Positions 1-64,000 of a stretch of DNA of 64,000 bases are shown here, piece after piece. Positions within the stretch are counted from its first letter, which is position 1, and every line of letters begins with the position of its first letter. The notes under the pieces are model-generated. The model saw nothing but the letters and a program-made list of their open reading frames with translations. It had not been told where the DNA came from and did no database searches. Origin of the DNA: Gemmatimonadales bacterium (lineage in GTDB: Bacteria > Gemmatimonadota > Gemmatimonadetes > Gemmatimonadales > GWC2-71-9); the NCBI GenBank assembly GCA_041577295.1, contig JBFGJG010000002.1, positions 103,039 through 167,038 of the forward strand, in the 5' to 3' direction. The position numbers were made by a program, and so were the translations under genes.

Positions 1-201
1 CGCATCCAGACCGTTGAGCTCCGGCATGGAAATATCCATCAGCACGACATCCGGCCGCCGCGAGCTCACGAACGACACAGCGTCCCGTCCGTTGGCAACC
101 TCCCCAATCACCTCGATATCCCCTAGATCTTCCAACAACGCACGAAACCCGGAGCGCACGAGCTCGTGGTCCTCGGCCAGGAGCACGCGGACCTTCCTCA
201 T
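1..201 (-). CDS. NarL/LuxR-family response regulator, N-terminal receiver domain only (runs off the window edge)
   Basis: Reverse translation of 201..1 reads MRKVRVLLAEDHELVRSGFRALLEDLGDIEVIGEVANGRDAVSFVSSRRPDVVLMDISMPELNGLDA, a typical receiver domain. Its ATG overlaps the stop of the upstream kinase (ATGA at 198-201). Confidence 0.8.
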   Translation of the reverse strand, partial: MRKVRVLLAEDHELVRSGFRALLEDLGDIEVIGEVANGRDAVSFVSSRRPDVVLMDISMPELNGLDA

Positions 202-1574
202 ACTGTTCGGTGCGTTTCGCGGCGTTCCAGACGGTTGGCAGCATGTAAGGGGAGGCGGGCCCGAACGGTGGTCCCCTTCGTTGGTTCCGACTCGACCGAA
301 AAGACACCACCCACATTTTGTGCGCGCTCCCGCATACCGAGTAATCCGAGTTGGCGCGCTCCTTCACGAGATTCGCCGGCGAATCCAGCACCGTCGTCTC
401 GGACCGTGAGATCCAGGATGTTATTCGACTCGTGAAGCTCGACCTCTACTATGGATGCCCACGCATGTCGCACTACGTTGGTGAGTGCCTCCTGCAGGAT
501 GCGGAAGCAGGCTGTCTCAACGTCTTTGCGGATGCGGTCGTCAAAGCGGTCGACGCTGAGTCGGAGTTCGAACCCTGCCTTCGCCGCTTGGCGCCTCGCA
601 TAGGACCCGACCGCGACGGCGAGACCCAAGTCGTCGAGCAATGCGGGGCGAAGCTCGAAGGAAAGCGTTCGAACCTGCTCGATGGCTTGGTCGATTGCAG
701 TGATGCTCTCATTGATTTCCGCCGCGTGTCCGCTGGCGGAGCCCATGTGTTGAATGGCCTCGAGATTGAGCTTAACCGCAGTCAGCGCCTGACCGATCTG
801 GTCGTGCAACTCTCTCGCAATTCGGCTTCGTTCCAACTCCTGAATCTCCAGCAGCCGCCGAGAAAGGGCTTGCTGCTGTCCACGGGTGACCCGAAGAGCA
901 TCCTCGGCATGCTTCCGCTCCACGATACGGCCGAGAAGCGTTCCAATGTGACGACCAATGTCGATGAGGTCATCGTCTGGCGGCTCCGGCTCATGACCGT
1001 AAAACTCGAGCACGGCCACGACCTCGTCTCGGACCATGATGGGAAATGCAAAGCCCGCTTGCAGTCCAATCGCTGCAGCTTGTGCCGCACGCAAGAATTC
1101 CGGGTCGGACGACAGATTAACCTTCCAGACTGGGAGCCTTCGCTCGAGCGCAAGGCCTGGGAGACCACGGCCCACCTCGAACGCCATTTCCTCCGTTGCT
1201 CTGCGAAACGATTCATACCGTGGGGGATCGGCGAGATACCACGGACCGATCGGAACCAACCGTCCCACAGAACTGCGCTCGACGACAAACACATGGCCTA
1301 CAGGCCACCCTGTGTGCCCACAGACGCCTTCCAAAGCGATCCGCAAGGCCGCGGGTACGGAGGGTGCCTCGTTGGCGGCGACTGCGACGGTCTCGAGGAG
1401 TTTTACGAAACCGTGCTGGCGTTCGAACGCCGCATGCTGGCGGATGCGGAGCGCACGCTCCTCATCAGCCTGAGCTTGGAGGCGTTGCGTGAGATCTTCG
1501 AGATCAGCGACGCGTCGTTTGAGCTGCTCGAGCTGTCCCGCTGTCTCGAGGTTCACTTTCGATCCACCGCTCAT
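198..1574 (-). CDS. Cytoplasmic sensor histidine kinase: coiled-coil, GAF, HisKA_3, HATPase_c
   Basis: 458-aa ORF. H-box ELHDQIGQALTAVKLNLE (HisKA_3 type). ATP-lid motifs RDDGAGF and GLLGMRERA. GAF-like region in the N-terminal half. No TM segment seen. Translationally coupled to the NarL-type regulator. Confidence 0.85.
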   Translation of the reverse strand: MSGGSKVNLETAGQLEQLKRRVADLEDLTQRLQAQADEERALRIRQHAAFERQHGFVKLLETVAVAANEAPSVPAALRIALEGVCGHTGWPVGHVFVVERSSVGRLVPIGPWYLADPPRYESFRRATEEMAFEVGRGLPGLALERRLPVWKVNLSSDPEFLRAAQAAAIGLQAGFAFPIMVRDEVVAVLEFYGHEPEPPDDDLIDIGRHIGTLLGRIVERKHAEDALRVTRGQQQALSRRLLEIQELERSRIARELHDQIGQALTAVKLNLEAIQHMGSASGHAAEINESITAIDQAIEQVRTLSFELRPALLDDLGLAVAVGSYARRQAAKAGFELRLSVDRFDDRIRKDVETACFRILQEALTNVVRHAWASIVEVELHESNNILDLTVRDDGAGFAGESREGARQLGLLGMRERAQNVGGVFSVESEPTKGTTVRARLPLHAANRLERRETHRTV

Positions 1575-1769
1575 GAAACGTCACCCGGCGGGGCAAAGGC
1601 ATGGTTGCCACGCAAGAACGGTCACATGCGACCGGTCATCTGCAGTAGATTAGCGACGACCCCGCGTGGCTCACAACTCTCCAACACGGAAAGCTGGGCG
1701 TGATTGCCTCGTCGACGCGGTCTACGCGCACTGATCAGGCTGGCCGGGCTCTCGCGCCTAACCCTGACC

Positions 1770-2894
1770 TCACTCCGTGACCAGGCGTTGCGCGATGGCT
1801 CCCGCATCGTCTCGAGAACCGTGGAGAGCACTGTTCACCATGATCAGCTCCCCGACGTTCTCCAAGGTCAGCAGGCCGACCAGCATCCCTTGTCTCACGA
1901 CGGGGAGCGCCGAGCACTTGCCCTGACGCATTCGCGCCAGCGCACGCTCGAGCGATTCGTCTTCCCGCAGTACTTCGCAGTTGGGCCGCATCACGCGATC
2001 GACCCCGGTCTCCCGGCCGTGGCTCTTCAGGGCGCCCACCAACTCGCTCCGCATGAGCATGCCGGTCACCCGCCCCCGGTCGACCACTGGAAAATCCTGT
2101 TGGGAGCCCGCTAGCAACTCGTCGATCGCCTCTGCGAGCGTGCTGGTGGGCGTGAGCGCGCGAAATCGCGTCATCATGGCGTCGCCAACGGTCACCCCGC
2201 TGACGGCCGAGCGAAGCTGAACCTGTTGCGACTCGGCTTGGGCACCCAAAAAGACGAAGATGGCAATGAGCAGAAGAATTGGGTTTCCACCGAGCAAGCC
2301 AAAAAGACCGAACGCAATCGCCATGAATTGGCCGATGCCTGCGGCAATCTGCGTCGACCGTACATAGTCCAACTTCATTGCCAGGAGGGCTCGGAGGATG
2401 CGCCCGCCGTCCATGGGGAATGCGGGGAGCAAGTTGAAGCCAACAATCAGGATATTGAGCCAGGCAAGTTGCACGAGGAGGTTACCGCCGACCCTGGCGA
2501 GCGAGGTGATCGGACCCATCGCATCGGCAAGGACCAGCACAACGATCAGAACCCCGGCAATCACCACATTGACCGCGGGGCCGGCCACGGCAACCAGGAA
2601 CTCCTCGCTCGGCTTGTCCGGCATGCGCTCGAGCCTTGCCACCCCTCCAATTGGCAGGAGTGTAATGTCCCTCGTGCCCACGCCGAAGCGCTGCGCCGTC
2701 AGTGCGTGCCCGAGCTCATGCAGCACAACGCAGGTGAAGAGCGTTAGTACGAGTGCAATACCCAAAAGGACTTGCCGGACGTCAGCGCCGCTTCGGACGT
2801 GCATGAAGACGACCCAGCCGATCAAGATCAAGAATGTCCAGTGTACCTGGATAAGGATTCCCGAGACCCTACCCAGCTTCCACGACCAGTTCAT
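1770..2894 (-). CDS. M50 (site-2 protease family) zinc metalloprotease with a C-terminal CBS pair
   Basis: HEXXH in a TM helix (VLHELGHALTA). Second M50 motif NLLPAFPMDGGR. Multiple TM segments. C-terminal roughly 130 aa looks like a CBS pair (VTVGDAMMTRF...PVVDRGRVTGML...ALPVV). Confidence 0.85.
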   Translation of the reverse strand: MNWSWKLGRVSGILIQVHWTFLILIGWVVFMHVRSGADVRQVLLGIALVLTLFTCVVLHELGHALTAQRFGVGTRDITLLPIGGVARLERMPDKPSEEFLVAVAGPAVNVVIAGVLIVVLVLADAMGPITSLARVGGNLLVQLAWLNILIVGFNLLPAFPMDGGRILRALLAMKLDYVRSTQIAAGIGQFMAIAFGLFGLLGGNPILLLIAIFVFLGAQAESQQVQLRSAVSGVTVGDAMMTRFRALTPTSTLAEAIDELLAGSQQDFPVVDRGRVTGMLMRSELVGALKSHGRETGVDRVMRPNCEVLREDESLERALARMRQGKCSALPVVRQGMLVGLLTLENVGELIMVNSALHGSRDDAGAIAQRLVTE

Positions 2895-2996
2895 GCACGT
2901 CTCCCGGCCAAACCTTCGACAGCGCCTCGATATCAGACAAGCGCCTCTACAACGCCTCTATAAAGGTAGCGACGCTACGGGAACGTGAGAACGAAA

Positions 2997-3024
2997 CAGC
3001 CTCCGGGTGGGAAACCGGAGGCTG
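2997..3024 (-). terminator. Rho-independent-type terminator downstream of hsp20
   Basis: CAGCCTCCGG-tgggaaa-CCGGAGGCTG, a 10-bp perfect stem. On the minus strand it is followed by TTTCGTTCT. It lies 28 nt after the hsp20 stop. Confidence 0.5.
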
Positions 3025-3051
3025 CGTCCGCGCGCTCGGTCTAGCAGCCGC

Positions 3052-3492
3052 TCAATTGATCGTGACGCGGCTCTTGACGGCGGGTTCGGCCTTGGGGAGC
3101 CGTAGGGTGAGGATACCATCCTGGTAGGTCGCCAGGATCTTATCCGGATCTACGACTTTGGGGAGCCGCAGCGACCGGACGAACTTACCCTCCTCCCGTT
3201 CGCGCCAGATGTACTCCTCCGTCTCATGCTCCTTGCGGAATTCTCGCTTTCCGGAAACGGTGAGTACGTTTTGCTCGAGGGTCACATCCAAGTTTTCCTT
3301 GTGAACACCTGGCGCTTCGAGACGAACCACGAACTCCTTATCTGTCTCGGAGCAAGCGAGTGCCGGTGCCCATTCGGTCTCCACCAATGGAACCTCGAAC
3401 CGGCTAAACGGGAACTCGAAGAACCGGTCCAGCAGCTTGTCGAACTCCTGCCGCATGCGCGGAATGGGCGGTGCCGCTTTGGTGAGTTTCAC
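3052..3492 (-). CDS. Hsp20/alpha-crystallin small heat-shock protein
   Basis: Alpha-crystallin domain (WAPALACSETDKEFVVRLEAPGVHKENLDVTLEQNVLTVSGKRE...GKFVRSLRLP...A.YQDGILTLRLPK). I moved the start to GTG 3492 because AGGAGG lies 6 nt upstream. The tracked ORF start at 3576 adds an implausible Trp-rich leader. Confidence 0.85.
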   Translation of the reverse strand: MKLTKAAPPIPRMRQEFDKLLDRFFEFPFSRFEVPLVETEWAPALACSETDKEFVVRLEAPGVHKENLDVTLEQNVLTVSGKREFRKEHETEEYIWREREEGKFVRSLRLPKVVDPDKILATYQDGILTLRLPKAEPAVKSRVTIN

Positions 3493-3682
3493 ACGCCACC
3501 TCCTGCTGACATTGACCCTTTTTAGTGTATACCTCGTCCAGTGAAGCCACACTGAAACCCAGTTGAACCATCCCAACCAGCGTTAAGACTTCATTAAGGC
3601 TCCCTTCACTTGCCGCTCACTCCTTTCCGAGTACCGTCCACCCGCGATTGTGAACCGCGTCCAAGTCGCGGGAGGTAGTTTG

Positions 3683-4609
3683 ATGTCCGGAACCGAATGG
3701 AAGCCGGTTGTTGTTGGAGTCGACGTGTCTCCCGAAAGTGCGGGGGCAGCGGCGCTGGGGTGCAAAATCGCGGCGGCCGCGGGGACGACGTGTCATTTGG
3801 TTCACGGAACGCGGGCGGTCACCGCCATTCCTGTATCTCCTCCGCCGCTACCGGTCGATCCCGTTGCACTGACCAAACAGTTGACAGAGGCGGCCGGGCG
3901 AAAGGTCAAACAAGCGCTCGGGGGACATGCGCCGGCAGCGGCTCTCGAGAGTCTAGAGGTGCGACTCGGCAACGGGGCTTGGGCCCTGCGGCATTCGATT
4001 GAGGATCACGACGCCGGGCTCGTGGTCCTGGGCGGCAAGCACCACGCACCCCCCGCACGATGGCTGGGTGGCAGTACCGCCCATCACGCGGTCCGGATGA
4101 TCGACATTCCGCTTTTGATTAGTTGGTCTCCCCGGCAGACCATACGGCGGGTATTGGTGGCGGTAGATCTTTCCTATGCCGCGGCGCCGACCTTGGAGAC
4201 GGCAGTGCGCTACGCAGCGCTGTTTGACGCTGAGTTGCGCGCGCTCCATGTCGTAGAGGATCTCCCGTTCAGCGACGAGCTGCGGTTACCATTAGACCAT
4301 GACGCGTACCATGAGTTGTCGGCTGAACACTTCGACCGTATCATGGACGCACAATCACCCTCGCAGCGTACAGAGCGGGTCGTACGACCGGGCGAACCCG
4401 CTCGAGTGATCGCCGAGGAGAGCGCTCTCTACGATGCCGACCTGGTCGTGGTTGGCTCACATGGGAAGGGGTGGGTAGACCGACTCATGATCGGCAGCAC
4501 GACCGAGCGGCTGCTCAATCACCTCCCGACGTCGCTGTTGGTGGTCCAGGTCCGGGCCACAGAAGGCGATACCACTGCGTTGACGCTCGAGGCCGCTGCA
4601 AGCGCTTGA
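3683..4609 (+). CDS. Tandem universal stress protein (two UspA domains)
   Basis: Two USP repeats. The second carries the ATP-binding motif GSHGKGWVDRLMIGSTTERLL. Start set at ATG 3683, preceded by GGGAGG. Confidence 0.8.
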   Translation: MSGTEWKPVVVGVDVSPESAGAAALGCKIAAAAGTTCHLVHGTRAVTAIPVSPPPLPVDPVALTKQLTEAAGRKVKQALGGHAPAAALESLEVRLGNGAWALRHSIEDHDAGLVVLGGKHHAPPARWLGGSTAHHAVRMIDIPLLISWSPRQTIRRVLVAVDLSYAAAPTLETAVRYAALFDAELRALHVVEDLPFSDELRLPLDHDAYHELSAEHFDRIMDAQSPSQRTERVVRPGEPARVIAEESALYDADLVVVGSHGKGWVDRLMIGSTTERLLNHLPTSLLVVQVRATEGDTTALTLEAAASA

Positions 4610-4642
4610 TTCCATCGGGCAACAACCCAAACCGAGGTCCGT

Positions 4643-5044
4643 ATGAAAGTCGCCGAATTGATGCAAACCGATCTCAAGACCGCCTCCGATGACACCCTGG
4701 TGGGCGAGGCGGTGATCACGCTGTCGGACGCGCATGTGTCCGCACTGCCGGTCATCGATCGACGACAACGCTTAGTCGGCGTCCTTTCTACGACCGATAT
4801 CCTGCAAGCCGAAGCGGAGTGTGCCACACCCGAGGAGCGCGAGCGTCTGTTCCAAGAGACGACGGTCCGGGACATAATGACGCCCAAGCCTCAGACGGTG
4901 GAACCGGACGACGACGTCAAAGAAGTCGCACAACGCATGTTGTATCTCGAGGTCCACCGCCTCTTCGTGGTGTACGATGACGAGCTGGTGGGTGTCATCT
5001 CGCAGAGTGACATCGTCCGGGCAGTTGCCACGGCGAAGATCTGA
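4643..5044 (+). CDS. Stand-alone CBS-pair domain protein
   Basis: 133 aa made of two CBS repeats (VAELMQTDLKT...ALPVIDRRQRLVGVLSTTDIL and VRDIMTPKPQTV...HRLFVVYDDELVGVISQSDIV). Confidence 0.8.
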   Translation: MKVAELMQTDLKTASDDTLVGEAVITLSDAHVSALPVIDRRQRLVGVLSTTDILQAEAECATPEERERLFQETTVRDIMTPKPQTVEPDDDVKEVAQRMLYLEVHRLFVVYDDELVGVISQSDIVRAVATAKI

Positions 5045-5085
5045 TTGTCTATTAGTCCGATCAGGTTCCGACAAACGGAACGCCC

Positions 5086-5226
5086 ATGACGGATCCACAA
5101 CGTGACACTGGGGGACACCCGAGAGGCACGCTGGCAATCATCGCGTTGTACGGCGCGATCTTCGTGCTCGGGTGGCTCGGCTTCTTCTTCTTCGTGTTCT
5201 TGCCGCGCGGCGCCGTGACGCCGTAG
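5086..5226 (+). CDS. cbaD: Single-TM mini-protein resembling ba3 oxidase subunit IIa (not in the ORF track, 46 aa)
   Basis: ATG 5086 to TAG 5226 reads MTDPQRDTGGHPRGTLAIIALYGAIFVLGWLGFFFFVFLPRGAVTP. It has one hydrophobic helix ending in an RG-type motif. It sits directly upstream of subunit II, as does the 34-aa subunit IIa of the Thermus ba3 oxidase. Confidence 0.5.
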   Translation: MTDPQRDTGGHPRGTLAIIALYGAIFVLGWLGFFFFVFLPRGAVTP

Positions 5227-5233
5227 ACAACGA

Positions 5234-5710
5234 ATGCACGTCGATCTCTACGAGAAGATTTGGATGTGGGCCGCTGGCGTCATCATCGCCGTTTTCCTCG
5301 GCGCCATCGTGTTTTCCACGGTCTCCCAAGGTCGGATCCCGCCCAGCCATGTCGAGACCATCGACCCACAGGCCGTGTGGACAGACGAGCGGTTTGTTGA
5401 CCGGTCCGTTCGCACGCTCGCAGACGGAAGCGTGGAGGTCCGGATCATTGCGCTGATGTTCGCGTTTCAGCCGAGCGAGATCCGAGTTCCGGCCGGTCGT
5501 AAGGTCACCTTCCGCATCACCTCCAGCGATGTCGTGCATGGTTTTCAGATTGTTGGCACGAACGGGAATACCATGGTCGTCCCTGGATACGTCAGCCAGT
5601 TCTCGACAACGTTCGATTCGCCTGGAGAGTATTTGATCGTTTGCAATGAGTACTGCGGGCTCGGCCACCACGGCATGTTTGGAAAGCTCATTGTCGAGGG
5701 GACGCCTTGA
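5234..5710 (+). CDS. cbaB: Cytochrome c oxidase subunit II, ba3/B-family type (single TM plus cupredoxin CuA domain)
   Basis: CuA ligand motif HGFQI...CNEYCGLGHHGM. Short (158 aa) with one N-terminal TM helix. Its stop overlaps the subunit I start. Confidence 0.85.
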   Translation: MHVDLYEKIWMWAAGVIIAVFLGAIVFSTVSQGRIPPSHVETIDPQAVWTDERFVDRSVRTLADGSVEVRIIALMFAFQPSEIRVPAGRKVTFRITSSDVVHGFQIVGTNGNTMVVPGYVSQFSTTFDSPGEYLIVCNEYCGLGHHGMFGKLIVEGTP

Positions 5711-7329
5711 TCTATAACCGCCCGCTCGCCACCGCGAATATCGGTGTGGGGATCGCTGCGTTTGGCGTTGCCACGTTCATGGCATTCATGCAGGCTTTGT
5801 CGCGCGCCAACCTGGATCTGCCCTGGCGTACCGCAAAGATGTACTACCTATCCGTCACCGGGCACGGCGTGCTGATGGCCCTGGTGTTCACCACGTTTTT
5901 TATCATGGGCTTGGGCGTGGCGTTCACCACGCGTGCGTTGGGGCGGCCGCTCCGGTTCCCCCGTGTGGGTTGGATTTCCTTTTGGGTTGCGTTGATCGGC
6001 TCGCTCGGCGCGTTATGGGCGGTTTTTGCGGGCAAGGCGACAGTTCTCTACACGTTTTACCCTCCGCTGCAGGCGCATCCCGCCTTCTACCTCGGACTGA
6101 CGCTGCTCGTCGTGGGCTCGTGGATTTGGAGCGTGGTCATCCTCGCGACGTATGGGGCGTGGCGACGAGACAATCCGGAAACCCCGGTCCCGTTGGCCGT
6201 GCATGGAATCCTCGCAACCATTGTCGTCTGGCTCATCGCCACCGTCGGTGTCGCCGCCGAGATGCTACTCCAGTTGATCCCGTGGTCGCTCGGTCTCACC
6301 GACACGGTGGACCCGATGCTGGCACGTACCCTTTTCTGGTACTTCGGCCACCCGCTCGTCTACTTCTGGCTGATTCCCGCCTACGTCGTGTGGTACACCA
6401 TTCTTCCGAAAGTCGCCGGCGGACGACTGTTCAGCGATCCGCTCGCTCGGATGGTCTTTGTGCTGTTTATCGTGCTCTCGACCCCGGTAGGGTTCCATCA
6501 CCAGTTCATGGATCCGGGAGTCACCTCCGGCTGGAAGATGCTGCACACGTTCAACACGTTTGGGATTCTCTTTCCGAGTTTTGTGACCGCGTTCACCGTC
6601 GTAGCGTCACTGGAAGTGGCGGGTCGGCTTCGCGGCGCAGACGGCTGGTTCAATTGGCTCGGGAAGCTGCCCTGGGGGGACCCGCTGGTCTCGAGCGTCT
6701 TGCTGAGCATGTTGCTGTTCGCGATCGGTGGACTCGGAGGCGCCATCAACGCGGCCTATGGAATGAATGCCGTTGTACACAACACGGCGTGGATTCAGGG
6801 TCACTTTCATTTGACCGTCGGAACGGCGACCGCGCTCACATTCATGGGTGTGGCGTATTGGCTCGTGCCGCAACTCGTAGGCCGAGATCTGGAGCTGGGT
6901 TTGCTGGCAAAGGTGCAACCCTACCTCTGGTTTTTCGGGATGTTCCTGTTCTCCCTTGCGAATCACGCAACCGGCCTCATGGGGATGCCACGACGTGTCT
7001 ACGACGCGAGCTACGGTGGGAGTCCCGTGGCCGCGGAGTGGTCTGGACTCACACTCGTGTCGGCGGTTGGCGGGATTCTCTTGTTTGTGAGCGCTGCGTT
7101 CTTCCTTCTGGTGATGTTGGGCACGGTGCTGGCTGGCAGGCGCAACCCGCAGCCTGAACTCGAGTTCGCACAACCTCTCCAAGGTCACCCATCAAAGCGT
7201 GGCATTTGGGATCGTTTTGGTCTGTGGATCGGGATCGCTATCGTGCTCGTGGTCATCGCCTACGCATATCCAATCATCCAACACCTCCAGCTCGAACGCT
7301 TCGGCTCTCCCGGCTATCGGCTGTTCTGA
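5707..7329 (+). CDS. cbaA: Cytochrome c oxidase subunit I, B-family (ba3-type) heme-copper oxidase
   Basis: 540 aa with about 13 TM segments. Heme/CuB ligand regions are FWYFGHPLVYFWLIP, VGFHHQFMD and HNTAWIQGHFHLTVG. TTG start overlaps the subunit II stop. Confidence 0.9.
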   Translation: MIYNRPLATANIGVGIAAFGVATFMAFMQALSRANLDLPWRTAKMYYLSVTGHGVLMALVFTTFFIMGLGVAFTTRALGRPLRFPRVGWISFWVALIGSLGALWAVFAGKATVLYTFYPPLQAHPAFYLGLTLLVVGSWIWSVVILATYGAWRRDNPETPVPLAVHGILATIVVWLIATVGVAAEMLLQLIPWSLGLTDTVDPMLARTLFWYFGHPLVYFWLIPAYVVWYTILPKVAGGRLFSDPLARMVFVLFIVLSTPVGFHHQFMDPGVTSGWKMLHTFNTFGILFPSFVTAFTVVASLEVAGRLRGADGWFNWLGKLPWGDPLVSSVLLSMLLFAIGGLGGAINAAYGMNAVVHNTAWIQGHFHLTVGTATALTFMGVAYWLVPQLVGRDLELGLLAKVQPYLWFFGMFLFSLANHATGLMGMPRRVYDASYGGSPVAAEWSGLTLVSAVGGILLFVSAAFFLLVMLGTVLAGRRNPQPELEFAQPLQGHPSKRGIWDRFGLWIGIAIVLVVIAYAYPIIQHLQLERFGSPGYRLF

Positions 7330-7351
7330 GCTCCCTCTATCCCCTCTATCA

Positions 7352-8083
7352 TCACAGATACCTCTGAAACAACACCATCCCCACCATTGAGAGGCTCACC
7401 AGCAACGCAACCGTCCGGCCACGTGCCCGCTGGAAGGCCTCTGGCAGCAGTTCGACGAGCACCATGAACACCATGGCACCCGCCGCGAAGCCAATGCCGT
7501 ACGGAAGCGCCTCGCTGAATGCCTCGACAAACAAGAACGCCGGTACAGCCATGACCGGTTGCGGCAACGACGAGACGACGCTCCACCACGCGCAACCCAC
7601 GACCGATGTGCCACGCGGTCTCAGCACCGCGCTGATCGCGAGCCCCTCAGGGATGTTGTGTACGGCAATCGCGGCTGTGATCAGCACGGCGAGCGTCACC
7701 CCGCCGCCAAAGGCCACACCGATCGCAACGCCTTCCGCAAACGAGTGAGCGGTCATGACCACGACCATCAGGGCCATCTGCCGGGCTCCAGCACCCCTCG
7801 CCCGACCGAATTGCACGTCGGCGTTTCGCAGCAGGTGCTGCGTGACCAGGATGAAGGAAACACCTGCCATGGCTCCAATGACCGTTTGCACGCCCCCGTA
7901 CGTCGTCCCCTGAGCGACGAGTCCATAGCTCGCGCCAAGCATGAGTCCGGAGGCGATTGCGTTGGACGATGCGACGATGCGGCCCGATACCACTCGCACC
8001 AACGCAAAGGGAAGCGCACCGAGTCCGGTGGCCAAGGCGGTCGCGAGTCCATAGAGGAACACCACCAAGACAGACGCGCTCAC
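7352..8083 (-). CDS. ZIP-family divalent metal (Zn/Fe) transporter, ZupT-like, downstream paralog
   Basis: Multi-TM with ZIP signature AIAVHNIPEGLAIS and HSFAEGVAIG. GTG start overlaps the stop of the upstream ZIP gene (GTGA at 8080-8083). Confidence 0.8.
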   Translation of the reverse strand: MSASVLVVFLYGLATALATGLGALPFALVRVVSGRIVASSNAIASGLMLGASYGLVAQGTTYGGVQTVIGAMAGVSFILVTQHLLRNADVQFGRARGAGARQMALMVVVMTAHSFAEGVAIGVAFGGGVTLAVLITAAIAVHNIPEGLAISAVLRPRGTSVVGCAWWSVVSSLPQPVMAVPAFLFVEAFSEALPYGIGFAAGAMVFMVLVELLPEAFQRARGRTVALLVSLSMVGMVLFQRYL

Positions 8084-8802
8084 CAGCGGAGCCCACCCAA
8101 GAGAACGATGATTCCCAGACTCACGACCGTCACGAGGCCGATCGTGGTAGGCCCCGCATGACGGTAGGACTCGGGGAGCAAATCTGCCATGACGAGGTAC
8201 ACGAGGGTTCCCACCGCGAACCCCACCGCAAATGGTAGGATGCTTGGCGCAGCCTGGACGACGACAAAAACAAACACTGACAGGAAGACCTGACTGAGAT
8301 CGGTAACGACTGCGATGCCAGCCGCCTCGGGTCGTGAGTGGCCTCGCCCCGTGAAAACCGCGCCGAGCACAGCTGCTTCGGGGATGTTGTGGACCCCGAT
8401 CGCAAGTGCCACAAAGATGCCAAAGGACAAGTCGAGTGCCATGGCGACGCCGATTGCCACGCCCTCCGCGGCCGAGTGCAACGTGTTTCTCAGGAAAACC
8501 TGGTATCCGTAGGCTGGGCTACTCTCGGCGCGGTCTCCCTCCGCTGCCTCCCAGACAAGCTGAGTGAGAAACACGAATCCCACTCCCAAGGCAGCACCCA
8601 CCGCACCGCTCAATGGTTCACGATCGGCGCCGACATCCATCAAGGCATAGCCGGCACCGAGCATGAGACCGGCAGCGAGTGCGTTGGCCCAACCCAACCA
8701 CCGGGGCTGGCTTCGCCCGGGACTGAGCAATGGGAGCGCGCCCAACCCACCCATTCCGGCGGCGATGGTGGAGTAGGCGAGTACCGTGAGCGCTGGGTCC
8801 AC
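8080..8802 (-). CDS. ZIP-family divalent metal transporter, upstream paralog
   Basis: ZIP signature AIGVHNIPEAAVLG and HSAAEGVAIG. 240 aa, multi-TM. Confidence 0.8.
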   Translation of the reverse strand: MDPALTVLAYSTIAAGMGGLGALPLLSPGRSQPRWLGWANALAAGLMLGAGYALMDVGADREPLSGAVGAALGVGFVFLTQLVWEAAEGDRAESSPAYGYQVFLRNTLHSAAEGVAIGVAMALDLSFGIFVALAIGVHNIPEAAVLGAVFTGRGHSRPEAAGIAVVTDLSQVFLSVFVFVVVQAAPSILPFAVGFAVGTLVYLVMADLLPESYRHAGPTTIGLVTVVSLGIIVLLGGLRW

Positions 8803-8974
8803 GGCGGGAGCTTAGCCTGCCCGCCCCGGGAAGTCACGTCACCGGCCGCGTCTGGCACTGCGAATCATCGGGAGGTAGCTTCATTAAAGAGCCGCCGCTA
8901 CGCGGCCCGGAGCGGATTTCGGTTGTTTCGAGCAACAGACTCGGCCCCGGTCCGAACGCCCTCGGAGTATCTGC

Positions 8975-10384
8975 ATGTCAGACATGCGTAAGACGAAGGC
9001 CGAGCTCCATGACGAGCTCGCCGCCCTCCGGAAGAGGATACGCGATCTCGAGTCGGACGCCGGGCACCAGGGTGGACGTTCATTGCAGACTTCTCGAGAC
9101 GAGGATGCAACGAATACCGCCCGCCTTCGCTTGCTCGAAGACGCAGCCCAGGTTGCGCAAACGGCTCGCGACACGCTATGGCGTCGAGTCGAAAGCTTGT
9201 GCAGTGCCGCAATTGGTATCACGGCGCAACACGACCTGGCACGGGTACTTCAGGAGGTCGCTGATTCCGCGCGCGAGGTGATTGGGGCACGCTACGCGGC
9301 TCTGGGGGTGCTCGATGCCGCGGGACTGGAGCTCGACCCGTTCATCGTCAGCGGTGTGACTGAAGAGGAATACCGGCAAATCGGTGACCCACCCAAGGGT
9401 AAAGGAATCCTCGGGGTCCTCATCGACGACCCGCGGCCGCTTCGCCTCAAGAACATCAGGCAACACGCCAAGTCCTACGGCTTTCCGTCCAACCATCCGT
9501 CGATGCACTCCTTCCTGGGTGTGCCGATCTTCGGTCGCACCAAGCCTATCGGCAATTTGTACCTCACCGAAAAGATCGGCGCGGAGGAATTCTCGCGCGA
9601 AGACGAGGCGTTAGCCGTCATGTTGGCCGCTCACGCAGCCGTCGCCGTGGAGAACGCCCGTCTCTACGAAGAGCGCGAGGCCCTACTCGAGGAGCTGCGC
9701 GGACTTCAAACGTCACGTGATCGTTTCTTTGCGATGATAAACCACGAGCTTCGCAACGCGATCACTGCGGTGCACGGGTGGACCGAGCTTTGGTTGCGGA
9801 AAGCGGGAAGCAATCCACCGCGGGCTGCCCGCGAGGTCAGCGAATCGGCCGAGCGCGCAGTGACGCTTCTCGAAGACATGCTCGATCTCAGCCGGCTCGA
9901 TGCGTCAAAGCTCGAGCCAAGAGTCGAAGAGGCGGACGCCGCCGAGGTCGTGCGGGAAGCAGTGGCTGCGCTCGAGCCCGTAGCCGAGCGGCGCCGGGTG
10001 GTCATCGAGACCGCTGGCATCAACGGTGTTTTGCCGTGCCGCACCGATCCGCTACGCATCCGACAGATTCTGATCAACCTCCTCAGCAACGCGGTGCGTC
10101 ACAGCCCCGAGGGCGAGCAAGTCACCCTGCGGGTGTTGGGTGACGACCGCTCGATGCGGTTCGAGGTGATCGACCGGGGAGACGGGATTCCCCAGGAGCA
10201 GCAAGGGCGAATCTTCGAGGCGTTCGAGCGCGCTGGCACAGATTCCGAACGCGGCACCGGCCTTGGGCTTACGCTGTCCAAGAAGCTCGCCCAGTTGCTG
10301 GGCGGTGATCTGTCGGTCACGAGCCAGCCGGGCGCGGGCGCTCGGTTCACGCTCGAAGTGCAACGCTACTTGACCCGATCATGA
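8975..10384 (+). CDS. Soluble sensor histidine kinase: coiled-coil, GAF, HisKA, HATPase_c (no cognate regulator directly coupled)
   Basis: GAF-like region (LQEVADSAREVIGARYAALGVLD...FLGVPI...IGNLYLTEK). H-box FFAMINHELRNAITAV. ATPase motifs NLLSNAVRHSP, DRGDGIP and GTGLGLTLS. Confidence 0.8.
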   Translation: MSDMRKTKAELHDELAALRKRIRDLESDAGHQGGRSLQTSRDEDATNTARLRLLEDAAQVAQTARDTLWRRVESLCSAAIGITAQHDLARVLQEVADSAREVIGARYAALGVLDAAGLELDPFIVSGVTEEEYRQIGDPPKGKGILGVLIDDPRPLRLKNIRQHAKSYGFPSNHPSMHSFLGVPIFGRTKPIGNLYLTEKIGAEEFSREDEALAVMLAAHAAVAVENARLYEEREALLEELRGLQTSRDRFFAMINHELRNAITAVHGWTELWLRKAGSNPPRAAREVSESAERAVTLLEDMLDLSRLDASKLEPRVEEADAAEVVREAVAALEPVAERRRVVIETAGINGVLPCRTDPLRIRQILINLLSNAVRHSPEGEQVTLRVLGDDRSMRFEVIDRGDGIPQEQQGRIFEAFERAGTDSERGTGLGLTLSKKLAQLLGGDLSVTSQPGAGARFTLEVQRYLTRS

Positions 10385-10442
10385 GGATTCGTTCACAGTC
10401 GCTTCAGCCACCCATAAACGGACCCCGAATAGTCTTCACACT

Positions 10443-11129
10443 ATGAGAATTCTAGTGGTGGAAGACGACCGTAAGGTCGCTGGTTTCATTGAGATGGGCC
10501 TCCGTGAGGAGGGGTACGCCGTCGATGTCGCAAAGGATGGGGAGGAGGCAGCAACCCTCGCCCATGTCAATGACTACGACGCAATCCTACTCGACCTGAT
10601 GCTCCCCAAGAAGAACGGGCTTCAAGTCGCCTCCGAACTGCGTCGGGAGGGCCGACGGACCCCGATCCTCATGCTGACGGCCAGGGATGCCACGGAAGAC
10701 GTGGTGCGGGGGTTGGATGCGGGCGCGGACGATTACTTGACCAAGCCGTTCAAGTTCGATGAGCTGCTGGCAAGAGTCCGTGCGCTGGTACGCCGTGGCG
10801 GGGCGGCTCGCCTCGAGCGCGTGAGCTATGGCCCGCTCGAGCTCGACCGTCTGAAGCACAAGGTCTTTGCCAATGGCCGCGGGCTTGAACTCACGCCGCG
10901 GGAGTTCCAGCTACTCGAACACTTCATGCTCCACCCGGAGATCGTCGTCCGGCGCACGGAGCTGCTCGAGAAGGTGTGGGACATGCACTTCGACCCCGAG
11001 AGCAACGTGGTTGACGTGCACATCGGCAACCTGCGACGTAAGCTGCGCGACGCCGGGCATGATAGGCTGATCCACACGGTGCGTGGAGTAGGTTTTCAAC
11101 TGAAGGTACAGGACACGAACGGAGGGTAA
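10443..11129 (+). CDS. OmpR/PhoB-family response regulator (receiver plus winged helix)
   Basis: MRILVVEDD...ILLDLMLP...ADDYLTKPF receiver domain. C-terminal winged helix LTPREFQLLEHF...VRGVGF. Confidence 0.9.
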   Translation: MRILVVEDDRKVAGFIEMGLREEGYAVDVAKDGEEAATLAHVNDYDAILLDLMLPKKNGLQVASELRREGRRTPILMLTARDATEDVVRGLDAGADDYLTKPFKFDELLARVRALVRRGGAARLERVSYGPLELDRLKHKVFANGRGLELTPREFQLLEHFMLHPEIVVRRTELLEKVWDMHFDPESNVVDVHIGNLRRKLRDAGHDRLIHTVRGVGFQLKVQDTNGG

Positions 11130-12511
11130 TGCGTTCCCTTCGCCGCACGCTTGCCGTGCGGTTCTGCATCACCGTTTTCTTTGCGCTCCTCCTCATCGCG
11201 CTGTGGGCCCATTTGGGTGCACGGCGTATTCTGTTGCGGGAGCTGGACCGGGGTCTTGCCGCTGCCTCGGAGCTCGAGGCAGACGTGCTGGCGGCCGGAC
11301 ACCAGATACCGCGACACGTAGAAAGCCCTGATTTGCCCGTGTTCGTTCGCACCGTGAACCGCTTCGTGGTGGTCCGGGCTCCGGACGGCACGATGCTGGC
11401 TTCCAACACCGCGCTCGCACACGATCTCCCGTTTGACGAGGAAGGTCTTCGCAGGGCACAACAAGGTGAGCGCGTCTGGGTTAGCCAAACCTGGAACGGA
11501 ATCAAGATCCGATCGATCTACGCCCCCAGGGGCCATGGTTCAGCGAGCGGCAGCATCATTCAGGTCTCGGCATCCCTAGCACCGATCCGCACCGCCAATC
11601 GCGAGATTCTCTTTCTCATGCTCGGCACCGTGTTGTTGGGTACCGTGGCGACGACCATTGGCGCCGCATGGCTCGCGGGGTCTGCGATGCTACCCGTATT
11701 CGAGATTGCTGAGCAAGCTGAGAACATCAAAGCGGGAACAGTGGGGCAGCGCATCACCGTCCACGGGGACGTCGCGGAGTTACAGGGGCTGACGACCGTG
11801 CTCAACAGCATGCTCGCGCGCCTCGATCAGGTGGTCGCGTCGCAACGTCGCATGATCTCCGACGCCGGTCACGACTTGCGCACGCCCATCACGGCCATGC
11901 GTGGAGAGATCGAGGTCGCCCTCCGCGGTGAGCGGACTCCGGCAACGTATAAGGAGATCCTCGCGAGTGTCATGGAGGAGGTGCAGCGCCTCGAATCGAT
12001 AAGCGAATCGTTGGTTCTCCTGGCGAGAATAGACTCCGGTGCGCTGGCGCCTAATCGGATCGCGACCCCGCTCCAGCCGTTGCTGGAGCAAGCGGTACAT
12101 CGGGCAGAGCCACGGGCAAACGGGCGGCGGATCTCACTGCGCGAGCAAGAGGGCGAGCCCACAGCAGATGTGGACGAGCACATGTTCGCCTTGGTCCTCG
12201 ACCACCTGTTGGACAACTCGCTGCGTCACACACCAGACGGGACCACGGTCAGCCTCGGGGCCTTCAAACGCAAGCACCACGTCGACATCACCATCGAAGA
12301 TGACGGGCCCGGAATTCCGGAGGATCGCCTCCCCCATCTCTTCGAACGGTTCTATAGAGATGATTCGGCTCGCACCCGCACCGCCGGTGCTGGCCTGGGG
12401 CTGTCGATCGCCTGGGCAATCGTACAGGCACATGACGGAACGATCGAGGCACGCTTGGGACAGCAGGGAGGTCTCCTGATCACCATATCCCTCCCACACC
12501 ACGAGTCGTAG
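11129..12511 (+). CDS. Membrane sensor histidine kinase (2 TM, periplasmic loop, HAMP, HisKA, HATPase_c), partner of the OmpR-type regulator
   Basis: ATG overlaps the regulator stop. H-box MISDAGHDLRTPITAMRGE. ATPase motifs DNSLRHTP, DDGPGIP and GAGLGLSIA. Confidence 0.85.
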   Translation: MRSLRRTLAVRFCITVFFALLLIALWAHLGARRILLRELDRGLAAASELEADVLAAGHQIPRHVESPDLPVFVRTVNRFVVVRAPDGTMLASNTALAHDLPFDEEGLRRAQQGERVWVSQTWNGIKIRSIYAPRGHGSASGSIIQVSASLAPIRTANREILFLMLGTVLLGTVATTIGAAWLAGSAMLPVFEIAEQAENIKAGTVGQRITVHGDVAELQGLTTVLNSMLARLDQVVASQRRMISDAGHDLRTPITAMRGEIEVALRGERTPATYKEILASVMEEVQRLESISESLVLLARIDSGALAPNRIATPLQPLLEQAVHRAEPRANGRRISLREQEGEPTADVDEHMFALVLDHLLDNSLRHTPDGTTVSLGAFKRKHHVDITIEDDGPGIPEDRLPHLFERFYRDDSARTRTAGAGLGLSIAWAIVQAHDGTIEARLGQQGGLLITISLPHHES

Positions 12512-12613
12512 CCGCAGTCATTCTTCACCTCGCATTCCAGAATTGTTCACACCCCGCGGTGATCTTGGTGAGACGCGACGATCGCCGAGGAAGTTTCGAA
12601 GCTAGGTGACGGA

Positions 12614-12820
12614 ATGCAGAAGAACGTCAGTCAGGTGGACGCCCTGATCCGCGGGATCAGTGGAGTGCTCCTCTTCGCTCTCGCGGCAGCTTTCAACGCC
12701 CGACCGCTTTTCTCTCTACTCCTGGCGTTGATCGCCTTGGTGCTGATCGGGACGGCCCTGACACACAACTGCCCCCTGTACAGTGTGCTCAGAACCGGGA
12801 CCAGATCGGGAAAGCACTAG
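12614..12820 (+). CDS. DUF2892-type small membrane protein (YgaP C-terminal-like)
   Basis: 68 aa with two hydrophobic helices and the characteristic ...D.LIRGI.G... and ...CPLYSVL... motifs. Confidence 0.6.
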   Translation: MQKNVSQVDALIRGISGVLLFALAAAFNARPLFSLLLALIALVLIGTALTHNCPLYSVLRTGTRSGKH

Positions 12821-12940
12821 CAGCCAGCAAGTCTGGCGCTGGATGGCCATTCGTATCTAACTTGCGTGCCGCGTACCAAGGAACACCGTGAGCCGGCGTT
12901 CACCGGGACCGGCTCTCACCGCTCAGACAGGAGAAGGACG

Positions 12941-13339
12941 GTGAGGTATTTCGTCATCACACTCAGCATGACGCTGGCTGCGAGCGTCGCGGCTTCCACA
13001 CCTGCTGGCGCGCAGGAGACCGCCGGCAAGCTCCCAGCTGGGGTCACCCAGGAGATGATCTCGCAAGGCGCGTCGGTGTTCACCGGGGCAGGAATCTGTG
13101 CAGCTTGTCACGGACCTGAAGCTAAGGGAATTCCTAATCTCGGCGCCGACCTCACGGACGATAAGTGGGTCCATAGCGACGGCAGTTACGAGGGGATCCT
13201 CGAGACTATCAAGAACGGTGTAGCACCTGCGAAGTCCACAACAGGTGCTGCCATGCCCCCCAAAGGCGGCAGCAACATCTCCGAGGAGCAAATGAAGTCC
13301 GTGGCAGCGTACGTTTGGCGTCTGTGGAATCGGAAATAG
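12941..13339 (+). CDS. Periplasmic monoheme class I c-type cytochrome
   Basis: Signal peptide VRYFVITLSMTLAASVAASTPAGAQE. Heme motif CAACHG. Distal Met region (GAAMPPKGG). Start set at GTG 12941, preceded by GGAGAAGGA. Confidence 0.75.
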   Translation: MRYFVITLSMTLAASVAASTPAGAQETAGKLPAGVTQEMISQGASVFTGAGICAACHGPEAKGIPNLGADLTDDKWVHSDGSYEGILETIKNGVAPAKSTTGAAMPPKGGSNISEEQMKSVAAYVWRLWNRK

Positions 13340-13539
13340 CGACTTGCGCGATCTGTTACGGTCGCGCGGCGTTGTCGTCACTCTGTTGTTACACTTCCCC
13401 CCTAGACTGAATTGCGTGCCGGATAACACTCGAGGAAGTCGGGAACCGCATCGACGCTAATCGTACCGGCGCCTAAGCAAGCACAAGCAACGAGGCCAGT
13501 CATTCGGGACTCGCCGAATGCTGGTTGAAGGGAGAGGTG

Positions 13540-14643
13540 ATGATCCCCCCCCAAACCGCGTTATGGAACATGGTTCGATTCGTCGTCGCGCTTTGTGCCC
13601 TGGGGAGCAGCCTTTACACGACCGCCGATGCGCAAGTCGAGGTTCGCTCGAATGCCGTCCAGATTACGATTACCGGACGCCTGCACGCGCAGTTCAATAC
13701 CACGTCGGTGACCGATGAACCGGAGGCCGAGTTCCTCATTCGTAGGGCCCGTCTAGCTGCGGAGCTCAGGATCAACGATTTCGTGAGCGGGAAGGTCGAA
13801 CCGGACTTCGGTGAAGGCAAGATCGCTCTCAAGGATGCCTGGGTGCGCCTGACCTTCGACCGGGCGTTTCGAGCCACCGTCGGACAGTTCAAACGACCAT
13901 TCGACCTGTTCGAGCTGACTAGCTCCACCCAAATCTTGGTCGTCGAACGGACCGGGGAGGTCCGCGGAGTGGATTCCTGTGCAGGTCCCGGCGGCACCTG
14001 CACCTTGAGCCGCCTCACCGAGAAACTCCAGCTCAGCGACCGCGACATTGGGGTAATGTTCGACGGCACGGATCCGGAGGGCAAGTTTCGTTACATGGTT
14101 GCCGTCACAAACGGCACGGGGTCGAATACGGAGGACGAAAACGGCTCTAAATCATTTTCGGGTCGCATCGCGGTGACTCCCGTCAAGGACGTGACCATCG
14201 CTGGCAACGTGGCAGCCCACGACTATTTGCTACCGGTCGCGCCAGATCTCGCGAACAACGAGTTTGCGGTGGCGTATGGCGGCGACATCGAGGTTGGAAA
14301 CTTCAACAGCGGACTGCACTTCCAGGGCGGCGTGGTCGCCGGGGACAACTGGTTGAACCTGATCGCGGACGAGCCCACGACCTTCGTGACCGCACAGGGA
14401 ATTCTCAGCTGGAAGGTACCCGTGAACGAGAACCGGTTCGTGTCGGCACTCGAGCCTCTAGCGCGCGTGAGTTGGGCCGATCCGAACACCGACCTCGCTG
14501 ATGACGAGGGTGTTCTGGCCACGGGAGGACTCATGGTCCATTTCACCGGTCGGAACAAGATTGCTGCCAACGTCGACGTGTGGTCTCCGGTTGTCGGAGA
14601 TTCCGAATACTCGATCAAAGTGCAGTCCTACCTCTACTTCTAG
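13540..14643 (+). CDS. Outer-membrane beta-barrel porin (OprO/OprP-like fold suspected)
   Basis: Signal peptide ending ADAQ. Alternating beta-strand pattern. Segments typical of phosphate-selective porin families (RRARLAAE...DFGEGKIALKDAWV...GQFKRPFDLFE). C-terminal ...SYLYF. Confidence 0.55.
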   Translation: MIPPQTALWNMVRFVVALCALGSSLYTTADAQVEVRSNAVQITITGRLHAQFNTTSVTDEPEAEFLIRRARLAAELRINDFVSGKVEPDFGEGKIALKDAWVRLTFDRAFRATVGQFKRPFDLFELTSSTQILVVERTGEVRGVDSCAGPGGTCTLSRLTEKLQLSDRDIGVMFDGTDPEGKFRYMVAVTNGTGSNTEDENGSKSFSGRIAVTPVKDVTIAGNVAAHDYLLPVAPDLANNEFAVAYGGDIEVGNFNSGLHFQGGVVAGDNWLNLIADEPTTFVTAQGILSWKVPVNENRFVSALEPLARVSWADPNTDLADDEGVLATGGLMVHFTGRNKIAANVDVWSPVVGDSEYSIKVQSYLYF

Positions 14644-14789
14644 GCCCGTTAAGCCGCCTTCATAAACCGGCCACACCGGCTTCATAAACGCCCCGCATAA
14701 TTCCACGAGGTTTGTGTGGGGTGGCTCGTATTGTCCCTTGTTGACGGCCTCCGCACCGCATTCGCCGCATCAACTGGAGTTGTCAAGCG

Positions 14790-15221
14790 ATGGACAGTCG
14801 ACTGTTTGCTTGTGTACTGCTCGCGACCATCACCGGTGCTGGTTGTACTGGCAATGCTGAGATGGGAAATGCGCAAGAGCGGAGCGGCGACGAGGGCGCA
14901 CGCTCTGCTGTTGCGGCGGAAGCACCGCCAAGCGGGCCCGTAAACCAGGAGATGGTGCAAAGAGGTGCACAGCTCTTTCAATCGAAGGGCTGCATTGGTT
15001 GCCACACTATTGGTAAGGGTCGCTTGACGGGACCAGATCTATCAGGTGTGACCGAGCGTCGAGATTACACCTGGATCATGGCCATGGTGATCAACCCCGA
15101 TTCCATGCTCAAAAACGACGCGACGGCACGAAAACTCCTTGCTGAGTACATGACCCCTATGATGAATGTTGGCGTGACGCGGGAAGAGGCACGCGCAATC
15201 TACGAGTACCTCCGTCAATAG
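14790..15221 (+). CDS. Lipoprotein-type monoheme c-type cytochrome, likely electron donor to NosZ
   Basis: Lipobox LLATITGAGC. Heme motif CIGCHT. 64 nt upstream of nosZ on the same strand. Confidence 0.75.
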   Translation: MDSRLFACVLLATITGAGCTGNAEMGNAQERSGDEGARSAVAAEAPPSGPVNQEMVQRGAQLFQSKGCIGCHTIGKGRLTGPDLSGVTERRDYTWIMAMVINPDSMLKNDATARKLLAEYMTPMMNVGVTREEARAIYEYLRQ

Positions 15222-15285
15222 TACGGAGGGGGTTCGGCTGCCTTGGCGTGGCGTGACGGCACCCCATCACAACGGAGTAATCTCA

Positions 15286-17247
15286 ATGCGATCGAATCGA
15301 ATCTTGGGAATCGTTACCGCGGCTGCTGTGGTCGCGCTCGTGACAGTCGCTGGGCTTCAGTCGTGTGCAGGACCTGGAGCGACCGCGGATGTCGGATCGA
15401 TTGCTCGGGCACGGGGCTTGAGCGACGCAGATGTCGTTGCAGCGGTCAAGACTTACCAACCGACCGGGCGCACCGACGAGTACATCCTGTTTGCATCAGG
15501 AGGTCACTCGGGTCAGGTGTTGGTAATCGGTGTGCCGTCGATGCGCCTGCTCAAGGTAATTGCGGCGTTCACGCCTGAGCCGTGGCAGGGCTTCGCCTAC
15601 GGCGCGGAAGAACACAAGGCGCTCATGGCCAATGCGCGCATGTCAGATCACGACATCACATGGGGTGACACCCATCACCCCGCGCTGTCCGAAACCGACG
15701 CGGATTATGACGGGCAGTTCCTGTTCATCAACGACAAGGCGAACCCCCGCATCGCCGTCATCGACCTGCGTGATTTTGAGACGAAGCAGATCGTGACGAA
15801 TCCCAATATGGGAACCAATCACGGCGGCGCGTTCGTCACCCCGAATACCGAGTATATCATCGAGGGTGCCCAGTACTCGGTGCCTTTGTGGGTGGACTAC
15901 GCCGACGTCGACCGGTACAAGGAGGACTATCGGGGTTTGGTCACAATGTGGAAGTTCGACCGCGAGCGTGGCCGTATCGATGAGGGCCGGTCCTTCTCGA
16001 TCGAATTGCCCCCGTACTGGCACGACCTCGCCGACGCGGGTAGGGGTCCGTCGGCCGGCTGGGCGTTCCTGAACTCCTTCAATACCGAGATGGCCACGGG
16101 TGGAATCGAGGCTGGCAATCCGCCGTTCGAAGCTGGTGCCTCACAGAACGACATGGATTACCTCCACGTCATCAACTGGCAACTGGCGGAGCAGGTCGCT
16201 GGCCAAGCGGGGAAGACGCGCATGGCCCGGGGGCAACGGGTGATCCCGCTGCAAACCGCAATTGACGAGGGAATCTTGTTCTTCATCCCCGAGCCCAAGA
16301 GCCCACACGGCGCCGACGTGACTCCAGATGGCCGATACCTCATCGTCTCCGGCAAGCTGGACCCGCACGTCACGGTGTACTCCTGGGAGAAGATTCAGCA
16401 GGCGATCGAGGACAAATCGTTCAGCGACACCGATGCGTACGGTGTGCCCATCATAGATTTCAATTCGGTCATTGATGGACAGCTCGAGGTTGGGCTCGGC
16501 CCGCTGCACACGCAGTTTGACGGTGAGGGCAACGCCTACACGAGCATCTTCTTGGACACCAAGGTCACGAAGTGGAGTCTGAATCCGCTTCAAGTGGTCG
16601 ACCAGATCGACGTACACTACAATGTTGGTCACCTGGCAGCGGCCGAGGGTGATACCCGCTCGCCAGATGGTAAGTACCTCATCGCGATGAACAAGTGGTC
16701 GATCGATCGATTCAACGATGTCGGACCACTGCTGCCCCAGAACTTTCAGCTGATCGACATTACTGGTGACGAGATGCAGCTGCTCTACGACATGCCGATC
16801 GGTATCGGTGAGCCGCACTACGCACAAATGATCAAATCCGACAAACTGCAACCGTTCCGCGTCTATCCGCAGATCGGATACGATCCCGGCATCATGGGTC
16901 CGGCGGAGCATGCTGTCCAGGCTGGCCAAGAGGGCATCGTGCGGCGTGGAAACGAAGTGACCGTTCGTATGACGGCCATCCGCAGCCACTTCACGCCCGA
17001 GTACATCCGCGTGCGGCAGGGCGATCGGGTCACGATACACATTACCAGCACTGAGCAGGCGCACGACGCCACGCACGGCTTCGGCATCACTAAGTACAAC
17101 ATCAACCTGAGCCTCGAGCCAGGTGAGTCGCAAACGGTCACGTTTGTCGCTGATCAGGCCGGGGTTTTCCCGTTCTACTGCACCGAGTTCTGCTCGGCGC
17201 TTCACCTCGAAATGACGGGATACTTGCTAGTCGAGCCGCGCGGCTAA
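15286..17247 (+). CDS. nosZ: Nitrous-oxide reductase NosZ, clade II (Sec-dependent) type
   Basis: C-terminal CuA motif HGFGI...CTEFCSALHLEM. Long His-bearing propeller region. N-terminus MRSNRILGIVTAAAVVALVTVAGLQSCAG has no twin-arginine motif. GGAG lies upstream of ATG 15286. Confidence 0.95.
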   Translation: MRSNRILGIVTAAAVVALVTVAGLQSCAGPGATADVGSIARARGLSDADVVAAVKTYQPTGRTDEYILFASGGHSGQVLVIGVPSMRLLKVIAAFTPEPWQGFAYGAEEHKALMANARMSDHDITWGDTHHPALSETDADYDGQFLFINDKANPRIAVIDLRDFETKQIVTNPNMGTNHGGAFVTPNTEYIIEGAQYSVPLWVDYADVDRYKEDYRGLVTMWKFDRERGRIDEGRSFSIELPPYWHDLADAGRGPSAGWAFLNSFNTEMATGGIEAGNPPFEAGASQNDMDYLHVINWQLAEQVAGQAGKTRMARGQRVIPLQTAIDEGILFFIPEPKSPHGADVTPDGRYLIVSGKLDPHVTVYSWEKIQQAIEDKSFSDTDAYGVPIIDFNSVIDGQLEVGLGPLHTQFDGEGNAYTSIFLDTKVTKWSLNPLQVVDQIDVHYNVGHLAAAEGDTRSPDGKYLIAMNKWSIDRFNDVGPLLPQNFQLIDITGDEMQLLYDMPIGIGEPHYAQMIKSDKLQPFRVYPQIGYDPGIMGPAEHAVQAGQEGIVRRGNEVTVRMTAIRSHFTPEYIRVRQGDRVTIHITSTEQAHDATHGFGITKYNINLSLEPGESQTVTFVADQAGVFPFYCTEFCSALHLEMTGYLLVEPRG

Positions 17248-17258
17248 CAGCGGCGGCT

Positions 17259-17324
17259 CCCATCACCCGTTACCGCCTTTTCACAGGCTCAAGAGCCTGT
17301 GGGAAGGCGGTGGCGGGTGATGGG
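17259..17324 (+). promoter_or_regulatory. Long imperfect stem-loop between nosZ and nosB (intra-operon attenuator or mRNA-stabilising element)
   Basis: CCCATCACCCG/TTACCGCCTT/TTCACAGGCTC-aa-GAGCCTGTG/GGAAGGCGGT/GGCGGGTGATGGG. About 28 paired positions in three helical segments. Starts 12 nt after the nosZ stop. No U-tract follows. Confidence 0.5.
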
Positions 17325-17347
17325 TCGCTAGCGAGATACTACACGAC

Positions 17348-17953
17348 ATGGACAAACTGACATCATTCTTTCAGGGACAGCTTTCGCCGCTCAGTCGGAT
17401 CCTGATGGTGGCGGCGACTTTAGCGCTGTTGCCCACTGTCCTGCTCCCTACGTGGAATATCACGCTCAAGGCTCCGCAATATCCTCAGGGGCTGGAGCTC
17501 ACGATTTATCCCAATACGGTTGCCGGCGATATCAGAGAAGTGAATCTCCTGAATCACTACATTGGAATGGATGAGATCGAGCCAAACGAATTTCCGGAGT
17601 TTCGGTTCATTCCGTTCTTCATCCTTCGCTTTTTTGGCTTCGCGTTGCTGGCAGCGCTGATTGGCCGCATGCCCATCGCGGCGTTGGGATGGATGGACTT
17701 CGTACTCTTTGGCGTTGTGATGCTCTACACAATGCAGCACTGGTTAGCAGAGTATGGCCAGAATCTCGCTCCCACCGCGCCTCTGAAAATCGAACCGTTT
17801 ACGCCCCAATTCATCGGCAACACGGCGATCGGACAGTTCAGCGTATCCAGCTGGCCGGGGTCGGGAGCCATCTTAATGGCGGTTGCAGGTCTGATCGGCC
17901 CCGCGATCGTGCTCTATGAATGGCGACGCATGCGGCAGGTGGCCGCCGCGTGA
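17348..17953 (+). CDS. nosB: Four-TM membrane protein in the nosB position of clade II nos clusters
   Basis: 201 aa with four predicted TM helices and a roughly 60-aa loop after TM1. It lies immediately downstream of nosZ, and its stop overlaps a GTG in the nosD frame (GTGA at 17950-17953). Confidence 0.55.
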   Translation: MDKLTSFFQGQLSPLSRILMVAATLALLPTVLLPTWNITLKAPQYPQGLELTIYPNTVAGDIREVNLLNHYIGMDEIEPNEFPEFRFIPFFILRFFGFALLAALIGRMPIAALGWMDFVLFGVVMLYTMQHWLAEYGQNLAPTAPLKIEPFTPQFIGNTAIGQFSVSSWPGSGAILMAVAGLIGPAIVLYEWRRMRQVAAA

Positions 17954-19302
17954 TCAGTTTAATATTCGCCGCACTCGTGCAGGCCCAAGCGGTGACGGTA
18001 CCCGTTGGCCCTGGCCACCTGTACACATCCATCACCGACGGTCTCGCCGCAGCGACGGTTGACGATACCGTGCTCGTGGCACCGGGCGTCTATCACGAGC
18101 ACATCCAAATCACCAAGCCCATCGTTCTCCGCGGTCGCCCTGGCGCTGTCATCGAGGGTGACGGGCGCGGGACCGTCATCACCGTCATGGCACCGTCGGT
18201 CATCTCCGGGTTCACGATCCGCGGCTCCGGCAGCGAGCAATATCGAGAGCACTCAGGAGTGCTGGCTCAAGCGGCGCACGGTCTCGTCGTCGAAGACAAC
18301 GAGATTGAGGATGTTCTCTTCGGGATCTACGTCAAGCAGAGCGACAGCGTGATCATCCGGCGGAACGTCATTGTTGGCAAACGGCTAGCCACTCCACTCA
18401 GGGGGGACGGGATTCGACTGTGGTATAGCAACGGAGCCCTGGTCACAGACAACGAGGTCGAGCGAACGCGCGACTTGGTTGTCTGGTTCTCGAACGACGC
18501 GACGATCCGCCAAAACGTTGTACGCGATGGGCGTTACGGGCTACACTACATGTACAGTCACCGTAATGTCTTCGAGGAGAACCGGTTCTTAGGTAATCAG
18601 GTGGGGGCTTTCATCATGTACTCGGCGGATATCGTATTCCGCCGAAACCTCTTTGCGGACGCGCGAGGTACGACAGGAAGAGGGTTGGGTTTCAAGGACG
18701 CCGACCGAATCACCGCGACCGAGAACACCCTCGTGAAGAATGCCATCGGAATCTCGATCGATAACTCTCCACAAAGCGCTGGTGCTCGCAACGTTTTTCG
18801 TAACAACCTGATTGCTTACAACGACATGGCGGTGTCCATGCTGCCGTCCGTTCATAGCAATGTGTTCGAAGACAACGCCTTCGTCGACAATGTGCAGACG
18901 ATCAGCGTTTCTGGAGGAGGAACAGCCCTCGCCAACAACTGGCGTGGAAACCACTGGAGTGACTACGCAGGCTTCGACGCAAACCACAACGGGTATGGCG
19001 ACACCCCCTTCAGCGTGGAACGGCTGTCGGACGACCTCCTCGACCAACACGAAGCGCTGAGAATACTGAACCTGAGCCCCGCACTCGCGTTGGTGAACAC
19101 GCTGAGCCGCGTGCTGCCGTTCCTGGCACCCGAGCCCCTCGTGATCGACTCGATCCCGCGACTACAGCGGTACACGCTCGGTGACGCCGCCAAGCCTGGC
19201 ACTCAGAACGCTCCAGGGGCAGCGGCCGGATTCGCGGTAACAGCGGTGCTCGCTGGGCTGTGCGCGTTTTGGCTGCGACGCCCGCTCCGAGAGACCCAAT
19301 GA
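17920..19302 (+). CDS. nosD: NosD, periplasmic right-handed beta-helix protein for CuZ assembly
   Basis: Repeated parallel beta-helix units (GIYVKQSDSVIIRRNVI, DGIRLWYSNGALVTDNEV, GLHYMYSHRNVFEENRF, GAFIMYSADIVFRRNLF, IGISIDNS...). C-terminal hydrophobic helix GFAVTAVLAGLCAFWL. Start could be 17920 or the coupled GTG at 17950. Confidence 0.85.
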   Translation: MATHAAGGRRVISLIFAALVQAQAVTVPVGPGHLYTSITDGLAAATVDDTVLVAPGVYHEHIQITKPIVLRGRPGAVIEGDGRGTVITVMAPSVISGFTIRGSGSEQYREHSGVLAQAAHGLVVEDNEIEDVLFGIYVKQSDSVIIRRNVIVGKRLATPLRGDGIRLWYSNGALVTDNEVERTRDLVVWFSNDATIRQNVVRDGRYGLHYMYSHRNVFEENRFLGNQVGAFIMYSADIVFRRNLFADARGTTGRGLGFKDADRITATENTLVKNAIGISIDNSPQSAGARNVFRNNLIAYNDMAVSMLPSVHSNVFEDNAFVDNVQTISVSGGGTALANNWRGNHWSDYAGFDANHNGYGDTPFSVERLSDDLLDQHEALRILNLSPALALVNTLSRVLPFLAPEPLVIDSIPRLQRYTLGDAAKPGTQNAPGAAAGFAVTAVLAGLCAFWLRRPLRETQ

Positions 19303-20204
19303 TCGTCGCACGCGGTCTCGCCAAGCAGTACGGCCGGCAGCGGGTGCTGGACGCCGTCGATCTGAACATCGACCAGGGCGAGCGGGTTGCCCTCGTCGGC
19401 CTCAACGGTGCGGGCAAGACCACGCTGATCCGGTGTCTCCTCGGGCTCGTGCCGTTCGAGGGAGACTTGCGCATCGCTGGTTACGACGTGCGCAAGGAAG
19501 GACGTGCCGTGCGTCGCTCCCTGGGCTACGTACCCCAACGGGCTCCCTACTTTGATGGCCGGCTCTCCGAGGTCATCGCGTTCTTCGCATCTCTTCGAGG
19601 TGTCGCCTTTGAGGCCGTCACGGCACGACTCACCTCACTCGGGCTGTCGCTCGTCGAACACGGTGACAAACAGATGCGAGAGCTATCCGGCGGCATGCTC
19701 CAGAAGGTGCTACTCGCTCTGGCATTGGACGGTGACACGCCCGTGCTACTTCTCGACGAGCCGACGGCCAACCTCGACCCCAGAGCGCGCGCAGAGTTCC
19801 TACGCAGCCTCGGACCAATCGACGACCAAAAAACGGTCGTCCTGGCATCGCACCGACTCACCGATGTCCAAGCGGTCGCGAAGCGCCTGATCGTGTTGCA
19901 TGGTGGATCAATTGTGTTTGACGGAAGCGTGGCGGCACTCTGGGAGCGAGTAGGAGCTACGCAGACGCTCTGGGTCCGGGTCCCGCCCGAGGCGCGAGAT
20001 CCGCTCGGTGAGCGTCTCCGAGCCCGCTTCCGGCAGGGGATGGTCGTTGCGAACGGATCGGCGCTTGGTATACCCGTCGCGGATGGCGCGGGCGTCGATG
20101 TGCTCGTTGAGTTGCGTGAGTCCGGCATCCACGTGGAAGACTTCTGGACCGAAAGCCCTTCCCTACAGAACGTCCTCGAGCACCTGCTCGGTGAGAACGT
20201 ATGA
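19299..20204 (+). CDS. nosF: NosF, ABC transporter ATP-binding protein
   Basis: Walker A GLNGAGKTT, signature LSGGMLQKV, Walker B LLLDEPTANLD. ATG overlaps the nosD stop (ATGA). Confidence 0.85.
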   Translation: MIVARGLAKQYGRQRVLDAVDLNIDQGERVALVGLNGAGKTTLIRCLLGLVPFEGDLRIAGYDVRKEGRAVRRSLGYVPQRAPYFDGRLSEVIAFFASLRGVAFEAVTARLTSLGLSLVEHGDKQMRELSGGMLQKVLLALALDGDTPVLLLDEPTANLDPRARAEFLRSLGPIDDQKTVVLASHRLTDVQAVAKRLIVLHGGSIVFDGSVAALWERVGATQTLWVRVPPEARDPLGERLRARFRQGMVVANGSALGIPVADGAGVDVLVELRESGIHVEDFWTESPSLQNVLEHLLGENV

Positions 20205-21019
20205 TGACCACCGCCACACTCTTCGTCCGACGAGAGGTCGCGACCGCGCTTCGGACCCGATGGTTCCTGATCTACTCGGCCATCTTCCTCGTAAGTGGAA
20301 TCCTGCTCGTCAGTCTCGGGAATCTCAACGTCGCGCTGTACGGGTACCGGGGATTTGCGAAAGCGTTTGCCGGTCTAGTGCATCTTGCGATGCTCTTCGT
20401 GCCGGTGATGGCGCTTCTCCCGGCGACCGCGACGATTGCCGAAGAACGAGAGAGTGGAGCGCTGGAGTATCTGCTCGCCCAACCGGTCAGCTTTGGTCAG
20501 GTCTTTTTTGGAAAGTGGGCGGGAGTGAGTGTGGCAGTGCTCCTTGCCTTGATCGTGGGGTTCGCCGCGGCCGGCGCAGTCGCCGTGCTTCGAGGCGTGC
20601 CACCGGCGCTGATCATCACCCTGTTCGGATTCGTGATCCTGCTGGCGCTCGCATTCGTGGCCCTGGGCCTATGCATTTCGGCCATCGCATCGGCACGGGC
20701 TCAGGCTGTTACGTGGGGGCTCATTGCATGGTTGGCGCTCGTCGTGCTGAGCGGCCTCGGCGTCCTCGTCGCTTTCGTCCGCTGGGGAATCTCCGAGCGT
20801 CTGCTCGTGCTGTGGACGTTCATCAATCCCACCGAAGCCTTCCGCATTGGGATTGTCACCGTTTTGGATCCCGATCTGAGCCTGCTCGGCCCTCTGGGGG
20901 CGAATATTGTCGAACGGCTCGGCGCCGGGGGAACGGTGGCACTCACAGGACTGACGCTCACCGCGTGGATCGTCCTCCCAGGTCTTGTCGGCTGGCTGGT
21001 GTTTCGACGGGCGCGGTAG
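20201..21019 (+). CDS. nosY: NosY, ABC-2 type permease
   Basis: 272 aa with six TM segments. ATG overlaps the nosF stop. Position is canonical for nosDFY. Confidence 0.8.
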   Translation: MMTTATLFVRREVATALRTRWFLIYSAIFLVSGILLVSLGNLNVALYGYRGFAKAFAGLVHLAMLFVPVMALLPATATIAEERESGALEYLLAQPVSFGQVFFGKWAGVSVAVLLALIVGFAAAGAVAVLRGVPPALIITLFGFVILLALAFVALGLCISAIASARAQAVTWGLIAWLALVVLSGLGVLVAFVRWGISERLLVLWTFINPTEAFRIGIVTVLDPDLSLLGPLGANIVERLGAGGTVALTGLTLTAWIVLPGLVGWLVFRRAR

Positions 21020-21094
21020 AGACCTACCGAAACCGATAGACCCATTACTTTTCTCGTCGACCCAACCAATCCCCATTCGGGACGAGCGCGACGA

Positions 21095-23383
21095 ATGCCA
21101 AACTTTCAGATCATGAGACCGGATGCCCCGGCGACCATGTTTGCCGCGGTCATCATGTGTGTATCGGTGGGTTGTGGATCGACCAGTCAACCGGTGAGTG
21201 AACCTGCGCCCCAACCGCCAGTCCCAACGCCGGTCGGCGCGCCGGCTGCGCAGGGCGACTCACTTTCGGTCACCACCGGGCGCCAACCGCCGGCAGCGCC
21301 CCTCGCCACGGATCTCGACACGGTCAAAGCTGGGCGCTTTGACAACGGAAAGATGTGGACCTTTGAGTACCCGCCGCTCGAGTATTTCGCTGAGACATAT
21401 GCGTTCAGTCCAGACTCCGCGTGGTTCGCCCGCGCGCGTCTTGGCGCGCTTAGGCTCCCTAATTGCTCTGCCTCGTTCGTTTCGCCCCACGGCCTCGTTC
21501 TCACAAATCATCACTGCGCCAGAGAGAGCGTCTCCGAGGTTTCGAACCCAGGGGAAGAGCTACTGGACAGAGGCTTCTATGCCCAGTCGGTCGATGCAGA
21601 GCGCCGGGCCGAGACGCACGCCGACCAACTCATCGCGATTCGTGACGTCTCGTCGGAAATTGAGTCCGCACTCATGGGGATCCTCGACGATTCCGCACGG
21701 GTCCGCGCCCGCGAGGAGGCGATGGAAGCCATCGAGGCTCGGATCCTGTCGGAGCACGGTGGAGAGGACAGTGGCCACGTTGTGGAGGTCATTTCATTGT
21801 GGGACGGAGCAAAGTATTCGGCCTACATCTTTCGACGATATCACGATGTTCGCCTCGTGCTCGCCCCCGAACTGCAAATCGGGTTCTTTGGCGGCGATCC
21901 GGACAATTTTACATTCCCCCGGTACAACCTCGATATGTCGTTCTACCGCGTGTACGGGGATGATGGTCAGCCGTTGAAAACGGACGTCTACTTCCCATGG
22001 AGCAGGGACGGCGTTCGCGGAGGCAACGCAGTCTTCGTCATCGGCAATCCCGGATCCACGAATAGACTCCAGACCGTGGCCCAGCTGGAGCTCCGGCGCG
22101 ATGTCCTCGACAAAGGCATTCTGGGCTTTGTGAGAAGTCGGGCGGACGCGCTCCAAGAGTTTGCCGATCGCCATCCGGCTGCAGCCGAGGAGCTCGACCT
22201 TCGGAACACGATTTTCAGCCTGCGGAACTCGCAAAAGGCCTACCAGGGAATGTGGGAAGGACTCCGCGACCCCATCATCATGGCAAAGCGTGTCGACAGT
22301 GAACGGCAGTTTCGCGCAGCGATCACCAACGACCCCGAGCTGCGTGCGAAGTACGGTGACCTGCTCGATCAGATGGCAGAAGTTCAGCGGCAAAAGCGAG
22401 AGCTGGCGTCAGATTTTCATGCCTTCCTAGCAATGGGAAACCCGTCATACACGTCCACGACGTTGCTGCGCGGATTCAATGCCTTTCAGTATCTGTCTGC
22501 CCAACAGGGTGGCGCACCACCGGAGGCGCTCACCGAGCTCGAGGGTGAACTGCTGGCAATCGAGGATCAGCCCCGCGAAATGCAGACGGCTCTGCTCGCC
22601 GCTCGGCTCGATGACATCGCACAGGCCTTCGGCAAAGATGATCCGATGGTAACCTCGCTCTTGCGTGGCCGGTCCCCATCAACTGCTGCCGAGCAAATCG
22701 TATCGCAATCGGTTCTCAGTGATTCAGCTAGAACAGCCGCGGCACTCGAGGGCGGAACGCTCACCATGAACGACCCGGCGCTTCGGATGATCATGGCGTT
22801 TCTCCAACGATTCGTGGCCTATCAAGGGCGATTTGGCTCGCTGCTCGAACGGGAAGGTGAGCTTGCCAACCGCCTAGGACGAGCTCGCTTCGATGTGTAC
22901 GGTACCAAGATCCCACCTGATGCCACCTTTTCCCTGCGCATCGCCGATGGCGTGGTCCGAGGATACGACTACAACGGGACGATGGCACCGACCCACACTA
23001 CGTTTTACGGACTGTACGATCGGTTCTACGGACATGACGGAAGCGAATGGGAACTGCCTAACAGATGGCTCAGTCCCCCGGCGACCTTCGACCTCTCGAC
23101 GCCACTGAACTTCGTGCTGACCGCCGATATCATCGGAGGAAACTCCGGTTCGCCGGTGATCGACCGTGACCTCCGTTTGGTCGGGCTGATTTTCGATGGG
23201 AATATCGAAAGCCTGCCGGGGGATTACATCTACGATCCGCGCGCGAACCGGGCCGTCGCGGTAGACGCCCGTGGGATCTTGGAGGCGCTCGACGACATCT
23301 ACGACGCAGACCGAATCGTCCTCGAGCTGACCACGGGGCGGTTAGCTCGAACCGAGGCAGAGGCGGACGCGGCGATGCGATGA
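21095..23383 (+). CDS. S46-family dipeptidyl-peptidase (DPP7/DPP11-like serine protease), lipoprotein
   Basis: Lipobox VSVGCGS. Catalytic His region SFVSPHGLVLTNHHCA. Catalytic Ser region IGGNSGSPVI. Size of 762 aa is typical of the family. Confidence 0.85.
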   Translation: MPNFQIMRPDAPATMFAAVIMCVSVGCGSTSQPVSEPAPQPPVPTPVGAPAAQGDSLSVTTGRQPPAAPLATDLDTVKAGRFDNGKMWTFEYPPLEYFAETYAFSPDSAWFARARLGALRLPNCSASFVSPHGLVLTNHHCARESVSEVSNPGEELLDRGFYAQSVDAERRAETHADQLIAIRDVSSEIESALMGILDDSARVRAREEAMEAIEARILSEHGGEDSGHVVEVISLWDGAKYSAYIFRRYHDVRLVLAPELQIGFFGGDPDNFTFPRYNLDMSFYRVYGDDGQPLKTDVYFPWSRDGVRGGNAVFVIGNPGSTNRLQTVAQLELRRDVLDKGILGFVRSRADALQEFADRHPAAAEELDLRNTIFSLRNSQKAYQGMWEGLRDPIIMAKRVDSERQFRAAITNDPELRAKYGDLLDQMAEVQRQKRELASDFHAFLAMGNPSYTSTTLLRGFNAFQYLSAQQGGAPPEALTELEGELLAIEDQPREMQTALLAARLDDIAQAFGKDDPMVTSLLRGRSPSTAAEQIVSQSVLSDSARTAAALEGGTLTMNDPALRMIMAFLQRFVAYQGRFGSLLEREGELANRLGRARFDVYGTKIPPDATFSLRIADGVVRGYDYNGTMAPTHTTFYGLYDRFYGHDGSEWELPNRWLSPPATFDLSTPLNFVLTADIIGGNSGSPVIDRDLRLVGLIFDGNIESLPGDYIYDPRANRAVAVDARGILEALDDIYDADRIVLELTTGRLARTEAEADAAMR

Positions 23384-23395
23384 AACTGCCTCAGA

Positions 23396-24214
23396 CTAGT
23401 TGACTCTCGGATTCGGATATGCCGGAATCTTGACCAGACCGGGAACGCCAAACACGCGGGACAGGCCGAATACGACCCCGATGTTCGCTGCGCCTCTTCC
23501 CCACTCGTCCAGGCGGGCAGTGACGCCGAGGTCTATCACCGAGACGTTGGTGATCTGAAGCCGGGTCCCAACCTCGAACCACACCCGCGCATCGCTACGA
23601 TCCGTGGGCACCTCGAGATATAGATCTCCCAGGATGGACTTGCTGAAGAGACCGATGGGAAAATCAAATCCCAAACCCGAGATCCAATACGCGCCGCCAT
23701 CGATGTCCGAGGCGATTGCGTAGCCGCCATTCAGGTGAAGGCGCAGGCGGCTCAGACTCTTCGTTTGAATGGCGAGTAGCTCCAGCCCAACATCTTCCCG
23801 CCTCACGTCACCTATCCCCGGTGCCAATAGGGTCGTACGAAAGGCGACCGCCGGTGCCGAACGACCCTCCTGATTCACGTTGAACAACAGGTGGGTGCTG
23901 AACTCTTCAACACCTCCCGACGCCGCCCCAGCCACACGCTCCCATGCAGGGTGAGCTTCGACGCCAAACTGGAGGTTCCGCGCGATGCCAACCTTGAGCT
24001 CCAGCACCCCGGTGGCACCTCGACGGCCCCCCTCTGCCACAAGGAACTCGCTTCCCAGTTCCCACTCCCATTCCAGGAATTTCAGCGGATACGCGTCCTC
24101 GACCCGAATGGGCCGCCCGGCATCGACCGAGCGGAAATCCTCCTGAGCCAGCACCGAAACCTGAAACCCCGTAAGCATGACACCCACCGCCGTCAGCCGT
24201 AAGAGCATCGTCAT
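23396..24214 (-). CDS. Putative outer-membrane beta-barrel protein (MetA/transporter-like), unknown substrate
   Basis: Signal peptide MTMLLRLTAVGVMLTGFQVSVLAQE. Alternating amphipathic strands throughout. Start set at ATG 24214, 1 nt after the upstream gene stop, with GAGGAAAGG upstream. Confidence 0.5.
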   Translation of the reverse strand: MTMLLRLTAVGVMLTGFQVSVLAQEDFRSVDAGRPIRVEDAYPLKFLEWEWELGSEFLVAEGGRRGATGVLELKVGIARNLQFGVEAHPAWERVAGAASGGVEEFSTHLLFNVNQEGRSAPAVAFRTTLLAPGIGDVRREDVGLELLAIQTKSLSRLRLHLNGGYAIASDIDGGAYWISGLGFDFPIGLFSKSILGDLYLEVPTDRSDARVWFEVGTRLQITNVSVIDLGVTARLDEWGRGAANIGVVFGLSRVFGVPGLVKIPAYPNPRVN

Positions 24215-24215
24215 C

Positions 24216-25274
24216 TCAGCGCCTTTCCTCATGCGGACGTTGGTGATCTCCATGCTCCATCGCAGGCATGGACGCGTCCGGGTGACCCTGAGGCAGCCAG
24301 CGGCCATCGGCTAACTGCGTCGGAACCGTCATTGCAGCCATCGGCATGTGTGCGTGCGCGGACGCCGGAAGCGGCGGCGCGATCACCCATTCCTGATTCG
24401 CATACACCATTTGCCGCAGCATCCGGTCGATTTCACTTCCTTTGGCAGATCGTGAAATGCGCTCGTCCGCCATGATGTCGTTCACCACGTCATGCATCAT
24501 GTGGAGGTTGTCGAAGATGTGAGCGGCAGCCGGAAACAACGCACCAAAGCGGGGGGCAACCTCGGCGGTGAGCGGCATGTACGTGGGAGGATCCGCGAGG
24601 ACCGAATCCGTGAACACGCGGATCACTCGGTCGAGTTGGCGTCTGCGTAGAGTCGAGTCTGGCTCCAACAATGCTTCGTAGACAGCCGCGTGGTGCCAGT
24701 GATACGCCCACAGGATGCCGTTGATCTCTGGGTACTTCCGCGCGAACCGTTCCGCCCATGTGCCTCCGGCGAGCATGAACGCGTGCCCGTATCCGCGCGT
24801 GGAAAAGGCGGAGTGGGCGTTGGAGAGATAGTAGGCGATAGCTCGCTCACCAGCGGTCTTCTTGTCCAACACTCGGTCATCGGACAGAATGTCGTACAAC
24901 TGCGAATGCAGCATGTGTGTCCAGTCCATCGCCGCACCCGTTCGGTACGCTACCTTGGCCCAGTTCGGCGCGATGATCTCTGCAGGCGGCTCGAACTTCG
25001 GCGGGTTGGCAACGTATTCGCGAATTTGCCTCGCAAGCGCCCTCATGGCGGCCGAGTCGTTGGGACCTCGCTGTAGTAAGACCTCGTAGACCCCGAAATG
25101 CGCAAAGTGCGCGGCGTAGAAACTCCTGGCCGCGTTCGGGTACTCTTGGTAGAACACAAAATTGTAGGAGGCCGGCAGCCGGTACTGACCGTTACGTTGA
25201 ACGATCTGGGCTTGGGCCGACACTGCAGCGCAGCACATTACACCCACCACGGTGCCCAGGGAAAATCTCCACAT
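24216..25274 (-). CDS. Secreted helical protein of unknown function with His-rich helices and a Met/His-rich C-terminal tail
   Basis: Signal peptide MWRFSLGTVVGVMCCAAVSAQAQ. His-bearing motifs HFAHF, YHWHH and HIFDNLHMMHD. Tail is ASAHAHMPMAAM...HPDASMPAMEHGDHQRPHEERR. No family recognised. Confidence 0.6.
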   Translation of the reverse strand: MWRFSLGTVVGVMCCAAVSAQAQIVQRNGQYRLPASYNFVFYQEYPNAARSFYAAHFAHFGVYEVLLQRGPNDSAAMRALARQIREYVANPPKFEPPAEIIAPNWAKVAYRTGAAMDWTHMLHSQLYDILSDDRVLDKKTAGERAIAYYLSNAHSAFSTRGYGHAFMLAGGTWAERFARKYPEINGILWAYHWHHAAVYEALLEPDSTLRRRQLDRVIRVFTDSVLADPPTYMPLTAEVAPRFGALFPAAAHIFDNLHMMHDVVNDIMADERISRSAKGSEIDRMLRQMVYANQEWVIAPPLPASAHAHMPMAAMTVPTQLADGRWLPQGHPDASMPAMEHGDHQRPHEERR

Positions 25275-25332
25275 TGTCGCAACGACTCCTTAACGAGACT
25301 AAGAGTTCAAATGCCTGTTGCGGAAACTCGTG

Positions 25333-25719
25333 TTAGGCGATGTCTCGGGGAGGTGGATTTGGAGGTGTGATCACCCTCGAGGTGGGACTCACCGTGAGAG
25401 ATTGCGGTCGGGTGAGATGATCGGATGGTGTACCGCGCGATACGCTGATGCTAAGCAGTTGCCCCACGCCGCTACAGGACGGCGCGACCATGCAGTTGTC
25501 CAACCCACAGTGTGCACAGCCGCGCTCCTGCCCAGGAACCAAGCCGGCTGCGGCGGAGGCGGAATGGGTGTGTGCCAGCTGACGTTCCAGGTGGCACTCG
25601 CTCTCGGGCGCGGCCCGTCGATCGATCGACGCGGTGGCACCTTGAGAGGGGAACAGTAGCACACCCGCGAACAGAGCGGTGACCCGCTGGAGGCGCCGAA
25701 TACGGCGTGAGGAACGCAT
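25333..25719 (-). CDS. Possible small secreted Cys/His-rich protein (DUF2946-like pattern?)
   Basis: N-terminus RRIRRLQRVTALFAGVLLFPSQGATA looks like a signal peptide. Core is ECHLERQLAHTHS...CAHCGLDNCMVAPSC. C-terminus is proline-rich (PPNPPPR). By my hand count GC3 is only moderate, and no clear SD is present. Two other overlapping frames also stay open. Confidence 0.35.
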   Translation of the reverse strand: MRSSRRIRRLQRVTALFAGVLLFPSQGATASIDRRAAPESECHLERQLAHTHSASAAAGLVPGQERGCAHCGLDNCMVAPSCSGVGQLLSISVSRGTPSDHLTRPQSLTVSPTSRVITPPNPPPRDIA

Positions 25720-25779
25720 GACAAGCAGAAGATTACGCCGATCGAGGTGGCCGCGGTAGGTCCCCTCCTATCCCTCTAT

Positions 25780-25814
25780 CCCTTCTATCCCCTCTTGGAG
25801 AGGGGATAGAAGGG
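25780..25814 (-). terminator. Strong hairpin just downstream of the glnA-1 stop (terminator-like, no U-tract)
   Basis: CCCTTCTATCCCCTCT-tgg-AGAGGGGATAGAAGGG, 16 consecutive base pairs. Lies 12 nt after the glnA stop at 25826. Confidence 0.45.
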
Positions 25815-25825
25815 GCGGGGCTGAA

Positions 25826-27304
25826 TCACACGTCGTAGTACAGGAAAAACTCGTAGGGATGAGGACGGAGCGCCATCGGACCACACTCCTTGTGGCGCTT
25901 GTACTGCAGCCAGGTCTCAATGACATCTCTGGTAAACACGCCCCCTTCCATCAGAAAGTCGTGATCGCTCCCAAGGGCATCGAGTGCTTCGTTCAACGAT
26001 CCCGGGGTATTCTTGACCAGCATGCGGTCCGCCGGATCGAGCTCGTAAAGGTCTTTGTCGATAGGGGCCGGCGGCTCGATGCGATTGCGGATCCCATCGA
26101 GTCCGGCCATCAACAAGGCTGCAAAGGCCAGATAGGGATTGCAGGATGGGTCCGGTGCGCGAAACTCGATCCGCTTCGACTTTGCCGAGTCGCTGTAAAC
26201 GGGGATGCGGCAGATGGCACTGCGGTTCCGTTTTGAGTACACGAGATTGATAGGGGCTTCGTACCCAGGAACCAGCCGACGATATGAGTTCGTCGTGGGC
26301 GCTACCAGCGCCAGCAGCGCAGGCGCGTGCCGCAACAGCCCCCCGATGTAGAACCTCGCGGTCTCCGAGATCAATCCGTAGCCGTCTGCTGCATAAAAGA
26401 GGTTCTGCTCGTCCTTCCACAAGCTCTGGTGCACATGCATCCCCGATCCGTTATCTCCAAACAGCGGCTTTGGCATGAACGTGGCCGTGTAGCCATGCGC
26501 GTTGCAGACGTTCTTGACGATGTACTTGTACATCATCACCTGGTCCGCCATTCGCACCAACGTGTTAAATCGCATGTCGATCTCGGCCTGACCCGCCGTA
26601 CCAACCTCGTGGTGCTGCACTTCCACCTCGACGCCAGAGTCCTCGAGTGCCAGCATGATCCGTGACCGCAGATCTTGCATCTTGTCCAACGGGGGAACCG
26701 GGAAGTACCCCTCCTTGTGTCGCGGACGGTGAGCGAGGTTCGGCTGCCCGCCGTCGCGACCGGAATTCCAGATGCCTTCCTCCGCATCGATGTGGTAGTA
26801 GCCTTCGTGGGCGTTTTGGTCGAACCTGACCGAGTTGAACGCGTAGAACTCCGCCTCCGGACCCCAGTAAGACGTCGTTGCGATCCCGGACTTCACGAGA
26901 TAATCCTCGGCCTTGCGCGCGATGAACCGTGGATCACGACTGTACTGCCTTCCCGTGGTGGGGTCGACGATGTCGCACACCAGAACGAGCGTCGGGACTT
27001 CCAAGCAGGGATCCACAAATGCGGAGGAGGGATCCGGCATGAGCAGCATGTCGCTTTCGTGGATCGCCTGAAACCCGCGAACGCTCGAGCCGTCGAAGCC
27101 GAGGCCCTCCGCAAACAGATCTTCTGTGAGTGCCCGCGCCGGGATGGAGAAGTGCTGCCACTGACCGGGAAGGTCGCAAAAACGCACATCAACCACTTTG
27201 ACGCCGCTCTCCCTCGCCTTACTGACCACGTCGGCGGCGGAAGACGACGGGGTCGGGTCCAGTTTGAGGCCATCCGATGCTTTCGGCGGCATTGTCGCGG
27301 TCAT
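25826..27304 (-). CDS. glnA: Glutamine synthetase type I (beta-subtype-like), copy 1
   Basis: [61 protein letters not shown], and a Tyr-containing loop KDLYELDP at the adenylylation-loop position. Start set at ATG 27304, preceded by AAGGAG. The tracked start at 27388 adds 28 unsupported residues. Confidence 0.9.
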   Translation of the reverse strand: MTATMPPKASDGLKLDPTPSSSAADVVSKARESGVKVVDVRFCDLPGQWQHFSIPARALTEDLFAEGLGFDGSSVRGFQAIHESDMLLMPDPSSAFVDPCLEVPTLVLVCDIVDPTTGRQYSRDPRFIARKAEDYLVKSGIATTSYWGPEAEFYAFNSVRFDQNAHEGYYHIDAEEGIWNSGRDGGQPNLAHRPRHKEGYFPVPPLDKMQDLRSRIMLALEDSGVEVEVQHHEVGTAGQAEIDMRFNTLVRMADQVMMYKYIVKNVCNAHGYTATFMPKPLFGDNGSGMHVHQSLWKDEQNLFYAADGYGLISETARFYIGGLLRHAPALLALVAPTTNSYRRLVPGYEAPINLVYSKRNRSAICRIPVYSDSAKSKRIEFRAPDPSCNPYLAFAALLMAGLDGIRNRIEPPAPIDKDLYELDPADRMLVKNTPGSLNEALDALGSDHDFLMEGGVFTRDVIETWLQYKRHKECGPMALRPHPYEFFLYYDV

Positions 27305-27426
27305 GAGCGGTCTCCTTGCTCTGTAAAGACGCCGGGCCGACCCAGCAGAGTGGGGCGACCCGGCGGTCGGTCCATAGGTGTCCAGCAACGCACGGCTGAA
27401 GCTATTGGTCGCCTGTCATGGTGTCA

Positions 27427-27442
27427 AGCATATTCTGCGCCA
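27427..27442 (-). promoter_or_regulatory. Sigma-54 (-24/-12)-like promoter upstream of glnA-1
   Basis: The minus strand reads TGGCGCagaatATGCT. The GG and GC dinucleotides have exactly the spacing of the TGGCAC-N5-TTGCW consensus. It lies about 120 nt upstream of the ATG and is flanked upstream by an AT-rich tract with TGCGATT direct repeats (27477-27493). Confidence 0.3.
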
Positions 27443-27545
27443 GATGCGTATTATGAGATACACTAGGACATAATTGTGCGATTTGATGCGATTGTGTAGG
27501 ATAGTTTGTGGATATTATGCAGTATTTTGGAAACAGTTGACGTAC

Positions 27546-27567
27546 GACAGCCACGGGGGTGGCTGTC
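27546..27567 (-). terminator. Hairpin downstream of xthA (possible terminator)
   Basis: GACAGCCAC-gggg-GTGGCTGTC, a 9-bp perfect stem. No adjacent U-tract. Confidence 0.3.
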
Positions 27568-27757
27568 CACGGCTGCTCATCTCTGTCAGCTAATTGGGCT
27601 TGCGGGGTCGAGACGCGCGGCTTACGGTGGCCGGCGAGCTCCGCTCAGTCCGAGACGGAGCCCGCGTCGTCATGGGCCGGGGGGTCTTGGAAGTGCGCGG
27701 AGACGCACCCGAGGAGGACAGCTTTGGCCATGTCTCGAGGGAACCGGCGTCCGCTGA

Positions 27758-28528
27758 TTAGCGAAACTCCACGACCACCGGGGCATGATCCGAGGGCTTT
27801 TTTCCCTTGCGCTCATTGCGATCCACGAACGCCTGTGCGCACCGGTCGGCCAAGCGCTTGGTAGCGAGTACGTGGTCCAGGCGGAGGCCGTTCCCCTTGG
27901 GAAACGCCAGCATACGATAGTCCCACCATGAATAAGGTCCTGGCCCCTCGTGGTGGAGTCGCATAGTGTCGACGAGCCCCCACGCCAGAAGGTTTCGCAT
28001 GGCCTCCCTACCCTCTTCGTGGCACAACACGGTATCTCGCCACTCGTCGGGTCTGGCTACATCACGATCTTCCGGCGCGACGTTGAGGTCGCCGCAGACT
28101 AGTAGCGGTGTATCGGGGTCGTAGCGCCGATCGAGGTAGCTGATGAGGCGGCGAAACCACTCCAACTTGTAGATCCACTTGTCGGTGCCCACTGCTGTAC
28201 CGAGGGGGACGTAGGCTGAGACAATGCGCGTCGTATCCACGGTAGCCGCAATGCAGCGTGCCTCGTCGTCGTCCAGCCCATCGTCAAAGCCGCATTCGAT
28301 ATCTCCCGGCTCAGTCGTCCGACTCAGAATCGCCACGCCGTTGTACGTCTTCTGCCCGTAGATCGCGGCACGGTAGCCGGCCGACTCGATCCGATCGATC
28401 GGAAACTGATCATCGGCGACTTTCGTCTCCTGCAAGCACACCACGTCCGGCGTGGTGCGCTCCAACCAGGACACGAGCCTGTCGAGGCGGGCCCGGATCG
28501 AATTGATGTTCCACGTGGCCACTCTCAT
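27758..28528 (-). CDS. xthA: Exodeoxyribonuclease III / AP endonuclease
   Basis: MRVATWNINSIRARL..., VVCLQETK, and C-terminal SDHAPVVVEF. Start set at the ATG giving MRVATWN. Confidence 0.9.
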   Translation of the reverse strand: MRVATWNINSIRARLDRLVSWLERTTPDVVCLQETKVADDQFPIDRIESAGYRAAIYGQKTYNGVAILSRTTEPGDIECGFDDGLDDDEARCIAATVDTTRIVSAYVPLGTAVGTDKWIYKLEWFRRLISYLDRRYDPDTPLLVCGDLNVAPEDRDVARPDEWRDTVLCHEEGREAMRNLLAWGLVDTMRLHHEGPGPYSWWDYRMLAFPKGNGLRLDHVLATKRLADRCAQAFVDRNERKGKKPSDHAPVVVEFR

Positions 28529-28573
28529 CGTGAGACCGCATTCCAGCGAGGCAACGCCCTCATCTGCTCGCAC

Positions 28574-28704
28574 TCACCGCAGCCGCAACACCGACCTCTG
28601 TGTTATCTGCTAACAGCTTGTTGTACAATTGGTTAGTATCGACCATGTGAAACGTTGTTTTACCTAATAAATAAATTAGCGAAAGCGAAAACCGCCCCCG
28701 TTGA
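28574..28704. promoter_or_regulatory. AT-rich divergent promoter region between xthA and the SDR gene
   Basis: Visibly AT-rich in a GC-rich genome. Contains the palindrome TTGTACAA and the stretch CTAATAAATAAATTAG. Confidence 0.3.
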
Positions 28705-29613
28705 TTGCCGGGAGATGCGCCCTCGATCCATGGCAAAGCCGCCGGCGGCTCGTCAGGACGCCGGCCACCGCATAAGATACGCGTCACCCATGTCGTTTCG
28801 GAGGGATCCATCGAGTCACAGCAGCCGTTGACCGGAAGGCGAGCCATCGTGTGTGGGAGCACCCGTGGAATCGGTCGCGCTTGTGCGTTCGAGCTGGCCA
28901 GGCTGGGTGCACACGTCACGCTGCTTGCGCGGGATGCCCAGGCACTACTGCGAACCCGGGACGATCTGTCCAAGGCTTCGTGGCCCACACCCGAGCACGA
29001 TTGCCTCGTTGCCGACTTCACGGATCCGCATCAGGTGAGTCGCCTAGTGCGGGAGTACCTCGAACGATCGGGTACCGCGGCGCACATTTTGGTCAACAAC
29101 ACCGGTGGCCCGCCCTCCGGCACCATCCTCGACGCCCATCACGACCAATTCGTTGCAGCGTTTGCCAGCCACCTGCTGTGCAACCATCTGCTGGCGCAGG
29201 CGGTGATCCCTGGCATGAAACGGGCTGGGTACGGGCGCATCATCAACATCGTGTCGACGTCAGTGAAGCAGCCCATTGCCGGCCTCGGGGTCTCGAACAC
29301 GGTTCGCGGCGCCGTTGCGAGCTGGGCCAAGACGCTTGCGAGCGAGGTGGCGCGAAGCGGCATAACGGTGAACAACGTGTTGCCCGGTGCCACACGAACA
29401 GACCGGCTGCTCTCGATCATCGAGCACCGCGCCAAGTCCCTTGGCGTGACTGCGCAGGAGGTCGAGCACACCATGAAAAGCGAGATCCCCGCGCGGCGCT
29501 TTGCCGAGCCGGAGGAGATTGCTGCGGCGGTTGGCTTCCTCGCTTCGCCAGCAGCCTCGTACATTACTGGCGTGAGTCTGGCGGTCGACGGCGGACGCAC
29601 CAACTGTCTCTAG
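28705..29613 (+). CDS. Short-chain dehydrogenase/reductase with an atypical active-site region (true start uncertain, probably 60-100 nt downstream)
   Basis: Rossmann motif CGSTRGIGRA and NNTG. Where classical SDRs carry YxxxK, the sequence reads GVSNTVRGAVASWAK. First gene of the + strand SDR/ALDH/RidA group. Confidence 0.8.
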   Translation: MPGDAPSIHGKAAGGSSGRRPPHKIRVTHVVSEGSIESQQPLTGRRAIVCGSTRGIGRACAFELARLGAHVTLLARDAQALLRTRDDLSKASWPTPEHDCLVADFTDPHQVSRLVREYLERSGTAAHILVNNTGGPPSGTILDAHHDQFVAAFASHLLCNHLLAQAVIPGMKRAGYGRIINIVSTSVKQPIAGLGVSNTVRGAVASWAKTLASEVARSGITVNNVLPGATRTDRLLSIIEHRAKSLGVTAQEVEHTMKSEIPARRFAEPEEIAAAVGFLASPAASYITGVSLAVDGGRTNCL

Positions 29614-29689
29614 GATTGTCGTCGTCGCTGCCACCACGCGTAGCCGCACCGGTCACCGATGGTCCGATGGAGATCAGGAGATAGCCGTC

Positions 29690-31159
29690 ATGCTGGACAT
29701 CCAGAACTACATCGGTGGCGAGTTAATCCCGCCTCAATCAAAGGCGTATCTCGACAACGTGGAGCCGGCGACGGGGCAGATCTACTCCCGTATCCCCGCG
29801 AGCGATGCCAGAGATGTCGAGCGTGCCGTGCAGGCAGCGGAAGACGCGTTTGCCGGCTGGTCGCGCGCGCCGGTGGAGGAGCGATCACGCATCCTGTTGC
29901 GCCTCGCGGACCAAATCGAGTGCCGGCTCGACGAGTTCGCCCACGCCGAGTCGGTCGACACGGGGAAACCGCTGTCCCTCGCTCGGTCAGTCGACATCCC
30001 CAGAGCGGTGAAGAACTTTCGGTTCTTCGCGACCGCCATCATGCACTTTCGGTCCGAGGCGCACGCCACCGACTACGCCGCGCTCAACTATACACTGCGA
30101 CGTCCGCGCGGCGTCGCGGGGCTCATCTCGCCGTGGAACCTCCCTCTCTACCTCCTGTCGTGGAAGGTCGCGCCGGCAATCGCCGTCGGAAATACGGCCG
30201 TGGCAAAACCGTCGGAACTCACCCCGATGACGGCTTTTAAGTTGAGCGAGTTGGCCATCGACGCAGGCTTACCACCCGGTGTCCTGAACATTGTTCATGG
30301 CACGGGACCCGATGTCGGGGAACCCATCGTACTCCACGAGCACGTGGCGACGATCTCGTTCACTGGAGGGACCGCCACTGGCTCGCGCATTGCATCGAAG
30401 GCGGCGCCAATGTTCAAGAAGCTGGCACTGGAGCTCGGTGGGAAGAACCCCAACATCGTGTTTGCCGACGCTGACCTGGATGAAGCGTTGGAGGGAAGCC
30501 TCCGGGCCGCGTTCGCGAATCAGGGTCAGGTCTGTCTCTGTGGATCTCGCGTGTTTGTGGAGCGCCCGGTCTTCGAGACATTCCTCGAGCGATTTGTCGC
30601 CGGAGCACGTGCGTTGAAGATCGGCGATCCGCTCGATGAACACACGCAGCAGGGCGCGGTCGTGTCACGCGCGCACTTCGAAAAAGTGATGCACTACGTC
30701 GAACTCGCGCGCGAAGAAGGTGGTGAGATCCAGTGTGGCGGCGGCGCGCCGACAGATCTCCCCGAGCGATGCAAAGACGGTTTCTTCGTTGAGCCAACCG
30801 TGGTGACGAACCTTGGCGTCAACTGCCGTACCAACCAGGAGGAAGTATTTGGCCCATTCGTCACCGTGATGCCGTTCGAGTCCGAGACACAAGTAGTGGA
30901 ATACGCCAACGCGACTCCCTACGGTCTCTCGGCATCTCTCTGGACGCAAAACCTTTCACGGGCTCATCGCGTGGCTGAAGGTCTACAAAGCGGCACGGTC
31001 TGGGTGAACTGCTGGCTCCTGCGGGATCTGCGTGTGCCCTTCGGTGGCATGAAGCAGAGTGGGGTGGGCCGCGAGGGAGGCGAGGAGGCGCTCCGGTTCT
31101 TCACCGAGCCAAAAAACGTCTGTGTGCAGGTCCCAGGGTTGGGTGGGCCGTCGCGGTGA
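29690..31159 (+). CDS. Aldehyde dehydrogenase, likely 2-aminomuconate-6-semialdehyde dehydrogenase
   Basis: ALDH motifs ELGGKNP and catalytic-Cys region GQVCLCGSR, plus FTGGTATG. Function inferred from coupling to RidA and the adjacent kynurenine/ACMSD genes. Confidence 0.75.
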   Translation: MLDIQNYIGGELIPPQSKAYLDNVEPATGQIYSRIPASDARDVERAVQAAEDAFAGWSRAPVEERSRILLRLADQIECRLDEFAHAESVDTGKPLSLARSVDIPRAVKNFRFFATAIMHFRSEAHATDYAALNYTLRRPRGVAGLISPWNLPLYLLSWKVAPAIAVGNTAVAKPSELTPMTAFKLSELAIDAGLPPGVLNIVHGTGPDVGEPIVLHEHVATISFTGGTATGSRIASKAAPMFKKLALELGGKNPNIVFADADLDEALEGSLRAAFANQGQVCLCGSRVFVERPVFETFLERFVAGARALKIGDPLDEHTQQGAVVSRAHFEKVMHYVELAREEGGEIQCGGGAPTDLPERCKDGFFVEPTVVTNLGVNCRTNQEEVFGPFVTVMPFESETQVVEYANATPYGLSASLWTQNLSRAHRVAEGLQSGTVWVNCWLLRDLRVPFGGMKQSGVGREGGEEALRFFTEPKNVCVQVPGLGGPSR

Positions 31160-31578
31160 ACCGGCCACCGGCTGACACGACGAGTACACGCGCTCCGGAA
31201 CCCGTGGGAGCGTTTCCCCATGCTCGGCGGGTCGGCAACTTCCTTTTCCTGTCGGGGATGGGCCCACGAAAGCGTGGTCACACGGATATTCCGGGTGTGA
31301 CGTTGAGCGCCGCGGGAGAGGTGGTGTCCTACGACATCGAAATACAATGCCACGCGGTATTCGAGAACATCCGAATGGTGCTCGAGGATGCCGGTTCAAG
31401 CTGGGAGCGGATTGTTGACGTGACGGTGTTCCTCACCGACATGCAAAGAGACTTTGCGACGTTCAATCGGCTCTACGCTGAGTACTTTGTCACCAACCGT
31501 CCCACACGCACCACGGTGGAAGTAGGCCGGCTTCCCACACCGATCGCCATCGAGCTGAAAGTGATTGCGACGGTCTGA
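31156..31578 (+). CDS. RidA/YjgF-family deaminase, likely 2-aminomuconate deaminase
   Basis: 140-aa YjgF fold (FLFLSGMG...VTVFLTDM...RPTRTTVEVGRLP). GTG start overlaps the ALDH stop (GTGA). Confidence 0.7.
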   Translation: MNRPPADTTSTRAPEPVGAFPHARRVGNFLFLSGMGPRKRGHTDIPGVTLSAAGEVVSYDIEIQCHAVFENIRMVLEDAGSSWERIVDVTVFLTDMQRDFATFNRLYAEYFVTNRPTRTTVEVGRLPTPIAIELKVIATV

Positions 31579-31582
31579 GAAA

Positions 31583-32200
31583 TCAGAGCGTGCGCAGCAC
31601 CGCCCTCACGGGACTGGCATCGAATCCCACCAGTCGAAGCGGCAGCGCGATGAGCTCATAGAGACCCTCAGGAACGTTGTGCAGCACGAGACCCTCGAGA
31701 ATCGTGATGTCGTATTTCACGCACGCCTTGTGTGCTCGTAGATCCTTGGACGTGCTCGGATCCACGCTCGGCGTGTCGATCCCGACTAGGGTGACCTCTA
31801 GCCGGTTGAGATGCGCAATGGCGTCTGGCGTGAAAGCGGCGAAATCGTCGTTCCAGTCAGTTGGATCGGGAAAGGTGCCGGTGGCAATCAACACGCGAGG
31901 CGCTCGCACCCGTTCGCCAATCAACTCAGGTGTGATCAACTTCCCGCGCGGGACGCTCACCCGGATCACCTGGCACGGTCCCAGGTAACGCTGCAGATCG
32001 ACCTCGTCCACCGATGGTGCCGCTGCACTGATGTGGCTCGGCGCATCCGTGTGTGCTCCAATGTGGACGGTCGAGTGCACGCTCGAAAGCGTCAGGTGAT
32101 CACCTGCCGCCAACTCCAGCAGCACTTCTCGAGACAACGGGGTATCGCCTGGAAAGACGCTGCTATTCGCCGAAACGGGTGGAGAGATATCGTACAACAT
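31583..32200 (-). CDS. kynB: Kynurenine formamidase (cyclase family)
   Basis: Metal-binding motif HIGAHTDAPSH, N-terminal DISPP...FPGD, 205 aa. Last gene of the minus-strand operon. Confidence 0.8.
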   Translation of the reverse strand: MLYDISPPVSANSSVFPGDTPLSREVLLELAAGDHLTLSSVHSTVHIGAHTDAPSHISAAAPSVDEVDLQRYLGPCQVIRVSVPRGKLITPELIGERVRAPRVLIATGTFPDPTDWNDDFAAFTPDAIAHLNRLEVTLVGIDTPSVDPSTSKDLRAHKACVKYDITILEGLVLHNVPEGLYELIALPLRLVGFDASPVRAVLRTL

Positions 32201-32203
32201 GGG

Positions 32204-33025
32204 CTAGAGCTTTTCTCGAACCGCCCACAGATCGTGAAATACCGGACGAAAGAGCGATTGCTTGAGGAAATCGACTCCCACCGATCCACCAGTCCCCCGC
32301 TTGTGGCCGATGGCGCGCTCGGCAAGCTTCACGTGCCGGTAGCGCCACTCTTGCATACCCTCATCTAGATCCGTCATGAGCTCGAACAGAATCGCCACGT
32401 CTGGCCGCTCCCGATAGAGCCGCAGGACCCCGTCCTGGACCTGCACATTGGGCTCTGCTGAGAGCGTGGGGTCCTTTTGCTTGAGCTGCTCAGGAATCAC
32501 CACACCCTGATGTTCCAGAAAGTCGTAGAAGTGATCAACGATCGAGCGGTCTCGCAACCGCTTTTCGAGCTTCTTGCGTTCCGATGTACCTGGAGCAAAC
32601 GTCTCGATCATCTTGCTACGCTTGAACCCCATTACAAACTCCAACTCCCTGAACTGACATGACTGGAATCCGGACGCGGTCTCTAGCCGGTCGCGAAACG
32701 CGGTGAACGACATGGGTGTCATCGTCTCGAGAATATCGAGCTGACCTACCAGGGTTTTCATGACCGTGCGGATGCGTTTGAAGGTCGCGATCGCACCGAA
32801 GAGATCGTTACTACTGAGGTCCCGTTTCACCTTGTCGATCTCGTGCAGGACCAGTTTGAACCAGAGCTCATACACTTGATGAATCACAATGAACAACAAC
32901 TCATCGTGTTCGGGGGGATCCGAACGAACGTCCTGTAGATCGAGCAGCTTGTGCAGCTTGAGGTATTCCGTGTACGTCAGATCCATCCTATTGATCTCCG
33001 AGTTTCGCGTCGCCTCAACACCCAT
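32204..33025 (-). CDS. kynA: Tryptophan 2,3-dioxygenase
   Basis: LTYTEYLKLHKLLDLQ, DELLFIVIHQVYELWFK, SGFQSCQFRELEF, GHKRGTGGS. Confidence 0.9.
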   Translation of the reverse strand: MGVEATRNSEINRMDLTYTEYLKLHKLLDLQDVRSDPPEHDELLFIVIHQVYELWFKLVLHEIDKVKRDLSSNDLFGAIATFKRIRTVMKTLVGQLDILETMTPMSFTAFRDRLETASGFQSCQFRELEFVMGFKRSKMIETFAPGTSERKKLEKRLRDRSIVDHFYDFLEHQGVVIPEQLKQKDPTLSAEPNVQVQDGVLRLYRERPDVAILFELMTDLDEGMQEWRYRHVKLAERAIGHKRGTGGSVGVDFLKQSLFRPVFHDLWAVREKL

Positions 33026-33026
33026 T

Positions 33027-34358
33027 TCAGCCGACCAACCACCACATCCCCACTCCGGCGAGCGCCAAAAGGACGATCGTGATCCCTACGACGGTGCGCC
33101 ACTGAAGCCGGTTGCGCCGAACGGCATCGGCATAAGGTGTCAGCGTGAACGTTACCATCGAATACAGCGGTACGAACCATCGCGGGAACGCCCGATGCAA
33201 CACTTTCTCCAGCTTCTTCTTGGCGAGAAACGTACGGGAGGCCACTCTGTCTCGCATCTCGAGGAAGTTTTCCACGGCCAGATCCGCCAGGGCGTCTGCA
33301 TGCAACTTTCTGAGATCCTGATAGGCAGCGAACGCCTGCCCCCAGTCCGGGGCGTGCACCCTCAAGCAACGATCGAGGATCACGCAATCCTCGAAGGCGG
33401 CATTGGCACCCTGCCCGTAGAACGGAACGACCGCGTGGCAAGCATCTCCAACGAGCACGAGCCGATCCCGATAATGCCACGGAGCGCAACGGATGGTCAC
33501 GAGAGAGCTCGTGGGATTGCCAAAGTAATCCTCAACGAGCGTTGGCATGAGGGGGACGGCGTCGGCGAACACCTTTTCGAAGAATCGTTCCACGCGTTGT
33601 GCTGAATCGAGTGCGGCAAAGCTGTTCGGACCCTCGAACGGCCAGAACAACGTGCAGGTGAAGGAACCATCGTGGTTGGGGAGCGCGATCATCATGAAGC
33701 CCCCACGAGGCCAGATATGCAGCGCGTTGGGCTCGAGCGCGAACACTCCTTTTTCGAGCGGAGGGATCTCGAGCTCTTTATAGCCGTGCTCGAGGTACGC
33801 CTGTTCGTAATTGAACCGGTCGAGCCGTAACATCTGACGACGGGTCATCGAATACGCTCCGTCGGCACCGACAATCACGCCACCGTCCGTCGTAAACCCC
33901 TGGCCGGTTTCTGTATTCTCGAGAGTGATCGTTCCCGAATCGAGGTCGAGGTCGACACACTTCGTAGAAAAGCACATCTCCACATTTGGGTGCGATGCTG
34001 CCGCTTCGATGAGGAGGAGATTGAGGCCGTTGCGAGACACGGAGTGGATCACCTCCGCTTCGTCCACGCCGTACGGCTGGAAGGTGAGCTGCCCGTGCTC
34101 GTCGTGCATCATGCGACCACGCATCGCGACGGCCATTTCCAACACGCGGTCGGCCAGATCGACCTGCGAAAGTGCGTGAAGACCGCGAGTCGAGATGGCG
34201 AGGTTGATCGATCGCCCTCCTGCCAGTGGATCGATGCGAGGATCGGGACGTCTATCGAATACCGTAACCCGATGTCCCTGGCGTCCGAGGTAGACAGCCA
34301 TGAGTGCTCCGGCCAACCCGGCTCCCAGGACAGTGAAACGACCCGTCGGTGCGCTCAT
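33027..34358 (-). CDS. kmo: Kynurenine 3-monooxygenase (FAD-dependent) with a C-terminal hydrophobic anchor
   Basis: FAD fingerprint VLGAGLAGALMAVYLGRQGHRVTVFDRR. Second FAD motif LVGDACHAVVPFYGQGANAAFEDC. C-terminal RTVVGITIVLLALAGVGMWWLVG. Confidence 0.85.
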   Translation of the reverse strand: MSAPTGRFTVLGAGLAGALMAVYLGRQGHRVTVFDRRPDPRIDPLAGGRSINLAISTRGLHALSQVDLADRVLEMAVAMRGRMMHDEHGQLTFQPYGVDEAEVIHSVSRNGLNLLLIEAAASHPNVEMCFSTKCVDLDLDSGTITLENTETGQGFTTDGGVIVGADGAYSMTRRQMLRLDRFNYEQAYLEHGYKELEIPPLEKGVFALEPNALHIWPRGGFMMIALPNHDGSFTCTLFWPFEGPNSFAALDSAQRVERFFEKVFADAVPLMPTLVEDYFGNPTSSLVTIRCAPWHYRDRLVLVGDACHAVVPFYGQGANAAFEDCVILDRCLRVHAPDWGQAFAAYQDLRKLHADALADLAVENFLEMRDRVASRTFLAKKKLEKVLHRAFPRWFVPLYSMVTFTLTPYADAVRRNRLQWRTVVGITIVLLALAGVGMWWLVG

Positions 34359-35677
34359 CGAGATTTTCCATGCATGACACGGGTCACGATGTCATTCAGG
34401 ATCCCGCCGACCTGCCACACTTCGTGAAAGGTGTTGTACAGCGGAACCGGTGCAAGACGGATGACATCGGGGTCGCGAAAATCGCCAACAACGCCATGCG
34501 CACTCAACTCGTCGAACATTGCGCGGCCATGTTGCGGCACGCGAATCGACAGCTGACACCCTCGTGCGTTCTGATCGCGCGGCGTGATGATCTCGAGATG
34601 GCGCGTACCGTTGTGGTCAATGAGGTACTCGAGGTATCCGGTCAGGCGAACGGATTTGCGGCGAAGGGCCGGGATCCCGGCTTCGGTGAAGATGTCGAGC
34701 GACGGACGGAGCCCCGCCATCGAGAGGATGGGAGGGTTGCTGATCTGCCAGCCGTCAGCGCCGACCTGCGGGACGAAGTCGACGTTGGACTGCATGCGAA
34801 ACCGCGTCTCGGGATCGTTCCCCCACCAACCCGCAAACCTCGGCAGGGACGCGGTCCCGTAGCGCTCGTGAACGAAGGCGCCAGCCACCGAGCCGGGGCC
34901 GCCGTTGAGATACTTGTACGAGCACCAAACCGCGAAGTCCACATCCCACGCATGCAGGGCAAGCGGGACGTTGCCAACCGCATGGGCGAGGTCGTACCCA
35001 ACCACGCACCCCGCCCGACGGGCCGCCCGCGTGATGCGATCCAGGTCAAAGAACTGACCGGTGTAGTAGTTGACGCCGCCGAGCATCACGAGCGCGATCT
35101 CACGTCCTCGCTTTGTGAGCAGCGACTCGAGGTCTTCCGTGCGGAGACAGTCCTCACCGTCTCGGGGGTGCACCTCCAGCAGCCCCTCGTTTGCGTCGTA
35201 GCCGTGCCACTGGAGTTGTGACTGGACCGCGTAGCGATCGGACGGGAAGGGACTGGCTTCAATGAGGATTTTGTGCCGCTCCGCTGAGGGGCGGTAGAAA
35301 GACACCATCATGAGATGCAGATTGACCGTGAGCCCGTTCATTGCGACGACCTCGTGCGGCTCCGCGCCGACGAGCTGAGCGAGCGGCTCGCGCAGGACTT
35401 CGTGGTACGAGTACCAAGGTGTGCCGGCGTCGAAGTGTCCTTTGACCCCGAGCGTTTCCCAGTCCTGGATCTCACGGTTTACCACGTCCCGTACTGTCTT
35501 CGGCATCAACCCGAGCGAGTTGCCACACAAGTAAACCAATGGCTCACCACGGGCGTTTCTCGGCAGGGCAAATCGATCCCGGTAGCTGCGCAGTGGATCG
35601 GTCGCGTCGAGCTCGCGCGCGAACGCCTCCTCAGTTCGAAACGCGATGTCAGCCGACGACTTGCTCGCATACCTCAC
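34355..35677 (-). CDS. kynU: Kynureninase (PLP-dependent)
   Basis: FALPRN...VYLCGNSLGLMPK, PLP-Lys region DFAVWCSYKYLNGGPG, and C-terminal IRLAPVPLYNTFHEVW. Confidence 0.9.
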   Translation of the reverse strand: MRYASKSSADIAFRTEEAFARELDATDPLRSYRDRFALPRNARGEPLVYLCGNSLGLMPKTVRDVVNREIQDWETLGVKGHFDAGTPWYSYHEVLREPLAQLVGAEPHEVVAMNGLTVNLHLMMVSFYRPSAERHKILIEASPFPSDRYAVQSQLQWHGYDANEGLLEVHPRDGEDCLRTEDLESLLTKRGREIALVMLGGVNYYTGQFFDLDRITRAARRAGCVVGYDLAHAVGNVPLALHAWDVDFAVWCSYKYLNGGPGSVAGAFVHERYGTASLPRFAGWWGNDPETRFRMQSNVDFVPQVGADGWQISNPPILSMAGLRPSLDIFTEAGIPALRRKSVRLTGYLEYLIDHNGTRHLEIITPRDQNARGCQLSIRVPQHGRAMFDELSAHGVVGDFRDPDVIRLAPVPLYNTFHEVWQVGGILNDIVTRVMHGKSR

Positions 35678-36702
35678 GAGCCGAAGCCACCACGGTCAGG
35701 GAGGCCAAGAAACTCGAGCGCCGTGCCTCCCAACAGCCGTTCCTTCACATCCGGTGAGAAGTCGGGCATCGAGTCGATCAAGCGTCCTGGTACGTGCTCT
35801 CCCAGTGGAAACGGATAGTCCGACCCGAGGGCGACTCGCTCGGGTCCAAGCAGGTTGACGAGGTAACGCAGTGCATCGGCATCGTGCACCAGTGAATCGG
35901 TGTAAAACGAGCCGAGGAAGGACCGCGGATTCACCTCACAGTCCACCGCACAAAGGTCGGGGCGGACCTGAAACCCGTGCTCGATGCGTCCGATGGTACC
36001 GGGAAAGGATCCGCCACCGTGGGCAAAGGCGACTCGCAGGTTTGGCAAACGGCGCAGCACACCGCCAAAGATCATGGAACAAATCGCGAGCGCGGTCTCC
36101 GCTGGCATCCCCACGAGCCACGGGAGCCAGTACTTGGGCATCCGATCCTTCCCCATCATGTCCCACGGGTGCACGAACACCGCCGCTCCAAGATCTGCCG
36201 CGCTCTCGAAGACCGGAAACAGCTCCGGCGCATTCAAGTTCCAATCGTTCACGTGACTTCCGATCTCGACACCCGCCAGACCCAAATCATTGACGCATCG
36301 TTCCAGTTCGCGGATCGCGAGCGTCGGCTCCTGCAGCGGCAGCGTTCCGAGACCGACGAAGCGTTTGGGGTGTCGCTGCACGACGTCAGCGATATGGTCG
36401 TTCAGCAGCCTCGAGAGATCGTTGGCGTCGTGGGGTTTCGCCCAGTAGCTGAACATGACCGGCACCGTTGAGAGCACCTGGACGTCGACGCCATGCCTGT
36501 CACATTCCTCTAAGCGGCGCTCAGGTGACCAACAGTTGTCTTTAACTTCGCGAAAGCAGCGATCATCGATCATCACGCGGGCGCGGCCCGGCTGATGATG
36601 GTCCAGACGCACAAACCCCCCATAGCCGTACCGTTCCCGCAGGTCAGGCCAGCGTTCCGGGAGGATGTGCGTATGAAGGTCGATCTTGAGCGGCGTGGAC
36701 AC
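35674..36702 (-). CDS. nbaD: 2-amino-3-carboxymuconate-6-semialdehyde decarboxylase (amidohydrolase_2)
   Basis: Colinear with animal ACMSD as I recall it: KIDLHTHILPERWPDL, STVPVMFSYWAKP, YWLPWLVGMPAETALAICSMIFGGV, FAHGGGSFPGTIGRIEHGF, GSDYPFPLGE. Confidence 0.85.
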   Translation of the reverse strand: MSTPLKIDLHTHILPERWPDLRERYGYGGFVRLDHHQPGRARVMIDDRCFREVKDNCWSPERRLEECDRHGVDVQVLSTVPVMFSYWAKPHDANDLSRLLNDHIADVVQRHPKRFVGLGTLPLQEPTLAIRELERCVNDLGLAGVEIGSHVNDWNLNAPELFPVFESAADLGAAVFVHPWDMMGKDRMPKYWLPWLVGMPAETALAICSMIFGGVLRRLPNLRVAFAHGGGSFPGTIGRIEHGFQVRPDLCAVDCEVNPRSFLGSFYTDSLVHDADALRYLVNLLGPERVALGSDYPFPLGEHVPGRLIDSMPDFSPDVKERLLGGTALEFLGLPDRGGFGS

Positions 36703-36712
36703 CCGCGAGCGC

Positions 36713-37243
36713 TCAGCTCGCCTTTGCAGGGACCGGCACTTGCATGACCGTACCGCAGTGCTTGCAGGTTCTCAGCTTCTCGTCGCTGTAAAAATTCTCG
36801 ATGACCGGCTTGAGTTGCGTACCGAGATCGACCAACTCAAACGACGCGTCATAGAGCAGCTTGTCGCACTTCTCACAATACCACTGGAGATGATCTCGCT
36901 CGCCTGATCGACGCCGACGCTCCACCACTAAGCCGACCGTGTTGGCCGGGCGCTGAGGCGAATGCGGTATTCCGGCCGGCAACAAGAAGATGTCGCCCTC
37001 TTTGATCTTGATGTCGCGCTTCTTTCCATCCTCGATCACGCGAACGGTAATCTCACCCTCGAGCTGATAGAAGAGCTCCTCTCCGTCTTCCACGTGAAAG
37101 TCTTTTCGTTGGTTCGGGCCGCCGACCACCATGACCAAAAAGTCGCTGTCTTGCCAAACCATCTTGTTGCCCACCGGTGGCTTGAGAAACTCCCGGTGGT
37201 CTTCGACCCACTGCCGCAGATTCAGAGCCGTGCGCTGTGTCAT
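36713..37243 (-). CDS. nbaC: 3-hydroxyanthranilate 3,4-dioxygenase (cupin)
   Basis: Cupin motifs FHVEDGEELFYQLEG and IFLLPAGIPHSPQR. C-terminal rubredoxin-like CEKC...CKHC site. Confidence 0.9.
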   Translation of the reverse strand: MTQRTALNLRQWVEDHREFLKPPVGNKMVWQDSDFLVMVVGGPNQRKDFHVEDGEELFYQLEGEITVRVIEDGKKRDIKIKEGDIFLLPAGIPHSPQRPANTVGLVVERRRRSGERDHLQWYCEKCDKLLYDASFELVDLGTQLKPVIENFYSDEKLRTCKHCGTVMQVPVPAKAS

Positions 37244-37266
37244 TGCAACCCCCGCCGTAGTTTTCG

Positions 37267-37282
37267 CGATTCTTTAGAATCG
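37267..37282. promoter_or_regulatory. Perfect palindrome 24-39 nt upstream of the nbaC start codon (candidate operator of the kynurenine operon)
   Basis: CGATTCT-TT-AGAATCG, 7-bp perfect inverted arms. Confidence 0.3.
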
Positions 37283-37485
37283 ATCGACTCGTTGTTTACT
37301 ATCGTTCGGGTGAAGCAGCAAAGCAAGCCAAGAGGGCTGGGGAGCGCTGGTGGGATCGTGGCGAGTGTGGGCCGTGAGGATTTACGTGCGGCAGAGGTGT
37401 TGGGCGGGGGCTATGGACGCACCACACCGTCAGCCCTCAGGAGGGAGTGTGCTAAGGCGCGCTAAGGGCTGACGGACTGGTACGG

Positions 37486-37704
37486 TTATGCGGTGGCCCT
37501 GCCAGTTCCCCGGCAGTAGACGCAGCTGCTGGCGGCCGTCGAGTCAAAGCCAAAAGGCCCGCCAGACCCCCGCCCGCCGCAGAACGGACAGGGTTCGCTG
37601 CGATGGGCCCGCAGCTCTGCTAGCTCTCGCCCCAGATCCACCCGCTTGCGATCCTCGAGACAAGGACCGTCATGATCTGAGTAGCAGCGATCACACCACG
37701 CCAT
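37486..37704 (-). CDS. 72-aa Cys-rich mini-protein with DnaJ-type zinc-finger motifs
   Basis: MAWCDRC..., CPFCGGRG and CVYCRGTG (CxxCxGxG twice, plus an N-terminal CxxC). AGGAGG lies 5 nt upstream of ATG 37704. Confidence 0.45.
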   Translation of the reverse strand: MAWCDRCYSDHDGPCLEDRKRVDLGRELAELRAHRSEPCPFCGGRGSGGPFGFDSTAASSCVYCRGTGRATA

Positions 37705-38077
37705 ACGGACCTCCTGTGCGGAGCGAAACCACCCTCCTTGCATCCGCGACTACCACGTCTGCAGTCGGATACGGGCAATTTCCGGGCCTGATTACCGAAG
37801 GTCGAACGAGTGGGGCGACGGCTTTGCGCCGCGTGTCTCCTGGATCCTTTCACGTTGCTCCCCGGCGACATATGGAGACCGGTTACCACGCCGACGCTTG
37901 GGAGTTGATCGCGGGGGCGGTAGCTTTTCCACCAATTGTTGCGTCGGAGATTGGAGATGCGCTGCGCCTCACCGTGCTCGTGCGAGCCACCGTGACGCTG
38001 ACCGTGGCAGCTGCCCCGCACTCATCGGTCACGATTCGCGAGTGGGCCGTTTCGGGGGAAGACTCGCGCTCGATACC

Positions 38078-38665
38078 ATGACTCACGAGGGCATCCGATC
38101 CGGCATCCTCTGCTGCGCGCTGCTCATTTCGTGGGCGGCAGCAAAGGGCACCGCGCCCGGATATCGAGACGGTCCTCCCCTCGCCCACACCGGCGGGTTT
38201 GGCGAGCCCACCTGCCTCGAGTGTCACTTCGACCTCCCGGTGAACGATCCCGCAACCCGCCTCCTCGTCACCGGCGTTCCCGACGCCTACGAATCGGGAC
38301 AACGCTATCCGATCAGGCTCACGCTGCACCGGGCGATGCTTGGCCGCGGCGGATTTCAGCTCGCCGTCCGCTACAGCGAGCCCGCCGGGCTGGCCGGAAA
38401 GCAAGCCGGCACGCTCCGTTCCTCGAACGCGGACGTTCAGGTGCTACCGGATTCTGGCACTGGCGTGTCATACGCGCAGCACACGGAGATTGGCACGCGA
38501 CCAACCAATGACACGGTCTCCTGGGCCGTGGAGTGGGTGGCGCCAACGGGACCATCACGAGGCAGGGTCGTGTTTCATTTGACGGCCAACGCCGCCAACG
38601 ACGACGCCTCGGAGTTTGGCGATTACATCCTAGTCCGGCGTCTGTTCTCAGCTCGCCGGGACTGA
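38078..38665 (+). CDS. Secreted protein of unknown function with an N-terminal HTGGFGEPTCLECH (CxxCH) motif and an all-beta (Reeler/DOMON-like?) body
   Basis: Signal peptide ILCCALLISWAAA. One CxxCH motif. Then beta-rich segments GQRYPIRLTL, GGFQLAVRY, SWAVEWVAP, VVFHLTANAAN. The tracked upstream extension (37898) was rejected in favour of ATG 38078. Confidence 0.5.
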   Translation: MTHEGIRSGILCCALLISWAAAKGTAPGYRDGPPLAHTGGFGEPTCLECHFDLPVNDPATRLLVTGVPDAYESGQRYPIRLTLHRAMLGRGGFQLAVRYSEPAGLAGKQAGTLRSSNADVQVLPDSGTGVSYAQHTEIGTRPTNDTVSWAVEWVAPTGPSRGRVVFHLTANAANDDASEFGDYILVRRLFSARRD

Positions 38666-38686
38666 CCGCGGCGCATCCTCGACCTG

Positions 38687-38899
38687 TTACCGATGTCCTT
38701 CCACCGTGAATGAGATCTTGGCATTCACGCGATACTGCTCGATCTTGTCCCCGTTGACCGTGCACGAAAAGTTGTCGATCCAAACGGACTTGATGCCTTT
38801 GACGGTCTTGGCTGCCTCTTTGACCGCATTCTGCGTTGCGTCGTCAAAGCTCTTATTGGACTGAGCGATGACCTCGATGACCTTCACAATGCTGCCCAT
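38687..38899 (-). CDS. Dodecin-family flavin-binding protein
   Basis: 70 aa: SIVKVIEVIAQSNKSFDDATQNAVKEAAKTVKGIKSVWIDNFSCTVNGDKIEQYRVNAKISFTVE. This is the beta-alpha-beta-beta dodecin pattern. Confidence 0.7.
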   Translation of the reverse strand: MGSIVKVIEVIAQSNKSFDDATQNAVKEAAKTVKGIKSVWIDNFSCTVNGDKIEQYRVNAKISFTVEGHR

Positions 38900-38989
38900 G
38901 CCCTGGACCTCCCGGAGTAGCGGTGTGTGTGAACCGTGAATCTCGGGACTCCCGCGTGAAGCCCGGCTGATCCACGGTTATGATTGCCT

Positions 38990-41497
38990 TCAGGAAGTTT
39001 CACGTGGGTCTGGTGTGCGCAACCTCCCCCAAATCATCCCACTGAACAGTTCTGCGAATCCCCACGTGACCACGATGCTGACACCGACCCAGAGCCAGGA
39101 CGTCATTGTGAGCGGTACCGCGTCGAACGCCTGCATCAGCCAGGGCACGGCGAGCACGAGCACCTGTACCGCGAAGCCTGCAGCGACAGCGAGATGCACG
39201 AGCATATTGGGTGACGGACGAAGGTCCGTGTGCCGGGCCGGATACGCAAAGAGCAACTGTCCGGCGGCCAGAAACAGAAAGGTTGCGGTACGGGTCGCAT
39301 CGAGCGATTCCCGGAGAAGGATGGGGAACAATCCCAGGATCGCGAACGCCGTCAGCGCTTTGACGACGCCCGACAGCAATATGAATCGCAACGAGGGAAG
39401 GTCGAGTAGTGGGGATTCCGGGTCCCGTGGGCGGCGTTGCATCACTCCGGGGTTACGATCGATGCCCAGGGCGAGCGCGGGGGCGCCATCGGTTACGAGG
39501 TTGATCCACAGCAGCTGTGCGGCGGTGAGCGGGAGTAGCAGATTACCGCTCGGGTCTCGCAAATCCAACAGAAACGACGCAAAGGCGCCGATCGTCACCA
39601 CCAGGACCTCGGACAGATTGGTCGAGAAGAGGAATCTGATGAACTTCTGAATGTTCTCGTAGATGCTGCGACCCTCCTCGATCGCCGATACGATCGTGGC
39701 GAAGTTGTCATCCAACAGCACGAGGTCAGCGACTTCCCGGGTCACATCGCTGCCACGTAGGCCCATTGCCACGCCGACATCGGACCGCTTGAGTGCGGGA
39801 GCGTCGTTGACGCCATCACCGGTCATCGCCACGATGGCGCCGTTCGATTTCAGCGCTTCGACAATTCGGAGTTTGTGATCGGGACCAACCCGCGCGAACA
39901 CTTGCGCGGTATGAATGGCCCGATCGAACTCTGCGGCCGTCATGCTTTCCATTTCGGCCCCGGTGATAACGGACGCGCTCTCGAGGCCAACCGTGCGTGC
40001 GACCGTCCGCGCCGTCTGCGGGTGATCACCCGTCACCATGAGCACACGGATCCCGGCCTCCTGGGCGCGACGCACGGCATCCGGCACCTCTGCCCTCGGT
40101 GGGTCCCACAAGAGGACCACGCCCAACCAGCGGAGGCCGGCTTCCGTCTCACCATCTCCCCACGCCAAGGCGAGCAGACGGTATCCCTCTGCCGCCGAGG
40201 TCTCGATGGTCTTGGTCCAGGTGGCACGTTCCTCAGCCGAAAGCTCGCATCGCGCGAGGATAATCTCGGGGGCACCCTTCAGATAGCTCACCGTCTGGCC
40301 ACGCTCGATGCCCGTGACGCGCATGAACTTCCATGACGAATCGAACGGGCGCGCAGAAACCCGCGTGAAGCTCGCCCGTACCGCCCGCGGATCACCATGA
40401 TGAGTTTGCGCGTGCCGGAGCAGTGCCACATCCAGAGGATCCCCAGCACCCGTGTCCAGCTCTGCTTCGTTTGCCAGAGCGAGAGCGCGCCGCATCCGAT
40501 CGGGATCGGGTGAATCCACGCGGCGGACGTCGAGTCGATTCTCGGTCAGGGTCCCGGTCTTGTCCGTCGCGATGACGGTCACGGAGCCTAGCGCCTCCAC
40601 GGCGGCTAAGCGGCGAACCACCGCCTTGCGACGCGCCATTCGTTCGACTCCGAGGGCCAGGGTTACCGTGAGCACAGCCGGAAGTCCCTCGGGAACTGCA
40701 GCAACGGCGAGCGCGACCGCAAAGAGGAGGACGTGGCCAGCTCTCGACACGCCCTCAACGAAGACTCCGCCCACTGCGATCAAAAGCGCGAGCGCGACGA
40801 TCCACCGTGCAACCCGGTGCCCGAACGATTCCAAACGTCGCTCCAAGGGCGTGCGTTCGGTGGGCACTTCGCCCAACATCGTCGCGAGTCGTCCCATCGC
40901 ACTCTGCGTACCGGTGCGGGAAACCTCCAGGTACGCCTTCCCTCGTACGACGAGCGTCCCCGAAAAGACCTCGTCGCCCACGATCTTTTCCAACGGGAGG
41001 GACTCACCGGTGAGGATTGATTCATCGACTGAGAGATTATCGGCTGTCTGCGCCGCCGCGTCTGCCGGCACGCGATCGCCCGCCTCGACCCGGATCACGT
41101 CCCCCGGCGCGAGCTCAATGCTCGGCAAGCGCACCAGCCGCCCGTCTCGGATCGTCCAGACTTGCGGTGCGGCGAGTTGCTTGAGTTTCTCCAGAGCACT
41201 TTCGGCTTTGCGTTCCTGCCAAACGCCGAGGGCGGCGTTGAGAAGCAGGATCATTCCAATCGCTGCGGCTTCCAGGGGGGTGCCCGGGCGCCCTGCCGTG
41301 AACCAGACGGCAAGGTCCACGATGAGCGCGAATAACAGGATGTAGATGAGCGGACTCTTGAACTGGTGGGCAAACCGTCGCCACAGAGGATCCGGCGCCG
41401 ATTCGGGGAGGGCGTTCGGGCCGAACTCTTGCAACCGTCGGGAAGCTTCGGCGGAGGACAGGCCCCTCTGTGGCCCCACCACGCCCGGAACGGTCAT
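38990..41497 (-). CDS. P-type ATPase, type II (Ca2+/cation-transporting, CtpF/SERCA-like)
   Basis: Phosphorylation site DKTGTLTENR, MVTGDHPQTA, hinge TGDGVNDAPALK, and about 10 TM segments. Confidence 0.9.
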   Translation of the reverse strand: MTVPGVVGPQRGLSSAEASRRLQEFGPNALPESAPDPLWRRFAHQFKSPLIYILLFALIVDLAVWFTAGRPGTPLEAAAIGMILLLNAALGVWQERKAESALEKLKQLAAPQVWTIRDGRLVRLPSIELAPGDVIRVEAGDRVPADAAAQTADNLSVDESILTGESLPLEKIVGDEVFSGTLVVRGKAYLEVSRTGTQSAMGRLATMLGEVPTERTPLERRLESFGHRVARWIVALALLIAVGGVFVEGVSRAGHVLLFAVALAVAAVPEGLPAVLTVTLALGVERMARRKAVVRRLAAVEALGSVTVIATDKTGTLTENRLDVRRVDSPDPDRMRRALALANEAELDTGAGDPLDVALLRHAQTHHGDPRAVRASFTRVSARPFDSSWKFMRVTGIERGQTVSYLKGAPEIILARCELSAEERATWTKTIETSAAEGYRLLALAWGDGETEAGLRWLGVVLLWDPPRAEVPDAVRRAQEAGIRVLMVTGDHPQTARTVARTVGLESASVITGAEMESMTAAEFDRAIHTAQVFARVGPDHKLRIVEALKSNGAIVAMTGDGVNDAPALKRSDVGVAMGLRGSDVTREVADLVLLDDNFATIVSAIEEGRSIYENIQKFIRFLFSTNLSEVLVVTIGAFASFLLDLRDPSGNLLLPLTAAQLLWINLVTDGAPALALGIDRNPGVMQRRPRDPESPLLDLPSLRFILLSGVVKALTAFAILGLFPILLRESLDATRTATFLFLAAGQLLFAYPARHTDLRPSPNMLVHLAVAAGFAVQVLVLAVPWLMQAFDAVPLTMTSWLWVGVSIVVTWGFAELFSGMIWGRLRTPDPRETS

Positions 41498-41507
41498 GCT
41501 CGCGGCT

Positions 41508-42503
41508 TCAGAGACTGGTGACGCGGTACACGCCGTACAGCCCCGCGAGGTACGCGAGAATCATAAAGACGGGTCCCGGTTCGACGATCCAAAGACGACG
41601 CTCCGACTTGTTCATCACGTCGAGCATAGCAAGCGTCATGAGCACCACGCCCACCAATCCGCCAACGGCCAGACCGGGATCGATCGTTGCCAACATCGAT
41701 CCCGGACCCTGCACGAGATCGAGTGGTACCAACGCCGCCATGTTGAAGCAGTTGCTCCCTAAGAGATTCCCCACCGCCAAGTTGTAGGCTCCGGCGCGAA
41801 CGCTGCCGTACGAGACCGCCGCCTCCGGTAGCGAGGTCGTGAGAGCCAGCAGGAGCATCCCCGCGATTCCCTGAGACATGTTCAGTTGGTCCGCGAGGGC
41901 GGCGGCAGATGCAGCCAGTGAGGGTGCGGCGACGAGCACGACGATCGTCGCAAAGCCAAACCCGATGAAGGCTTGTTGAATCGATCTCATGGGTCGACGG
42001 GCCGCCGCAACTTCGGCGGGCGTTCTGAACGGTGGCTCTGTACGATTCCTGTGGATGAGACGCATGCCGGTGACATACCCGAATCCGATCACCAGCGTGG
42101 ACCACCCGAGGGGGAATGCGCCGAGACGGCGACCCGCGAGCACCCCGAGGACTGCAACCACCGTGAGAAGCACCGCGAGTATTCCCACAAGGACTTGATT
42201 CACCGCCACGCGCAGAAGCAACCGCGGCTGTCGGGTAAGTAGATCCGCGATGGCGAGGATCAGCATGTTCGCCATACTGGATCCAAACAGATCGCCGACA
42301 GCTAGCGCGGTGTTACCCTGAAGAACGGCATTGAAATCGGTGGCGAGTTCGGGGAGTGACGTCGCCGCCGCGATGAGAATGGCTCCGACCCATACTCCGC
42401 CCAGCCCAGTGTGTTTCGCGATGGCGTCTCCATCCCTGGCCAAGCGAACACCCGCGAGCGCGACGGCTGCCGCACTGACGACAAACGTTAGCCACGCTGG
42501 CAT
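41508..42503 (-). CDS. CaCA-family cation/Ca2+ exchanger (YrbG-like)
   Basis: Two alpha-repeats, AATSLPELATD and LTTSLPEAAVS, and about 10 TM segments. Confidence 0.8.
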   Translation of the reverse strand: MPAWLTFVVSAAAVALAGVRLARDGDAIAKHTGLGGVWVGAILIAAATSLPELATDFNAVLQGNTALAVGDLFGSSMANMLILAIADLLTRQPRLLLRVAVNQVLVGILAVLLTVVAVLGVLAGRRLGAFPLGWSTLVIGFGYVTGMRLIHRNRTEPPFRTPAEVAAARRPMRSIQQAFIGFGFATIVVLVAAPSLAASAAALADQLNMSQGIAGMLLLALTTSLPEAAVSYGSVRAGAYNLAVGNLLGSNCFNMAALVPLDLVQGPGSMLATIDPGLAVGGLVGVVLMTLAMLDVMNKSERRLWIVEPGPVFMILAYLAGLYGVYRVTSL

Positions 42504-42566
42504 GCGCCGCTGCCTGGGCGAGGCCGCTCGGAGGGGTTGTAACCAATACTGTGGATCAAGCGGTGC

Positions 42567-43103
42567 TCATTTCAGCGGGATCACCGTCGATGCCTGTGGT
42601 CCTTTCTCTCCCTCTTCGGGCACGTAACGAACAGCCGCTCCCACCGCGAGCCTCCCGAACCCTCCGTCGAGGACACTCCGAGCGTCGAAGTAAACGGAAT
42701 CGCCCTCCGGCGTCTCGAGAAATCCGTACTCACCCAATGGGTAGAGCTCGCGGACTCGCGCGACGGGCTGTGGTGATTCGTGCTCCTTCACCTCTCGCCG
42801 TCGTCGTGCGGCATGCTTTCGCAGCTGGCGTTCTGCGGCATTGAAGGCTTGTTGAATGGCGGAGAGCAGCGTTTCACCACGCTTCCGGCCAACGAACAAC
42901 TCACCTCCCGGGACGGTCATATCGATCCGAACGGAATACGCAAGCCCACTTCTTCGATGGCGGTGTGGAAGTTCAACCGCAACACGGCAGCTCACGAGCC
43001 GATCGTACAACTCCACGAGCTTCGCAACCCGATCACGGATGGCGGCCTCGTCCGAGTCGGCGAGTTGAACATTCCGTGCGGCGATTTCCAGTGGGACGTT
43101 CAT
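42567..43103 (-). CDS. HPF/RaiA-like ribosome-associated domain fused to a C-terminal cold-shock (CSD/OB) domain
   Basis: N-terminal half MNVPLEIAARNVQL...AIRDRVAKL...VRIDMTVPGGELFV...LLSAIQQAFNAAERQLRK. C-terminal half EYGFLETPEGDSVYFDARSVLDGGFGRLAVGAAVRYVPEEGEKGPQAS. Start set at the ATG giving MNVPLEI. Confidence 0.7.
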   Translation of the reverse strand: MNVPLEIAARNVQLADSDEAAIRDRVAKLVELYDRLVSCRVAVELPHRHRRSGLAYSVRIDMTVPGGELFVGRKRGETLLSAIQQAFNAAERQLRKHAARRRREVKEHESPQPVARVRELYPLGEYGFLETPEGDSVYFDARSVLDGGFGRLAVGAAVRYVPEEGEKGPQASTVIPLK

Positions 43104-43180
43104 TCGCGTCACCTTTCGTTCGCGGGTAGTGGCATCATCGAGAATCACAGACTGGAGTAGAGGATGCGAGACGCCAGCGC

Positions 43181-43846
43181 CTAACGGCTACTTATCGTCT
43201 GCTTCGTTTGGCCGCGTTGCAGGAGACGGCACACTTCTTCGTCCGTCGTCTGCGTGAAGTCGTCGTAAAAGGTTCCCACGGCCGGGAAGGCTTCTGGGGT
43301 CGCCAGGCATACGAAGGCATCCGCTGTGCGCTCGAGGTTCTCGCGCGCTTGCATGGCCGCCACCGGCGTAGCCACCACCACCTCGCGTGCCCCCCTTTGC
43401 CGCACCGCTTTCACCGCCGCGAGCATCGTGCTTCCGGTGGCGATGCCATCATCGATCAGAATGACCCGCCGTCCGAGCACCTCGACTGGCGGTCGATCAC
43501 CGCGGAACAGCGCGGCGCGACGCGTCACTTCCATGCGCTCTCTACGAATCGCGTCGTCGATGTATAGCCGAGATACGCGCAGCAGGTCGATCACTTCACG
43601 GTTGAGAATCACGACATCGCTCGTGACCGCACCGACAGCCAGCTCCGGTTGCTGCGGCGCGCCGAGCTTCCGTACGACGAGGACGTCGAGGGGGGTGTCG
43701 AGAGCGTGAGCAACTTCATACGCCACCGGCACTCCGCCGCGCGCGAGACCGAGCACGACCGTGTCGGAGCCCTGGTACTGCATGAGTGCCCGAGACAGGT
43801 GACGCCCCGCCTCGCATCGGTCCGCAAACGTTACACTCGTTCGCAT
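43181..43846 (-). CDS. Phosphoribosyltransferase-domain protein
   Basis: PRPP-binding motif RRVILIDDGIATGSTM. 221 aa. Confidence 0.75.
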   Translation of the reverse strand: MRTSVTFADRCEAGRHLSRALMQYQGSDTVVLGLARGGVPVAYEVAHALDTPLDVLVVRKLGAPQQPELAVGAVTSDVVILNREVIDLLRVSRLYIDDAIRRERMEVTRRAALFRGDRPPVEVLGRRVILIDDGIATGSTMLAAVKAVRQRGAREVVVATPVAAMQARENLERTADAFVCLATPEAFPAVGTFYDDFTQTTDEEVCRLLQRGQTKQTISSR

Positions 43847-44054
43847 GGCACACCTCCCAGGCTCCTGCTGGTGCCATCAAATAATGAGTAAGGGCTCGTG
43901 AAGGCGCCGTGAAGGGGCTCGCAACACCCACTCAAACCGCTTACTGAACCTTTTTTCACACACCTTTTGCCTTGTTCACCAGGTTGCCCAGCTACACATA
44001 ATTTGGGCCGCGCCCTGAGCGCGCGCACCCTGCTTCTTCCAGAGAGAGCTGTCG

Positions 44055-44957
44055 ATGCACAAGGCAATCATGGTACCACTCGATGGGTCGAGGTTCGGTG
44101 AGGAGGCGCTTCCGATCGCGGTGCGCCTGGCCAAGGACCTGGACCGGTCTATTGAGCTCGTTTCGGTGTTCGAGGACGAACCGCCGGTTGCTACCTGGGT
44201 GCTGACCGCTGCCGAGATGCGGTCGCTCCTCGATGAGTACTTAGAGACACTAGGCAACCAGATCAGGGAATCCGCCTGCGTTGAGGTGACTCGATCGGTG
44301 CTCAGTGGTCCGGTGACAATGAGTCTCGAGGCGCATGCCAAAGAAAAGGATCCGGAACTGATCGTCATGTCTACGCACGGACGGGGTGCGGTCAGTCGTG
44401 CATGGCTCGGCAGCGTGGCGGATCACGTCACCCGACACGTGTCGATGCCGGTGTTACTGGTCCGCCCCGACGAGGATCCGGGTGAAGTCCAGTTCGAGGG
44501 TAGTCCGCCCTTCGAGCACGTGCTCGTGCCGCTGGATGGGTCGGACCGAGCAGAAGCAAGCCTTGCATGGTCAACGCGAATCGCACTGGCCCACAAGAGC
44601 AAGCTCACCGTGCTCAGCGTTGTGCCGCCCCCACCGGTGCTCACGTCGCCGTACTTGCCCGATGTGATAGCCGAATCCAAGGAAGGATTGGAGAGGGGGC
44701 AACGTGAAGCTGAGCAGTACTTGAATGACATCGCCGTCCGACTCGAAAAGGAGGGAGTCTCGATCGGCACGGTGGTACGTGTCGGTATCGCACCGGCGTC
44801 TGGGATCAATCGATACGCCCTAGATCACGGGGTGGACCTCATCGTGATCAGCACCCACGGGCGGGGAGGGCTTCCCCGCTTGTTGCTCGGCAGCGTAGCG
44901 GACAAGGTGGTGCGCGGAGCTACTGCACCGGTTCTGGTCACTCGACCGAGGGGCTAA
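44055..44957 (+). CDS. Tandem universal stress protein (two UspA domains)
   Basis: Two repeats, each with an ATP motif: STHGRGAVSRAWLGSVADHV and STHGRGGLPRLLLGSVADKV. Confidence 0.85.
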   Translation: MHKAIMVPLDGSRFGEEALPIAVRLAKDLDRSIELVSVFEDEPPVATWVLTAAEMRSLLDEYLETLGNQIRESACVEVTRSVLSGPVTMSLEAHAKEKDPELIVMSTHGRGAVSRAWLGSVADHVTRHVSMPVLLVRPDEDPGEVQFEGSPPFEHVLVPLDGSDRAEASLAWSTRIALAHKSKLTVLSVVPPPPVLTSPYLPDVIAESKEGLERGQREAEQYLNDIAVRLEKEGVSIGTVVRVGIAPASGINRYALDHGVDLIVISTHGRGGLPRLLLGSVADKVVRGATAPVLVTRPRG

Positions 44958-45085
44958 CTCCATTGAGCCAAGAGGGCTCGCACGACATTGGTGTCGATGT
45001 CGTCTGCGCAGACCCATGCGTTGCGTTGTGAGCAACGGGTCTTCACCTTCCAAGCGTTAGTCTTTCCGACTCCTGGAGCGCAGTC

Positions 45086-45481
45086 ATGCGGATGCTGATC
45101 GGCCTGGTGGTCTTCGTTGTTGCGTGCGGCAGTGGGCGAGTGTATGGGAGAGTCGACCTCGGGGATGTGATCGTCGAAGGGGAGGTTGACGGTAATTTCT
45201 TCGCACGTCAGCTGGACCAACTCGATCCCTGGTTTGAGGCCTGTTACGCGCGAGCACTCCGTCTGGATCGGTCGACGGAGGGCATCATCCGGTTGAGGTT
45301 GCGGGTGCGGGAAGGTGGTTTGACACCTGAGATCATCGAGGATGGGCCAGCGAGCCCGCAACTCACGGACTGTGTCATGAGCGCTGTGTCGAACCTGACC
45401 TTGGTCGAGCCAGACACAGCTGCGCCATGGGACTTTACGGCTCAGTGGCCCATCACTTTCAGTGTCATACGACGGGAATGA
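45086..45481 (+). CDS. Small lipoprotein of unknown function (AgmX/PglI C-terminal-like pattern)
   Basis: Lipobox VVFVVACGS. C-terminal part reads ...CY.RAL....EGIIRLRLRV.EGG...........L.DCV.... Confidence 0.45.
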   Translation: MRMLIGLVVFVVACGSGRVYGRVDLGDVIVEGEVDGNFFARQLDQLDPWFEACYARALRLDRSTEGIIRLRLRVREGGLTPEIIEDGPASPQLTDCVMSAVSNLTLVEPDTAAPWDFTAQWPITFSVIRRE

Positions 45482-45614
45482 GAGAAGGCGCTCACTCAAT
45501 CTCTCGAACCCCTTCCACCAGCCCTCCTCAGATCATTCACCAAAGGTTCACCGTCGATTCATCGCGAGGTCGTGAAACTTCATAATACCAAAGAGACTGA
45601 GCCGTGCATGACCA

Positions 45615-46109
45615 ATGGCCAAGCAAGACTTGAAGCAGCTTTTTCTCGAGGACCATCGCCGTCTCGCCCGTGGTCTCACACGTCTCATCAAACATCTCGA
45701 GCGTAATGAGTTGCGTGAGGCTGTGGATGCCGCCCACGCATTGGATGTTGTTGCGGGTCCGCACATGGCGTTCGAGGAGGACGTTTTCTACCCGGCGCTG
45801 AAGCACGACTACGGGCGTGAGTTCGTCGACCGGCTCGAGGACGAGCATCAGATGGGACGGGACGCAGTGAAGGAGCTCATCGCCGTAAACGACTCCGCGC
45901 ACATCGCCCCAGCCGACCGGCAACGGTTGTTGCACCAATTGGAGAGCGCACTGGACCACGTGCTCTCCTGCGGCACCTTGGTCTCCCACCTCGAGCGACT
46001 CCCGGACGCGCGTCAAAAAGAAATGCTCGGCCGGCTCGAGGCGTTGCGCGAGAGTGGCATGCGGTGGACGGATCGCGCCACCCGCAAAACCCGGGTCGAG
46101 CGAAATTAG
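45615..46109 (+). CDS. Hemerythrin-like (HHE cation-binding) domain protein
   Basis: EDH...H....GPHMAFEEDVFYPAL...LEDEHQ pattern of His/Glu ligands on a helical bundle. Confidence 0.6.
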   Translation: MAKQDLKQLFLEDHRRLARGLTRLIKHLERNELREAVDAAHALDVVAGPHMAFEEDVFYPALKHDYGREFVDRLEDEHQMGRDAVKELIAVNDSAHIAPADRQRLLHQLESALDHVLSCGTLVSHLERLPDARQKEMLGRLEALRESGMRWTDRATRKTRVERN

Positions 46110-46113
46110 TTGC

Positions 46114-46971
46114 GTGTGCCGTCTATACGGATTCCGCGCCAACGAGCCAACCAAGGTCGAGTGCACCCTCGTCCACGCTCAGAATGCCTTGATGAGCCAG
46201 AGCCGCGCGGATCTTCGGGGCGTGGCCCACTCAGATGGATGGGGCATCGCTTGTTATCAGAATCACCTGCCAGACCTCGAACGACGTAGCCTGGCGGCCT
46301 TCCAAGATCTCCACTTCAGCGTGACTGCCGAGCGAATCTTTGCCGAAACGGTCGTCGGCCATGTACGCCTGGCCACGGTGGGGGACCCTTCGATCCAAAA
46401 CACCCATCCGTTCACCTACGGGCAATGGACCTTCGCGCACAATGGGACTGTGCAGCCCTTCGCTGATCTCGAACCCTGGCTCGCTGCGAACTCGGACCCA
46501 GACCTTTGGCGCCGGCGTCAGGGCACCACCGACAGTGAGGCGGTCTTTTACTGGTTGTTGAGTGTGATGCGGGAGTCCGGTCTAATACTCGACGAACCAA
46601 CCAGTGAGGTCGAGACCGTTGCCCACATCATTCACCGGGCAGTGCGTCTGCTCGAGACACGCAGTGTTCGCGCTCGCGCCCCCAAACCGGCGAAGTTGAA
46701 CTTCCTGCTCACCAATGGCCGCATCCTCGTCGCCTCACGGTGGCGCAATGGTCTGCACTACGTCCAACGATACGGGGTTCACGACTGCGAAATCTGCGGC
46801 ATCCCCCACATTCACCACGCGAGTGGCACCGCCTACAAGGCGGTGGTTGTCGCGTCCGAGCCCATTTCCCACGAACCCTGGCGCGAAGTACCGGAAGGAA
46901 GTGTGCTCACCGTCGATCCAGACTTGCGAGTCGAGCTGTTCGACACCGCGCCTATCGAAGTGCCGCCGTGA
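46114..46971 (+). CDS. Class II (Ntn-type, YafJ-like) glutamine amidotransferase
   Basis: The GTG start is followed directly by the nucleophile Cys (M-CRLYGF). Further motifs: HSDGWGIA, GHVRLATVG, NTHPF, FAHNG. Starts 5 nt after the hemerythrin gene stop. Confidence 0.8.
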   Translation: MCRLYGFRANEPTKVECTLVHAQNALMSQSRADLRGVAHSDGWGIACYQNHLPDLERRSLAAFQDLHFSVTAERIFAETVVGHVRLATVGDPSIQNTHPFTYGQWTFAHNGTVQPFADLEPWLAANSDPDLWRRRQGTTDSEAVFYWLLSVMRESGLILDEPTSEVETVAHIIHRAVRLLETRSVRARAPKPAKLNFLLTNGRILVASRWRNGLHYVQRYGVHDCEICGIPHIHHASGTAYKAVVVASEPISHEPWREVPEGSVLTVDPDLRVELFDTAPIEVPP

Positions 46972-48466
46972 TGGACTGCGGCACCGGTCTGATGAGCCGC
47001 ATGATTTGCTGCGGAATATCCTGAAAAGCTCGTTTCCGCGCGACTTCCCAGCTTTCCCCCATCACCAAAAGATCGATGCCGGGCCGCGCTTGCAGAGCCC
47101 CCGGGTTGTAGAATATCAGATCACCACGACCGGTTCGCACGTCGAAGACACGATCGTCAAAGCCAGCAAGCAAGTTCGCGAACGTGAAGCGTTCCATACC
47201 CCGCTGCTCTACGACGCGCGTGGCATAGGGACGCGATGCGAAATCCCCGAATAACCGATTCATCAGGGTCATGGGTGCCGACGTAGCGCCCCAGCGTCCA
47301 TTGCATTCGACGAATCGGATGCGGCACGATCCCATATCCCGCCCGACGAGAATGAGGTCGAAGGAACAGCGGCCAACATAACCGAGCCGTTGCAACAGCC
47401 GTCCAACCAGCACACAACGCAGCGCAATCTCTGTAGCGGTGACATCCGGAAGGTTGGCGGGTGCGGCACCAACGAAGTACCCCCCCTTCCCCTGGATCAC
47501 CTGCTCGAAGAGACCCTCAACCACTGGTGGCTGAGCGGTCGCAAACGGTGGAATCCACAGTTGCGCTGACGGCGCGCGCAGGACTTCGGACTCCCAGGCC
47601 CCAACGAGCAACGGATGCTCACCATGCCAGGCGAAGTCTCGAAGTCTCTTCTTCAGCCGAGCACGCACGGCTCCCAGCCTGCGACCACGGTATGTCTTGG
47701 CGCGTAACACCAGATTTCCCGTACCGCCAGCGGCTTCAGGGATCTTGATGACGATGCGAGGCGAGCGGTTGGCGAACATCTTGACGAGCCGCGCCAACCC
47801 CGACCATCCCGAGGCACTCGCGGTCGGAGGGATCAACTGATCGTCGAAGAGCCGGGTGATGACCCTGGCAAACCACAGCTTGTTGTTGACAGCGCGTGCC
47901 AGGACGGGGGGTGGGCCGATCACTCCGATCGATCCCCCGGTGGTGGCGCGCAACAAATGTGCAAGAGCCCACACGTGAAACCCGGCGAGGTGGGGGTGCA
48001 GGTAGCGGAGCCGTCCGGTTCGCACGGCCCTTTGTAACGCGGCCCGTACGCGGTGGTCACGCCAGCAAGCCCTTGCGAGGCGGAGTGGACGGTCAGACGG
48101 CTGGGGACGTAGCCAAGTTACGGCTCCAAGACCCAGCTCTTCTTCACAGTACCGCTCGAACGCAGGATCGGCTGTCGCACAGCTCGCTACGACGTCCTGC
48201 TCACCCGCACGCAAGCGCGCCCGATCCTGCAAGAACCGCGCGTCGTAGAATCGATCGAGCAGGGGTATCTCATCGAGGTCGTCCAAATGCAAGACACCGC
48301 CATCTCCAATCCGCGACACACTCAACTGACGGATCCATGGTTGTGGCACCAGGGATGGCTGCTCGTGCTCGAGTGCCGCTGCGAGTTGCGCAACCCGCCG
48401 GAATTGCGCCGCGCTCGGCTCTACCTCGTGATGAGAAACAATCGGAAGACGTCCGGCCTGGACCAT
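46952..48466 (-). CDS. ATP-grasp-fold enzyme with an unrecognised roughly 190-aa N-terminal domain
   Basis: NNKLWFARV..., PRIVIKIPEAAGGTGNLVL (Lys plus Gly-rich loop), and CSFDLILVG......IRFVECNGRWGATS (E-x-N Mg site). Its 3' end overlaps the amidotransferase gene by 20 nt on the opposite strand. Confidence 0.55.
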   Translation of the reverse strand: MVQAGRLPIVSHHEVEPSAAQFRRVAQLAAALEHEQPSLVPQPWIRQLSVSRIGDGGVLHLDDLDEIPLLDRFYDARFLQDRARLRAGEQDVVASCATADPAFERYCEEELGLGAVTWLRPQPSDRPLRLARACWRDHRVRAALQRAVRTGRLRYLHPHLAGFHVWALAHLLRATTGGSIGVIGPPPVLARAVNNKLWFARVITRLFDDQLIPPTASASGWSGLARLVKMFANRSPRIVIKIPEAAGGTGNLVLRAKTYRGRRLGAVRARLKKRLRDFAWHGEHPLLVGAWESEVLRAPSAQLWIPPFATAQPPVVEGLFEQVIQGKGGYFVGAAPANLPDVTATEIALRCVLVGRLLQRLGYVGRCSFDLILVGRDMGSCRIRFVECNGRWGATSAPMTLMNRLFGDFASRPYATRVVEQRGMERFTFANLLAGFDDRVFDVRTGRGDLIFYNPGALQARPGIDLLVMGESWEVARKRAFQDIPQQIMRLIRPVPQSITAALR

Positions 48467-48523
48467 TCGAGATCCCTCACTTCACGAAGGACTCGATGGA
48501 ATCTGGAGGGTGTGAAACAAGCG

Positions 48524-48709
48524 TTAAGACCTCTTTCGAGTCCTTTGTCCCTCCCCTTTTTCACTTTCCGGCGTCGCGCCCGCGACCGCCTTGCGCTCCG
48601 CGCCCGGCAATTTGGGCGTGGGGCCGCGGTCCGTTGCACGCGTGTCGCCGCGCCGCCTGACGGCAAGGAGGTAGGGGCCACGCAACAGCTCCAACAGACG
48701 TTTGTTCAT
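48524..48709 (-). CDS. Possible 61-aa basic mini-protein immediately upstream of the ATP-grasp gene
   Basis: MNKRLLELLRGPYLLAVRRRGDTRATDRGPTPKLPGAERKAVAGATPESEKGEGQRTRKRS. GGAGGG lies 6 nt upstream of the ATG. Third codon positions are mostly G/C over roughly the first 47 codons. A 57-nt gap separates it from the ATP-grasp start. Confidence 0.3.
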   Translation of the reverse strand: MNKRLLELLRGPYLLAVRRRGDTRATDRGPTPKLPGAERKAVAGATPESEKGEGQRTRKRS

Positions 48710-49124
48710 CGCATCCCTCCAGGTCGAACTGATTGATTCAGGATGCATCAAATCCGCAACAGATGCCTCACAACCACCAAGCACGGCTGTCCCAGAAGTG
48801 GGGTGGGTCTGGTACAGACTTGTTACGGATTACCAGTGTTACCACGCCCAGGCTTTGGTTATGATGAAATCTGTTCGAAGGATGGTTATGGCCAAAAACG
48901 CCGCTCATGAGGCTACCGATATATGCTCCCGCGGGGGACGCTCGTGATAACAGATTATGGTTTGGTGGGACACGTTAAACGCTGTCTCGGCTTCGAGGTG
49001 ATCGAAATCGCAGTGGGTTGCCCCGGGGGGCGACTGGCGTTGATCGCCTCACGTGACCTGCGGTTCGTTCGGGGCATCGGAACCAGAGATTCGCACGTCG
49101 TCGACCCCTGAGACGTGAGATGGC

Positions 49125-50765
49125 CTACCGGGATCGCAACGCGCGTCCCGGACGCGCGCCAGTGACCTCGCTCTCGAGAAGGACCGCCTGTCCGTTCACA
49201 AACACGTGGCGGACGCCTAGGGCGTACTTGTGGGGTTGGGCGAAGGTCGCCGGGTCGGCGACCGCCTGAGCGTCAAGCACCGATACATCAGCATAAGCCC
49301 CCACCCGAAGAATGCCGCGGTCCTCGAGGCCGATCCGGCTCGCCGGCAAGCTGGTCATCTTTCGGATGGCTTCTGCGAGTGGCAGCACGGATTCGTCTCT
49401 CACGTAATGCCCGAGGACCCTGGCAAACGCGCCGTAGTTCCTTGGGTGAGGAAAGCCCAAACCGAACTCCGGAATTCCCCCGTCTGATGCGATCATCGTC
49501 ATCGGGTGTTGCATGATGCGCACAACGTCTTCGTCGGACATCGCAAAGAAGATTCCTTGAAATCCGCCACGCTCCTGTAACTCGACGGCGAGTACGGCAG
49601 CTTGCTCCAGAGAAGCGGGGCGCTGTTGCTCTCGCAGGATCTGAGCGAGGCTCTTTCCATTGAGCGTCGAATCCCATTCACAATACGCCACGACTACGTT
49701 TGCAGGATCGCCTGCACCACGGTCGTGCTCGAGATTGAATACGATCGCTTCAAGGATTCGGCGTCTCGTTTCCGCGTTACGTAGCCGGTGGTGGAGATCC
49801 TGCGGCGTTCCCTCCAATGCCCAGGCAGGAAACAGCACGCTGAGACCAGTGCTGGACGCGGCGTACGGATACTGATCGATTGAGACGTCCACACCTCGCA
49901 CCCGGGCCCGATCGACGGCCGCGAGTGTCTTCCGACTTGCTCCCCACATGTCCTTGCCAACGACCTTGTGATGCGTGATCTGCGTGGGGACCCCAGCCTC
50001 CTCACCGATTCGGATGGTCTCCTCAACGCTCGCCATGATTTCGAGTCCTTCATCACGCATGTGGCTGATGTGGATCCCCCCATAACGAGAGACCACCTTA
50101 GCCAGTTCGACGACCTCTTCCGTTTTGGCAAAAGCTCCCGGCACGTACTTGAGTCCAGTGGAGAGGCCAAAGGCTCCCTGTTGCATGGCCGAATCCACCA
50201 AACTCCTCATGCGATCGAGCTCGAGAGCAGTCGGTGCCCTCGCCGCGGTGCCGAGCACGAGCCGTCGGACCGTCCCGTGACCGACGAACGTGCCAAAGTT
50301 GATTGACGAAGGGATCAGGTCGAATCGAGCAAGCAGTTCACCAATAGGATACGCTGAGCCACCATCCGGCCCGCCGATGGCGGTCGTCACGCCCTGCTGG
50401 ATGTAGTTCTCGGCCAGTGGCCACCGGAAAAGCCCACTACGATCTGCATTGTCTCGCACGGCATGGCTGTGGATGTCGACAAACCCGGGTGCAACGACGA
50501 GGCCGGTCACATTCAACCGAACGGCTGCCCGACGTCCGACGAGATCACCGATCGCAGCAATGCGGTCACCCAGGATTCCGACATCGGCTACAAAGGGCTC
50601 GACACCCGAGCCGTCGTATACCGATCCACCAACGAGAATGACACTGAAGACTGTGTCGGCACCTGTCGGCGTCTGCCCCGACGCGACCGTGGCGTGCACT
50701 TGGAAAAGGCCCACACCGAGCAACATCGCGCGCGCGGCTAACCGAAGAGGCATGCTATGCGTCAT
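49125..50765 (-). CDS. Secreted N-acyl-D-amino-acid deacylase (D-aminoacylase, amidohydrolase superfamily)
   Basis: Signal peptide. GFVDIHSHA metal motif. GGIHISHMRDEG. Overall length and order are typical of D-aminoacylases. Confidence 0.8.
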   Translation of the reverse strand: MTHSMPLRLAARAMLLGVGLFQVHATVASGQTPTGADTVFSVILVGGSVYDGSGVEPFVADVGILGDRIAAIGDLVGRRAAVRLNVTGLVVAPGFVDIHSHAVRDNADRSGLFRWPLAENYIQQGVTTAIGGPDGGSAYPIGELLARFDLIPSSINFGTFVGHGTVRRLVLGTAARAPTALELDRMRSLVDSAMQQGAFGLSTGLKYVPGAFAKTEEVVELAKVVSRYGGIHISHMRDEGLEIMASVEETIRIGEEAGVPTQITHHKVVGKDMWGASRKTLAAVDRARVRGVDVSIDQYPYAASSTGLSVLFPAWALEGTPQDLHHRLRNAETRRRILEAIVFNLEHDRGAGDPANVVVAYCEWDSTLNGKSLAQILREQQRPASLEQAAVLAVELQERGGFQGIFFAMSDEDVVRIMQHPMTMIASDGGIPEFGLGFPHPRNYGAFARVLGHYVRDESVLPLAEAIRKMTSLPASRIGLEDRGILRVGAYADVSVLDAQAVADPATFAQPHKYALGVRHVFVNGQAVLLESEVTGARPGRALRSR

Positions 50766-50838
50766 TGTGAGCTCAACCAGTGATTTGAGGTGTGTGTCGT
50801 CACCTACCGGTCAACTTCCCCGGTGGGACTGAAGGTAG

Positions 50839-51573
50839 TCAGCTGCCAGTGACGGTACCGGTGAACTCTCTGGTTCCTGCCCGGGTTGTCGCTCCTCCGC
50901 TTGGCGCTCGAATGTTCCATTTGTAGCCGATCCAGATCAGCGCGATTCCGATGAGCTCCATGACATAGAGCACCTCGGTGTGCCCCATCCTCGTCGCGGC
51001 GCCGCCGATTCCGGGCAAGAGCGCCCCAACGGCAATAAAGGTGTTCCCGATGAATCGGTGATAGGTGTCCCGGCTCTTGCTGTAGCGATAGGCGGAGAGC
51101 GCCGCGCCTCCCACCAGGAACACGAGCGCGTACGTGTTCACAAATGGGCTGAAGAGACGGACCCACCACCACCGCATCACGCTGCCTGTCAAACGATGCG
51201 TTTCGACGAGTGTGTAGTCGATTGGTGTGAGGATCACGAACATCGCCGCGACGAATACGAACGGGACCAAGAGCAGCGTCAGCCGATGCGCCGTTCGGCG
51301 CGCCAGCAGGAGATACACCGTTCCCTGTGCCAGCGGAGCTCCTCCGAGCAACGCGCCGGAGATATACCAGCTGCGGAACAGCCCTTCGCTCCACCCAAAC
51401 AACGTGACCAAAGACTCCGTGAGCGTGCCGATTCCGTAGATGAATACGCCAGCGGCCCACCACATCAGATGCGGCCCGGTACGTCGCACTCGATAGCGCT
51501 TGAGAATCACCCACGCGAATGCGAAGGCGATGACCGTCGTGGCGATGGGGATGAAGTGAATGGGCGTTCGCAT
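50839..51573 (-). CDS. Integral membrane protein of unknown function (about 7 TM)
   Basis: Hydrophobic helices throughout. No recognisable motif. Lies between the TonB receptor and the D-aminoacylase on the same strand. Confidence 0.55.
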   Translation of the reverse strand: MRTPIHFIPIATTVIAFAFAWVILKRYRVRRTGPHLMWWAAGVFIYGIGTLTESLVTLFGWSEGLFRSWYISGALLGGAPLAQGTVYLLLARRTAHRLTLLLVPFVFVAAMFVILTPIDYTLVETHRLTGSVMRWWWVRLFSPFVNTYALVFLVGGAALSAYRYSKSRDTYHRFIGNTFIAVGALLPGIGGAATRMGHTEVLYVMELIGIALIWIGYKWNIRAPSGGATTRAGTREFTGTVTGS

Positions 51574-51733
51574 CTTCAGTCGGACCAAATGGGGAACGAC
51601 GCGGCCCTCCCCCTCCGCTACGGAAGGAGAAAGTTTGCTGCGCGCAGAGCGAATGCGTAAGAGGCCGCGAGGTTCGTCGTTACGCCATGCGGATTGCCGG
51701 CGGATCGACGGTCACCTCGCGGCCCCCGGTACT

Positions 51734-53950
51734 CTAGAAGCTCATATCCCACGTCAGCGTGACGCTTCTGCCGGGCTGCGGGCGGAAGAAGCTTGCGTTG
51801 GCAAACTCCGCATAGAGCTCATTGGTGAGATTGTCGATCACGACCAGCAGGCGATGCACGTGCGGGCCGCGCCGGAAAACCGTGACGCCGCCCCGGATCG
51901 CATGAACCGTGAACGCCGGCAGAATCGGGCCCACGGGATTGTCGATTACTAGGTCAACGTCCTTACGATCTCCGTTGTGACGGAACGCATACTCGACCCA
52001 GAACCGGTCCGTGGGGAAGGTGTACCGGGCACGACCCGTGAGCTTCTCATCGAAGGAGTCGCCCACCGGGTTGTTTTCATCGAGGACGTTCTTCGAGTCC
52101 TGATGGGTATAACTACCGCCGAGGGATACGCCCGCCGGCAGGTTTACGTCGCCCCGCAACTCGACTCCCCAGAACCGGAGCTTGTCGACGTTCACGTTCT
52201 GGAACATCGGTTGTCCTTGGGTCGTCGTATCACCGGTCGGGGAGATGCGGATCCCGTTGTGGATCTCATTGCGAAAGACGAAACCTTCGAGATCGAGCAC
52301 CTGGTTTCGGTAGCGTAGTCCAAAGTCGAGATTGAAGCTCGTCTCGGGTTCGAGTGCCGGATTCGCCACCTGAAAGGCCTGGCCCTCAGGCGTCGGGCCG
52401 TTGAAGAAGCGCTCAACCAAATTGGGCGCGCGAAACGCACGGCCGACCGAGGCGACCGCTGCCAAATAGTCGGTGAGCTGGTAGAGGCCATTGGCGGAGG
52501 CGACCAGAGTACGGTCCGTATCAGACAATCCAGGGTCACCCAGCCCAGCCGTTTGATCGGTCTCGGCATGAACGTCCTGATAGCGAGCACCCAGCACCAG
52601 CGTGGCACGATCGGTCAACTGCATGTCTCCCTGCACGAAGACCCCGACGCTGCGGAGGCTGGCATTGGGAACTGGTGGCGTTGTGACCGGTGGAATCGGA
52701 GGCCCGGGCACACCGGGAATCCGAACTTCGACGATGCTGGAATCGGAATTGTTGGAGTCGTCGTGGAAGAAATCGGCGCCGTACGTCACCATCACACGGC
52801 CACCGACCAACTTGCTGGCCTCGATTCTCGAGCCAACGGTGGTCACGTCGGTGAAGTTGCTGGAGAACTGCCGGATATCGCCCACGACGTTGGGGCCAAA
52901 GGGAATCCCGGATACCAGCACGTCGAGATTGAACCGTCGATCGTTGTCCTGGAAGTACCCCACGACGTCCAGCTTGTCGGCTACGGCCGACTGCAAGTTG
53001 GATGCGTGATATCCAAGGGACACTTTGTCGAACCGCTGGAAGGGATAGTCGATGCTAATCGATGGCAGATCGGGTGCATACACTTCCGGATCGACGAAAC
53101 CAAATCCGGTGGTGTCCGCCCGATACCCTTCGTATTTCGCGAAGATCTCGTGGCCAGCACCGATTTCGTAACCGACGCGTGCGCCAAAGCTCTCATCTTG
53201 GACGCCGGTGCCGAATACGGGCGTCTTGGCATCCAGCGTAACGTTGCCAAACGAACCAGCCGGCGCGTCGTACGGACCTGCGTCACGATACGTGCCGGTG
53301 CCCCGGAACGACAGCTTGCCGTACCGGCCGGAGATACTCGCTGTGACCTTGTTCTGCGAATCGTGGGAGCTGAACCGATAGCTGGCGGTGCCGTGCAGTC
53401 CCTCTTGCTGTGGCGTCCGGGTGATGATGTTCACCACCCCACCGATGGCGTCGCTACCGTACAGCACCGACGCCGGCCCGCGAACCACTTCCACCCGTTC
53501 AACACTCGTTACGTCCACGAGGGCGGGAATTTCACCGAAGTCTTGTTGGCGGCGTGAATTGTTGAGACGCATGCCGTCCTCGAGAACGAGGATGCGCTGA
53601 CCGCGCTGACCACGAATGATCGGCCGAACCTGCGTGACGCCAACCCCTGCGACGTCGAGACCGGGGAGGTCTCGGAACAGATCGCTCACGTTGTTTGGCA
53701 TCCGCTCGGCAATGCGGAGTTGATCGAGGACGCTTACTGGATTCGGTGTGATGAAAACATCCTTTGCGGTACGTGTCGCGGTGATGGTCAGGGGACCAAG
53801 CGTCACGGTGTCGCGAGGTTGCTGATCGCCAGTTGCCTGCGCGCGAAGAGCCGTGGGAAGAAGTACGTTCGCCGTCGAGGCGAACAGCAGAACAGCAAAA
53901 GCGAGCCAGACCATGCTCGCGGGCTTGGATACTGATTGTGCGGTAAGCAT
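51734..53950 (-). CDS. TonB-dependent outer-membrane receptor
   Basis: Signal peptide. TonB-box-like DTVTLGPLTITATR. Plug motif VEVVRGPASVLYGSDAIGGVVNIIT. C-terminal beta-barrel ending TLTWDMSF. Confidence 0.9.
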   Translation of the reverse strand: MLTAQSVSKPASMVWLAFAVLLFASTANVLLPTALRAQATGDQQPRDTVTLGPLTITATRTAKDVFITPNPVSVLDQLRIAERMPNNVSDLFRDLPGLDVAGVGVTQVRPIIRGQRGQRILVLEDGMRLNNSRRQQDFGEIPALVDVTSVERVEVVRGPASVLYGSDAIGGVVNIITRTPQQEGLHGTASYRFSSHDSQNKVTASISGRYGKLSFRGTGTYRDAGPYDAPAGSFGNVTLDAKTPVFGTGVQDESFGARVGYEIGAGHEIFAKYEGYRADTTGFGFVDPEVYAPDLPSISIDYPFQRFDKVSLGYHASNLQSAVADKLDVVGYFQDNDRRFNLDVLVSGIPFGPNVVGDIRQFSSNFTDVTTVGSRIEASKLVGGRVMVTYGADFFHDDSNNSDSSIVEVRIPGVPGPPIPPVTTPPVPNASLRSVGVFVQGDMQLTDRATLVLGARYQDVHAETDQTAGLGDPGLSDTDRTLVASANGLYQLTDYLAAVASVGRAFRAPNLVERFFNGPTPEGQAFQVANPALEPETSFNLDFGLRYRNQVLDLEGFVFRNEIHNGIRISPTGDTTTQGQPMFQNVNVDKLRFWGVELRGDVNLPAGVSLGGSYTHQDSKNVLDENNPVGDSFDEKLTGRARYTFPTDRFWVEYAFRHNGDRKDVDLVIDNPVGPILPAFTVHAIRGGVTVFRRGPHVHRLLVVIDNLTNELYAEFANASFFRPQPGRSVTLTWDMSF

Positions 53951-54112
53951 TGAAGGCGCTCCGGTCGAGGAAATACGAACCGGGGGGGGACGCAGAATTC
54001 GTGGCGGGGTGCCACCCAGCTAGCGGTTCGTCGAGCCGTCGAACGGTCTTAGGTTACTTCAGTTCAGCCACTTGTGGTATTCGGTCTGCTACGGATCGAC
54101 GGCACCGAATTA

Positions 54113-54793
54113 CTACGGTGGTGGGGGAAACGGACTGTCGAGCACCCCCATTTCCATCGCGAATCGTGTGAGACCCGCAATCGTGCGGATCCCCAGCTTG
54201 CGCATCAGATTCTCGCGATACGACTCGACCGTTCGATGACTGATCCCCAACTCGCTCGCGATCTCCTTGTTGGTGCGACCCTCGGCGACCCGGCGGAGCA
54301 CCTCCCGTTCTCGCGGCGTCAACTCCGCCAACCGCCCTTGCTGTTCCTCGCGGGTGGCTTCCTGTCTCAGCCCTTCGCCGAGTTGCTTGGCGACGGCTGG
54401 ACTGAAGAACGAGTCCCCGCGGTATACTGCCCGTACCGCCTCGCGCACCTCGGCAGGGCGGGCGTCTTTCAGTACATAGCCATCCGCGCCTGCCCGCACA
54501 GCCTCAGTCACGTACTGTGGATGGTCGTGCATGCTGAGGATGAGGACGCGAATCTCGGGATGCTGCGTCCTGAGCATCGGAAGTAGCTCCAGACCCGAGG
54601 CGCCCGGCATCGTGATATCCAATACGATCACATGAGGACGATGCTCACCCGTGAGCCGCAGAACGTCCGAGCCATCCGTCACTTCGGCGACCACTTCAAA
54701 ACCGGCAGCGCCTGACAACACGTGCCGGATGCCCTCGCGGACGACCGCATGGTCGTCCGCGACGAGAACTCGGATCGGCTCGCCAGTACTCAT
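54113..54793 (-). CDS. NarL/LuxR-family response regulator
   Basis: Receiver domain (IRVLVADDH...VIVLDITMPG). HTH region LTPREREVLRRVAEGRTNKEIASELGISHRTVESYR. Confidence 0.9.
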   Translation of the reverse strand: MSTGEPIRVLVADDHAVVREGIRHVLSGAAGFEVVAEVTDGSDVLRLTGEHRPHVIVLDITMPGASGLELLPMLRTQHPEIRVLILSMHDHPQYVTEAVRAGADGYVLKDARPAEVREAVRAVYRGDSFFSPAVAKQLGEGLRQEATREEQQGRLAELTPREREVLRRVAEGRTNKEIASELGISHRTVESYRENLMRKLGIRTIAGLTRFAMEMGVLDSPFPPPP

Positions 54794-56604
54794 TCCGAAG
54801 ACGAAGAAGTTATGGGTGTGGTCACCACGAGCCTCGCACCGCCACCAGGGGCTGACGTAAGGGAGACCGTTCCACCTAACACCGTGATACGCTCACGCAT
54901 CCATGGTAGACCCATGTGTCCCTTACGCTCCAACGTGAGCAGCTCGGCATCCGGCGGTGGGCCACGTCCATCGTCATCGATGGTCACTGTGAGCCTATCT
55001 TCTGTCGCCGTGACCCGTACCTCAACCAGCTGCGCTTCTGCGTGGCGTGCCACGTTCGCCAGCCCTTCTTGGAGCGCGCGAAACAATGCCAACTCGGCAT
55101 CATCGGTGAGCCCGGGCAGGGTGCTCGGCGCTTCGAATTGCACTTTCACACCGCTTCGGGCACGAAAATCGTGCACGAGCGCGCGCATGGCCGGAAGGAG
55201 TCCCAAGTCGTCGAGCAGCGATGGACGCAGATCGTTGAGAACGTTGCGAATCCCTTGAATCCCTGTGTCCATCAACCCCATGGCGTGATCGAGACGATTT
55301 GCAAGCTCGCGATCAGCGGTCTCGCGCATGACGCCCAGCTGTAGTTGAACGGCCGAGAGAACCTGCGCGGTTTCATCGTGTAGCTCGCGAGACAGGCGTT
55401 GGCGTTCACCCTCGTGTTGTCGCACCATCCGCGTTGCAAGGCGCTCGAGCTCCTCACGCCGAGCCTCGAGTCGCCGATAGAGATCCGCACCCTCGAGGGC
55501 AGCCCCTACCTGCTGCCCCAACGTGACGAGGAACCGCGTGTCCAACGCCGCAAAGGGATCGCGCGCATCCCCAACGATCAACAGCGCGCCGCTCACCTTC
55601 GCCTCGCGGAAGATTGGCAGCGCCGCGGCGTACGCGAATGCAATATCTCGATCCCGTTCACTCGTGCGACCGTCTCGGACAATCTCAGGCGCGCCAGAAC
55701 CTATGGCACGCGTGATGGCGGAAAGTGCCGAGCCATGGGGCACCTGCCCTGCCCACCCACTGCACACACCTGCTGCGGCCACGAACACCCCGCCGTCTCG
55801 CTCCACCACGTACATCGCACTGCCGCGCACACCGGGCAAGCCCAGCGGCCGTTCGACCAAGCGACGAAGCACGTCGGGGCGCTGTTCCCGCCCGCCGTGC
55901 TGAAGATCTCCCGAGAGCGCGGAAAGCGTGCTGAGCGCGCGATGCTGGTCCTCCAGTACTAGCAGCAGAATTCCGGCGCCCATCGCGAGGACGAAAATCA
56001 GATCCAAATAGTATCCCCAAGGGACCCAGGCCCCCCGCGCCCGGAGAAACGGGTAGTCGAGGTGGTGCAGTCCCCACAGCAGGAGGGCGACACCGAGCAA
56101 GGCGGCCGCTGGAGAGCCAACCTGCCGGTGATAGCGGTAGAACACCCAAGCGGTCCAGATCGTCGCCGCGCTGAGGAAGAGCACCGCGGGTCCCGCCGCA
56201 AGGAGAAAGTTGTCGAGCCGGTAAATCGCGACGTAGGACCACACCACCGGGAACAGCACTGCAACGAGGTATTCCCACTTGAACCGTATCTGCTGAGAGA
56301 AAACCAGCGCGGCCCATAACACCCCTAGGGCGGTCCAACCGGTTGCCACCTGATGCCAATAGAGCCAAACCCGATTGGCGGATTCGAGAAAGCTGATGAT
56401 CGCACCGAGACGGAGGGCGTACAGCGTCCACGCGACGCTCCACCACGCGAAGTACGGCTTGCCATAACGCCGAAAGAGAAACACGCACAGCAGCGCCAGG
56501 GCCAGCGTGACCCCACCCTGAAGGAAGGCCGCCGCCAGCTCGGAGGCATCGGCGACACGGGCGCCTAACTCCATATCTTGGAGCTTGTTAGAGACCGCAA
56601 ACAT
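54790..56604 (-). CDS. Membrane sensor histidine kinase: N-terminal multi-TM sensor, GAF, HisKA_3, HATPase_c
   Basis: Six to seven TM helices in the first roughly 220 aa. GAF-like region. H-box ELHDETAQVLSAVQLQLG. ATPase motifs DDDGRG and GHMGLPWMRER. Stop overlaps the regulator start. Confidence 0.85.
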   Translation of the reverse strand: MFAVSNKLQDMELGARVADASELAAAFLQGGVTLALALLCVFLFRRYGKPYFAWWSVAWTLYALRLGAIISFLESANRVWLYWHQVATGWTALGVLWAALVFSQQIRFKWEYLVAVLFPVVWSYVAIYRLDNFLLAAGPAVLFLSAATIWTAWVFYRYHRQVGSPAAALLGVALLLWGLHHLDYPFLRARGAWVPWGYYLDLIFVLAMGAGILLLVLEDQHRALSTLSALSGDLQHGGREQRPDVLRRLVERPLGLPGVRGSAMYVVERDGGVFVAAAGVCSGWAGQVPHGSALSAITRAIGSGAPEIVRDGRTSERDRDIAFAYAAALPIFREAKVSGALLIVGDARDPFAALDTRFLVTLGQQVGAALEGADLYRRLEARREELERLATRMVRQHEGERQRLSRELHDETAQVLSAVQLQLGVMRETADRELANRLDHAMGLMDTGIQGIRNVLNDLRPSLLDDLGLLPAMRALVHDFRARSGVKVQFEAPSTLPGLTDDAELALFRALQEGLANVARHAEAQLVEVRVTATEDRLTVTIDDDGRGPPPDAELLTLERKGHMGLPWMRERITVLGGTVSLTSAPGGGARLVVTTPITSSSSE

Positions 56605-56717
56605 GTAAGCTGCTTAAAGGAAGCGACGGATCAGGCGTGACGCAATGGAAGATGGCGGTGCTCGCCACCTAACCCTAGGCCGTTGGTCACGCCCCGTCCG
56701 CGCACTTTCGCCAGCGA

Positions 56718-58130
56718 TCAGCTGTCGTAATACAGGAAGAACTCGTGCGGATGCGGCCGCAGTAGAATAGGATCGACTTCGTTCTCCATCTTGTAGTCGA
56801 TCCACGTCTCGATCAGGTCGTCGGTGAACACGTCTCCCTTGGTGAGAAACGCGTGATCTTCCCGGAGCGCAGCGAGCGCCTCTGGTAACGATCCCGGTGT
56901 GTGGCGATAGGCTGCCAGCTCGTCGGGTGTCATCTCGTAAATATCACGGTCGAGCGGCTCGCCCGGGTCGATGTTGTTCTCGATGCCATCGAGCACCGCC
57001 ATCAGCATCGCGGAGAACATGAGGTAGCCATTGCAGGTCGGATCCGGACAGCGGAACTCGAGCCGCTTCGCCTTGGGGTTAGCGGAGTACATCGGGATGC
57101 GCACCGCAGCGGAACGGTTTCTCGCCGACATCACCAGGTTGATGGGTGCCTCGAAACCAGGCACCAAGCGCCGATAGGAGTTGGTTGTAGGCGCCGCAAA
57201 CGCCAAGACCGCCGGCGCGTGTTTCAGCAACCCACCAATGCCGTGGAGTGCGAGCTCGCTCAAATCTGCGTAGCCTTTGCCCCCAAAGAGCGGCTTGCCT
57301 CCCTTCCAGAGGGAAAGATGGGTATGCATGCCGCTGCCGTTGTCTTGAAACACCGGTTTCGGCATGAACGTCACCGTCTTCCCATGTCGCTTAGCCACGT
57401 TCTTTATGACGTACTTGTACCACATGAATTGATCGGCTTGCTCGAGCAGGGGGGCGAAACGCATGTCGATCTCGCTCTGGCCAGCGGTGCCCACCTCGTG
57501 ATGATGAGCTTCAACCACTACGCCGATCTTCCGTAACGCGTACACCATTTCGCCCCGGAGATCGTGATACGTATCAGTGGGGCTGACGGGGAAGTAACCG
57601 CCTTTGTAGCTCGGCTTATACCCGAGGTTCGGCTCCTCGAACCGGGCGGTGTTCCACGCGCCCTCTACCGAATCGATCTCGTAGAAGCCGCGGTGCTCGT
57701 TCTGCTCGTAACGGACCTCGTCGAAGATGAAGAACTCGGGTTCGGGACCGATGTAGCAAACGTCGCCGACTCCGGTCTCTTTGAGGTACTCGGTCGCCTT
57801 CCGGGCGACGTGCCGCGGATCTCGAGTGTAATCCTCTTTGGTCACCGGGTCGACGATGTCTGCGATCACACTGACCGTTGGCTCCTTGAAGAACGGATCG
57901 ATCACCATTGAGTCAGGGTCGGGAATGGCGAGCATGTCCGAGACGTGGATGCCTTGCCAGCCACGAATGGACGAACCATCGAATCCCACGCCGTCTTCGA
58001 ACGTGCTCTCGTCCCACGTGTCGACCGGAAAAGAGCAGTGCTGCCAGGTACCCAGGAGATCGGTGAACTTCAGATCGACCATCTCGGCATGGTGTTTCTT
58101 GGCAAAGGCGAAGAAATCGCTAGGCGGCAT
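56718..58130 (-). CDS. glnA: Glutamine synthetase type I (beta-subtype-like), copy 2
   Basis: [61 protein letters not shown], and Tyr loop RDIYEMTP. Confidence 0.9.
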
Positions 58131-58249
58131 GTTGATCGGCTCCGTGCTGCGAGGTCAGTAGTGGGGATCGCTCCGGGTTTCCGCTGTGGAGCAACCGGCG
58201 CCACGTTAGGCTACCGAGGGCGGGTACGCAAGGAAGAGAACTCGAAGGC

Positions 58250-58563
58250 ACAGGTCTGGTGACTTCGGCCGGGGGCGGGCCTTGCAAGGTCTGAGACGTG
58301 AGCCCTGAGGCCCAAGTCGCGACGACTTGGATCCAAGTCGAGGCGACTCTGGCCCAAGTCGAGGCAACTTGGCTTTGCGGAGGGTGCCCCGAGGCCTCAG
58401 TCGCGACAACTTGGACCCGATTCACAACGACTAAGGTCTCGAGAGGGGTGTCTGAGGCCTGAGATGCGACGACTTGGGTCCAAGTTGGGCCAACTTGGAT
58501 CCAATTCGCGGCGACTCAGGCCCAAGTTGACACGACTTGGGTCAAAGTCGGAGCATCTGAGAC
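58250..58563. repeat. Array of about 14-15 tandem 21-bp units, each an imperfect palindrome CCAAGTCG-N3-CGACTTGG
   Basis: Clear units at 58312-58330 (CCAAGTCGCGACGACTTGG), 58333-58352, 58354-58372, 58394-58413, 58415-58435, 58458-58477, 58480-58498, 58501-58520, 58522-58540 and 58543-58561. Degenerate units fill the two gaps and the 5' flank. Start-to-start spacing is 21-22 nt. Confidence 0.85.
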
Positions 58564-58746
58564 GATGGTCTAGACGCGTAACAGCTGTGTTGGTAATGGA
58601 TTACAGCATCTGGTACTCATGGACGGCCCGCGGCCACGAAGACCTGGCTCCAACAGCTGCGATCAGGCCGATCGAGGTACCCAAGCCGAGCCGGGTCGCG
58701 CCGCCTCCGTGGTGTGGAGCCTTTCGCGCGGCGTAATACCTCGCGA

Positions 58747-58775
58747 AAAGCCCCGGCTGCTCACCGGGGCTTTTT
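58747..58775 (-). terminator. Rho-independent terminator downstream of tRNA-Cys (bidirectional shape)
   Basis: AAAAGCCCCGG-ctgctca-CCGGGGCTTTTT, a 7-bp GC stem flanked by A/T runs on both sides. Confidence 0.6.
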
Positions 58776-58780
58776 GTCAG

Positions 58781-58852
<72 letters not shown>

Positions 58853-58936
58853 TGGGCTGTGGAAGTTGCCCCCGGCCCGGGCGATTCTCAAGGGGAAAAC
58901 GCTCGGAACCGGGGTGCGAGGAGATTGACTTTTTGC

Positions 58937-59461
58937 TTAGTCGTCGGCGAGGGATGTCCGGAGCATCCACGCCATCTTCTCGTGCCGCTCCAACAACCCC
59001 ACCATGAAATCGTTGGTTCCCACGTCGTGGAAGTGCTCGGTGCACTTCTCCTGGTCTTCGCGCAAGTGCCGGATTACTGCCTCGTGGTCGGCAAGGAGGT
59101 TCCCGAGCATGTCACGTGCGCGCGGGTACTCTCCCGGGGTCTCGCTGAGGCGTGATTCCCGCTCGAACTCCTGCACCGTGCCAATCGCGAATCCGCCAAG
59201 CGCACGCGCACGCTCAGCCACATCGTCAATGATGCCCTCGAGCTCTCGGTACTGTTCCTCGAACAGCTCGTGAAGCTGCTGGAAGTGCATGCCGCGCACA
59301 TTCCAATGGTAGTTACGCGACTTGACGTACAGGAGCATCTCGTCGGCAAGCAATTTGTTGAGCAAGCCGACAACACCCTGGCGATCTTCAGCGGACAACC
59401 CGGTGTGGACCCGCGTCGTCTCGTCCATCATGCGGGGCGAAGGCGAGGTCATGACAGCCAT
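58937..59461 (-). CDS. dps: Dps (DNA protection during starvation, ferritin-like)
   Basis: LNKLLADEMLLYVKSRNYHWNVRGMHFQQLHELFEEQY...DDVAERARALGG carries the Dps ferroxidase-site residues. 174 aa. Confidence 0.85.
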   Translation of the reverse strand: MAVMTSPSPRMMDETTRVHTGLSAEDRQGVVGLLNKLLADEMLLYVKSRNYHWNVRGMHFQQLHELFEEQYRELEGIIDDVAERARALGGFAIGTVQEFERESRLSETPGEYPRARDMLGNLLADHEAVIRHLREDQEKCTEHFHDVGTNDFMVGLLERHEKMAWMLRTSLADD

Positions 59462-59530
59462 ATTCGATCTCCGTTAGTGATTCGTTTATTCTATGTTTGT
59501 TAAAGTTAATAGTTAGACAGTAATTGCGCA
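59462..59530 (-). promoter_or_regulatory. AT-rich dps promoter region
   Basis: Visibly AT-rich stretch (…GTTTATTCTATGTTTGTTAAAGTTAATAGTTAGACAGTAATTG…) directly upstream of the dps start. Confidence 0.3.
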
Positions 59531-59608
59531 ACAAGTGCCCAGGCTACCCGCTCGGCCAGCGGCTCAACTTGTACGGACGGCCGCGCGGGGGTAGACTTTT
59601 CCCACCGA

Positions 59609-59682
59609 GCGCCCGTAGCTCAACTGGACAGAGCATCGGACTTCGGATCCGAGGGCTGGGGGTTCGAGTCCTCCCGGGCGCA
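59609..59682 (+). tRNA. tRNA-Arg (anticodon TCG)
   Basis: GCGCCCGTAGCTCAACTGGACAGAGCATCGGACTTCGGATCCGAGGGCTGGGGGTTCGAGTCCTCCCGGGCGCA. Acceptor stem GCGCCCG/CGGGCGC. D-arm GCTC/GAGC. Anticodon stem TCGGA/TCCGA with loop CTTCGGA. T-loop TTCGAGT. CCA is not encoded. Confidence 0.9.
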
Positions 59683-59699
59683 TCACGGCTCGCCGTCTT

Positions 59700-60272
59700 T
59701 CACCCGTTGTAGATCAGACCACCGCGGTCCCGGTACAGCTGCAATACCGACCGAGCGTCGTCCCGGAGCACGCCCCGCACCACTTCCACCCCCCGATCTC
59801 GCAGGTACTGGTACGACTCCGGAAAGACCGGACCCTCATCGAAGTTGAGGCGAGAGGCGTCCTCGCGATGCGCTCCGGTTACCAAACGTTTGACACCGCT
59901 CCACAACACACCGCCAAGACACATAGCGCACGGATCGCAGGAGGAGACGAGCTCGTATGCTGCGTCGGGGTCCGCGCCCAGCGTGTGCACCTGGAGCCGT
60001 TGCTGCGCCATCATCGTGGCGACCATTTCCGCGTGCAGCGAGGAGTTGCGGAGGGGAACCACCTGGTTCATGCCAGCGGCGATGAGCTGCCCCGTGCGCG
60101 ACGCAAAAATCGCGGCCCCAAACGGGCCTCCGGTGTTCTGCATGACGTTCTCTCGCGCGAGGGCGATTGCCAGGCGCATTCGGTCCTCCGTAGCGGTGTA
60201 CTCCCGATCCCAATCGACGACCTGCTCCACCCAGGGAGGATAGGTGATTCGTATTTCGGGAAGAGTTGTCAC
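59700..60272 (-). CDS. CDA-fold nucleoside/nucleotide deaminase (guanine/cytosine deaminase or TadA-like)
   Basis: Zinc motifs HAEMVA and PCAMCLGGV. Start moved to GTG 60272 (GGAGAAAG upstream), because the longer tracked ORF overlaps the divergent gene at 60392. Confidence 0.7.
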   Translation of the reverse strand: MTTLPEIRITYPPWVEQVVDWDREYTATEDRMRLAIALARENVMQNTGGPFGAAIFASRTGQLIAAGMNQVVPLRNSSLHAEMVATMMAQQRLQVHTLGADPDAAYELVSSCDPCAMCLGGVLWSGVKRLVTGAHREDASRLNFDEGPVFPESYQYLRDRGVEVVRGVLRDDARSVLQLYRDRGGLIYNG

Positions 60273-60391
60273 GCCTGTCTGTCTTTCTCCGGCCGATACG
60301 TTCGTCGGGTTGGTGGCACGGCTTTCGGGAGTCCGATCACACCGTATCTTCCTACGAAGTCGTGATGCGATCCGCCCGGCTTTGAGGTCCC

Positions 60392-60856
60392 ATGACCGAC
60401 ATACAGACCTACGCGACATCTTTGCCATTCGGTGCGTCAGTGCTGGACGGCGTGCTGACGGCCGGCCAACCTGAGGAAGCCCATTTTGTCGCGCTCGGCG
60501 CGCTTGGATGCCGCACGGTCGTTGACCTGCGCGGGCCTCACGAGCCTCGTCCCTGTGACGAGCCTACCTGTGTGCAAGCTAACGGAATGGAGTACGTGAG
60601 CATCCCAATCACCCCCCAAACCCTGGGTGACGAGACGTTCGCCGATTTCCGCTCCATGATGCGTGACGCCAGCAAGCGGCCGTTGCTCGTCCACTGTGCC
60701 ACTTCGGATCGAGTGGGTGCACTGCTGCTCCCGTATCTCATTCTCGACCAAGGACACGATCTGGACCGAGCTCTCGAACTCGCGACGAAGGCAGGCCTTC
60801 GCAGCATGCAACTCGCTCAGATTGCGCTGGACTACGCGGAACGCGCTGCAACGTGA
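60392..60856 (+). CDS. Cys-based phosphatase-fold protein (DUF442/PTP-like, HCX5R)
   Basis: P-loop [10 protein letters not shown] (HCxxxxxR). 154 aa. Confidence 0.6.
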
Positions 60857-60885
60857 TGCCCCCTCGAGGCCCCAACGGTGTTGCC

Positions 60886-61215
60886 ATGATTATCTCTACG
60901 ACGCCATCGATCAACGGTCATGAAATCACCCAGTACTACGGAATCGTCACCGGAGAGGCGATTCTGGGAGCCAACATCTTCAAGGATTTCTTTGCCGGCA
61001 TTCGCGACATCGTTGGCGGTCGCTCGGCGGCTTACGAAGAAGAGCTGCGCAAGGCCCGCGATATCGCAATCGACGAAATGGCGCTCGAAGGAGAAGCCCT
61101 GGGCGCCAATGCGGTGGTCGGGGTCGACATCGACTACGAGACAATTCAGGTAGGGAGCGGTGGGAGCATGCTCATGGTGAGTGCGTCAGGAACGGCGGTA
61201 AAAGTGAGGATGTGA
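60886..61215 (+). CDS. ybjQ: YbjQ/UPF0145-family protein
   Basis: [58 protein letters not shown]...[13 protein letters not shown]...[14 protein letters not shown]. Nearly colinear with E. coli YbjQ as I recall it. Confidence 0.85.
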
Positions 61216-61274
61216 GGACTGGGTGAGTAGTGGGCAGTGAAGCAGACGAGCCAATCCTGCCTATTACGGCATAC

Positions 61275-62930
61275 CTAGAAAAAGAACCCGCGCCCAAAGA
61301 CCACGACCCACCGGCTTTGGCCGGAAAGTCCGTCGCCGAACCGGTAGGCGATGTCGAGCCGGCCCACGTTTGGTCCGGCCGACCTGGTTGCGCCGAAGCG
61401 GATGCCGGCACCAACGTCGCCTCCAAAGCGCGCGGGTTGGTCGGGAAACCAAGCACCGCCGTAATCCACAAACGCCGCAAAACCCAGCCCCATGACATTC
61501 AGCAATTCGTCAATGACGAACGCGCGATGCTCGAGAGAACCCCAAATGCCCCGGGTCCCCGTGAACGCGTGCGGTTCGAACGCCCGTGGCCCGATGCCGT
61601 GTCCGAGGTCGATCTCGTGACCGGGAGGCGTGCCTTTGCGAACCATTGCCTCCAAATGAAAGACGGTGGCGCTCTTCCGAAGGGCTTGTGAGACCGCTGT
61701 AAAACCCGCCCAGACCTGACCTGAGTCGAGGCCAGCCGACGTAAACAGTCCGTTCGCGCGCGCGGCGAACCTGACCCACTGCGAGCCAAGGATTGCCCCC
61801 GTCTGGAAGAAACCCCTCGGCCCAATACCAGAGCGTTGGTAGCCGAAATCCGCGGGGGCCATCCACACCCCCACGTTGAGCCGTGTGCTCAAATCGATGT
61901 CGACATCGCGTTCGAACCCGATGTAATGTGTTGTAACCTTGAAGCGCGCTTTGGCGATGTCGGTGAAGACGCCGACGGCACCGGTGACCGTGTCCGGAAC
62001 CGTCAGGGGGACGGGTTGGGCGGGCTTTAGAAAGTACTCCTCACGCTTGACCTGTGCCGCGAGCCCAACCCGCACATACAAGGCAGAGCTCGCGACCGGC
62101 GCATAGGCAAAAGTTGCGCGCTGAAAGAACAGCCGCCGGCGAAAGGTTTGAAACAGTTCGCCACTGCGAAACTGCAGCATGTCCCGCTCTGCGGCGGCCC
62201 CATGGAATTCCAGGCCAAATCGCTCCGAGAACGCGCGAAAGGGACGCTCGAACGCCCACTCGCCGACGCTGCCGTCGCTCAAATTGTCGTACAGTCCCGA
62301 GACGAGCAGTCGGGACCCGAGGGGCCGATCCCATCGGCCGAGCAGGGTGACGGCGGTGCGGTCCGGCTCGTCGCGATACGTAATTCCCGCCTGCGCACCC
62401 GTACCAAGCAGGTTGCGCTCGAGAAGACCTGCCGCCCAGGAGAACGTGCCGCCCGTCGAGCGTCCGGTGAGATTGAGGTCGGTCGACCACCCGTCACCGG
62501 TGCGTAGATACACCGTGACGGAATCGCCGTGACGAACCGTGTCCGCTTCGACGTCGCGAAAGATCCCGAGGGTCCGTAGGTTGCGCAGCGATTCCTCGAC
62601 GCGAGCGGAGTCGTAACGCTCGCCCACGTCGAAGAGGAGTTCGCGGCGAATGACGTAGGGGCGAGTGGTGAAGTGCAGCGCGTTGGCAACGCGGAACAGC
62701 ACGCTGGAGCGCGCCTCCGCGGGGTCGAAGACATCGTGATTGACAATGACGATGCTATCGATGTACGGCTCCGCGGTGCTCACACCGTCCTGCGCCACGG
62801 CACGGGAAAACGGCGCGAGGAACAGGGCCAGGAGAAAAGCGCGTCTCACACCGCTACACACCCCCCGCCCGAAACCTCTGCACCGAATCGAGCGCGCGCT
62901 CGGGTCGGACATCACCAGATTTGGGAACAT
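61275..62930 (-). CDS. Omp85/BamA-TamA-family outer-membrane protein (POTRA plus surface-antigen barrel). Start uncertain.
   Basis: POTRA-like N-terminal segment (IDSIVIVNHDVF...). Long beta-barrel. C-terminal ...GRLDIAYRFGDG...WVVVFGRGFFF with terminal Phe. Confidence 0.6.
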   Translation of the reverse strand: MFPNLVMSDPSARSIRCRGFGRGVCSGVRRAFLLALFLAPFSRAVAQDGVSTAEPYIDSIVIVNHDVFDPAEARSSVLFRVANALHFTTRPYVIRRELLFDVGERYDSARVEESLRNLRTLGIFRDVEADTVRHGDSVTVYLRTGDGWSTDLNLTGRSTGGTFSWAAGLLERNLLGTGAQAGITYRDEPDRTAVTLLGRWDRPLGSRLLVSGLYDNLSDGSVGEWAFERPFRAFSERFGLEFHGAAAERDMLQFRSGELFQTFRRRLFFQRATFAYAPVASSALYVRVGLAAQVKREEYFLKPAQPVPLTVPDTVTGAVGVFTDIAKARFKVTTHYIGFERDVDIDLSTRLNVGVWMAPADFGYQRSGIGPRGFFQTGAILGSQWVRFAARANGLFTSAGLDSGQVWAGFTAVSQALRKSATVFHLEAMVRKGTPPGHEIDLGHGIGPRAFEPHAFTGTRGIWGSLEHRAFVIDELLNVMGLGFAAFVDYGGAWFPDQPARFGGDVGAGIRFGATRSAGPNVGRLDIAYRFGDGLSGQSRWVVVFGRGFFF

Positions 62931-63052
62931 CGGATCGGACTCTGACCGACTCGGATCACCCAGCCTTGGGGAGCGGGGATTGGGACCGCGGAACTTGCAA
63001 CACTCTTACCTAACATAGCGGGTCCCTCGGCTCCCAGCTTGGACGTCGCGAA

Positions 63053-64000
63053 TCAGTATTTGCCGAGGTACTTCTCCGCTTCCCACGGGCTCACCATGGC
63101 GGAATACTCGAGCCACTCCTGGCGCTTCGCTTCCACAAACCGCCGGTAGATGTGATCGCCGAGCGCATCGCGAATGATCCGGTCCTTTTCCAAATAGTCG
63201 AGGGCCTCGTGGAGATCTCGTGGCAACTCGTCGATGCGATAACGTCGCCGTTCCCGAAAGCTCATCGAGAAGATGTTTTTGTTGACGGGATCGGGCGGTG
63301 TCAGGCCTTCCTCGATTCCGTTGAGACCGGCCGCGAGCTGTACGGTGAGCGCGAGGTACGGATTGGCCGACGGGTCCGGCATCCGCAGCTCGCACCGGGT
63401 GCCCTGTCCGCGGCGATCGGGGATGCGGATGAGCGGGGACCGATTGCGCATGCTCCAAGCGACGTTGGTCGGAGCCTCGTACCCCGGCACGAGACGTTTG
63501 TAGCTGTTTACCAATGGATTGGTTACAGCACAGAATCCACGCGCGTGCTTCAACAGGCCGGCGATATAGCCGAGCCCCACTTCCGAGATTTGCCACTTCG
63601 CCTTGGGATCGAAGAACGCGTTCTTGCCGTTCTTGAACAGCGACTGATGCGTGTGCATCCCCGAGCCGTTCTGGCCCTGGATGGGCTTGGGCATAAACGT
63701 CGCGAGAAACCCGTGCCGGTACGCGATGGTCCTCACCACGAACCGGAACGTTGCGATGTGATCGGCCGTGGTGAGCGCGTCGGCATACCGGAAATCCACC
63801 TCGTGCTGACCCGAGGCGACCTCGTGATGCCCCGCTTCGACTTCAAAACCCATGTGAACGAGGTCGTGGATGATCAGTCGTCTTATGGGTTCCGCACGAT
63901 CCACTGGTGCCAGGTCGAAGTAGCCACCCTGGTCGTGAGTCTCGAGCGAGGGATCCCCTCGTTCGTCCAAGTGGAAGATGAAAAACTCGGCCTCACACCC
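63053..64000 (-). CDS. glnA: Glutamine synthetase type I, alpha-subtype (Bacillus GlnA-like), copy 3. The 5' part lies beyond the window.
   Basis: [92 protein letters not shown]-terminal WEAEKYLGKY. No Tyr at the adenylylation-loop position (KNIFSMS). Confidence 0.9.
   Translation of the reverse strand, partial: GCEAEFFIFHLDERGDPSLETHDQGGYFDLAPVDRAEPIRRLIIHDLVHMGFEVEAGHHEVASGQHEVDFRYADALTTADHIATFRFVVRTIAYRHGFLATFMPKPIQGQNGSGMHTHQSLFKNGKNAFFDPKAKWQISEVGLGYIAGLLKHARGFCAVTNPLVNSYKRLVPGYEAPTNVAWSMRNRSPLIRIPDRRGQGTRCELRMPDPSANPYLALTVQLAAGLNGIEEGLTPPDPVNKNIFSMSFRERRRYRIDELPRDLHEALDYLEKDRIIRDALGDHIYRRFVEAKRQEWLEYSAMVSPWEAEKYLGKY

Follow-up and report, generated by a model that had tools for sequence, protein, structure and literature searches.

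The window (the whole stretch of DNA analysed, 64,000 nucleotides) comes from a bacterium of soil or sediment, which the names of close homologues place in the phylum Gemmatimonadota. Its first 7,329 nucleotides carry the nine gene architectures that the original prediction had claimed for them, all in the places described, and HMM searches with Pfam recovered each one, CoxIIa weakly (Table 1). That prediction likened the genes to a dormancy regulon of Mycobacterium tuberculosis, with the NarL-type regulator and the soluble GAF/HisKA_3 kinase as DevR and DevS. The DosR (DevR) regulon holds the tandem universal stress protein (USP) Rv2623, hspX, the CBS protein Rv2626c and the M50-CBS protein Rv2625c.

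Table 1. Genes and predicted regulatory features in the window
Feature	Position	Strand	Evidence
NarL/GerE-type response regulator, N-terminal receiver, cut by window edge	1..201	-	Pfam Response_reg 2e-14
Soluble GAF-HisKA_3 kinase	198..1574	-	Pfam GAF_2+HisKA_3+HATPase_c
M50 site-2 protease with C-terminal CBS pair	1770..2894	-	Pfam Peptidase_M50 + two CBS
Terminator-like hairpin after hsp20	2996..3025	-	11-bp stem, then T-rich tail
Hsp20 small heat-shock protein	3052..3492	-	Pfam HSP20 1.3e-25
Predicted operator array 1, TGAAG-N6-TGAAA-N6-TGAAC, three direct repeats towards usp	3541..3569	+	PWM 22.2, best in window
Predicted operator array 2, TGAGC/TGAAG/TTAAT/TTAAC, 11-bp period, towards hsp20	3581..3620	-	PWM 17.0, 12.1
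Tandem universal stress protein	3683..4609	+	Pfam Usp x2
Stand-alone CBS-pair protein	4643..5044	+	Pfam CBS x2, 1.5e-28
ba3 oxidase subunit IIa	5086..5226	+	Weak Pfam CoxIIa, 16.9 bits vs gathering score 20.7
ba3 oxidase subunit II (CuA)	5234..5710	+	Pfam COX2; CuA motif CNEYCGLGHHGM
ba3 (B-family) oxidase subunit I	5707..7329	+	COX1
Two ZIP-family metal permeases	7352..8802	-	Pfam Zip
DosS/DosT-type haem-GAF sensor kinase homologue, HisKA transmitter (not HisKA_3)	8975..10384	+	PDB matches; Pfam HisKA
Predicted operator array between sensor kinase and regulator genes	10379..10418	-	PWM 14.8, 13.3
OmpR/PhoB-family response regulator, Asp51	10443..11129	+	Pfam Response_reg+Trans_reg_C
Membrane HAMP-HisKA kinase, periplasmic loop ~125 aa	11129..12511	+	Pfam
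Predicted operator array downstream of HAMP kinase, ~320 nt upstream of cytochrome c gene	12511..12550	-	PWM 17.7
Mono-haem c-type cytochrome	12866..13339	+	Pfam Cytochrome_CBB3 2.6e-12
Predicted operator array, divergent promoter of phosphoribosyltransferase gene and USP2 (second island)	43887..43926	+	PWM 13.9, 12.3
Second tandem USP (second island)	44055..44957	+	Pfam Usp x2, 2.3e-56
Predicted operator array, four repeats, upstream of ORF 44954-45499(-)	45523..45562	-	PWM 20.4

Stress-protein and oxidase genes

Hsp20 likely starts at the GTG that follows AGGAGGTGG. Its orthologues, 78-87% identical, occupy the same position in three related contigs (L002, L003 and L090), and the hairpin after hsp20 is also found in L002. 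On the opposite strand, usp, cbs and the oxidase genes (cbaDBA) are predicted to form an operon with usp first; the gaps between the genes are 33, 41, 7 and -4 bp, and no terminator was found within them. The ATP motif G-2x-G-9x-G-S/T is readable in the C-terminal domain of the USP (GSHGKGWVDRLMIGST). This protein and the CBS pair had been taken as counterparts of DosR-regulon members. Rv2623 matched the USP no better than other USPs did, and the CBS pair retrieved no Rv2626c structure at E<=1e-3; "counterparts" thus means analogous architectures, with orthology not demonstrated.

Judged by its sequence, subunit I is a B-family enzyme: among solved structures it matches the Thermus ba3 oxidase at 416 bits (E ~1e-124) and A-family oxidases at ~68 bits (~1e-17). 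B-family oxidases have been described as high-affinity (PMC9104464). Most of 80 related loci have the subunit IIa gene upstream of COX2. The c-type cytochrome may donate electrons to the oxidase.

The proposed tie to a B-family oxidase is borne out in related contigs, where these genes form a conserved cluster with such an oxidase. The same genes stay together in contigs diverged to 57-88% protein identity, and chance is excluded as an explanation for the clustering at 1-7329. Gene order was counted in 36 ba3-anchored loci whose upstream sequence spans 4.6 kb or more. In 22 of them the genes run from the DosT-like kinase through the OmpR regulator and the HAMP kinase to IIa, II and I, and in 11 they run USP, CBS, IIa, II, I, the latter with the kinase set downstream in all that extend far enough; several related contigs are close kin, so the counts are not fully independent. 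In several kinase-first loci, IIa begins 10-40 nt past the preceding gene. The sensor set, the ba3 oxidase and the USP/CBS genes occur together in dozens of Gemmatimonadota contigs.

Two sets of signalling genes

The regulator at the window edge is seen complete in contigs L001 and L086 (99-100% identical) as a Response_reg+GerE protein of 217 aa. Its top PDB match is VraR, followed by NarL, DesR and DevR. For its DNA-binding domain, DosR ranks 36th among 40 PDB hits, and EsrB, SsrB, GerE, VraR and FixJ are nearer. The GAF domain of the adjoining kinase matches those of Nlh2, PtsP, Lcd1 and fRMsr, both by profile and in its AlphaFold model (pLDDT 93), and never the GAF-A of DevS or DosT. This kinase, considered as a DosS/DosT-type sensor, was rejected as having a generic GAF; what the pair shares with DevS and DevR is domain architecture only. 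A cysteine within VCxxTGWPVGH is invariant across the kinase family. The neighbouring M50-CBS protein has MjS2P (3b4r) as its top PDB match, at 8.6e-46, and then SpoIVFB; its motifs HELGH and NxxPxxPMDGG are invariant in the family alignment. L002, L003 and L090 retain the gene order M50-CBS, HisKA_3 kinase, NarL regulator, and in L092 the slot of the kinase and regulator is filled by a non-orthologous pair.

Homology predicts that the true sensor and regulator lie at 8975-12511, outside the segment 1-7329 given in the original prediction. Residues 86 to 233 of the kinase at 8975-10384 match DevS GAF-A (2y8h/2w3d) at 5e-37 and DosT (2vzw) at 1e-36 in the PDB. Aligned within this match are the proximal His174, the distal Tyr196 and Gly111, whose roles in GAF-A are taken from published work (PMC4082495). 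Gly111 sits at the position of DosS E87 and DosT G85 and is thus DosT-like. Neither His174 nor Tyr196 varies among 121 close homologues or among 70 family representatives. By sequence, the phospho-acceptor is His257. On this alignment the protein is a genuine DosS/DosT-type haem-GAF homologue, and it is part of the cluster.

The DosT-like kinase gene adjoins the OmpR-type regulator gene, followed by that of the membrane HAMP kinase, and in related loci the regulator gene always adjoins that of the DosT-like kinase. The NCBIfam models closest to the regulator and the HAMP kinase are heavy-metal ones, a CopR-type regulator (235 bits against a cut-off of 279.2) and a CusS/CopS-type sensor kinase (239 bits against 292.55). 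The HAMP kinase is proposed as a second input.

A shared operator of TGAA repeats

The putative operator consists of arrays of TGAA-type direct repeats, half-site TGAA(G/C), spaced exactly 11 bp. A half-site matrix trained on other contigs only, and scored over triplets of sites with an 11-bp period, matches five places in the window, all of them outside coding sequence. Against an expectation of 0.14, there were four intergenic clusters, a number reached in none of 300 shuffles. Such clusters occur at 13.4 per 100 kb in ba3-anchored Gemmatimonadota loci versus 0.2 in loci from other phyla. In 63 untrained loci, a period of 11 gave 55 clusters, and periods of 8-10, 12-14, 21 and 22 gave 0-10. 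By these measures a shared operator exists, and it differs from the DosR palindrome.

Arrays 1 and 2 are convergent and occupy the divergent promoter between hsp20 and usp-cbs-ba3. Array 2 is the sole block conserved among this intergenic region and those of L003 and L090, and untrained loci carry sites equivalent to array 1 upstream of USP. The site between the DosT-like kinase and regulator genes is present in nearly all related loci, and sites comparable to that at 12511-12550 are found past the kinase genes in L097, L100, L101, L104, L106 and L110. Across related loci, sites recur upstream of the USP, CBS, Hsp20, sensor kinase and regulator genes. Their orientation relative to the target genes varies; those at 10379-10418 and 12511-12550 face away from the genes that follow. 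The ORF at 44954-45499, which also has an array upstream, has no match in Pfam or NCBIfam.

The original expectation of a common motif is thus upheld in that one operator joins the first and second islands, though it is not the DosR palindrome and does not reach every gene. No copy of the matrix, and no other conserved motif, was found upstream of the HisKA_3 kinase or M50-CBS genes in the window, and thus these genes and the NarL regulator may not be co-regulated with the rest here. In related loci, M50 is preceded by the operator where it diverges from USP; in L007, an orthologue of the second USP and M50-CBS share a divergent promoter bearing it. Co-occurrence and the 11-bp direct-repeat geometry are what point to the OmpR regulator as the proposed binder.

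Proposed regulation of the cluster and its relatives

It is reasonably probable that the region belongs to a low-oxygen or respiratory-stress regulon of Gemmatimonadota whose sensor would be the DosT-like kinase, not the GAF/HisKA_3-NarL pair. By homology, His174 would hold ferrous haem, and Tyr196 would hydrogen-bond the haem-bound O2 and keep the kinase inactive; at the open Gly111 position the resemblance is to DosT and not to DosS. A drop in O2, or the binding of NO or CO, would lead to autophosphorylation on His257 and transfer of phosphate to Asp51 of the OmpR-family regulator, to which the CusS/CopS-like HAMP kinase could bring a second, periplasmic signal. The phosphorylated regulator would bind the TGAA-type arrays and activate hsp20, the usp-cbs-cbaDBA operon, the cytochrome c gene, its own operon, the second tandem USP and the ORF without a family match. 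Within this explanation, M50-CBS and the GAF/HisKA_3-NarL pair would be a neighbouring signalling module, syntenic but operator-free in this genome.

The original prediction, that the GAF/HisKA_3 kinase and NarL regulator act as DevS and DevR on M50-CBS, hsp20, usp, cbs and ba3 through a DosR-like palindrome, has domain architecture and the conserved gene order on its side; it is nonetheless very improbable, given a GAF unlike that of DevS/DosT, a DNA-binding domain not DosR-like, and the lack of either operator or conserved motif upstream of the kinase and M50 genes. Moreover, a search for the box GGGAC-N4-GTCCC that allowed as many as 2 mismatches found 36 hits where 55 are expected, and none in the intergenic regions of the cluster. 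What survives of the dormancy-regulon reading is a conserved cluster with a shared operator and a haem-GAF sensor, and the named pair and the palindrome drop out. The least credible account, and an extremely unlikely one, is a mosaic of common stress genes brought together by drift or co-transfer. Composition does differ by lineage (Hsp20 is missing from most loci, the distance to M50 varies, and L092 lacks ba3), and across phyla only about 13 of 80 loci have M50-CBS and USP linked, but the shared phased operator and operon-like spacing argue against it.

With the regulator and HAMP kinase nearest to heavy-metal models, the main signal could be copper. A CusRS/CopRS-like OmpR-HAMP pair would then adjust copper enzymes (ba3, perhaps NosZ) and the ZIP permeases, with the haem-GAF kinase as a secondary modulator and the stress proteins riding along. 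Consistent with this, nearly all USP-first (arrangement-A) loci of sufficient length have the two ZIP genes separating COX1 from the sensor kinase, and a nos cluster lies 2 kb downstream. This account seems unlikely, however: both protein scores fall under the family cut-offs, the ZIP genes have no operator match in front of them and the nos genes just a weak pattern match, the strongest targets, and those retained most widely, are USP genes, which are unrelated to metals, and the DosT-like kinase is found as a partner just as constantly as the HAMP kinase. It is quite improbable that the arrays are real but bound by a factor from elsewhere (another winged-helix regulator or a nucleoid protein), with the two-component genes as targets. 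Assignment of the regulator by association and the heterogeneous site orientation would fit such a factor; yet virtually every locus of sufficient length for both has the operator together with the OmpR gene, the regulator gene always has one site immediately ahead of it, as is typical of autoregulation, and the strict phasing suits tandem OmpR/PhoB-type binding.

The low-oxygen regulon proposed here resembles the DosS/DosT-DosR system of M. tuberculosis in its haem-binding GAF-A homologue with conserved proximal His and distal Tyr, in two kinases that appear to converge on one regulator, and in predicted targets that include a tandem USP, a small heat-shock protein and a CBS protein, an M50-CBS protease lying close by. 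Unlike DosS/DosT, the sensor has a single GAF rather than GAF-A plus GAF-B and a HisKA (PF00512) rather than a HisKA_3 transmitter, and a membrane HAMP kinase takes the place of a paralogous haem sensor as the second kinase. Its partner is of the OmpR rather than the NarL family, the predicted operator is made of phased direct repeats instead of a palindrome, and the predicted targets, in Gemmatimonadota, extend to a ba3 oxidase and cytochrome c.

Outside Mycobacterium, OsdK/OsdR of Streptomyces coelicolor is similarly surrounded by clustered USP and respiratory genes, and it shows autoregulation and a defined operator, both of which are predicted here. OsdR, a DevR orthologue, binds the palindrome AGGGCCGATCGGCCCT (PMC5069765); a site of this type is absent here, and the regulator family differs. 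The lxa locus of Burkholderia cenocepacia, likewise a clustered, non-actinobacterial locus, carries several USPs, is induced at low oxygen and is required for anoxic persistence (PMC9104464). It was defined by expression data, whereas induction of the present locus is predicted, and Burkholderia has no B- or C-class oxidases (PMC9104464). PhoB/OmpR-type promoters also have tandem half-sites at 11 bp close upstream of a -10-like element and a Trans_reg_C winged helix as the binding domain; in contrast, the half-site here is TGAA(G/C), the arrays are often convergent pairs, and binding is predicted. The IIa-II-I order is that of Thermus thermophilus cbaDBA, but here USP and CBS genes lead the predicted operon, as sensor genes do in sister lineages.

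Together, these comparisons suggest a relative of tuberculosis DosT paired with another class of regulator, the OmpR type. A low-oxygen regulon of this kind in Gemmatimonadota, as predicted from the DNA, would be a variant on the DosS/DosT theme.

Stress genes, ba3 operon, and the adjoining HisKA_3 kinase

All of the gene architectures originally predicted for positions 1-7329 are present, as judged from an ORF listing and Pfam (see table). Homologues that carry taxon names assign the organism to Gemmatimonadota. The NarL-type regulator is seen at full length in nearly identical contigs, where it is a 217-aa protein with Response_reg and GerE domains; beyond it lie genes for a CheY-like regulator, an RR-HD-GYP protein, and large PAS proteins. 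A terminator-like hairpin is located 3' of hsp20. No intergenic terminator interrupts usp, cbs, IIa, II, and I, whose spacings are 33, 41, 7, and -4 bp, and thus these five genes probably form a single operon.

Features of the window, with positions, strands where given, and the basis of each assignment
Feature	Position	Strand	Basis
Receiver domain of NarL-type regulator, truncated at window edge	1-201	-	ORF + Pfam
Soluble GAF_2-HisKA_3-HATPase_c kinase	198-1574	-	ORF + Pfam
M50 protease with two CBS domains (M50-CBS)	1770-2894	-	ORF + Pfam
Hsp20	3052-3492	-	ORF + Pfam
Operator, convergent arrays between hsp20 and usp	3541-3569 with 3581-3620	+ with -	Matrix
Tandem USP	3683-4609	+	ORF + Pfam
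CBS pair	4643-5044	+	ORF + Pfam
Haem-copper oxidase subunits IIa, II, I	5086-7329	+	ORF + Pfam
ZIP permease pair	7352-8802	-	
DosT-like GAF-HisKA kinase	8975-10384		
Operator between kinase and regulator genes	10379-10418	-	Matrix
OmpR-type regulator	10443-11129		Pfam
HAMP kinase	11129-12511		
Operator ~320 nt upstream of c-type cytochrome gene (12866-13339)	12511-12550	-	Matrix
Nitrous-oxide reductase cluster: phosphate-selective-type porin, cytochrome c (14790-15221), NosZ (15253-17247; nos_propeller + cupredoxin), unknown ORF, NosD, ABC ATPase, ABC-2 permease	13525-21019		
Complete-looking kynurenine / 3-hydroxyanthranilate pathway cluster: aldehyde dehydrogenase, RidA, cyclase-type formamidase, tryptophan 2,3-dioxygenase, FAD monooxygenase, kynureninase, ACMSD-type amidohydrolase, 3-HAO	29690-37243		
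S30AE ribosome hibernation factor domain with C-terminal cold-shock-like domain (the latter below Pfam gathering score); second island	42567-43148	-	Pfam
Operator in phosphoribosyltransferase / second-USP divergent promoter	43887-43926	+	Matrix
Operator upstream of unknown ORF	45523-45562	-	Matrix
tRNA gene	58781-58852	-	Rfam gathering level (with the next, the window's only such matches)
tRNA gene	59609-59682	+	Rfam gathering level

The oxidase is a B-family (ba3) enzyme, as its subunit I scores 416 bits to Thermus ba3 structures versus ~68 bits to A-family enzymes. Subunit II, of 158 aa, contains the CuA motif CNEYCGLGHHGM, and subunit IIa gives a weak Pfam match, yet is kept in related loci. 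The M50-CBS protein is a site-2 protease of the MjS2P/SpoIVFB type. It matches MjS2P (8.6e-46) and SpoIVFB (1e-11), has a Pfam M50 domain followed by two C-terminal CBS domains, and retains H59, E60, and H63 (HExxH) and the motif N154-D162 (NxxPxxxxDG) unchanged across an alignment of its homologues. The tandem USP has two Usp domains, with the ATP motif G-2x-G-9x-G(S/T) readable in the C-terminal domain only; its full-length match to Rv2623 (3cis/2jax) at 3e-8 is not better than its matches to single-domain USPs. For the CBS pair, the Rv2626c structures are absent among 58 PDB matches at E<=1e-3, the best being MJ1225 and CBSX1.

The original prediction took the 198-1574 kinase and the NarL-type regulator to be the counterparts of DevS/DosT and DevR (DosR). 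For the kinase, the likeness is one of architecture only: HisKA_3 is present, joined to one GAF of non-DosT type rather than to a tandem GAF-A + GAF-B. DevS/DosT GAF-A is never returned for this GAF by phmmer, profile, or Foldseek searches. A 16-sequence profile retrieves the GAFs of PDE, PtsP, Nlh, NreA, and NifA, with DevS/DosT absent even at E<=10, and the structures nearest to the AlphaFold model (pLDDT 93) are the GAFs of Nlh2, PtsP, Lcd1, and fRMsr. PDB matches of the whole kinase are confined to the transmitter (VraS, DesK, then the DosT/DevS ATPase domains). The database copy of this protein starts 6 residues later, and an exact-sequence look-up of the window form is therefore empty. 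The full regulator best matches VraR (1e-43), then NarL, DesR, and DevR (4e-30), and its DNA-binding domain is not DosR-like, with DosR 36th of 40 matches to the C-terminal domain of the orthologue on the related contig L003. The proposed comparison with the DosR box likewise gives no enrichment: GGGAC-N4-GTCCC occurs 36 times versus 55 expected at <=2 mismatches, and neither it nor the OsdR consensus GGGCC-N4-GGCCC (PMC5069765) is present between the genes of the cluster. Support is lacking both for the regulator pair originally named and for a DosR analogy based on orthology.

The GAF of the 198-1574 kinase (residues ~56-232) represents a separate subfamily that is widespread and occurs in PAS-rich kinases, e.g. 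one of Nitrospina gracilis. Members carry a VCxxTGWPVGH motif with invariant Cys and Trp, which suggests that this GAF may receive a thiol- or ligand-based signal.

Among 5.8 billion proteins, the 198-1574 kinase has four close relatives only, and the cluster is kept on their contigs. In L003 (proteins 67-88% identical) the order is ZIP-ZIP / COX1-COX2-IIa-CBS-USP / Hsp20 / M50-CBS / kinase / NarL regulator. The more distant contig L090 (57-78% identical) retains CBS-USP / Hsp20 ... M50-CBS > kinase > regulator, its kinase having the same GAF with PAS domains before it. At L090 1-1760, a different B-family oxidase (subunit I 43% identical) adjoins the orthologous CBS-USP-Hsp20 genes in convergent orientation, suggesting that a B-type oxidase joined the stress cluster independently or was replaced there. 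Contig L092 keeps ZIP-ZIP, CBS-USP, and M50-CBS without oxidase and Hsp20, and the HisKA_3/NarL pair found after M50 is not orthologous. Among 80 M50-CBS loci drawn from many phyla, USP is nearby in ~13, Hsp20 in 2, and an orthologue of the NarL pair in 0. Since the contigs of close relatives keep the cluster and these cross-phylum loci mostly do not, the whole cluster is restricted to a Gemmatimonadota lineage; M50-CBS beside USP is a wider, looser association.

A DosT-type sensor kinase linked to the ba3 operon

A kinase encoded just outside 1-7329 has a sensor domain homologous to that of DosT, in which the ligand residues are intact. This kinase is the product of the first gene in a three-gene sensor set that also encodes an OmpR-type regulator and a HAMP kinase. 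Residues 86-233 of this kinase match DevS GAF-A (2y8h/2w3d) with an E of 5e-37 (131 bits) and DosT GAF-A (2vzw) at 1e-36. His149 of DosS (FPPYHPPM), the proximal haem ligand, and the distal Tyr171 (GTLYLTDK), needed for ligand discrimination (PMC4082495), align to His174 (FPSNHPSM) and Tyr196 (GNLYLTEK). The position of DosS Glu87 and DosT Gly85 is occupied by Gly111; Gly or Ala at DosS position 87 is reported to permit a stable oxy complex, as in DosT (PMC4082495). His174 and Tyr196 are invariant in 121 homologues (at least 60% identical, except one 39% outlier), and position 111 is Gly in 105 of these and Ala in 16. The GAF is thus a candidate haem-binding sensor of O2, NO, or CO.

The remainder of the protein is not built as in DevS/DosT, having one GAF and HisKA (PF00512) instead of GAF-A + GAF-B with HisKA_3. 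At E<=1e-30, the DosT-like GAF family counts 1,407 cluster representatives. The His and Tyr are invariant in all of 70 shorter ones sampled, whose transmitter is HisKA_3 (the DevS/DosT type) in 31 and HisKA (the window type) in 20 (~29%). Some members of the family are giants of 2,000-3,800 aa in which the domain is repeated 10-18 times in tandem (P0364, P0371, P0385, and others).

The regulator of the set has Response_reg (6.8e-31) and Trans_reg_C (1.1e-27) domains by Pfam. The NCBIfam models nearest to it and to the HAMP kinase are of the CopR/CusS type, with scores below the cut-offs, and the HAMP kinase may supply a periplasmic, possibly metal, input.

The DosT-like kinase is constantly linked to the OmpR-type regulator and the HAMP kinase, to USP and CBS genes, and to the ba3 operon. 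Among 80 metagenomic loci anchored on ba3 subunit I (68-79% identity, neighbours assigned with phmmer), gene order was counted in the 36 whose upstream sequence is 4.6 kb or longer. Of these, 11 share the window's order, USP > CBS > IIa > II > I; in most of the 11, two ZIP genes come next, and the GAF-HisKA kinase, OmpR-type regulator, and HAMP kinase lie downstream wherever the contig is long enough. In another 22, the three-gene sensor set stands directly upstream of IIa-II-I and co-directional with it, an assignment with which Pfam on one such locus (L154) agrees. Here the array is flanked by USP and CBS genes, and IIa often begins 10-40 nt past the preceding gene. The ZIP pair of the window sits between the ba3 operon and the DosT-like kinase, as in most USP-first loci of L095-L112 that are long enough to show it.

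A shared operator of phased direct repeats

When the regions upstream of the DosT-like kinase gene are aligned for 32 non-redundant loci, the block [CT]TGAAG-N6-CTGAAC-N6-GGTGAG stands out as conserved. The one conserved intergenic block detected in the window, that of the hsp20/usp spacer, corresponds to it. A matrix of the 7-nt half-site, trained on 11 promoters that all lie on other contigs and applied to triplets of sites with an 11-bp period, matches the window at five places, all non-coding. Matches scoring >=12 number 9 versus 1.7 in Markov simulations, and there are 4 intergenic clusters versus 0.14 expected, with as many in 0 of 300 intergenic shuffles. Per 100 kb, ba3-anchored loci contain 13.4 clusters versus 0.2 in loci of other phyla. 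In 63 untrained loci, period 11 gives 55 clusters versus 0-10 at periods 8-10, 12-14, 21, and 22; the sites directly precede USP, occupy the spacer that separates the kinase gene from the regulator gene, and also occur before CBS and Hsp20. The operator precedes M50-CBS where that gene is divergent from USP (L097, L102, L112, L007); upstream of M50-CBS or the HisKA_3 kinase, the matrix scan finds none in the window, L001, or L002.

The hsp20/usp-cbs-ba3 promoter and the sensor operon have these phased direct repeats in common with a cytochrome c gene and with the USP of the second island. Of the clustered regulon originally proposed, a shared operator is thus present and the orthologues are linked. 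Both the tandem 11-bp spacing and a site placed as for autoregulation point to the OmpR-type regulator as the candidate protein binding this operator. The genes that bear it would be switched on by low oxygen.

Several other searches and readings were rejected. An ungapped 10-20-mer search of the eight intergenic regions originally listed gave nothing above shuffles, a false negative that arose because the element is gapped and degenerate, and k-mer counting upstream of kinase genes was swamped by the GC-rich background, the motif being revealed by alignment instead. The Hsp20/USP block can be read as an inverted repeat, CCTTAA-N7-TTAAGG; this is unique in the window, and the block fits better as part of an 11-bp phased array. 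A Rex operator (TTGTGAA-N4-TTCACAA; PMC2883068) is ruled out, as the sites are direct repeats at 11 bp and not an 18-bp palindrome. For an RNA element in the hsp20 leader, there is no Rfam match, the window fold has a z of -1.26, and the consensus structure is weak (-4.2 kcal/mol).

Other repeats occur near M50-CBS. A triple direct repeat of T[AC]GAGGCG[CT] lies just upstream of it at 2922-2960(-), with starts 11 and 19 bp apart; the window contains 9 matches versus 3.7 expected, three of them here, and these repeats are not conserved in L002, L003, L090, or L092. Upstream of M50-CBS in L090 (9840-9960), repeats of the type ATTGCA(A/G)ATTGGCG form an extensive inverted arrangement, unrelated to the repeats of the window and to the TGAA operator. 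Elsewhere, the sensor genes are directly followed by the nitrous-oxide reductase cluster, before which there is only a weak TGAA-pattern match (14659-14684, 2 mismatches). The S30AE gene of the second island, whose neighbours encode a Na/Ca exchanger and a type-II (Ca-type) P-type ATPase, has no operator match directly upstream.

Relation to known hypoxia systems

The window system has its sensor domain in common with DosS/DosT-DosR and resembles it in predicted targets, and differs from it in transmitter, regulator family, and operator. In Streptomyces OsdK/OsdR, the regulator is orthologous to DevR and its box is palindromic (PMC5069765). The lxa locus of Burkholderia (PMC9104464) is an analogous cluster, defined by expression. 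A literature search found no paper naming DosR together with Gemmatimonadota. Gemmatimonadota are abundant in soil and sediment but have been little studied and, to our knowledge, work on DosS/DosT sensors has dealt almost exclusively with their role in mycobacterial dormancy. Here a domain homologous to their haem sensor is combined with another class of kinase and another regulator family, and there is a concrete predicted regulon, composed of the ba3 oxidase, cytochrome c, USPs, the CBS protein, and the sHSP, with a clearly defined operator.

One tentative reading, which we consider rather unlikely, is that the DosT-type haem-GAF together with USP, CBS, sHSP, and M50-CBS represents an old cross-phylum hypoxia-survival module whose output has been rewired: to HisKA_3, NarL, and a palindrome in Actinobacteria, and to HisKA, OmpR, and phased repeats in Gemmatimonadota, where it would drive the high-affinity ba3 oxidase directly. 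The system raises the questions of how aerobic Gemmatimonadota deal with oxygen swings, whether the gene content of a 'dormancy regulon' is ancestral or convergent, and how a gas-sensing module is transplanted between signalling chassis. If the rewired-module reading is true, the operator of the programme would be defined in a second phylum, with a candidate regulator named by association, and a programme widespread in the environment would have the dormancy regulon of M. tuberculosis as one of its specialised descendants.

Follow-up and report, generated by a model that had tools for sequence, protein, structure and literature searches.

What does a three-gene cell-envelope locus do in the vicinity of the nos cluster of a Gemmatimonadales bacterium, and is copper its substrate? 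The locus lies in a window of 64,000 nucleotides, the whole stretch of DNA analysed here (GenBank assembly GCA_041577295.1, contig JBFGJG010000002.1, positions 103,039 to 167,038). An initial annotation, made from the letters of this DNA, had pointed out three minus-strand ORFs and proposed that they form a copper-handling system. The ORFs are present as described: a small Cys/His-rich ORF, a gene coding a 352-aa His-rich helical protein and a beta-barrel gene, whose ATG follows the stop of the 352-aa gene after 1 nt. The small ORF is designated leader in what follows, and the 352-aa protein and its family are named HEL. The locus has the following features:

25333..25719, minus strand: CutF-like leader/sensor ORF of 128 aa (ORF list; conservation ahead of the module; CutF-like by the rules of PMC9973294)
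25630..25719, minus strand: signal-peptide-like amino terminus of the leader (MRSSRRIRRLQRVTALFAGVLLFPSQGATA before S), recognised by eye from an Arg-rich n-region, a hydrophobic core and an A-x-A site
25474..25596, minus strand: Cys/His cluster of the leader (C42...H...H...C-A-H-C-x4-C-x5-C), with three Cys invariant in the alignment
25345..25365, minus strand: region of the carboxyl-terminal PPP[R/K/Q] motif of the leader, placed 2-5 residues before the stop in 38 of 38 leaders
25275..25332, minus strand: 58-nt spacer from leader to next gene, with the ribosome-binding site AAGGAG at 25286-25291 and a predicted hairpin that pairs the SD and the AUG
24216..25274, minus strand: HEL, 352-aa secreted helical protein (ORF, homolog searches, AF2 model)
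25209..25274, minus strand: signal peptide of HEL (...AVSAQA before Q), read by eye
24375..25169, minus strand: four tandem helix-hairpin repeats of HEL (residues 36-104, 105-172, 173-240 and 241-300)
24219..24371, minus strand: Met/His-rich carboxyl-terminal tail of HEL, residues 302-352, including its conserved segment M-x3-AM-x-VPT-x-L-x-DG-x-WLPQGHP
23396..24214, minus strand: 272-aa outer-membrane 12-stranded beta-barrel (AF2 model, Foldseek, PF13557 matches of homologs)
24080..24145, minus strand: amino-terminal segment of the mature barrel, QEDFRsvDagRPIRVEDAYP, conserved and lying before strand 1

The three-gene set is a conserved, uncharacterised cell-envelope module of Gemmatimonadota, with a gene order that is kept across the loci of relatives. 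A check of synteny, proposed in the initial annotation, found HEL and barrel genes as neighbours in other genomes: the barrel gene adjoins the HEL gene in about 80 of 93 loci, downstream of it in the subfamily of the window and upstream of it in a sister subfamily that is 33-39% identical to the former. Three relatives (P0231, P0239 and P0403) combine both in a single polypeptide with an amino-terminal barrel, a Pro-rich linker and a 300-aa carboxyl-terminal helical domain. Adjacency and fusions suggest that HEL and the barrel work together. Other relatives of HEL are fused to a cupredoxin-like domain (P0333; 28.8 bits, cut-off 27), to a PQQ propeller, to SnoaL-like domains or to a DUF2231 domain, a predicted membrane protein according to Pfam that is read here as an inner-membrane anchor. 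None of the three window proteins (leader, HEL and barrel) has a match in Pfam or NCBIfam. The initial annotation had recognised no characterised family among them, and this stands for HEL, while the barrel is by its model of a distant COG4313/Phenol_MetA_deg type and the leader fits the CutF-like class.

HEL founds a new family that, clustered at 50% identity, comprises at least 407 clusters, almost all of them from Gemmatimonadota. Sequence searches of the family against Pfam, NCBIfam and PDB gave no match, and neither did a Foldseek search of the HEL model against PDB (best E 0.19, TM <0.2); these structure and HMM searches, suggested earlier as a way of finding a known non-metal function, assign no such family to the protein. 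The AF2 model is all-helical (pLDDT 88, pTM 0.84), with residues 341-352 at pLDDT <50. HEL contains the strings HFAHF, YHWHH and HIFDNLHMMHD, and the motif H-x2-H-x3-[Y/N]-[D/E] occurs once in each repeat, as HFAHFGVYE, HMLHSQLYD, HWHHAAVYE and HMMHDVVND at positions 56, 120, 192 and 258, respectively. The internal repeats are real: comparison of repeat against repeat with hhalign yields 98% for R2-R4 (E 6e-14), 97% for R1-R3 (E 2e-11) and 81-94% for the remaining pairs. All His of the motif are invariant in 36 HEL homologs, eleven His being invariant overall.

The tail of HEL (AHAHMPMAAM...MPAMEHGDH) has 11 Met and His in 51 residues, to be compared with a background of 4.35% in 26 window proteins (binomial P 1e-5). 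Its composition is conserved, Met and His averaging 16% in the tails of 226 family members. Tails rich in Met are characteristic of Cu(I)/Ag(I) sites. The invariant His, the repeated motif and the M/H-rich tails make a metal-binding chemistry of HEL plausible. A lipobox Cys replaces the signal-peptide site in many homologs, which are predicted lipoproteins, and the signal peptides and lipoboxes of homologs together with the fusion partners suggest a periplasmic location.

The barrel ORF codes the same 272 residues as deposited protein P0121, and its 1-nt distance from the HEL gene indicates that the two are probably translationally coupled. Its fold is predicted confidently, with 12 strands at pLDDT 84. 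Foldseek matches the model to FapF (E 2e-7, TM 0.60-0.65) and to the COG4313 channel 4rl8 (E 2e-6, TM 0.62), and PcoB is absent from the best 50 matches; a profile search of the barrel found neither PcoB nor any other solved chain. PF13557 is not matched by the window barrel, even at E up to 1, but it is matched by 7 of 27 barrel homologs at E <0.1 (best 5e-7) and by the fused HEL-barrel relatives at 23-25.5 bits (cut-off 22). The model thus identifies the protein as a distant COG4313/Phenol_MetA_deg-type 12-stranded channel. A barrel of about 250 residues is common to COG4313/PF13557 channels such as Pput2725 and to FapF, and COG4313 channels also have a conserved segment before strand 1, whose equivalent in Pput2725 occludes the lumen (PMC4493636). 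In the present family this segment of 20 residues is nearly invariant, occurs in the fused proteins too and is modelled with low confidence (residues 16-35, pLDDT <50). What sets the barrel apart from COG4313 channels and FapF is a conserved Pro-rich carboxyl-terminal extension (VPxYPNPRI), its pairing or fusion with HEL and a context of metal genes instead of aromatic catabolism or amyloid secretion.

The leader was left uncalled as a gene in the deposited assembly. Judged from relatives, the small ORF is real, because they keep it. It is formed by a signal-like amino-terminal segment, followed by ..ESECH..HTH..CAHCGLDNCMVAPSC.. and by the carboxyl terminus TPPNPPPRDIA. An upstream same-strand ORF ending in PPP[RK] is found at 30 of 48 loci of the window's subfamily, compared to 0.5% of all ORFs, and the same protein, there ending in PPPQ, is present in the sister subfamily; both subfamilies together have the leader upstream of the module at 38 distinct loci. 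Alignment of 17 leaders from both subfamilies reveals Cys invariant at three positions with a His-rich stretch between them. The homologs share, as judged by eye, an Arg-rich n-region, a hydrophobic core and an ATA/S-like site. The next gene follows after 58 nt in the window, after 41-86 nt in nearly all 38 loci and after 140 nt in one.

These traits are shared with CutF of Rhodobacter capsulatus and the CutF-like leaders (DUF2946 class; CopL, CruR, CzcI). They are small exported proteins below 150 aa with a Sec-type amino terminus (a candidate in the present leader, read by eye), a Cys/His cluster, a carboxyl-terminal proline-rich motif with a basic residue, a short spacer to a same-strand gene for a secreted metal-homeostasis protein (a putative function here) and an RNA helix over the ribosome-binding site of that gene, which is supported here in relatives (PMC9973294). 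Applied to the window, the rules of that work agree with the leader in length (128 aa for a limit of <150 aa), in the same-strand next gene after a short spacer (<1000 nt, mostly <100 nt) and, by sequence, in the proline-rich motif and the Cys/His metal-binding residues. The leader differs from CutF in DUF2946 (PF11162) membership, for which no significant match was obtained (best E 0.21, in 2 of 17 leaders, the window leader having none), and in a Cys pattern C-x-H-C-x3-4-C-x4-5-C in place of a single CxxxC. The downstream genes are also different, coding a new helical protein and a barrel rather than a multicopper oxidase, an RND component or a TonB-dependent transporter. Copper switches translation on with CutF and off with CruR. 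The equivalent of the PPP[R/K/Q] motif is required for CutF function, and Gemmatimonadota are a minor phylum at most in the survey of such leaders (PMC9973294).

The spacer RNA of the window has an MFE structure of -20.2 kcal/mol with a z-score of only -1.25, not significant by itself. Its SD is paired with a probability of 0.86 versus 0.65 in shuffles, 6% of which get as high, and over all 38 loci SD pairing is only marginally above shuffles (0.63 versus 0.60, P 0.04). At nine loci of the sister subfamily the last codons and the stop of the leader form base pairs with the SD of the gene that follows. This anti-SD helix has 93% of cells paired, compared to 24-47% when the partner is slid, and compensatory changes at four pairs, including UAG/CUA versus UGA/UCA; its covariation score is matched by 0 of 500 shuffles. 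Locus L006 and the Palauibacter group have the same stop-proximal pairing design. The putative RNA switch at the leader/gene junction has therefore comparative support, which comes from relatives.

Genes within 10 kb of the module were counted at distinct loci, 46 of the window's subfamily and 40 of the sister subfamily. Metal genes are recognisable at only 6 of the 46 loci, and near the module the window lacks genes for CopA, CopB, Cus and MerR. A typed P1B ATPase is found at 13 of the 40 sister-subfamily loci. Ten of these 13 enzymes combine CPH with a His-rich amino terminus, the signature of P1B-3 CopB (PMC5552934), and nine of the ten are coded 6-800 nt downstream of the module on the same strand; the order at L067 is leader-barrel-helical-CopB-MsrA. 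The adjacent ATPases are overwhelmingly of copper types, either CPH/His-rich or CPC/CxxC, and operons shared with a CopB or a CopA copper ATPase are seen among the relatives. The CusA-type TM4 motif AIGAM[IV]DAAIVMIEN is present in module-adjacent pumps of L006, L008, L047, L059, L086 and L092, and further neighbours are MerR, HMA, CopC-CopD, a CopY-family regulator and DUF305 genes, which adjoin the module in L013 and L075. The main neighbour families common to both subfamilies are RND pumps, P-type ATPases, membrane-fusion proteins and OEP. The strong association with copper genes comes from the sister subfamily, not from the window's own. Copper acquisition, one of the roles initially put forward, is not favoured because the neighbours that recur are export and resistance genes.

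The copper-handling envelope system envisaged in the initial annotation is upheld as a candidate by the CutF-like leader, the copper-gene neighbours of relatives and the cupredoxin-like fusion. On balance, the module is probably a self-contained, copper-regulated handling operon of the periplasm and outer membrane (possibly for another soft transition metal), with detoxification as its most likely purpose. We infer metal binding, metal specificity, the direction of transport, the docking of HEL on the barrel and the sign of regulation. During export of the leader its Cys/His cluster would bind periplasmic copper, and the bound copper would prolong a ribosome pause at the carboxyl-terminal PPNPPPR. 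The paused ribosome would keep open an RNA structure that otherwise masks the start codon of gene 2 and its ribosome-binding site, and translation of the structural genes would then take place only with copper in the periplasm. Each HEL repeat would turn its H-x2-H-x3-Y-D/E face inward. The 6-8 conserved His that would come together in this way, along with four carboxylates, suggest a site for several metal ions, and Cu(I)/Cu(II) may be captured by the flexible Met/His tail. HEL would dock on the periplasmic face of the barrel, the two being one polypeptide in some relatives, and copper would cross the outer membrane through the barrel. In the outer envelope such a pair would act as partner to the CopB/CopA ATPases of the inner membrane, functionally comparable to PcoA/PcoB yet made of unrelated proteins.

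A more far-reaching proposal, advanced tentatively, is that HEL represents a new class of periplasmic metalloproteins, with a four-repeat multi-copper site fed by the Met/His tail, and belongs to a new outer-membrane copper route of Gemmatimonadota. HEL may then oxidise Cu(I) or relay copper, and a nascent-chain copper sensor of the CutF type would turn on the route, which would act downstream of CopB. Docked on the 12-stranded channel or fused to it, HEL would form with it a hitherto unknown path for copper through the outer membrane.

PcoA/PcoB (CopA/CopB in Pseudomonas and Caulobacter) are likewise a periplasmic protein and a 12-stranded outer-membrane barrel coded in one operon; there a disordered Met/His-rich segment is needed for copper resistance, and the pair also goes with other copper export genes (PMC9210255, PMC12509749). 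HEL differs from PcoA, a three-domain multicopper oxidase, in being an all-helical four-repeat protein with no cupredoxin domain detected. The Met/His region is on the carboxyl terminus of HEL and not, as in PcoB, on the amino terminus of the barrel, and the window barrel, which has no Pfam or solved-chain match, has in common with PcoB the strand number of 12 alone. CopM (DUF305) is a periplasmic helical copper-binding protein with Met/His sites. It shares with HEL the secreted helical His/Met-rich type and a context of copper resistance genes, but HEL is larger and has four repeats, the H-x2-H-x3-Y-D/E motif and a barrel partner; compared by hhalign with a DUF305 neighbour, neither the HEL family profile nor any of the repeats reached a probability of 1%, and Pfam gave no match.

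The module had also been proposed to feed NosZ. The window codes NosZ at 15253-17247 and NosD, NosF and NosY up to 21019, the cluster ending 2.4 kb from the module; in line with the earlier statement that it lacks nosL, no NosL was found among the genes that flank nosZDFY. NosZ needs a large copper supply, which the module could acquire or buffer for NosZ assembly in replacement of NosL. CutF-like leaders of other bacteria often precede nosZ or nosR (PMC9973294), and PcoB was argued to admit copper rather than release it (PMC9210255), so that the direction of transport could be inward. This role is nevertheless improbable: nosZ, nosD or nosY occur within 10 kb at 0 of 85 other distinct loci, and the idea therefore goes back to proximity in this one genome. 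The module, moreover, is transcribed towards the nos cluster from the opposite strand, in convergent orientation, with an S46 peptidase gene in between; it has its own leader, is kept apart from glnA by a terminator hairpin and has exporters as recurring neighbours. Envelope location is shared with NosL/NosA, but Pfam and NCBIfam searches showed no NosL homology in any of the three proteins. Handling of another metal (Zn, Co, Ni, Cd, Ag or Fe), or a redox function of HEL with a catalytic di-metal or haem site and an incidental tail, is unlikely as well. The His and carboxylates on repeated helices recall di-metal and bis-His sites generally, the fusions to a PQQ dehydrogenase propeller and to a cupredoxin-like domain suggest electron transfer, and neighbouring pumps at L011, L075 and L079 have DGA or DGG TM4 motifs that are not CusA-like. 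These points are opposed by the predominance of copper types among the adjacent ATPases, by the recurrence of CopCD, DUF305 and CusA-type pumps nearby and by the Met-rich tails, typical of Cu(I)/Ag(I). CutF-like leaders are not all copper-specific, but those containing Cys go with copper genes and the His-only ones with Ni/Co (PMC9973294). A Cu(I) oxidase would fit inside the copper-handling operon and not compete with it.

Two further alternatives concern the barrel. As a secretion pore similar to FapF or to the translocator of an autotransporter or inverse autotransporter it would export HEL or display it at the cell surface, where HEL would bind metal or something else. The polypeptide transporter FapF is its best structural match, autotransporters in their post-cleavage state are said to be similar to the COG4313 fold (PMC4493636) and the fused relatives are ordered as inverse autotransporters, barrel first. 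Little credence is given to this function: for a pore of 12 strands a folded helical domain of 300 aa would be an uncommon cargo, the HEL domain is elsewhere joined to DUF2231 or to enzyme domains of the periplasm, many of the homologs are lipoproteins by prediction and secretion accessory genes do not recur in the neighbourhood survey. It is very improbable that the module serves uptake of hydrophobic compounds, with HEL as a binding protein or enzyme in the periplasm and with a coincidental link to metal genes. SnoaL-like genes among the neighbours and SnoaL-like fusions could be understood in this way, as could the RND pumps of L002, L035, L045, L072 and L089, whose DD TM4 motif is not of metal type and is that of AcrB-type (hydrophobe/drug) pumps. 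The distant relationship of the barrel to PF13557/COG4313 channels, implicated in uptake of hydrophobic molecules (PMC4493636), goes in the same direction. Catabolic genes, however, do not recur near the module in the neighbourhood survey, and the CutF-like leader, the CopB operons, the cupredoxin fusion and the His and Met/His composition of HEL point to a metal.

The module consists of three co-directional ORFs on the minus strand, flanked by glnA (25826-27388) and by a convergent S46 peptidase gene (21095-23383):

25333-25719, minus strand: leader ORF of 128 aa, rich in Cys and His, without a gene call in the deposited assembly
24216-25274, minus strand: gene of HEL, a helical protein of 352 aa, preceded by a 58-nt spacer carrying an AAGGAG ribosome-binding site
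23396-24214, minus strand: barrel ORF, an outer-membrane protein of 272 aa, starting 1 nt past the HEL stop codon

The residue strings quoted in the initial annotation are all present in these ORFs. Pfam and NCBIfam scans of the three window proteins gave no match, and neither single sequences nor the profiles A2, A4 and A5 found anything meaningful among PDB sequences. The module is separated from glnA by a perfect 16-nt inverted repeat (25780-25814), which is probably the glnA terminator. Its arms, CCCTTCTATCCCCTCT and AGAGGGGATAGAAGGG, lie 12 nt past the glnA stop codon (region 25762-25815), are not followed by a T-run, and overlap imperfect direct copies of GGGATAGA(A/G)GG. An Rfam scan of window positions 23000-26200 found only spurious miRNA-like matches on this hairpin, and ahead of the leader no promoter of the sigma-70 type turned up in a consensus scan. 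On the far side of glnA lies a kynurenine-pathway cluster (29690-36700, annotated via locus L009) with genes for tryptophan dioxygenase, an FAD monooxygenase, a kynureninase-like protein, a cyclase and an aldehyde dehydrogenase.

By word-indexed search HEL has 191 relatives, which are 58-80% identical to it and are all Gemmatimonadota proteins without a name. When 1.84 billion representatives were searched exhaustively with a profile, 407 clusters scored E 1e-3 or better. Among 185,579 species genomes, at least 218 contain both HEL search motifs. Gemmatimonadota account for 79 of the best 80 loci, the phylum being represented here almost entirely by metagenome-assembled genomes. The family splits into the window's own subfamily and a sister subfamily, 33-39% identical. 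Eleven His residues are invariant among 36 homologs, as are E64, D128, E200, D255, D262 and D266. The motif H-x2-H-x3-[Y/N]-[D/E] appears four times, at residues 56, 120, 192 and 258, within segments of ~65 residues that align in profile-profile comparison (R2-R4 98% probability, E 6e-14; R1-R3 97%; other pairs 81-94%). As judged from these alignments, the four segments are true internal repeats, and the strength of the R2-R4 and R1-R3 pairs points to duplication of a two-repeat unit. The repeat core is followed by a conserved M-x3-AM-x-VPT...WLPQGHP segment and a variable tail. In the window protein the tail has 11 Met and His in 51 residues against a background of 4.35% (P 1e-5); 226 tails of the family average 9.9% Met and 6.3% His, and some relatives carry long runs of the GMQHG or HDHDH type.

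The amino termini of HEL homologs are signal peptides or lipoboxes. Distant relatives are fused to a carboxyl-terminal DUF2231 domain (Pfam "predicted membrane protein"), to SnoaL-like domains or to a PQQ propeller, and in one protein (P0333) the HEL domain is joined to a cupredoxin-like domain (28.8 bits, cut-off 27). The amino termini and fusions together locate the HEL domain in the periplasm, alongside redox and copper proteins. A Foldseek search of the HEL model against the PDB yielded noise only (TM <0.2), and kinship with DUF305/CopM was rejected on a negative hhalign comparison. The carboxyl-terminal regions of P0236, P0259, P0381 and P0384 show DPxVxxRIxxDPxLxxLWxDPxVQxxL repeats after a Met/His-rich linker; such segments, found in many proteins of the sister subfamily, match the STI1/HOP DP domain profile weakly.

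The barrel has 99 relatives in Gemmatimonadota. The AF2 model of the barrel (pLDDT 84) shows 12 strands and, in the PDB, most resembles FapF (E 2e-7, TM 0.60-0.65) and the COG4313 channel Pput2725 (E 2e-6, TM 0.62). Weak matches to PF13557 (Phenol_MetA_deg) were obtained for 7 of 27 barrel homologs, the window protein not among them. A nearly invariant QEDFR..D..RPIRVEDAYP precedes the first strand; the equivalent amino terminus of Pput2725 occludes the lumen (PMC4493636). Across 93 loci, HEL and barrel genes are neighbours in every case in which the locus is present to both ends. The barrel gene is found 3' of the HEL gene in the window's subfamily and 5' of it in the sister subfamily, and three proteins (P0231, P0239 and P0403) are barrel-HEL fusions with the barrel first. 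From this arrangement HEL and barrel are read as one functional unit, whose two parts may dock physically. One Longimicrobiales genome carries two HEL-barrel copies (L035 and L050, both on OZ252253.1), one overlapping the end of a gene for an RND pump whose TM4 has a DD motif, the other standing alone near PQQ dehydrogenase genes.

Although it has no gene call, the leader ORF is taken as real because upstream ORFs are conserved in both subfamilies. At 30 of 48 window-subfamily loci there is an upstream ORF on the same strand whose product terminates in PPP[RK] followed by 0-4 residues; the rate among all ORFs is 0.5%. This screen is blind to the sister subfamily, where clustering of neighbouring genes uncovered a leader upstream of the barrel gene that ends in PPPQ. 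Across both subfamilies, 17 leaders share a signal-like amino terminus, a His-rich stretch, three invariant Cys within a C...C-x-H-C-x3-4-C-x4-5-C cluster and a carboxyl-terminal PPxPPP[RKQ]. Between the leader and the following gene lie 41-86 nt at nearly every one of 38 distinct loci, and 140 nt at one. In CutF, copper bound during export makes the pause last longer, whereupon the stem-loop that covers the next gene's ribosome-binding site opens. A protein counts as CutF-like if it is shorter than 150 aa, starts with a signal peptide, has PP among its final 15 residues and is set off by a short spacer from a gene on the same strand; those with Cys are encoded upstream of copper homeostasis genes (PMC9973294). 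The window leader shares their length, PP motif and spacer and, by eye, has a signal-like amino terminus, while the Pfam DUF2946 profile gave a weak echo only (E 0.21), which does not assign the leaders by profile. The small ORF is thus a CutF-like leader that, by analogy, would sense metal.

The 3' end of the leader ORF, stop codon and preceding codons included, base-pairs with the Shine-Dalgarno (SD) sequence of the barrel gene at nine loci of the sister subfamily. In this helix 93% of cells are paired, compared with 24-47% when the 3' partner is slid. Compensatory changes occur in 4 of 10 pairs, UAG stops, for instance, going with CUAGGAG and UGA stops with UCAGGAG, and the covariation score was reached by 0 of 500 shuffles. 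The same stop-proximal design, with different sequences, is found in the Palauibacter group and in L006, whose HEL is 80% identical to that of the window. In the window the minimum-energy fold pairs both SD and AUG (z -1.25, not significant for one 79-nt sequence), with SD pairing of 0.86 versus 0.65 in shuffles, and a test of SD sequestration over all 38 spacers was marginal. For anti-SD pairing only the lineage-specific alignments carry weight.

Gene neighbourhoods were compared at 86 distinct loci by tblastn and motif typing of the matches. The sister subfamily has metal genes within 10 kb at 16 of 40 loci, with typed P1B ATPases at 13. Ten of these 13 have CPH in TM6 and a His-rich amino terminus, the signature of P1B-3 CopB (PMC5552934), and nine of the ten CopB-type genes lie on the same strand, 6-800 nt downstream of the module. 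At L067 the order is leader, barrel, HEL, CopB (CPH, YN-x4-P, MSLST) and MsrA, with gaps of 61, 6, 133 and 81 nt; the MsrA (methionine sulfoxide reductase) gene occupies 13443-13979, directly 3' of the CopB gene. By our own estimate, a random 20-kb stretch holds a metal gene of the kinds counted here with a chance of ~1-3%, since there are few among several thousand genes per genome. In the window's subfamily such genes are found at only 6 of 46 loci.

Three of these six are L006, L008 and L016. L006 has genes for CusB-like, CusA-like, P-II and CopB proteins followed by SnoaL, leader, HEL and barrel, the P-II-like gene (4925-5275) lying between the CusA-like pump and CopB. MerR is encoded at both L008 and L016, in the first together with an HMA protein and a Cus-like pump, in the second with an HMA ATPase. 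Other copper-related neighbours are DUF305, a BlaI/CopY-family regulator and CopC-CopD at L013, and an HMBD-type fusion protein and ArsR at L011. Pumps beside the module at L006, L008, L047, L059, L086 and L092 carry AIGAM[IV]DAAIVMIEN in TM4, which we take to be CusA-type. Five other neighbouring pumps have the DD motif, presumably that of AcrB-type pumps, and were left out of the metal count; one of them is the pump directly upstream of the module at L002, which for this motif is not taken as Cus/Czc-like. Clustering of all neighbours gave RND pumps, P-type ATPases, their membrane-fusion proteins and OEP as the main families common to both subfamilies, a two-component kinase and regulator pair also recurring at lower counts.

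The initial annotation suggested that the module may supply copper to NosZ, an improbable role in this genome. Proximity to the nos cluster in the window is the one argument for this, and it is countered by the other loci: among the 86, nosZ, nosD or nosY lies within 10 kb of the module nowhere but in the window. For annotation, the module is a caution against inferring function from the vicinity of a nos cluster. The nos region (12866-21019) encodes a cytochrome c, a Porin_O_P-type porin, a second cytochrome c, NosZ, a 201-aa ORF without Pfam match (17348-17953), NosD, NosF and NosY; NosL and NosR were not recognised beside it. Further away are two tandem overlapping ZIP-family metal transporter genes (7352-8802, minus strand). 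Adjoining them, 5707-7329 encodes subunit I of a haem-copper oxidase and 8975-12511 a response regulator together with two sensor kinases.

The best-supported reading is that of a leader-controlled copper system of the periplasm and outer membrane, in which HEL would bind the metal, presumably with specificity for copper. Its most likely purpose is detoxification outside the inner-membrane CopB/CopA step, with flux that may be outward. Its weak point is that the sister subfamily provides the strongest genomic evidence; the window copy stands alone between glnA and the peptidase gene. Less likely rival readings are that the module handles another metal or that HEL is a redox enzyme, as the PQQ and cupredoxin-like fusions might also suggest; that the barrel serves FapF-like secretion or surface display, FapF being among its best structural matches; or that the module takes up hydrophobes, as the weak PF13557 matches of some homologs would allow.

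The closest functional analogue of this proposed copper system is PcoA/PcoB, in which a periplasmic protein is partnered by a 12-stranded barrel and a disordered region rich in Met and His is essential. Passage of copper over the outer membrane is disputed, and even PcoB has been argued to serve either efflux or uptake (PMC9210255, PMC12509749). Unlike in Pco, the Met/His region of the module is on the periplasmic partner, and the proteins are unrelated. Neither the principle of regulation nor the overall logic is new, whereas the HEL family, the four-repeat His motif, the barrel of COG4313-like type to which HEL is obligatorily paired or fused and CutF-like leader control in Gemmatimonadota appear undescribed; no description of the HEL family was found in the literature on PF13557 and copper or on Gemmatimonadota copper resistance. 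Few protein types are known to act in periplasmic copper detoxification: multicopper oxidases, CusF, CopC and CopM. The module would add a consistently co-occurring pair, a small barrel and HEL, the latter lacking both a Pfam family and a similar solved structure. This pair comes with a regulatory leader of its own and is clearly linked to CopB ATPases by gene neighbourhood. With the module, translational copper sensing of the CutF type would reach into Gemmatimonadota and gain a new class of target genes, and several hundred "hypothetical proteins" of this phylum are given a testable function.

In the two closest relatives of the window locus an M50 peptidase with CBS domains is encoded just downstream of the module (L006 12679-13806, L008 12105-13220); its window homolog is at 1770-2894, 21 kb from the module. 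The metal islands of relatives also contain ORFs of ~100 aa without Pfam match (L002 1593-1901, L008 5268-5582, L001 5649-5957), which precede OEP/RND genes or adjoin MerR and might be further leaders of the CutF/CzcI type.

Follow-up and report, generated by a model that had tools for sequence, protein, structure and literature searches.

The 64-kb window analysed in the current work (the whole stretch of DNA at its full length) contains what is, with a probability of roughly 0.8 as judged from its sequence, a genuine bacterial two-operon catabolic kynurenine-pathway cluster equipped for the steps up to 2-aminomuconate. On comparative evidence, the prime candidate for the missing carbon-skeleton step is an SDR encoded within this cluster, which the first-pass annotation had listed as a mere neighbour while leaving the fate of the skeleton open. 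Bacterial tryptophan-via-kynurenine clusters of such a kind have been known since 2003-2005, and what is new here is the place of the SDR in the pathway: in the window and in many related bacteria, one conserved, uncharacterised reductase is present in place of the usual final breakdown genes, and may perform a long-unassigned step toward 2-oxoadipate.

The cluster consists of nine ORFs, all intact, at 28828-37243 (Table 1). A plus-strand group specifying the SDR, an aldehyde dehydrogenase (ALDH) and a RidA-type deaminase converges on a six-gene minus-strand operon with the order HAAO, ACMSD, kynureninase, KMO, TDO and cyclase-type formamidase, the stop codons of the two groups being separated by 4 nt. 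Gene content and order are as first annotated, and the minus-strand operon is as tightly packed as had been claimed, no gap or overlap exceeding 10 nt, with spacings of 10, -4, -4, 1 and 3 nt between the longest ORFs. No sigma-70-type consensus was found in 28400-38000, an outcome to be expected if the host is related to Bacteroidota and uses another type of promoter. The long KMO ORF is supported by a PDB alignment beginning at residue 7. In the public gene calls of the identical contig (L001) the N-termini of KMO (424 aa) and SDR (254 aa) are apparently cut, and that of RidA (124 aa) possibly so.

Table 1 Features of the kynurenine-pathway cluster (positions in the window)
Feature	Position	Strand	Evidence or remark
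Atypical SDR, apparently NADPH-type, 261 aa	28828..29613	+	Pfam adh_short_C2 145 bits
2-Aminomuconate-6-semialdehyde dehydrogenase (AMSDH), 489 aa	29690..31159	+	Pfam Aldedh 560 bits; TIGR03216 581 bits (cutoff 693)
RidA-family protein, 140 aa	31156..31578	+	Pfam Ribonuc_L-PSP 98 bits
Kynurenine formamidase, bacterial cyclase (KynB) type, 205 aa	31583..32200	-	Pfam Cyclase 63 bits; TIGR03035 206.5 bits
Tryptophan 2,3-dioxygenase (TDO), 273 aa	32204..33025	-	Pfam Trp_dioxygenase 193 bits; TIGR03036 242 bits (below 390 cutoff)
Kynurenine 3-monooxygenase (KMO), 443 aa	33027..34358	-	Best ten PDB matches all KMO
Kynureninase, eukaryote-like type, 440 aa	34355..35677	-	TIGR01814 474 bits (cutoff 246); KYNU_C domain
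ACMSD	35674..36702	-	Human ACMSD 2wm1 494 bits, gapless
3-Hydroxyanthranilate 3,4-dioxygenase (HAAO), 176 aa, first gene of operon	36713..37243	-	NF009763 261 bits (cutoff 220); Pfam 3-HAO 216 bits
Non-coding stretch, presumed promoter region of the six-gene operon	37244..37485	-	Between HAAO and next ORF

As assigned by homology, TDO would convert tryptophan to N-formylkynurenine, from which the KynB-type formamidase would release kynurenine; KMO would then form 3-hydroxykynurenine, kynureninase 3-hydroxyanthranilate, HAAO ACMS, ACMSD 2-aminomuconate semialdehyde and the ALDH 2-aminomuconate, the deamination of which to 2-oxohex-3-enedioate would be performed by the RidA-type protein. Family and PDB matches bear out the original claim that the locus covers all steps from tryptophan to 2-aminomuconate and its deamination, and homology searches upheld the enzyme families, with TDO, formamidase and AMSDH scoring below their NCBIfam equivalog cutoffs. 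For the formamidase, the TIGR03035 arylformamidase match spans the full length of the protein and falls just under the cutoff of 223. ACMSD retains, according to the alignment with the human enzyme and to invariant columns, the equivalents of human His6, His8, His174, Asp291, Arg47, Arg235 and His224, which we take to be functional residues. All of the top seven PDB matches of the ALDH are AMSDH enzymes (464-475 bits). In the P. fluorescens AMSDH, Asn169 is presumably a site with a functional role; its equivalent is kept in the ALDH together with those of Arg120, Arg464, Cys302 and Glu268 (alignment read against PMC4286809). The RidA-family protein, read from a GTG at 31156 so that its frame shares 4 nt with the end of the ALDH gene, is probably a 2-aminomuconate deaminase: the 2-aminomuconate deaminase 6izh is its second-best PDB match (85.6 bits), the conserved Arg of the PTRTTVEV motif is present, and orthologues with 63-75% identity occur in 15 related clusters.

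With regard to the SDR, the open frame given previously holds, yet position 28705, taken as the start of the cluster, is merely the first TTG of that frame; considering that homology begins at residue 42, TTG 28828 is most likely the start, yielding a protein of a length close to the family median of 262 aa. An overlapping ORF in another frame (28851-29684) has no family match. None of the NCBIfam models attains its cutoff with the SDR (best PRK08339, 183 vs 339), and an invariant Ser156-Asn157-Thr158-x-Arg160 motif occupies the position of the classical Tyr-x3-Lys. The SDR looks NADPH-dependent, as indicated by the Arg in GSTRGIG and by an Arg following beta-strand 2. The structures closest to its AF2 model (pLDDT 92) are those of NADP-bound, uncharacterised Burkholderia SDRs (37% identity), followed by AerF, the structure of which was solved with NADPH and 4-hydroxyphenylpyruvate, and YwfH/BacG. 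Reduction of H2HPP by AerF and YwfH/BacG was reportedly described in Walsh-lab work and in the AerF structure paper. The nearest characterised relatives of the SDR are reducers of a C=C bond conjugated to a 2-oxo acid, since H2HPP, which they convert to H4HPP, is such a compound (PMC9147277). Taken alone, this ene-reductase analogy is weak because the scores against AerF/BacG (29-33% identity, 109-122 bits) only slightly exceed those against FabG, hydroxybutyrate dehydrogenase and other ordinary ketoreductases (about 95-110 bits).

Further indications come from the genomic context of the SDR, for which 80 genome loci found through ACMSD alone were sampled. When neighbour families were clustered over 81 loci (these 80 plus the source contig), the SDR was the fifth most conserved family (ACMSD 80, HAAO 58, KYNU 52, KMO 42, SDR 41, ALDH 36, RidA 15). 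An SDR orthologue lies within 10 kb of ACMSD in 33 of the 44 loci with full 10-kb flanks, a frequency equalled by kynureninase, and directly upstream of, and co-directional with, the ALDH gene in 27/27 loci having both, with the caveat that many loci belong to related Cytophagales, so that fewer independent observations underlie these counts than the figures suggest. In the reverse test, kynurenine genes adjoin all eight SDR homologues, chosen solely by the length of their source sequence, in gene orders that are convergent, co-directional (e.g. TDO-SDR-ALDH-RidA-HAAO-ACMSD-KYNU-KMO) or dispersed. The association was found in Bacteroidota, Gammaproteobacteria, Planctomycetota, Binatia, Ignavibacteria and Gemmatimonadota, in addition to the lineage of the window itself.

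The SDR would, using NADPH, reduce the conjugated C=C of 2-oxohex-3-enedioate to produce 2-oxoadipate, or may act first on 2-aminomuconate, in which case RidA-assisted imine hydrolysis would then generate 2-oxoadipate; both orders are kept because 24 of the 33 SDR-positive loci have no RidA gene within 10 kb. To this reduction of either compound toward 2-oxoadipate, which is proposed from sequence comparison, a tentative probability of 0.4-0.45 is given. The 2-oxoadipate could be degraded via glutaryl-CoA to acetyl-CoA by a housekeeping route specified outside the window, as no gene for 2-oxoadipate dehydrogenase or glutaryl-CoA dehydrogenase is present within these 64 kb. Liver extracts were long ago reported to convert 2-aminomuconate to 2-ketoadipate in an NAD(P)H-dependent manner (cited in bioRxiv 10.64898/2026.06.05.730449).

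The first-pass annotation had further stated that the window lacks nadC and meta-cleavage genes, and this was confirmed by Pfam and tblastn: QPRT, FAA-hydrolase, aldolase and 4-OT were not found among 52 further ORF translations of the window (almost all of at least 180 aa), nor did dmpE/F/G/H and 4-OT proteins, used as tblastn queries, match it. The missing QPRT bears on the possibility, unlikely but the most probable of the alternatives, that the locus mainly serves de novo NAD synthesis, with ACMS cyclising to quinolinate for use by a nadC elsewhere in the genome, and with ACMSD, ALDH, RidA and SDR serving only to drain and detoxify the surplus, as happens in mammalian liver. Five of the genes, those for the steps from TDO to HAAO, do constitute exactly the bacterial tryptophan-to-quinolinate route, found mostly in Bacteroidetes (PMC4217691), and the conversion of ACMS to quinolinate needs no enzyme (bioRxiv 10.64898/2026.06.05.730449). 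However, ACMSD is located within the operon and overlaps kynureninase by 4 nt, so that decarboxylation is co-expressed with ACMS formation, and four further catabolic genes are attached. Roles in NAD synthesis and in catabolism are mutually compatible.

Slightly less probable is the presence elsewhere in the genome of a classical 4-oxalocrotonate branch (decarboxylase, hydratase and aldolase), with the SDR assuming a side role such as reduction of quinone-imines from 3-hydroxykynurenine or 3-hydroxyanthranilate, or of an aldehyde intermediate. The window represents just 64 kb of the genome, SDRs are versatile, this subfamily has no characterised member, and a RidA-type deaminase followed by dmp genes is the documented bacterial solution, as in Burkholderia work cited in bioRxiv 10.64898/2026.06.05.730449. 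Against this, dmpE/F/G/H and 4-OT had no match in the window and 89 related loci (90 sequences, 1.55 Mb), whereas all five plasmid-borne clusters with a Pseudomonas-type ACMSD carry these genes adjacently and none of the five an SDR orthologue. Furthermore, the fixed position upstream of the ALDH gene places the SDR with the steps around 2-aminomuconate rather than with 3-hydroxykynurenine chemistry, and loss of the catalytic Tyr is contrary to an ordinary aldehyde or ketone reductase. Reduction to 2-oxoadipate by the SDR would explain why the present cluster, like every related one, is devoid of 4-oxalocrotonate decarboxylase, hydratase and aldolase. It is very improbable that SDR, ALDH and RidA form an unrelated meta-cleavage pathway (for 2-hydroxymuconate semialdehyde from catechols or 2-aminophenol) placed by chance beside the kynurenine operon: while the best NCBIfam match of the ALDH is 2-hydroxymuconic semialdehyde dehydrogenase (TIGR03216, 581 bits) and AMSDH enzymes also accept 2-hydroxymuconate semialdehyde (PMC4286809), no extradiol or aminophenol dioxygenase was found within the window, and in several phyla the three genes accompany HAAO and ACMSD, some loci having them between TDO and HAAO within one co-directional operon.

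The designation of the cluster as animal-like is valid for ACMSD and kynureninase, and not for the cluster as a whole. The asserted colinearity of ACMSD with its animal counterpart holds (60.3% identity to the human enzyme over 330 residues without a gap). KMO and HAAO are, by PDB scores, about equally distant from animal and bacterial enzymes: KMO scores 350 bits with 6lkd, 330 with 5fn0 and 241 with 4j2w, which we take to be the rat, P. fluorescens and yeast enzymes, and HAAO 189 bits with 3fe5, 183 with 5tk5/2qnk and 178 with 1yfu, presumably of bovine, human and Ralstonia origin. TDO is nearer to bacterial TDOs (2nox, 168 bits, and 2nw7, 167 bits, assumed to be from Ralstonia and Xanthomonas) than to human TDO (128 bits), and the closest match of the ALDH is a bacterial AMSDH. 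The formamidase differs from the animal enzyme, which is of the alpha/beta-hydrolase type. At the 2-aminomuconate deamination step metazoa employ ASPDH and no RidA deaminase (bioRxiv 10.64898/2026.06.05.730449).

The view that this pathway is sparsely distributed in bacteria fails for the ACMSD type, which occurs in at least seven phyla: it has at least 8000 homologues (all 8000 scored at E<=1e-30; best matches 73-81% identity), and relatives are encoded in at least 443 stretches of a species-representative genome collection. Identities are 54-66% between human ACMSD and 79 bacterial members, and 56-99% among the latter. The human resemblance is therefore shared by a large multi-phylum clade and does not count as evidence that this organism received the gene by transfer. 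Recent acquisition of the cluster, or at least of ACMSD and kynureninase, from an animal or other eukaryote is disfavoured as the least probable alternative, despite higher scores with the human than with the Pseudomonas enzymes (ACMSD 494 vs 229 bits, the latter with P. fluorescens; kynureninase 417 vs 197, likewise), because ACMSDs of this type are widespread among bacteria, bacterial ACMSDs in hundreds of genomes of many phyla are nearer (66-76%) than the human one (60%), GC content is even over the whole window (0.57-0.65), formamidase, TDO, ALDH and RidA are all of bacterial types, and the trees published for TDO, KMO, kynureninase and HAAO, in which bacteria are not nested inside eukaryotes, speak against eukaryote-to-bacterium transfer (PMC4217691).

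The ORF listing and the family searches of the window revealed nine intact genes in the cluster, the coordinates of which are collected in the table together with those of other features of the window. The minus-strand genes, read from HAAO to the formamidase, are separated by intergenic spacings of 10, -4, -4, 1 and 3 nt, the ALDH stop and the RidA start overlap by 4 nt, and the convergent stop codons of RidA and the formamidase lie 4 nt apart (window 31576-31585). Since this convergence is accompanied by no recognisable terminator between the two operons (intrinsic-terminator scan of 28400-38000), the 3' ends of both operons' transcripts should overlap. Scanning the same region for sigma-70 promoters and intrinsic terminators yielded no signals above shuffled sequence, Rfam and tRNA scans gave no match within or near the cluster, and the GC content is even over the whole window.

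Genes of the kynurenine cluster and further features of the window
Feature	Coordinates	Strand	Basis or description
HAAO	36713-37243	-	family searches
ACMSD	35674-36702	-	family searches
Kynureninase	34355-35677	-	family searches
KMO	33027-34358	-	family searches
TDO	32204-33025	-	family searches
Cyclase-type kynurenine formamidase	31583-32200	-	family searches
SDR (short-chain dehydrogenase/reductase)	28828-29613	+	family searches; start inferred from homology
ALDH	29690-31159	+	family searches
RidA-family protein	31156-31578	+	family searches
nos group	15253-21019	+	nosZ-like (nos_propeller + cupredoxin, 664 aa), 201-aa ORF, nosD, ABC ATPase, ABC-2 permease (nosF/nosY-like)
Two full-length glutamine synthetases	25826-27388, 56718-58130	-	~30 kb apart (Pfam)

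The SDR start at 28705, as placed in the first-pass annotation, proved to be merely the first TTG in the open frame, and because homology begins only at residue 42 counted from that codon, TTG 28828 is the likely start. An ORF overlapping the SDR in another frame (28851-29684) was without family match and was discarded. The contig identical to the source of the window (L001, assembly GCA_041609635.1) carries public gene calls in which the SDR starts from GTG 28849 (254 aa) and KMO starts 19 codons late (424 aa). Given that alignments to solved structures begin upstream of these called starts, the calls appear to cut the N-termini of both KMO (the start of the FAD-binding region) and the SDR (the first beta-strand); the RidA call, 16 codons short, may be truncated too, although this is less certain than for the other two.

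The proposal that the conversion of Trp to 2-aminomuconate and the subsequent deamination are fully encoded was upheld, because family searches and comparisons with solved structures identify the enzymes of the route, the RidA-family protein as its probable deaminase. The ACMSD aligned without gaps to human ACMSD (2wm1) with 494 bits, versus 229 bits to the P. fluorescens enzyme. The equivalents of human His6, His8, His174 and Asp291, which we take to be metal ligands, and of Arg47, Arg235 and His224, presumably substrate-binding or catalytic residues, are identical in the window protein and invariant in a 19-sequence alignment; full-length similarity and these residues together place it among the ACMSDs. 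Kynureninase likewise scored 417 bits with the human and 197 bits with the P. fluorescens enzyme. The best structures for KMO were 6lkd (350 bits), 5fn0 (330) and 4j2w (241), presumably the rat, P. fluorescens and yeast enzymes; those for HAAO were 3fe5 (189), 2qnk (183) and 1yfu (178), taken here to be bovine, human and Ralstonia; and those for TDO were 2nox (168) and 2nw7 (167), which we assume to be from Ralstonia and Xanthomonas, with human TDO at 128.

For the ALDH, the seven top structure matches are all 2-aminomuconate-6-semialdehyde dehydrogenase (AMSDH), and its motifs DIPR, ELGGKN, QVCLC and LRDLR align with 4npi residues (offset 17 from the published numbering). The equivalents of Cys302, Glu268, Arg120 and Arg464 (P. 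fluorescens numbering) are retained, which places the protein in the AMSDH/HMSDH branch; in P. fluorescens AMSDH the former two are catalytic and the two arginines bind the substrate carboxylate (PMC4286809). The NCBIfam TIGR03216 score of the ALDH (581) lies under the equivalog cutoff (693). The RidA-family protein has the RidA fold and the conserved carboxylate-binding Arg (PTRTTVEV); its best structure match is the generic RidA PH0854 (90 bits) versus 85.6 bits for the second-best, 2-aminomuconate deaminase 6izh, and it is the genomic context that supports its assignment as 2-aminomuconate deaminase.

Pfam ORF scans and tblastn bore out the earlier remark that no quinolinate phosphoribosyltransferase or meta-cleavage genes are present in the window. 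A tblastn search with thirteen lower-pathway proteins, drawn from three reference clusters, gave no match in the window and, when extended to the window plus 89 window-type loci (1.55 Mb in all), none except unrelated LeuA. No FAA_hydrolase or HMGL-like domain was detected by Pfam in window ORFs of 180 aa or more, and no acyl-CoA dehydrogenase or 2-oxoacid dehydrogenase among the other large ORFs of the window. A single phosphoribosyltransferase is encoded in the window (43181-43846); it belongs to type I (PF00156) and is not QPRT, the enzyme by which a de novo NAD pathway from Trp would use quinolinate.

In Pseudomonas fluorescens KU-7, the nba genes reportedly form a 3-hydroxyanthranilate/2-aminomuconate cluster with a meta-cleavage lower pathway, and a Burkholderia cenocepacia tryptophan cluster, that of Colabroy and Begley (2005), is said to be of the same kind; the window departs from this architecture in lacking the decarboxylase, the hydratase, the aldolase and the acylating acetaldehyde dehydrogenase. 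Clusters of this meta-cleavage type share with the window HAAO, ACMSD, the AMSDH-type ALDH and the RidA-type deaminase in an identical working order. Five plasmid loci with a Pseudomonas-like ACMSD (L093-L097, from Cupriavidus, Bacillus, Vibrio, Streptomyces and Niveispirillum) constitute the contrast set, and their identities to the window proteins are 44-48% for ALDH, 40-46% for RidA, 40-47% for HAAO and 40-44% for ACMSD, the last being of a type other than the window's, which together with the window kynureninase falls on the eukaryote-like branch. In addition to ACMSD and HAAO, all five carry ALDH, RidA and dmp-type genes, namely an FAA-family decarboxylase and hydratase, an acylating acetaldehyde dehydrogenase and a 4-hydroxy-2-oxovalerate aldolase, with a tautomerase in Bacillus. 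Meta-cleavage clusters thus possess dmpF, dmpG, the FAA-hydrolase-family genes dmpH/dmpE and in some cases 4-OT, and are without the SDR, whereas the window shows the opposite: no SDR orthologue occurs in the five plasmid clusters (best similarity 27%), and SDR matches on plasmids are at most 44% identical. As the dmp-type genes (five of five plasmid loci) and the SDR (window type) occur apart, two architectures can be told apart, and in one of them the SDR holds the place of the meta-cleavage genes in the other.

A plasmid "ACMSD" from Rhizobium (L098) was left out, being a different decarboxylase without HAAO. In the plasmid clusters L093 (1841-2491, 11570-12151) and L094 (6504-9183), HAAO is adjoined by genes for a flavin reductase or NAD(P)H-oxidoreductase and by one resembling 4-hydroxyphenylacetate-3-hydroxylase, which suggests that hydroxylation of anthranilate or a related aromatic compound, not kynurenine, feeds the plasmid clusters.

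Gene neighbourhood links the SDR to the pathway. Eighty genome loci were fetched through ACMSD alone with 10-kb flanks, L001 was added, and all ORFs of these 81 loci were clustered; ACMSD was recovered in 80, HAAO in 58, kynureninase in 52, KMO in 42, the SDR in 41, ALDH in 36 and RidA in 15, any other real gene family being confined to 16 loci at most, and these counts are not independent since the sample contains many related Cytophagales. Among the 44 loci with complete flanks, an SDR orthologue (51-63% identical) was present in 33, equal to kynureninase. Each of the 27 loci holding both genes has the SDR and ALDH co-directional with the SDR upstream, and the gap is below 400 nt in 23. Conversely, eight SDR homologues, for which a long contig was the sole selection criterion, all adjoin kynurenine genes; four are in co-directional operons, three of these with the order TDO-SDR-ALDH-RidA-HAAO-ACMSD. 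The association persists through three gene orders and in at least seven lineages of phylum rank, and on this comparative evidence the SDR is taken as a member of the kynurenine pathway. Pairwise identities of the SDR and the pathway enzymes also correlate (rho 0.60-0.74), a value which mostly reflects shared species phylogeny and hence carries little weight. In all sources the protein is named just "SDR family oxidoreductase" or "3-oxoacyl-ACP reductase", no NCBIfam model matched it at its cutoff, and a role for it was not found in the literature searched.

Several other families neighbouring ACMSD (an AlkB-like oxygenase, Ogt, a TonB receptor, a glycosyltransferase and a Na/H exchanger) were identified by Pfam and rejected as pathway members, their presence representing lineage-specific synteny; a further one is a second cyclase-type formamidase. 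In 11 loci (L017, L035 and others, at ~11049-11891), several of them gammaproteobacterial (Colwellia, Kangiella), a gene of this second type, encoding 280 aa, separates ACMSD from kynureninase. Locus L086 encodes a 130-aa protein without Pfam match between the SDR and ALDH (10792-11184). In the metagenomic locus L090 (1-4958), the SDR, KMO and cyclase genes adjoin a complete trp biosynthesis operon (trpE, G, D, C, F, B), so that genes for Trp synthesis and degradation are found side by side. Two apparent fusions among metagenome proteins, a 430-aa SDR (P0129) and a 493-aa ACMSD (P0003), were dismissed as assembly artefacts with internal tandem duplications of ~170 and ~150 residues, respectively.

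The SDR sequence displays an Arg in its Gly-rich motif (GSTRGIG) and another after the second strand, a pattern associated with NADPH use in SDR classification. It retains NNTGG and the catalytic Ser143; however, Tyr-x3-Lys of classical SDRs is absent, Ser156 occupying the Tyr position and Arg160 the Lys position with Asn157 between them, so that an SDR fold is combined with an atypical active site. These positions were mapped against an E. coli FabG sequence, FabG's own motifs aligning as expected. Two independent sets, each of 40 orthologues, show no variation at Ser156, Asn157 and Arg160, and the Ser/Arg substitution is common to the closest solved proteins, i.e., three uncharacterised NADP-bound Burkholderia SDRs, TM1169 and APE0912.

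A PDB search with the SDR model (pLDDT 92) returned the Burkholderia proteins, followed by AerF (aeruginosin Choi) and YwfH/BacG (bacilysin); these two are the nearest characterised structures, with TM 0.90-0.93 and 29-33% identity. The structure of AerF was solved with NADPH and 4-hydroxyphenylpyruvate. The primary work on AerF and BacG gives the reduction of H2HPP to H4HPP. This reaction delivers hydride to a C=C bond conjugated with a 2-oxo acid (PMC9147277). Both enzymes bind NADPH, and 2-oxohex-3-enedioate, which the RidA deaminase would produce, falls into their substrate class of alpha,beta-unsaturated 2-oxo acids. Unlike the window SDR, these enzymes serve secondary-metabolite pathways and act on cyclic substrates, and their low identity to it is barely above that of ordinary ketoreductases. 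Because this margin is small, the likeness may be regarded as supporting, not decisive.

We propose, with a probability of about 0.4, that the SDR may found a widespread bacterial family of NADPH-dependent reductases that convert 2-aminomuconate or 2-oxohex-3-enedioate to 2-oxoadipate. Seven enzymes assigned by homology would bring Trp to 2-aminomuconate, which RidA, assigned in the same way, would deaminate to 2-oxohex-3-enedioate; the SDR would then reduce the conjugated double bond at the expense of NADPH, and the resulting 2-oxoadipate would be passed on to housekeeping enzymes, consistent with there being no further conserved neighbour. Alternatively, the SDR could act on 2-aminomuconate itself, with the resulting enamine/imine being hydrolysed by RidA, rather than on 2-oxohex-3-enedioate after deamination. 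Either order is possible, as 24 of the 33 SDR-positive loci have no RidA within 10 kb and 2-aminomuconate also deaminates spontaneously (bioRxiv 10.64898/2026.06.05.730449). The constant adjacency of SDR and ALDH may be due to ALDH making NADH and the SDR consuming NAD(P)H.

If the proposed reductase activity is correct, the family would represent the orphan '2-aminomuconate reductase' step, which appears on pathway maps as EC 1.5.1.-, and would define a second bacterial Trp lower pathway, a glutarate branch mutually exclusive with the 4-oxalocrotonate meta-cleavage branch and non-homologous to the metazoan ASPDH solution described in June 2026. It would fill an orphan reaction, allow thousands of "SDR family oxidoreductase" or "3-oxoacyl-ACP reductase" proteins to be re-annotated, and connect aromatic amines to 2-oxoadipate, a possible adipate precursor for engineers. 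Should the SDR step fail, the locus would be an ordinary, well-preserved bacterial kynurenine cluster. The cluster belongs to the known bacterial kynurenine/3-hydroxyanthranilate catabolic systems; what is new is the conserved, putative reductase replacing the meta-cleavage genes, and dozens of loci resemble the window in joining this one small soluble protein to a eukaryote-like upper pathway where textbook meta-cleavage genes would stand. SDR carriers include the cultivable genera Pontibacter, Hymenobacter, Adhaeribacter and Kangiella.

Kurnasov et al. (2003) reportedly described a bacterial Trp-to-quinolinate NAD pathway in Bacteroidetes, Xanthomonadales and others. This pathway, comprising TDO, KynB-type formamidase, KMO, kynureninase and HAAO (PMC4217691), has these clustered genes in common with the window, yet it ends in quinolinate and nadC, whereas the window adds ACMSD, AMSDH, RidA and the SDR and is without nadC in 64 kb.

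The designation of the cluster as "animal-like" stood for ACMSD and kynureninase, which by sequence are its only clearly eukaryotic-type members, and had to be withdrawn for the formamidase, TDO, ALDH and RidA. The formamidase is of the bacterial cyclase/KynB family, animal formamidase (AFMID) being an alpha/beta-hydrolase, and TDO and ALDH are nearest to bacterial enzymes. Together with this formamidase, a RidA deaminase instead of ASPDH sets the cluster apart from a metazoan-type kynurenine pathway, and no aspartate-dehydrogenase-type Pfam match was obtained among the window proteins scanned. The metazoan glutarate branch (TDO2, AFMID, KMO, KYNU, HAAO, ACMSD, ALDH8A1, ASPDH/AMR) passes through identical intermediates as far as 2-aminomuconate, contains a closely related ACMSD (60% identity) and kynureninase, and, like the window, is expected to include a reductive nicotinamide-dependent step thereafter; it employs ASPDH, to which the RidA deaminase and SDR of the window are both unrelated. 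Metazoa use ASPDH, without RidA deaminase, at the step following 2-aminomuconate, generating 2-aminohex-3-enedioate with no release of ammonia, and the fate of Trp carbon beyond 2-aminomuconate was partly settled in 2026 by ASPDH in animals and a RidA deaminase in fungi (bioRxiv 10.64898/2026.06.05.730449). Since the SDR module travels with a eukaryote-like ACMSD and kynureninase, it could point to the fungal post-deaminase step; an SDR is syntenic with some Aspergillus clusters (PMC7842363).

The kynurenine/ACMSD route had also been described as sparsely distributed in bacteria, a view contradicted by the ACMSD type of the window being very common: 8000 of 8000 scored candidates reached E<=1e-30, indicating at least 8000 homologues, and a scan of one genome per species recovered at least 443 ACMSD-encoding stretches, spanning Bacteroidota, Planctomycetota, Gammaproteobacteria, Gemmatimonadota, Binatia, Acidobacteria, Verrucomicrobia and others. 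The best matches (73-81% identical) are labelled Planctomycetota, Rhodothermaceae, Calditrichota and Phycisphaerae. Human ACMSD is 60.3% identical to the window protein and 54-66% identical to 79 bacterial relatives, which are mutually 56-99% identical; judging from these identities, the resemblance to animals is shared by a large, old clade as a whole and does not point to recent transfer. For TDO, KMO, kynureninase and HAAO, published trees lead to the same conclusion (PMC4217691). An SDR 92% identical to that of the window (P0128) is labelled Acidiferrobacterales on a 2.1-kb contig, and a kynureninase at least 90% identical is labelled Rhodothermales; one of the two MAG bins is probably contaminated, and the Acidiferrobacterales label is probably a binning error. 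The kynureninase label, together with Rhodothermaceae among the best ACMSD matches, makes Rhodothermales the probable affiliation of the source organism.

Among the other large ORFs of the window, Pfam identified sensor kinases, response regulators, cytochrome oxidase subunit I, ZIP transporters, an S46 peptidase, an exonuclease III-like protein, a P-type ATPase, a Na/Ca exchanger, a hibernation factor, the type-I phosphoribosyltransferase, universal stress proteins and a TonB-dependent receptor. The nos group suggests that the organism may be able to respire N2O. One of the glutamine synthetase genes is 1.4 kb from the kynurenine cluster, where the RidA step would release ammonia. Between HAAO and the P-type ATPase (37486-38665, ~38686-38898) there are three small ORFs without Pfam match, as well as a dodecin gene that is annotated on L001; one of the small ORFs (72-85 aa) is on the minus strand immediately upstream of HAAO, and the other two, of 69 aa and 195 aa, are plus-strand ORFs. 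The 72-aa ORF upstream of HAAO could be a candidate regulator of the operon.
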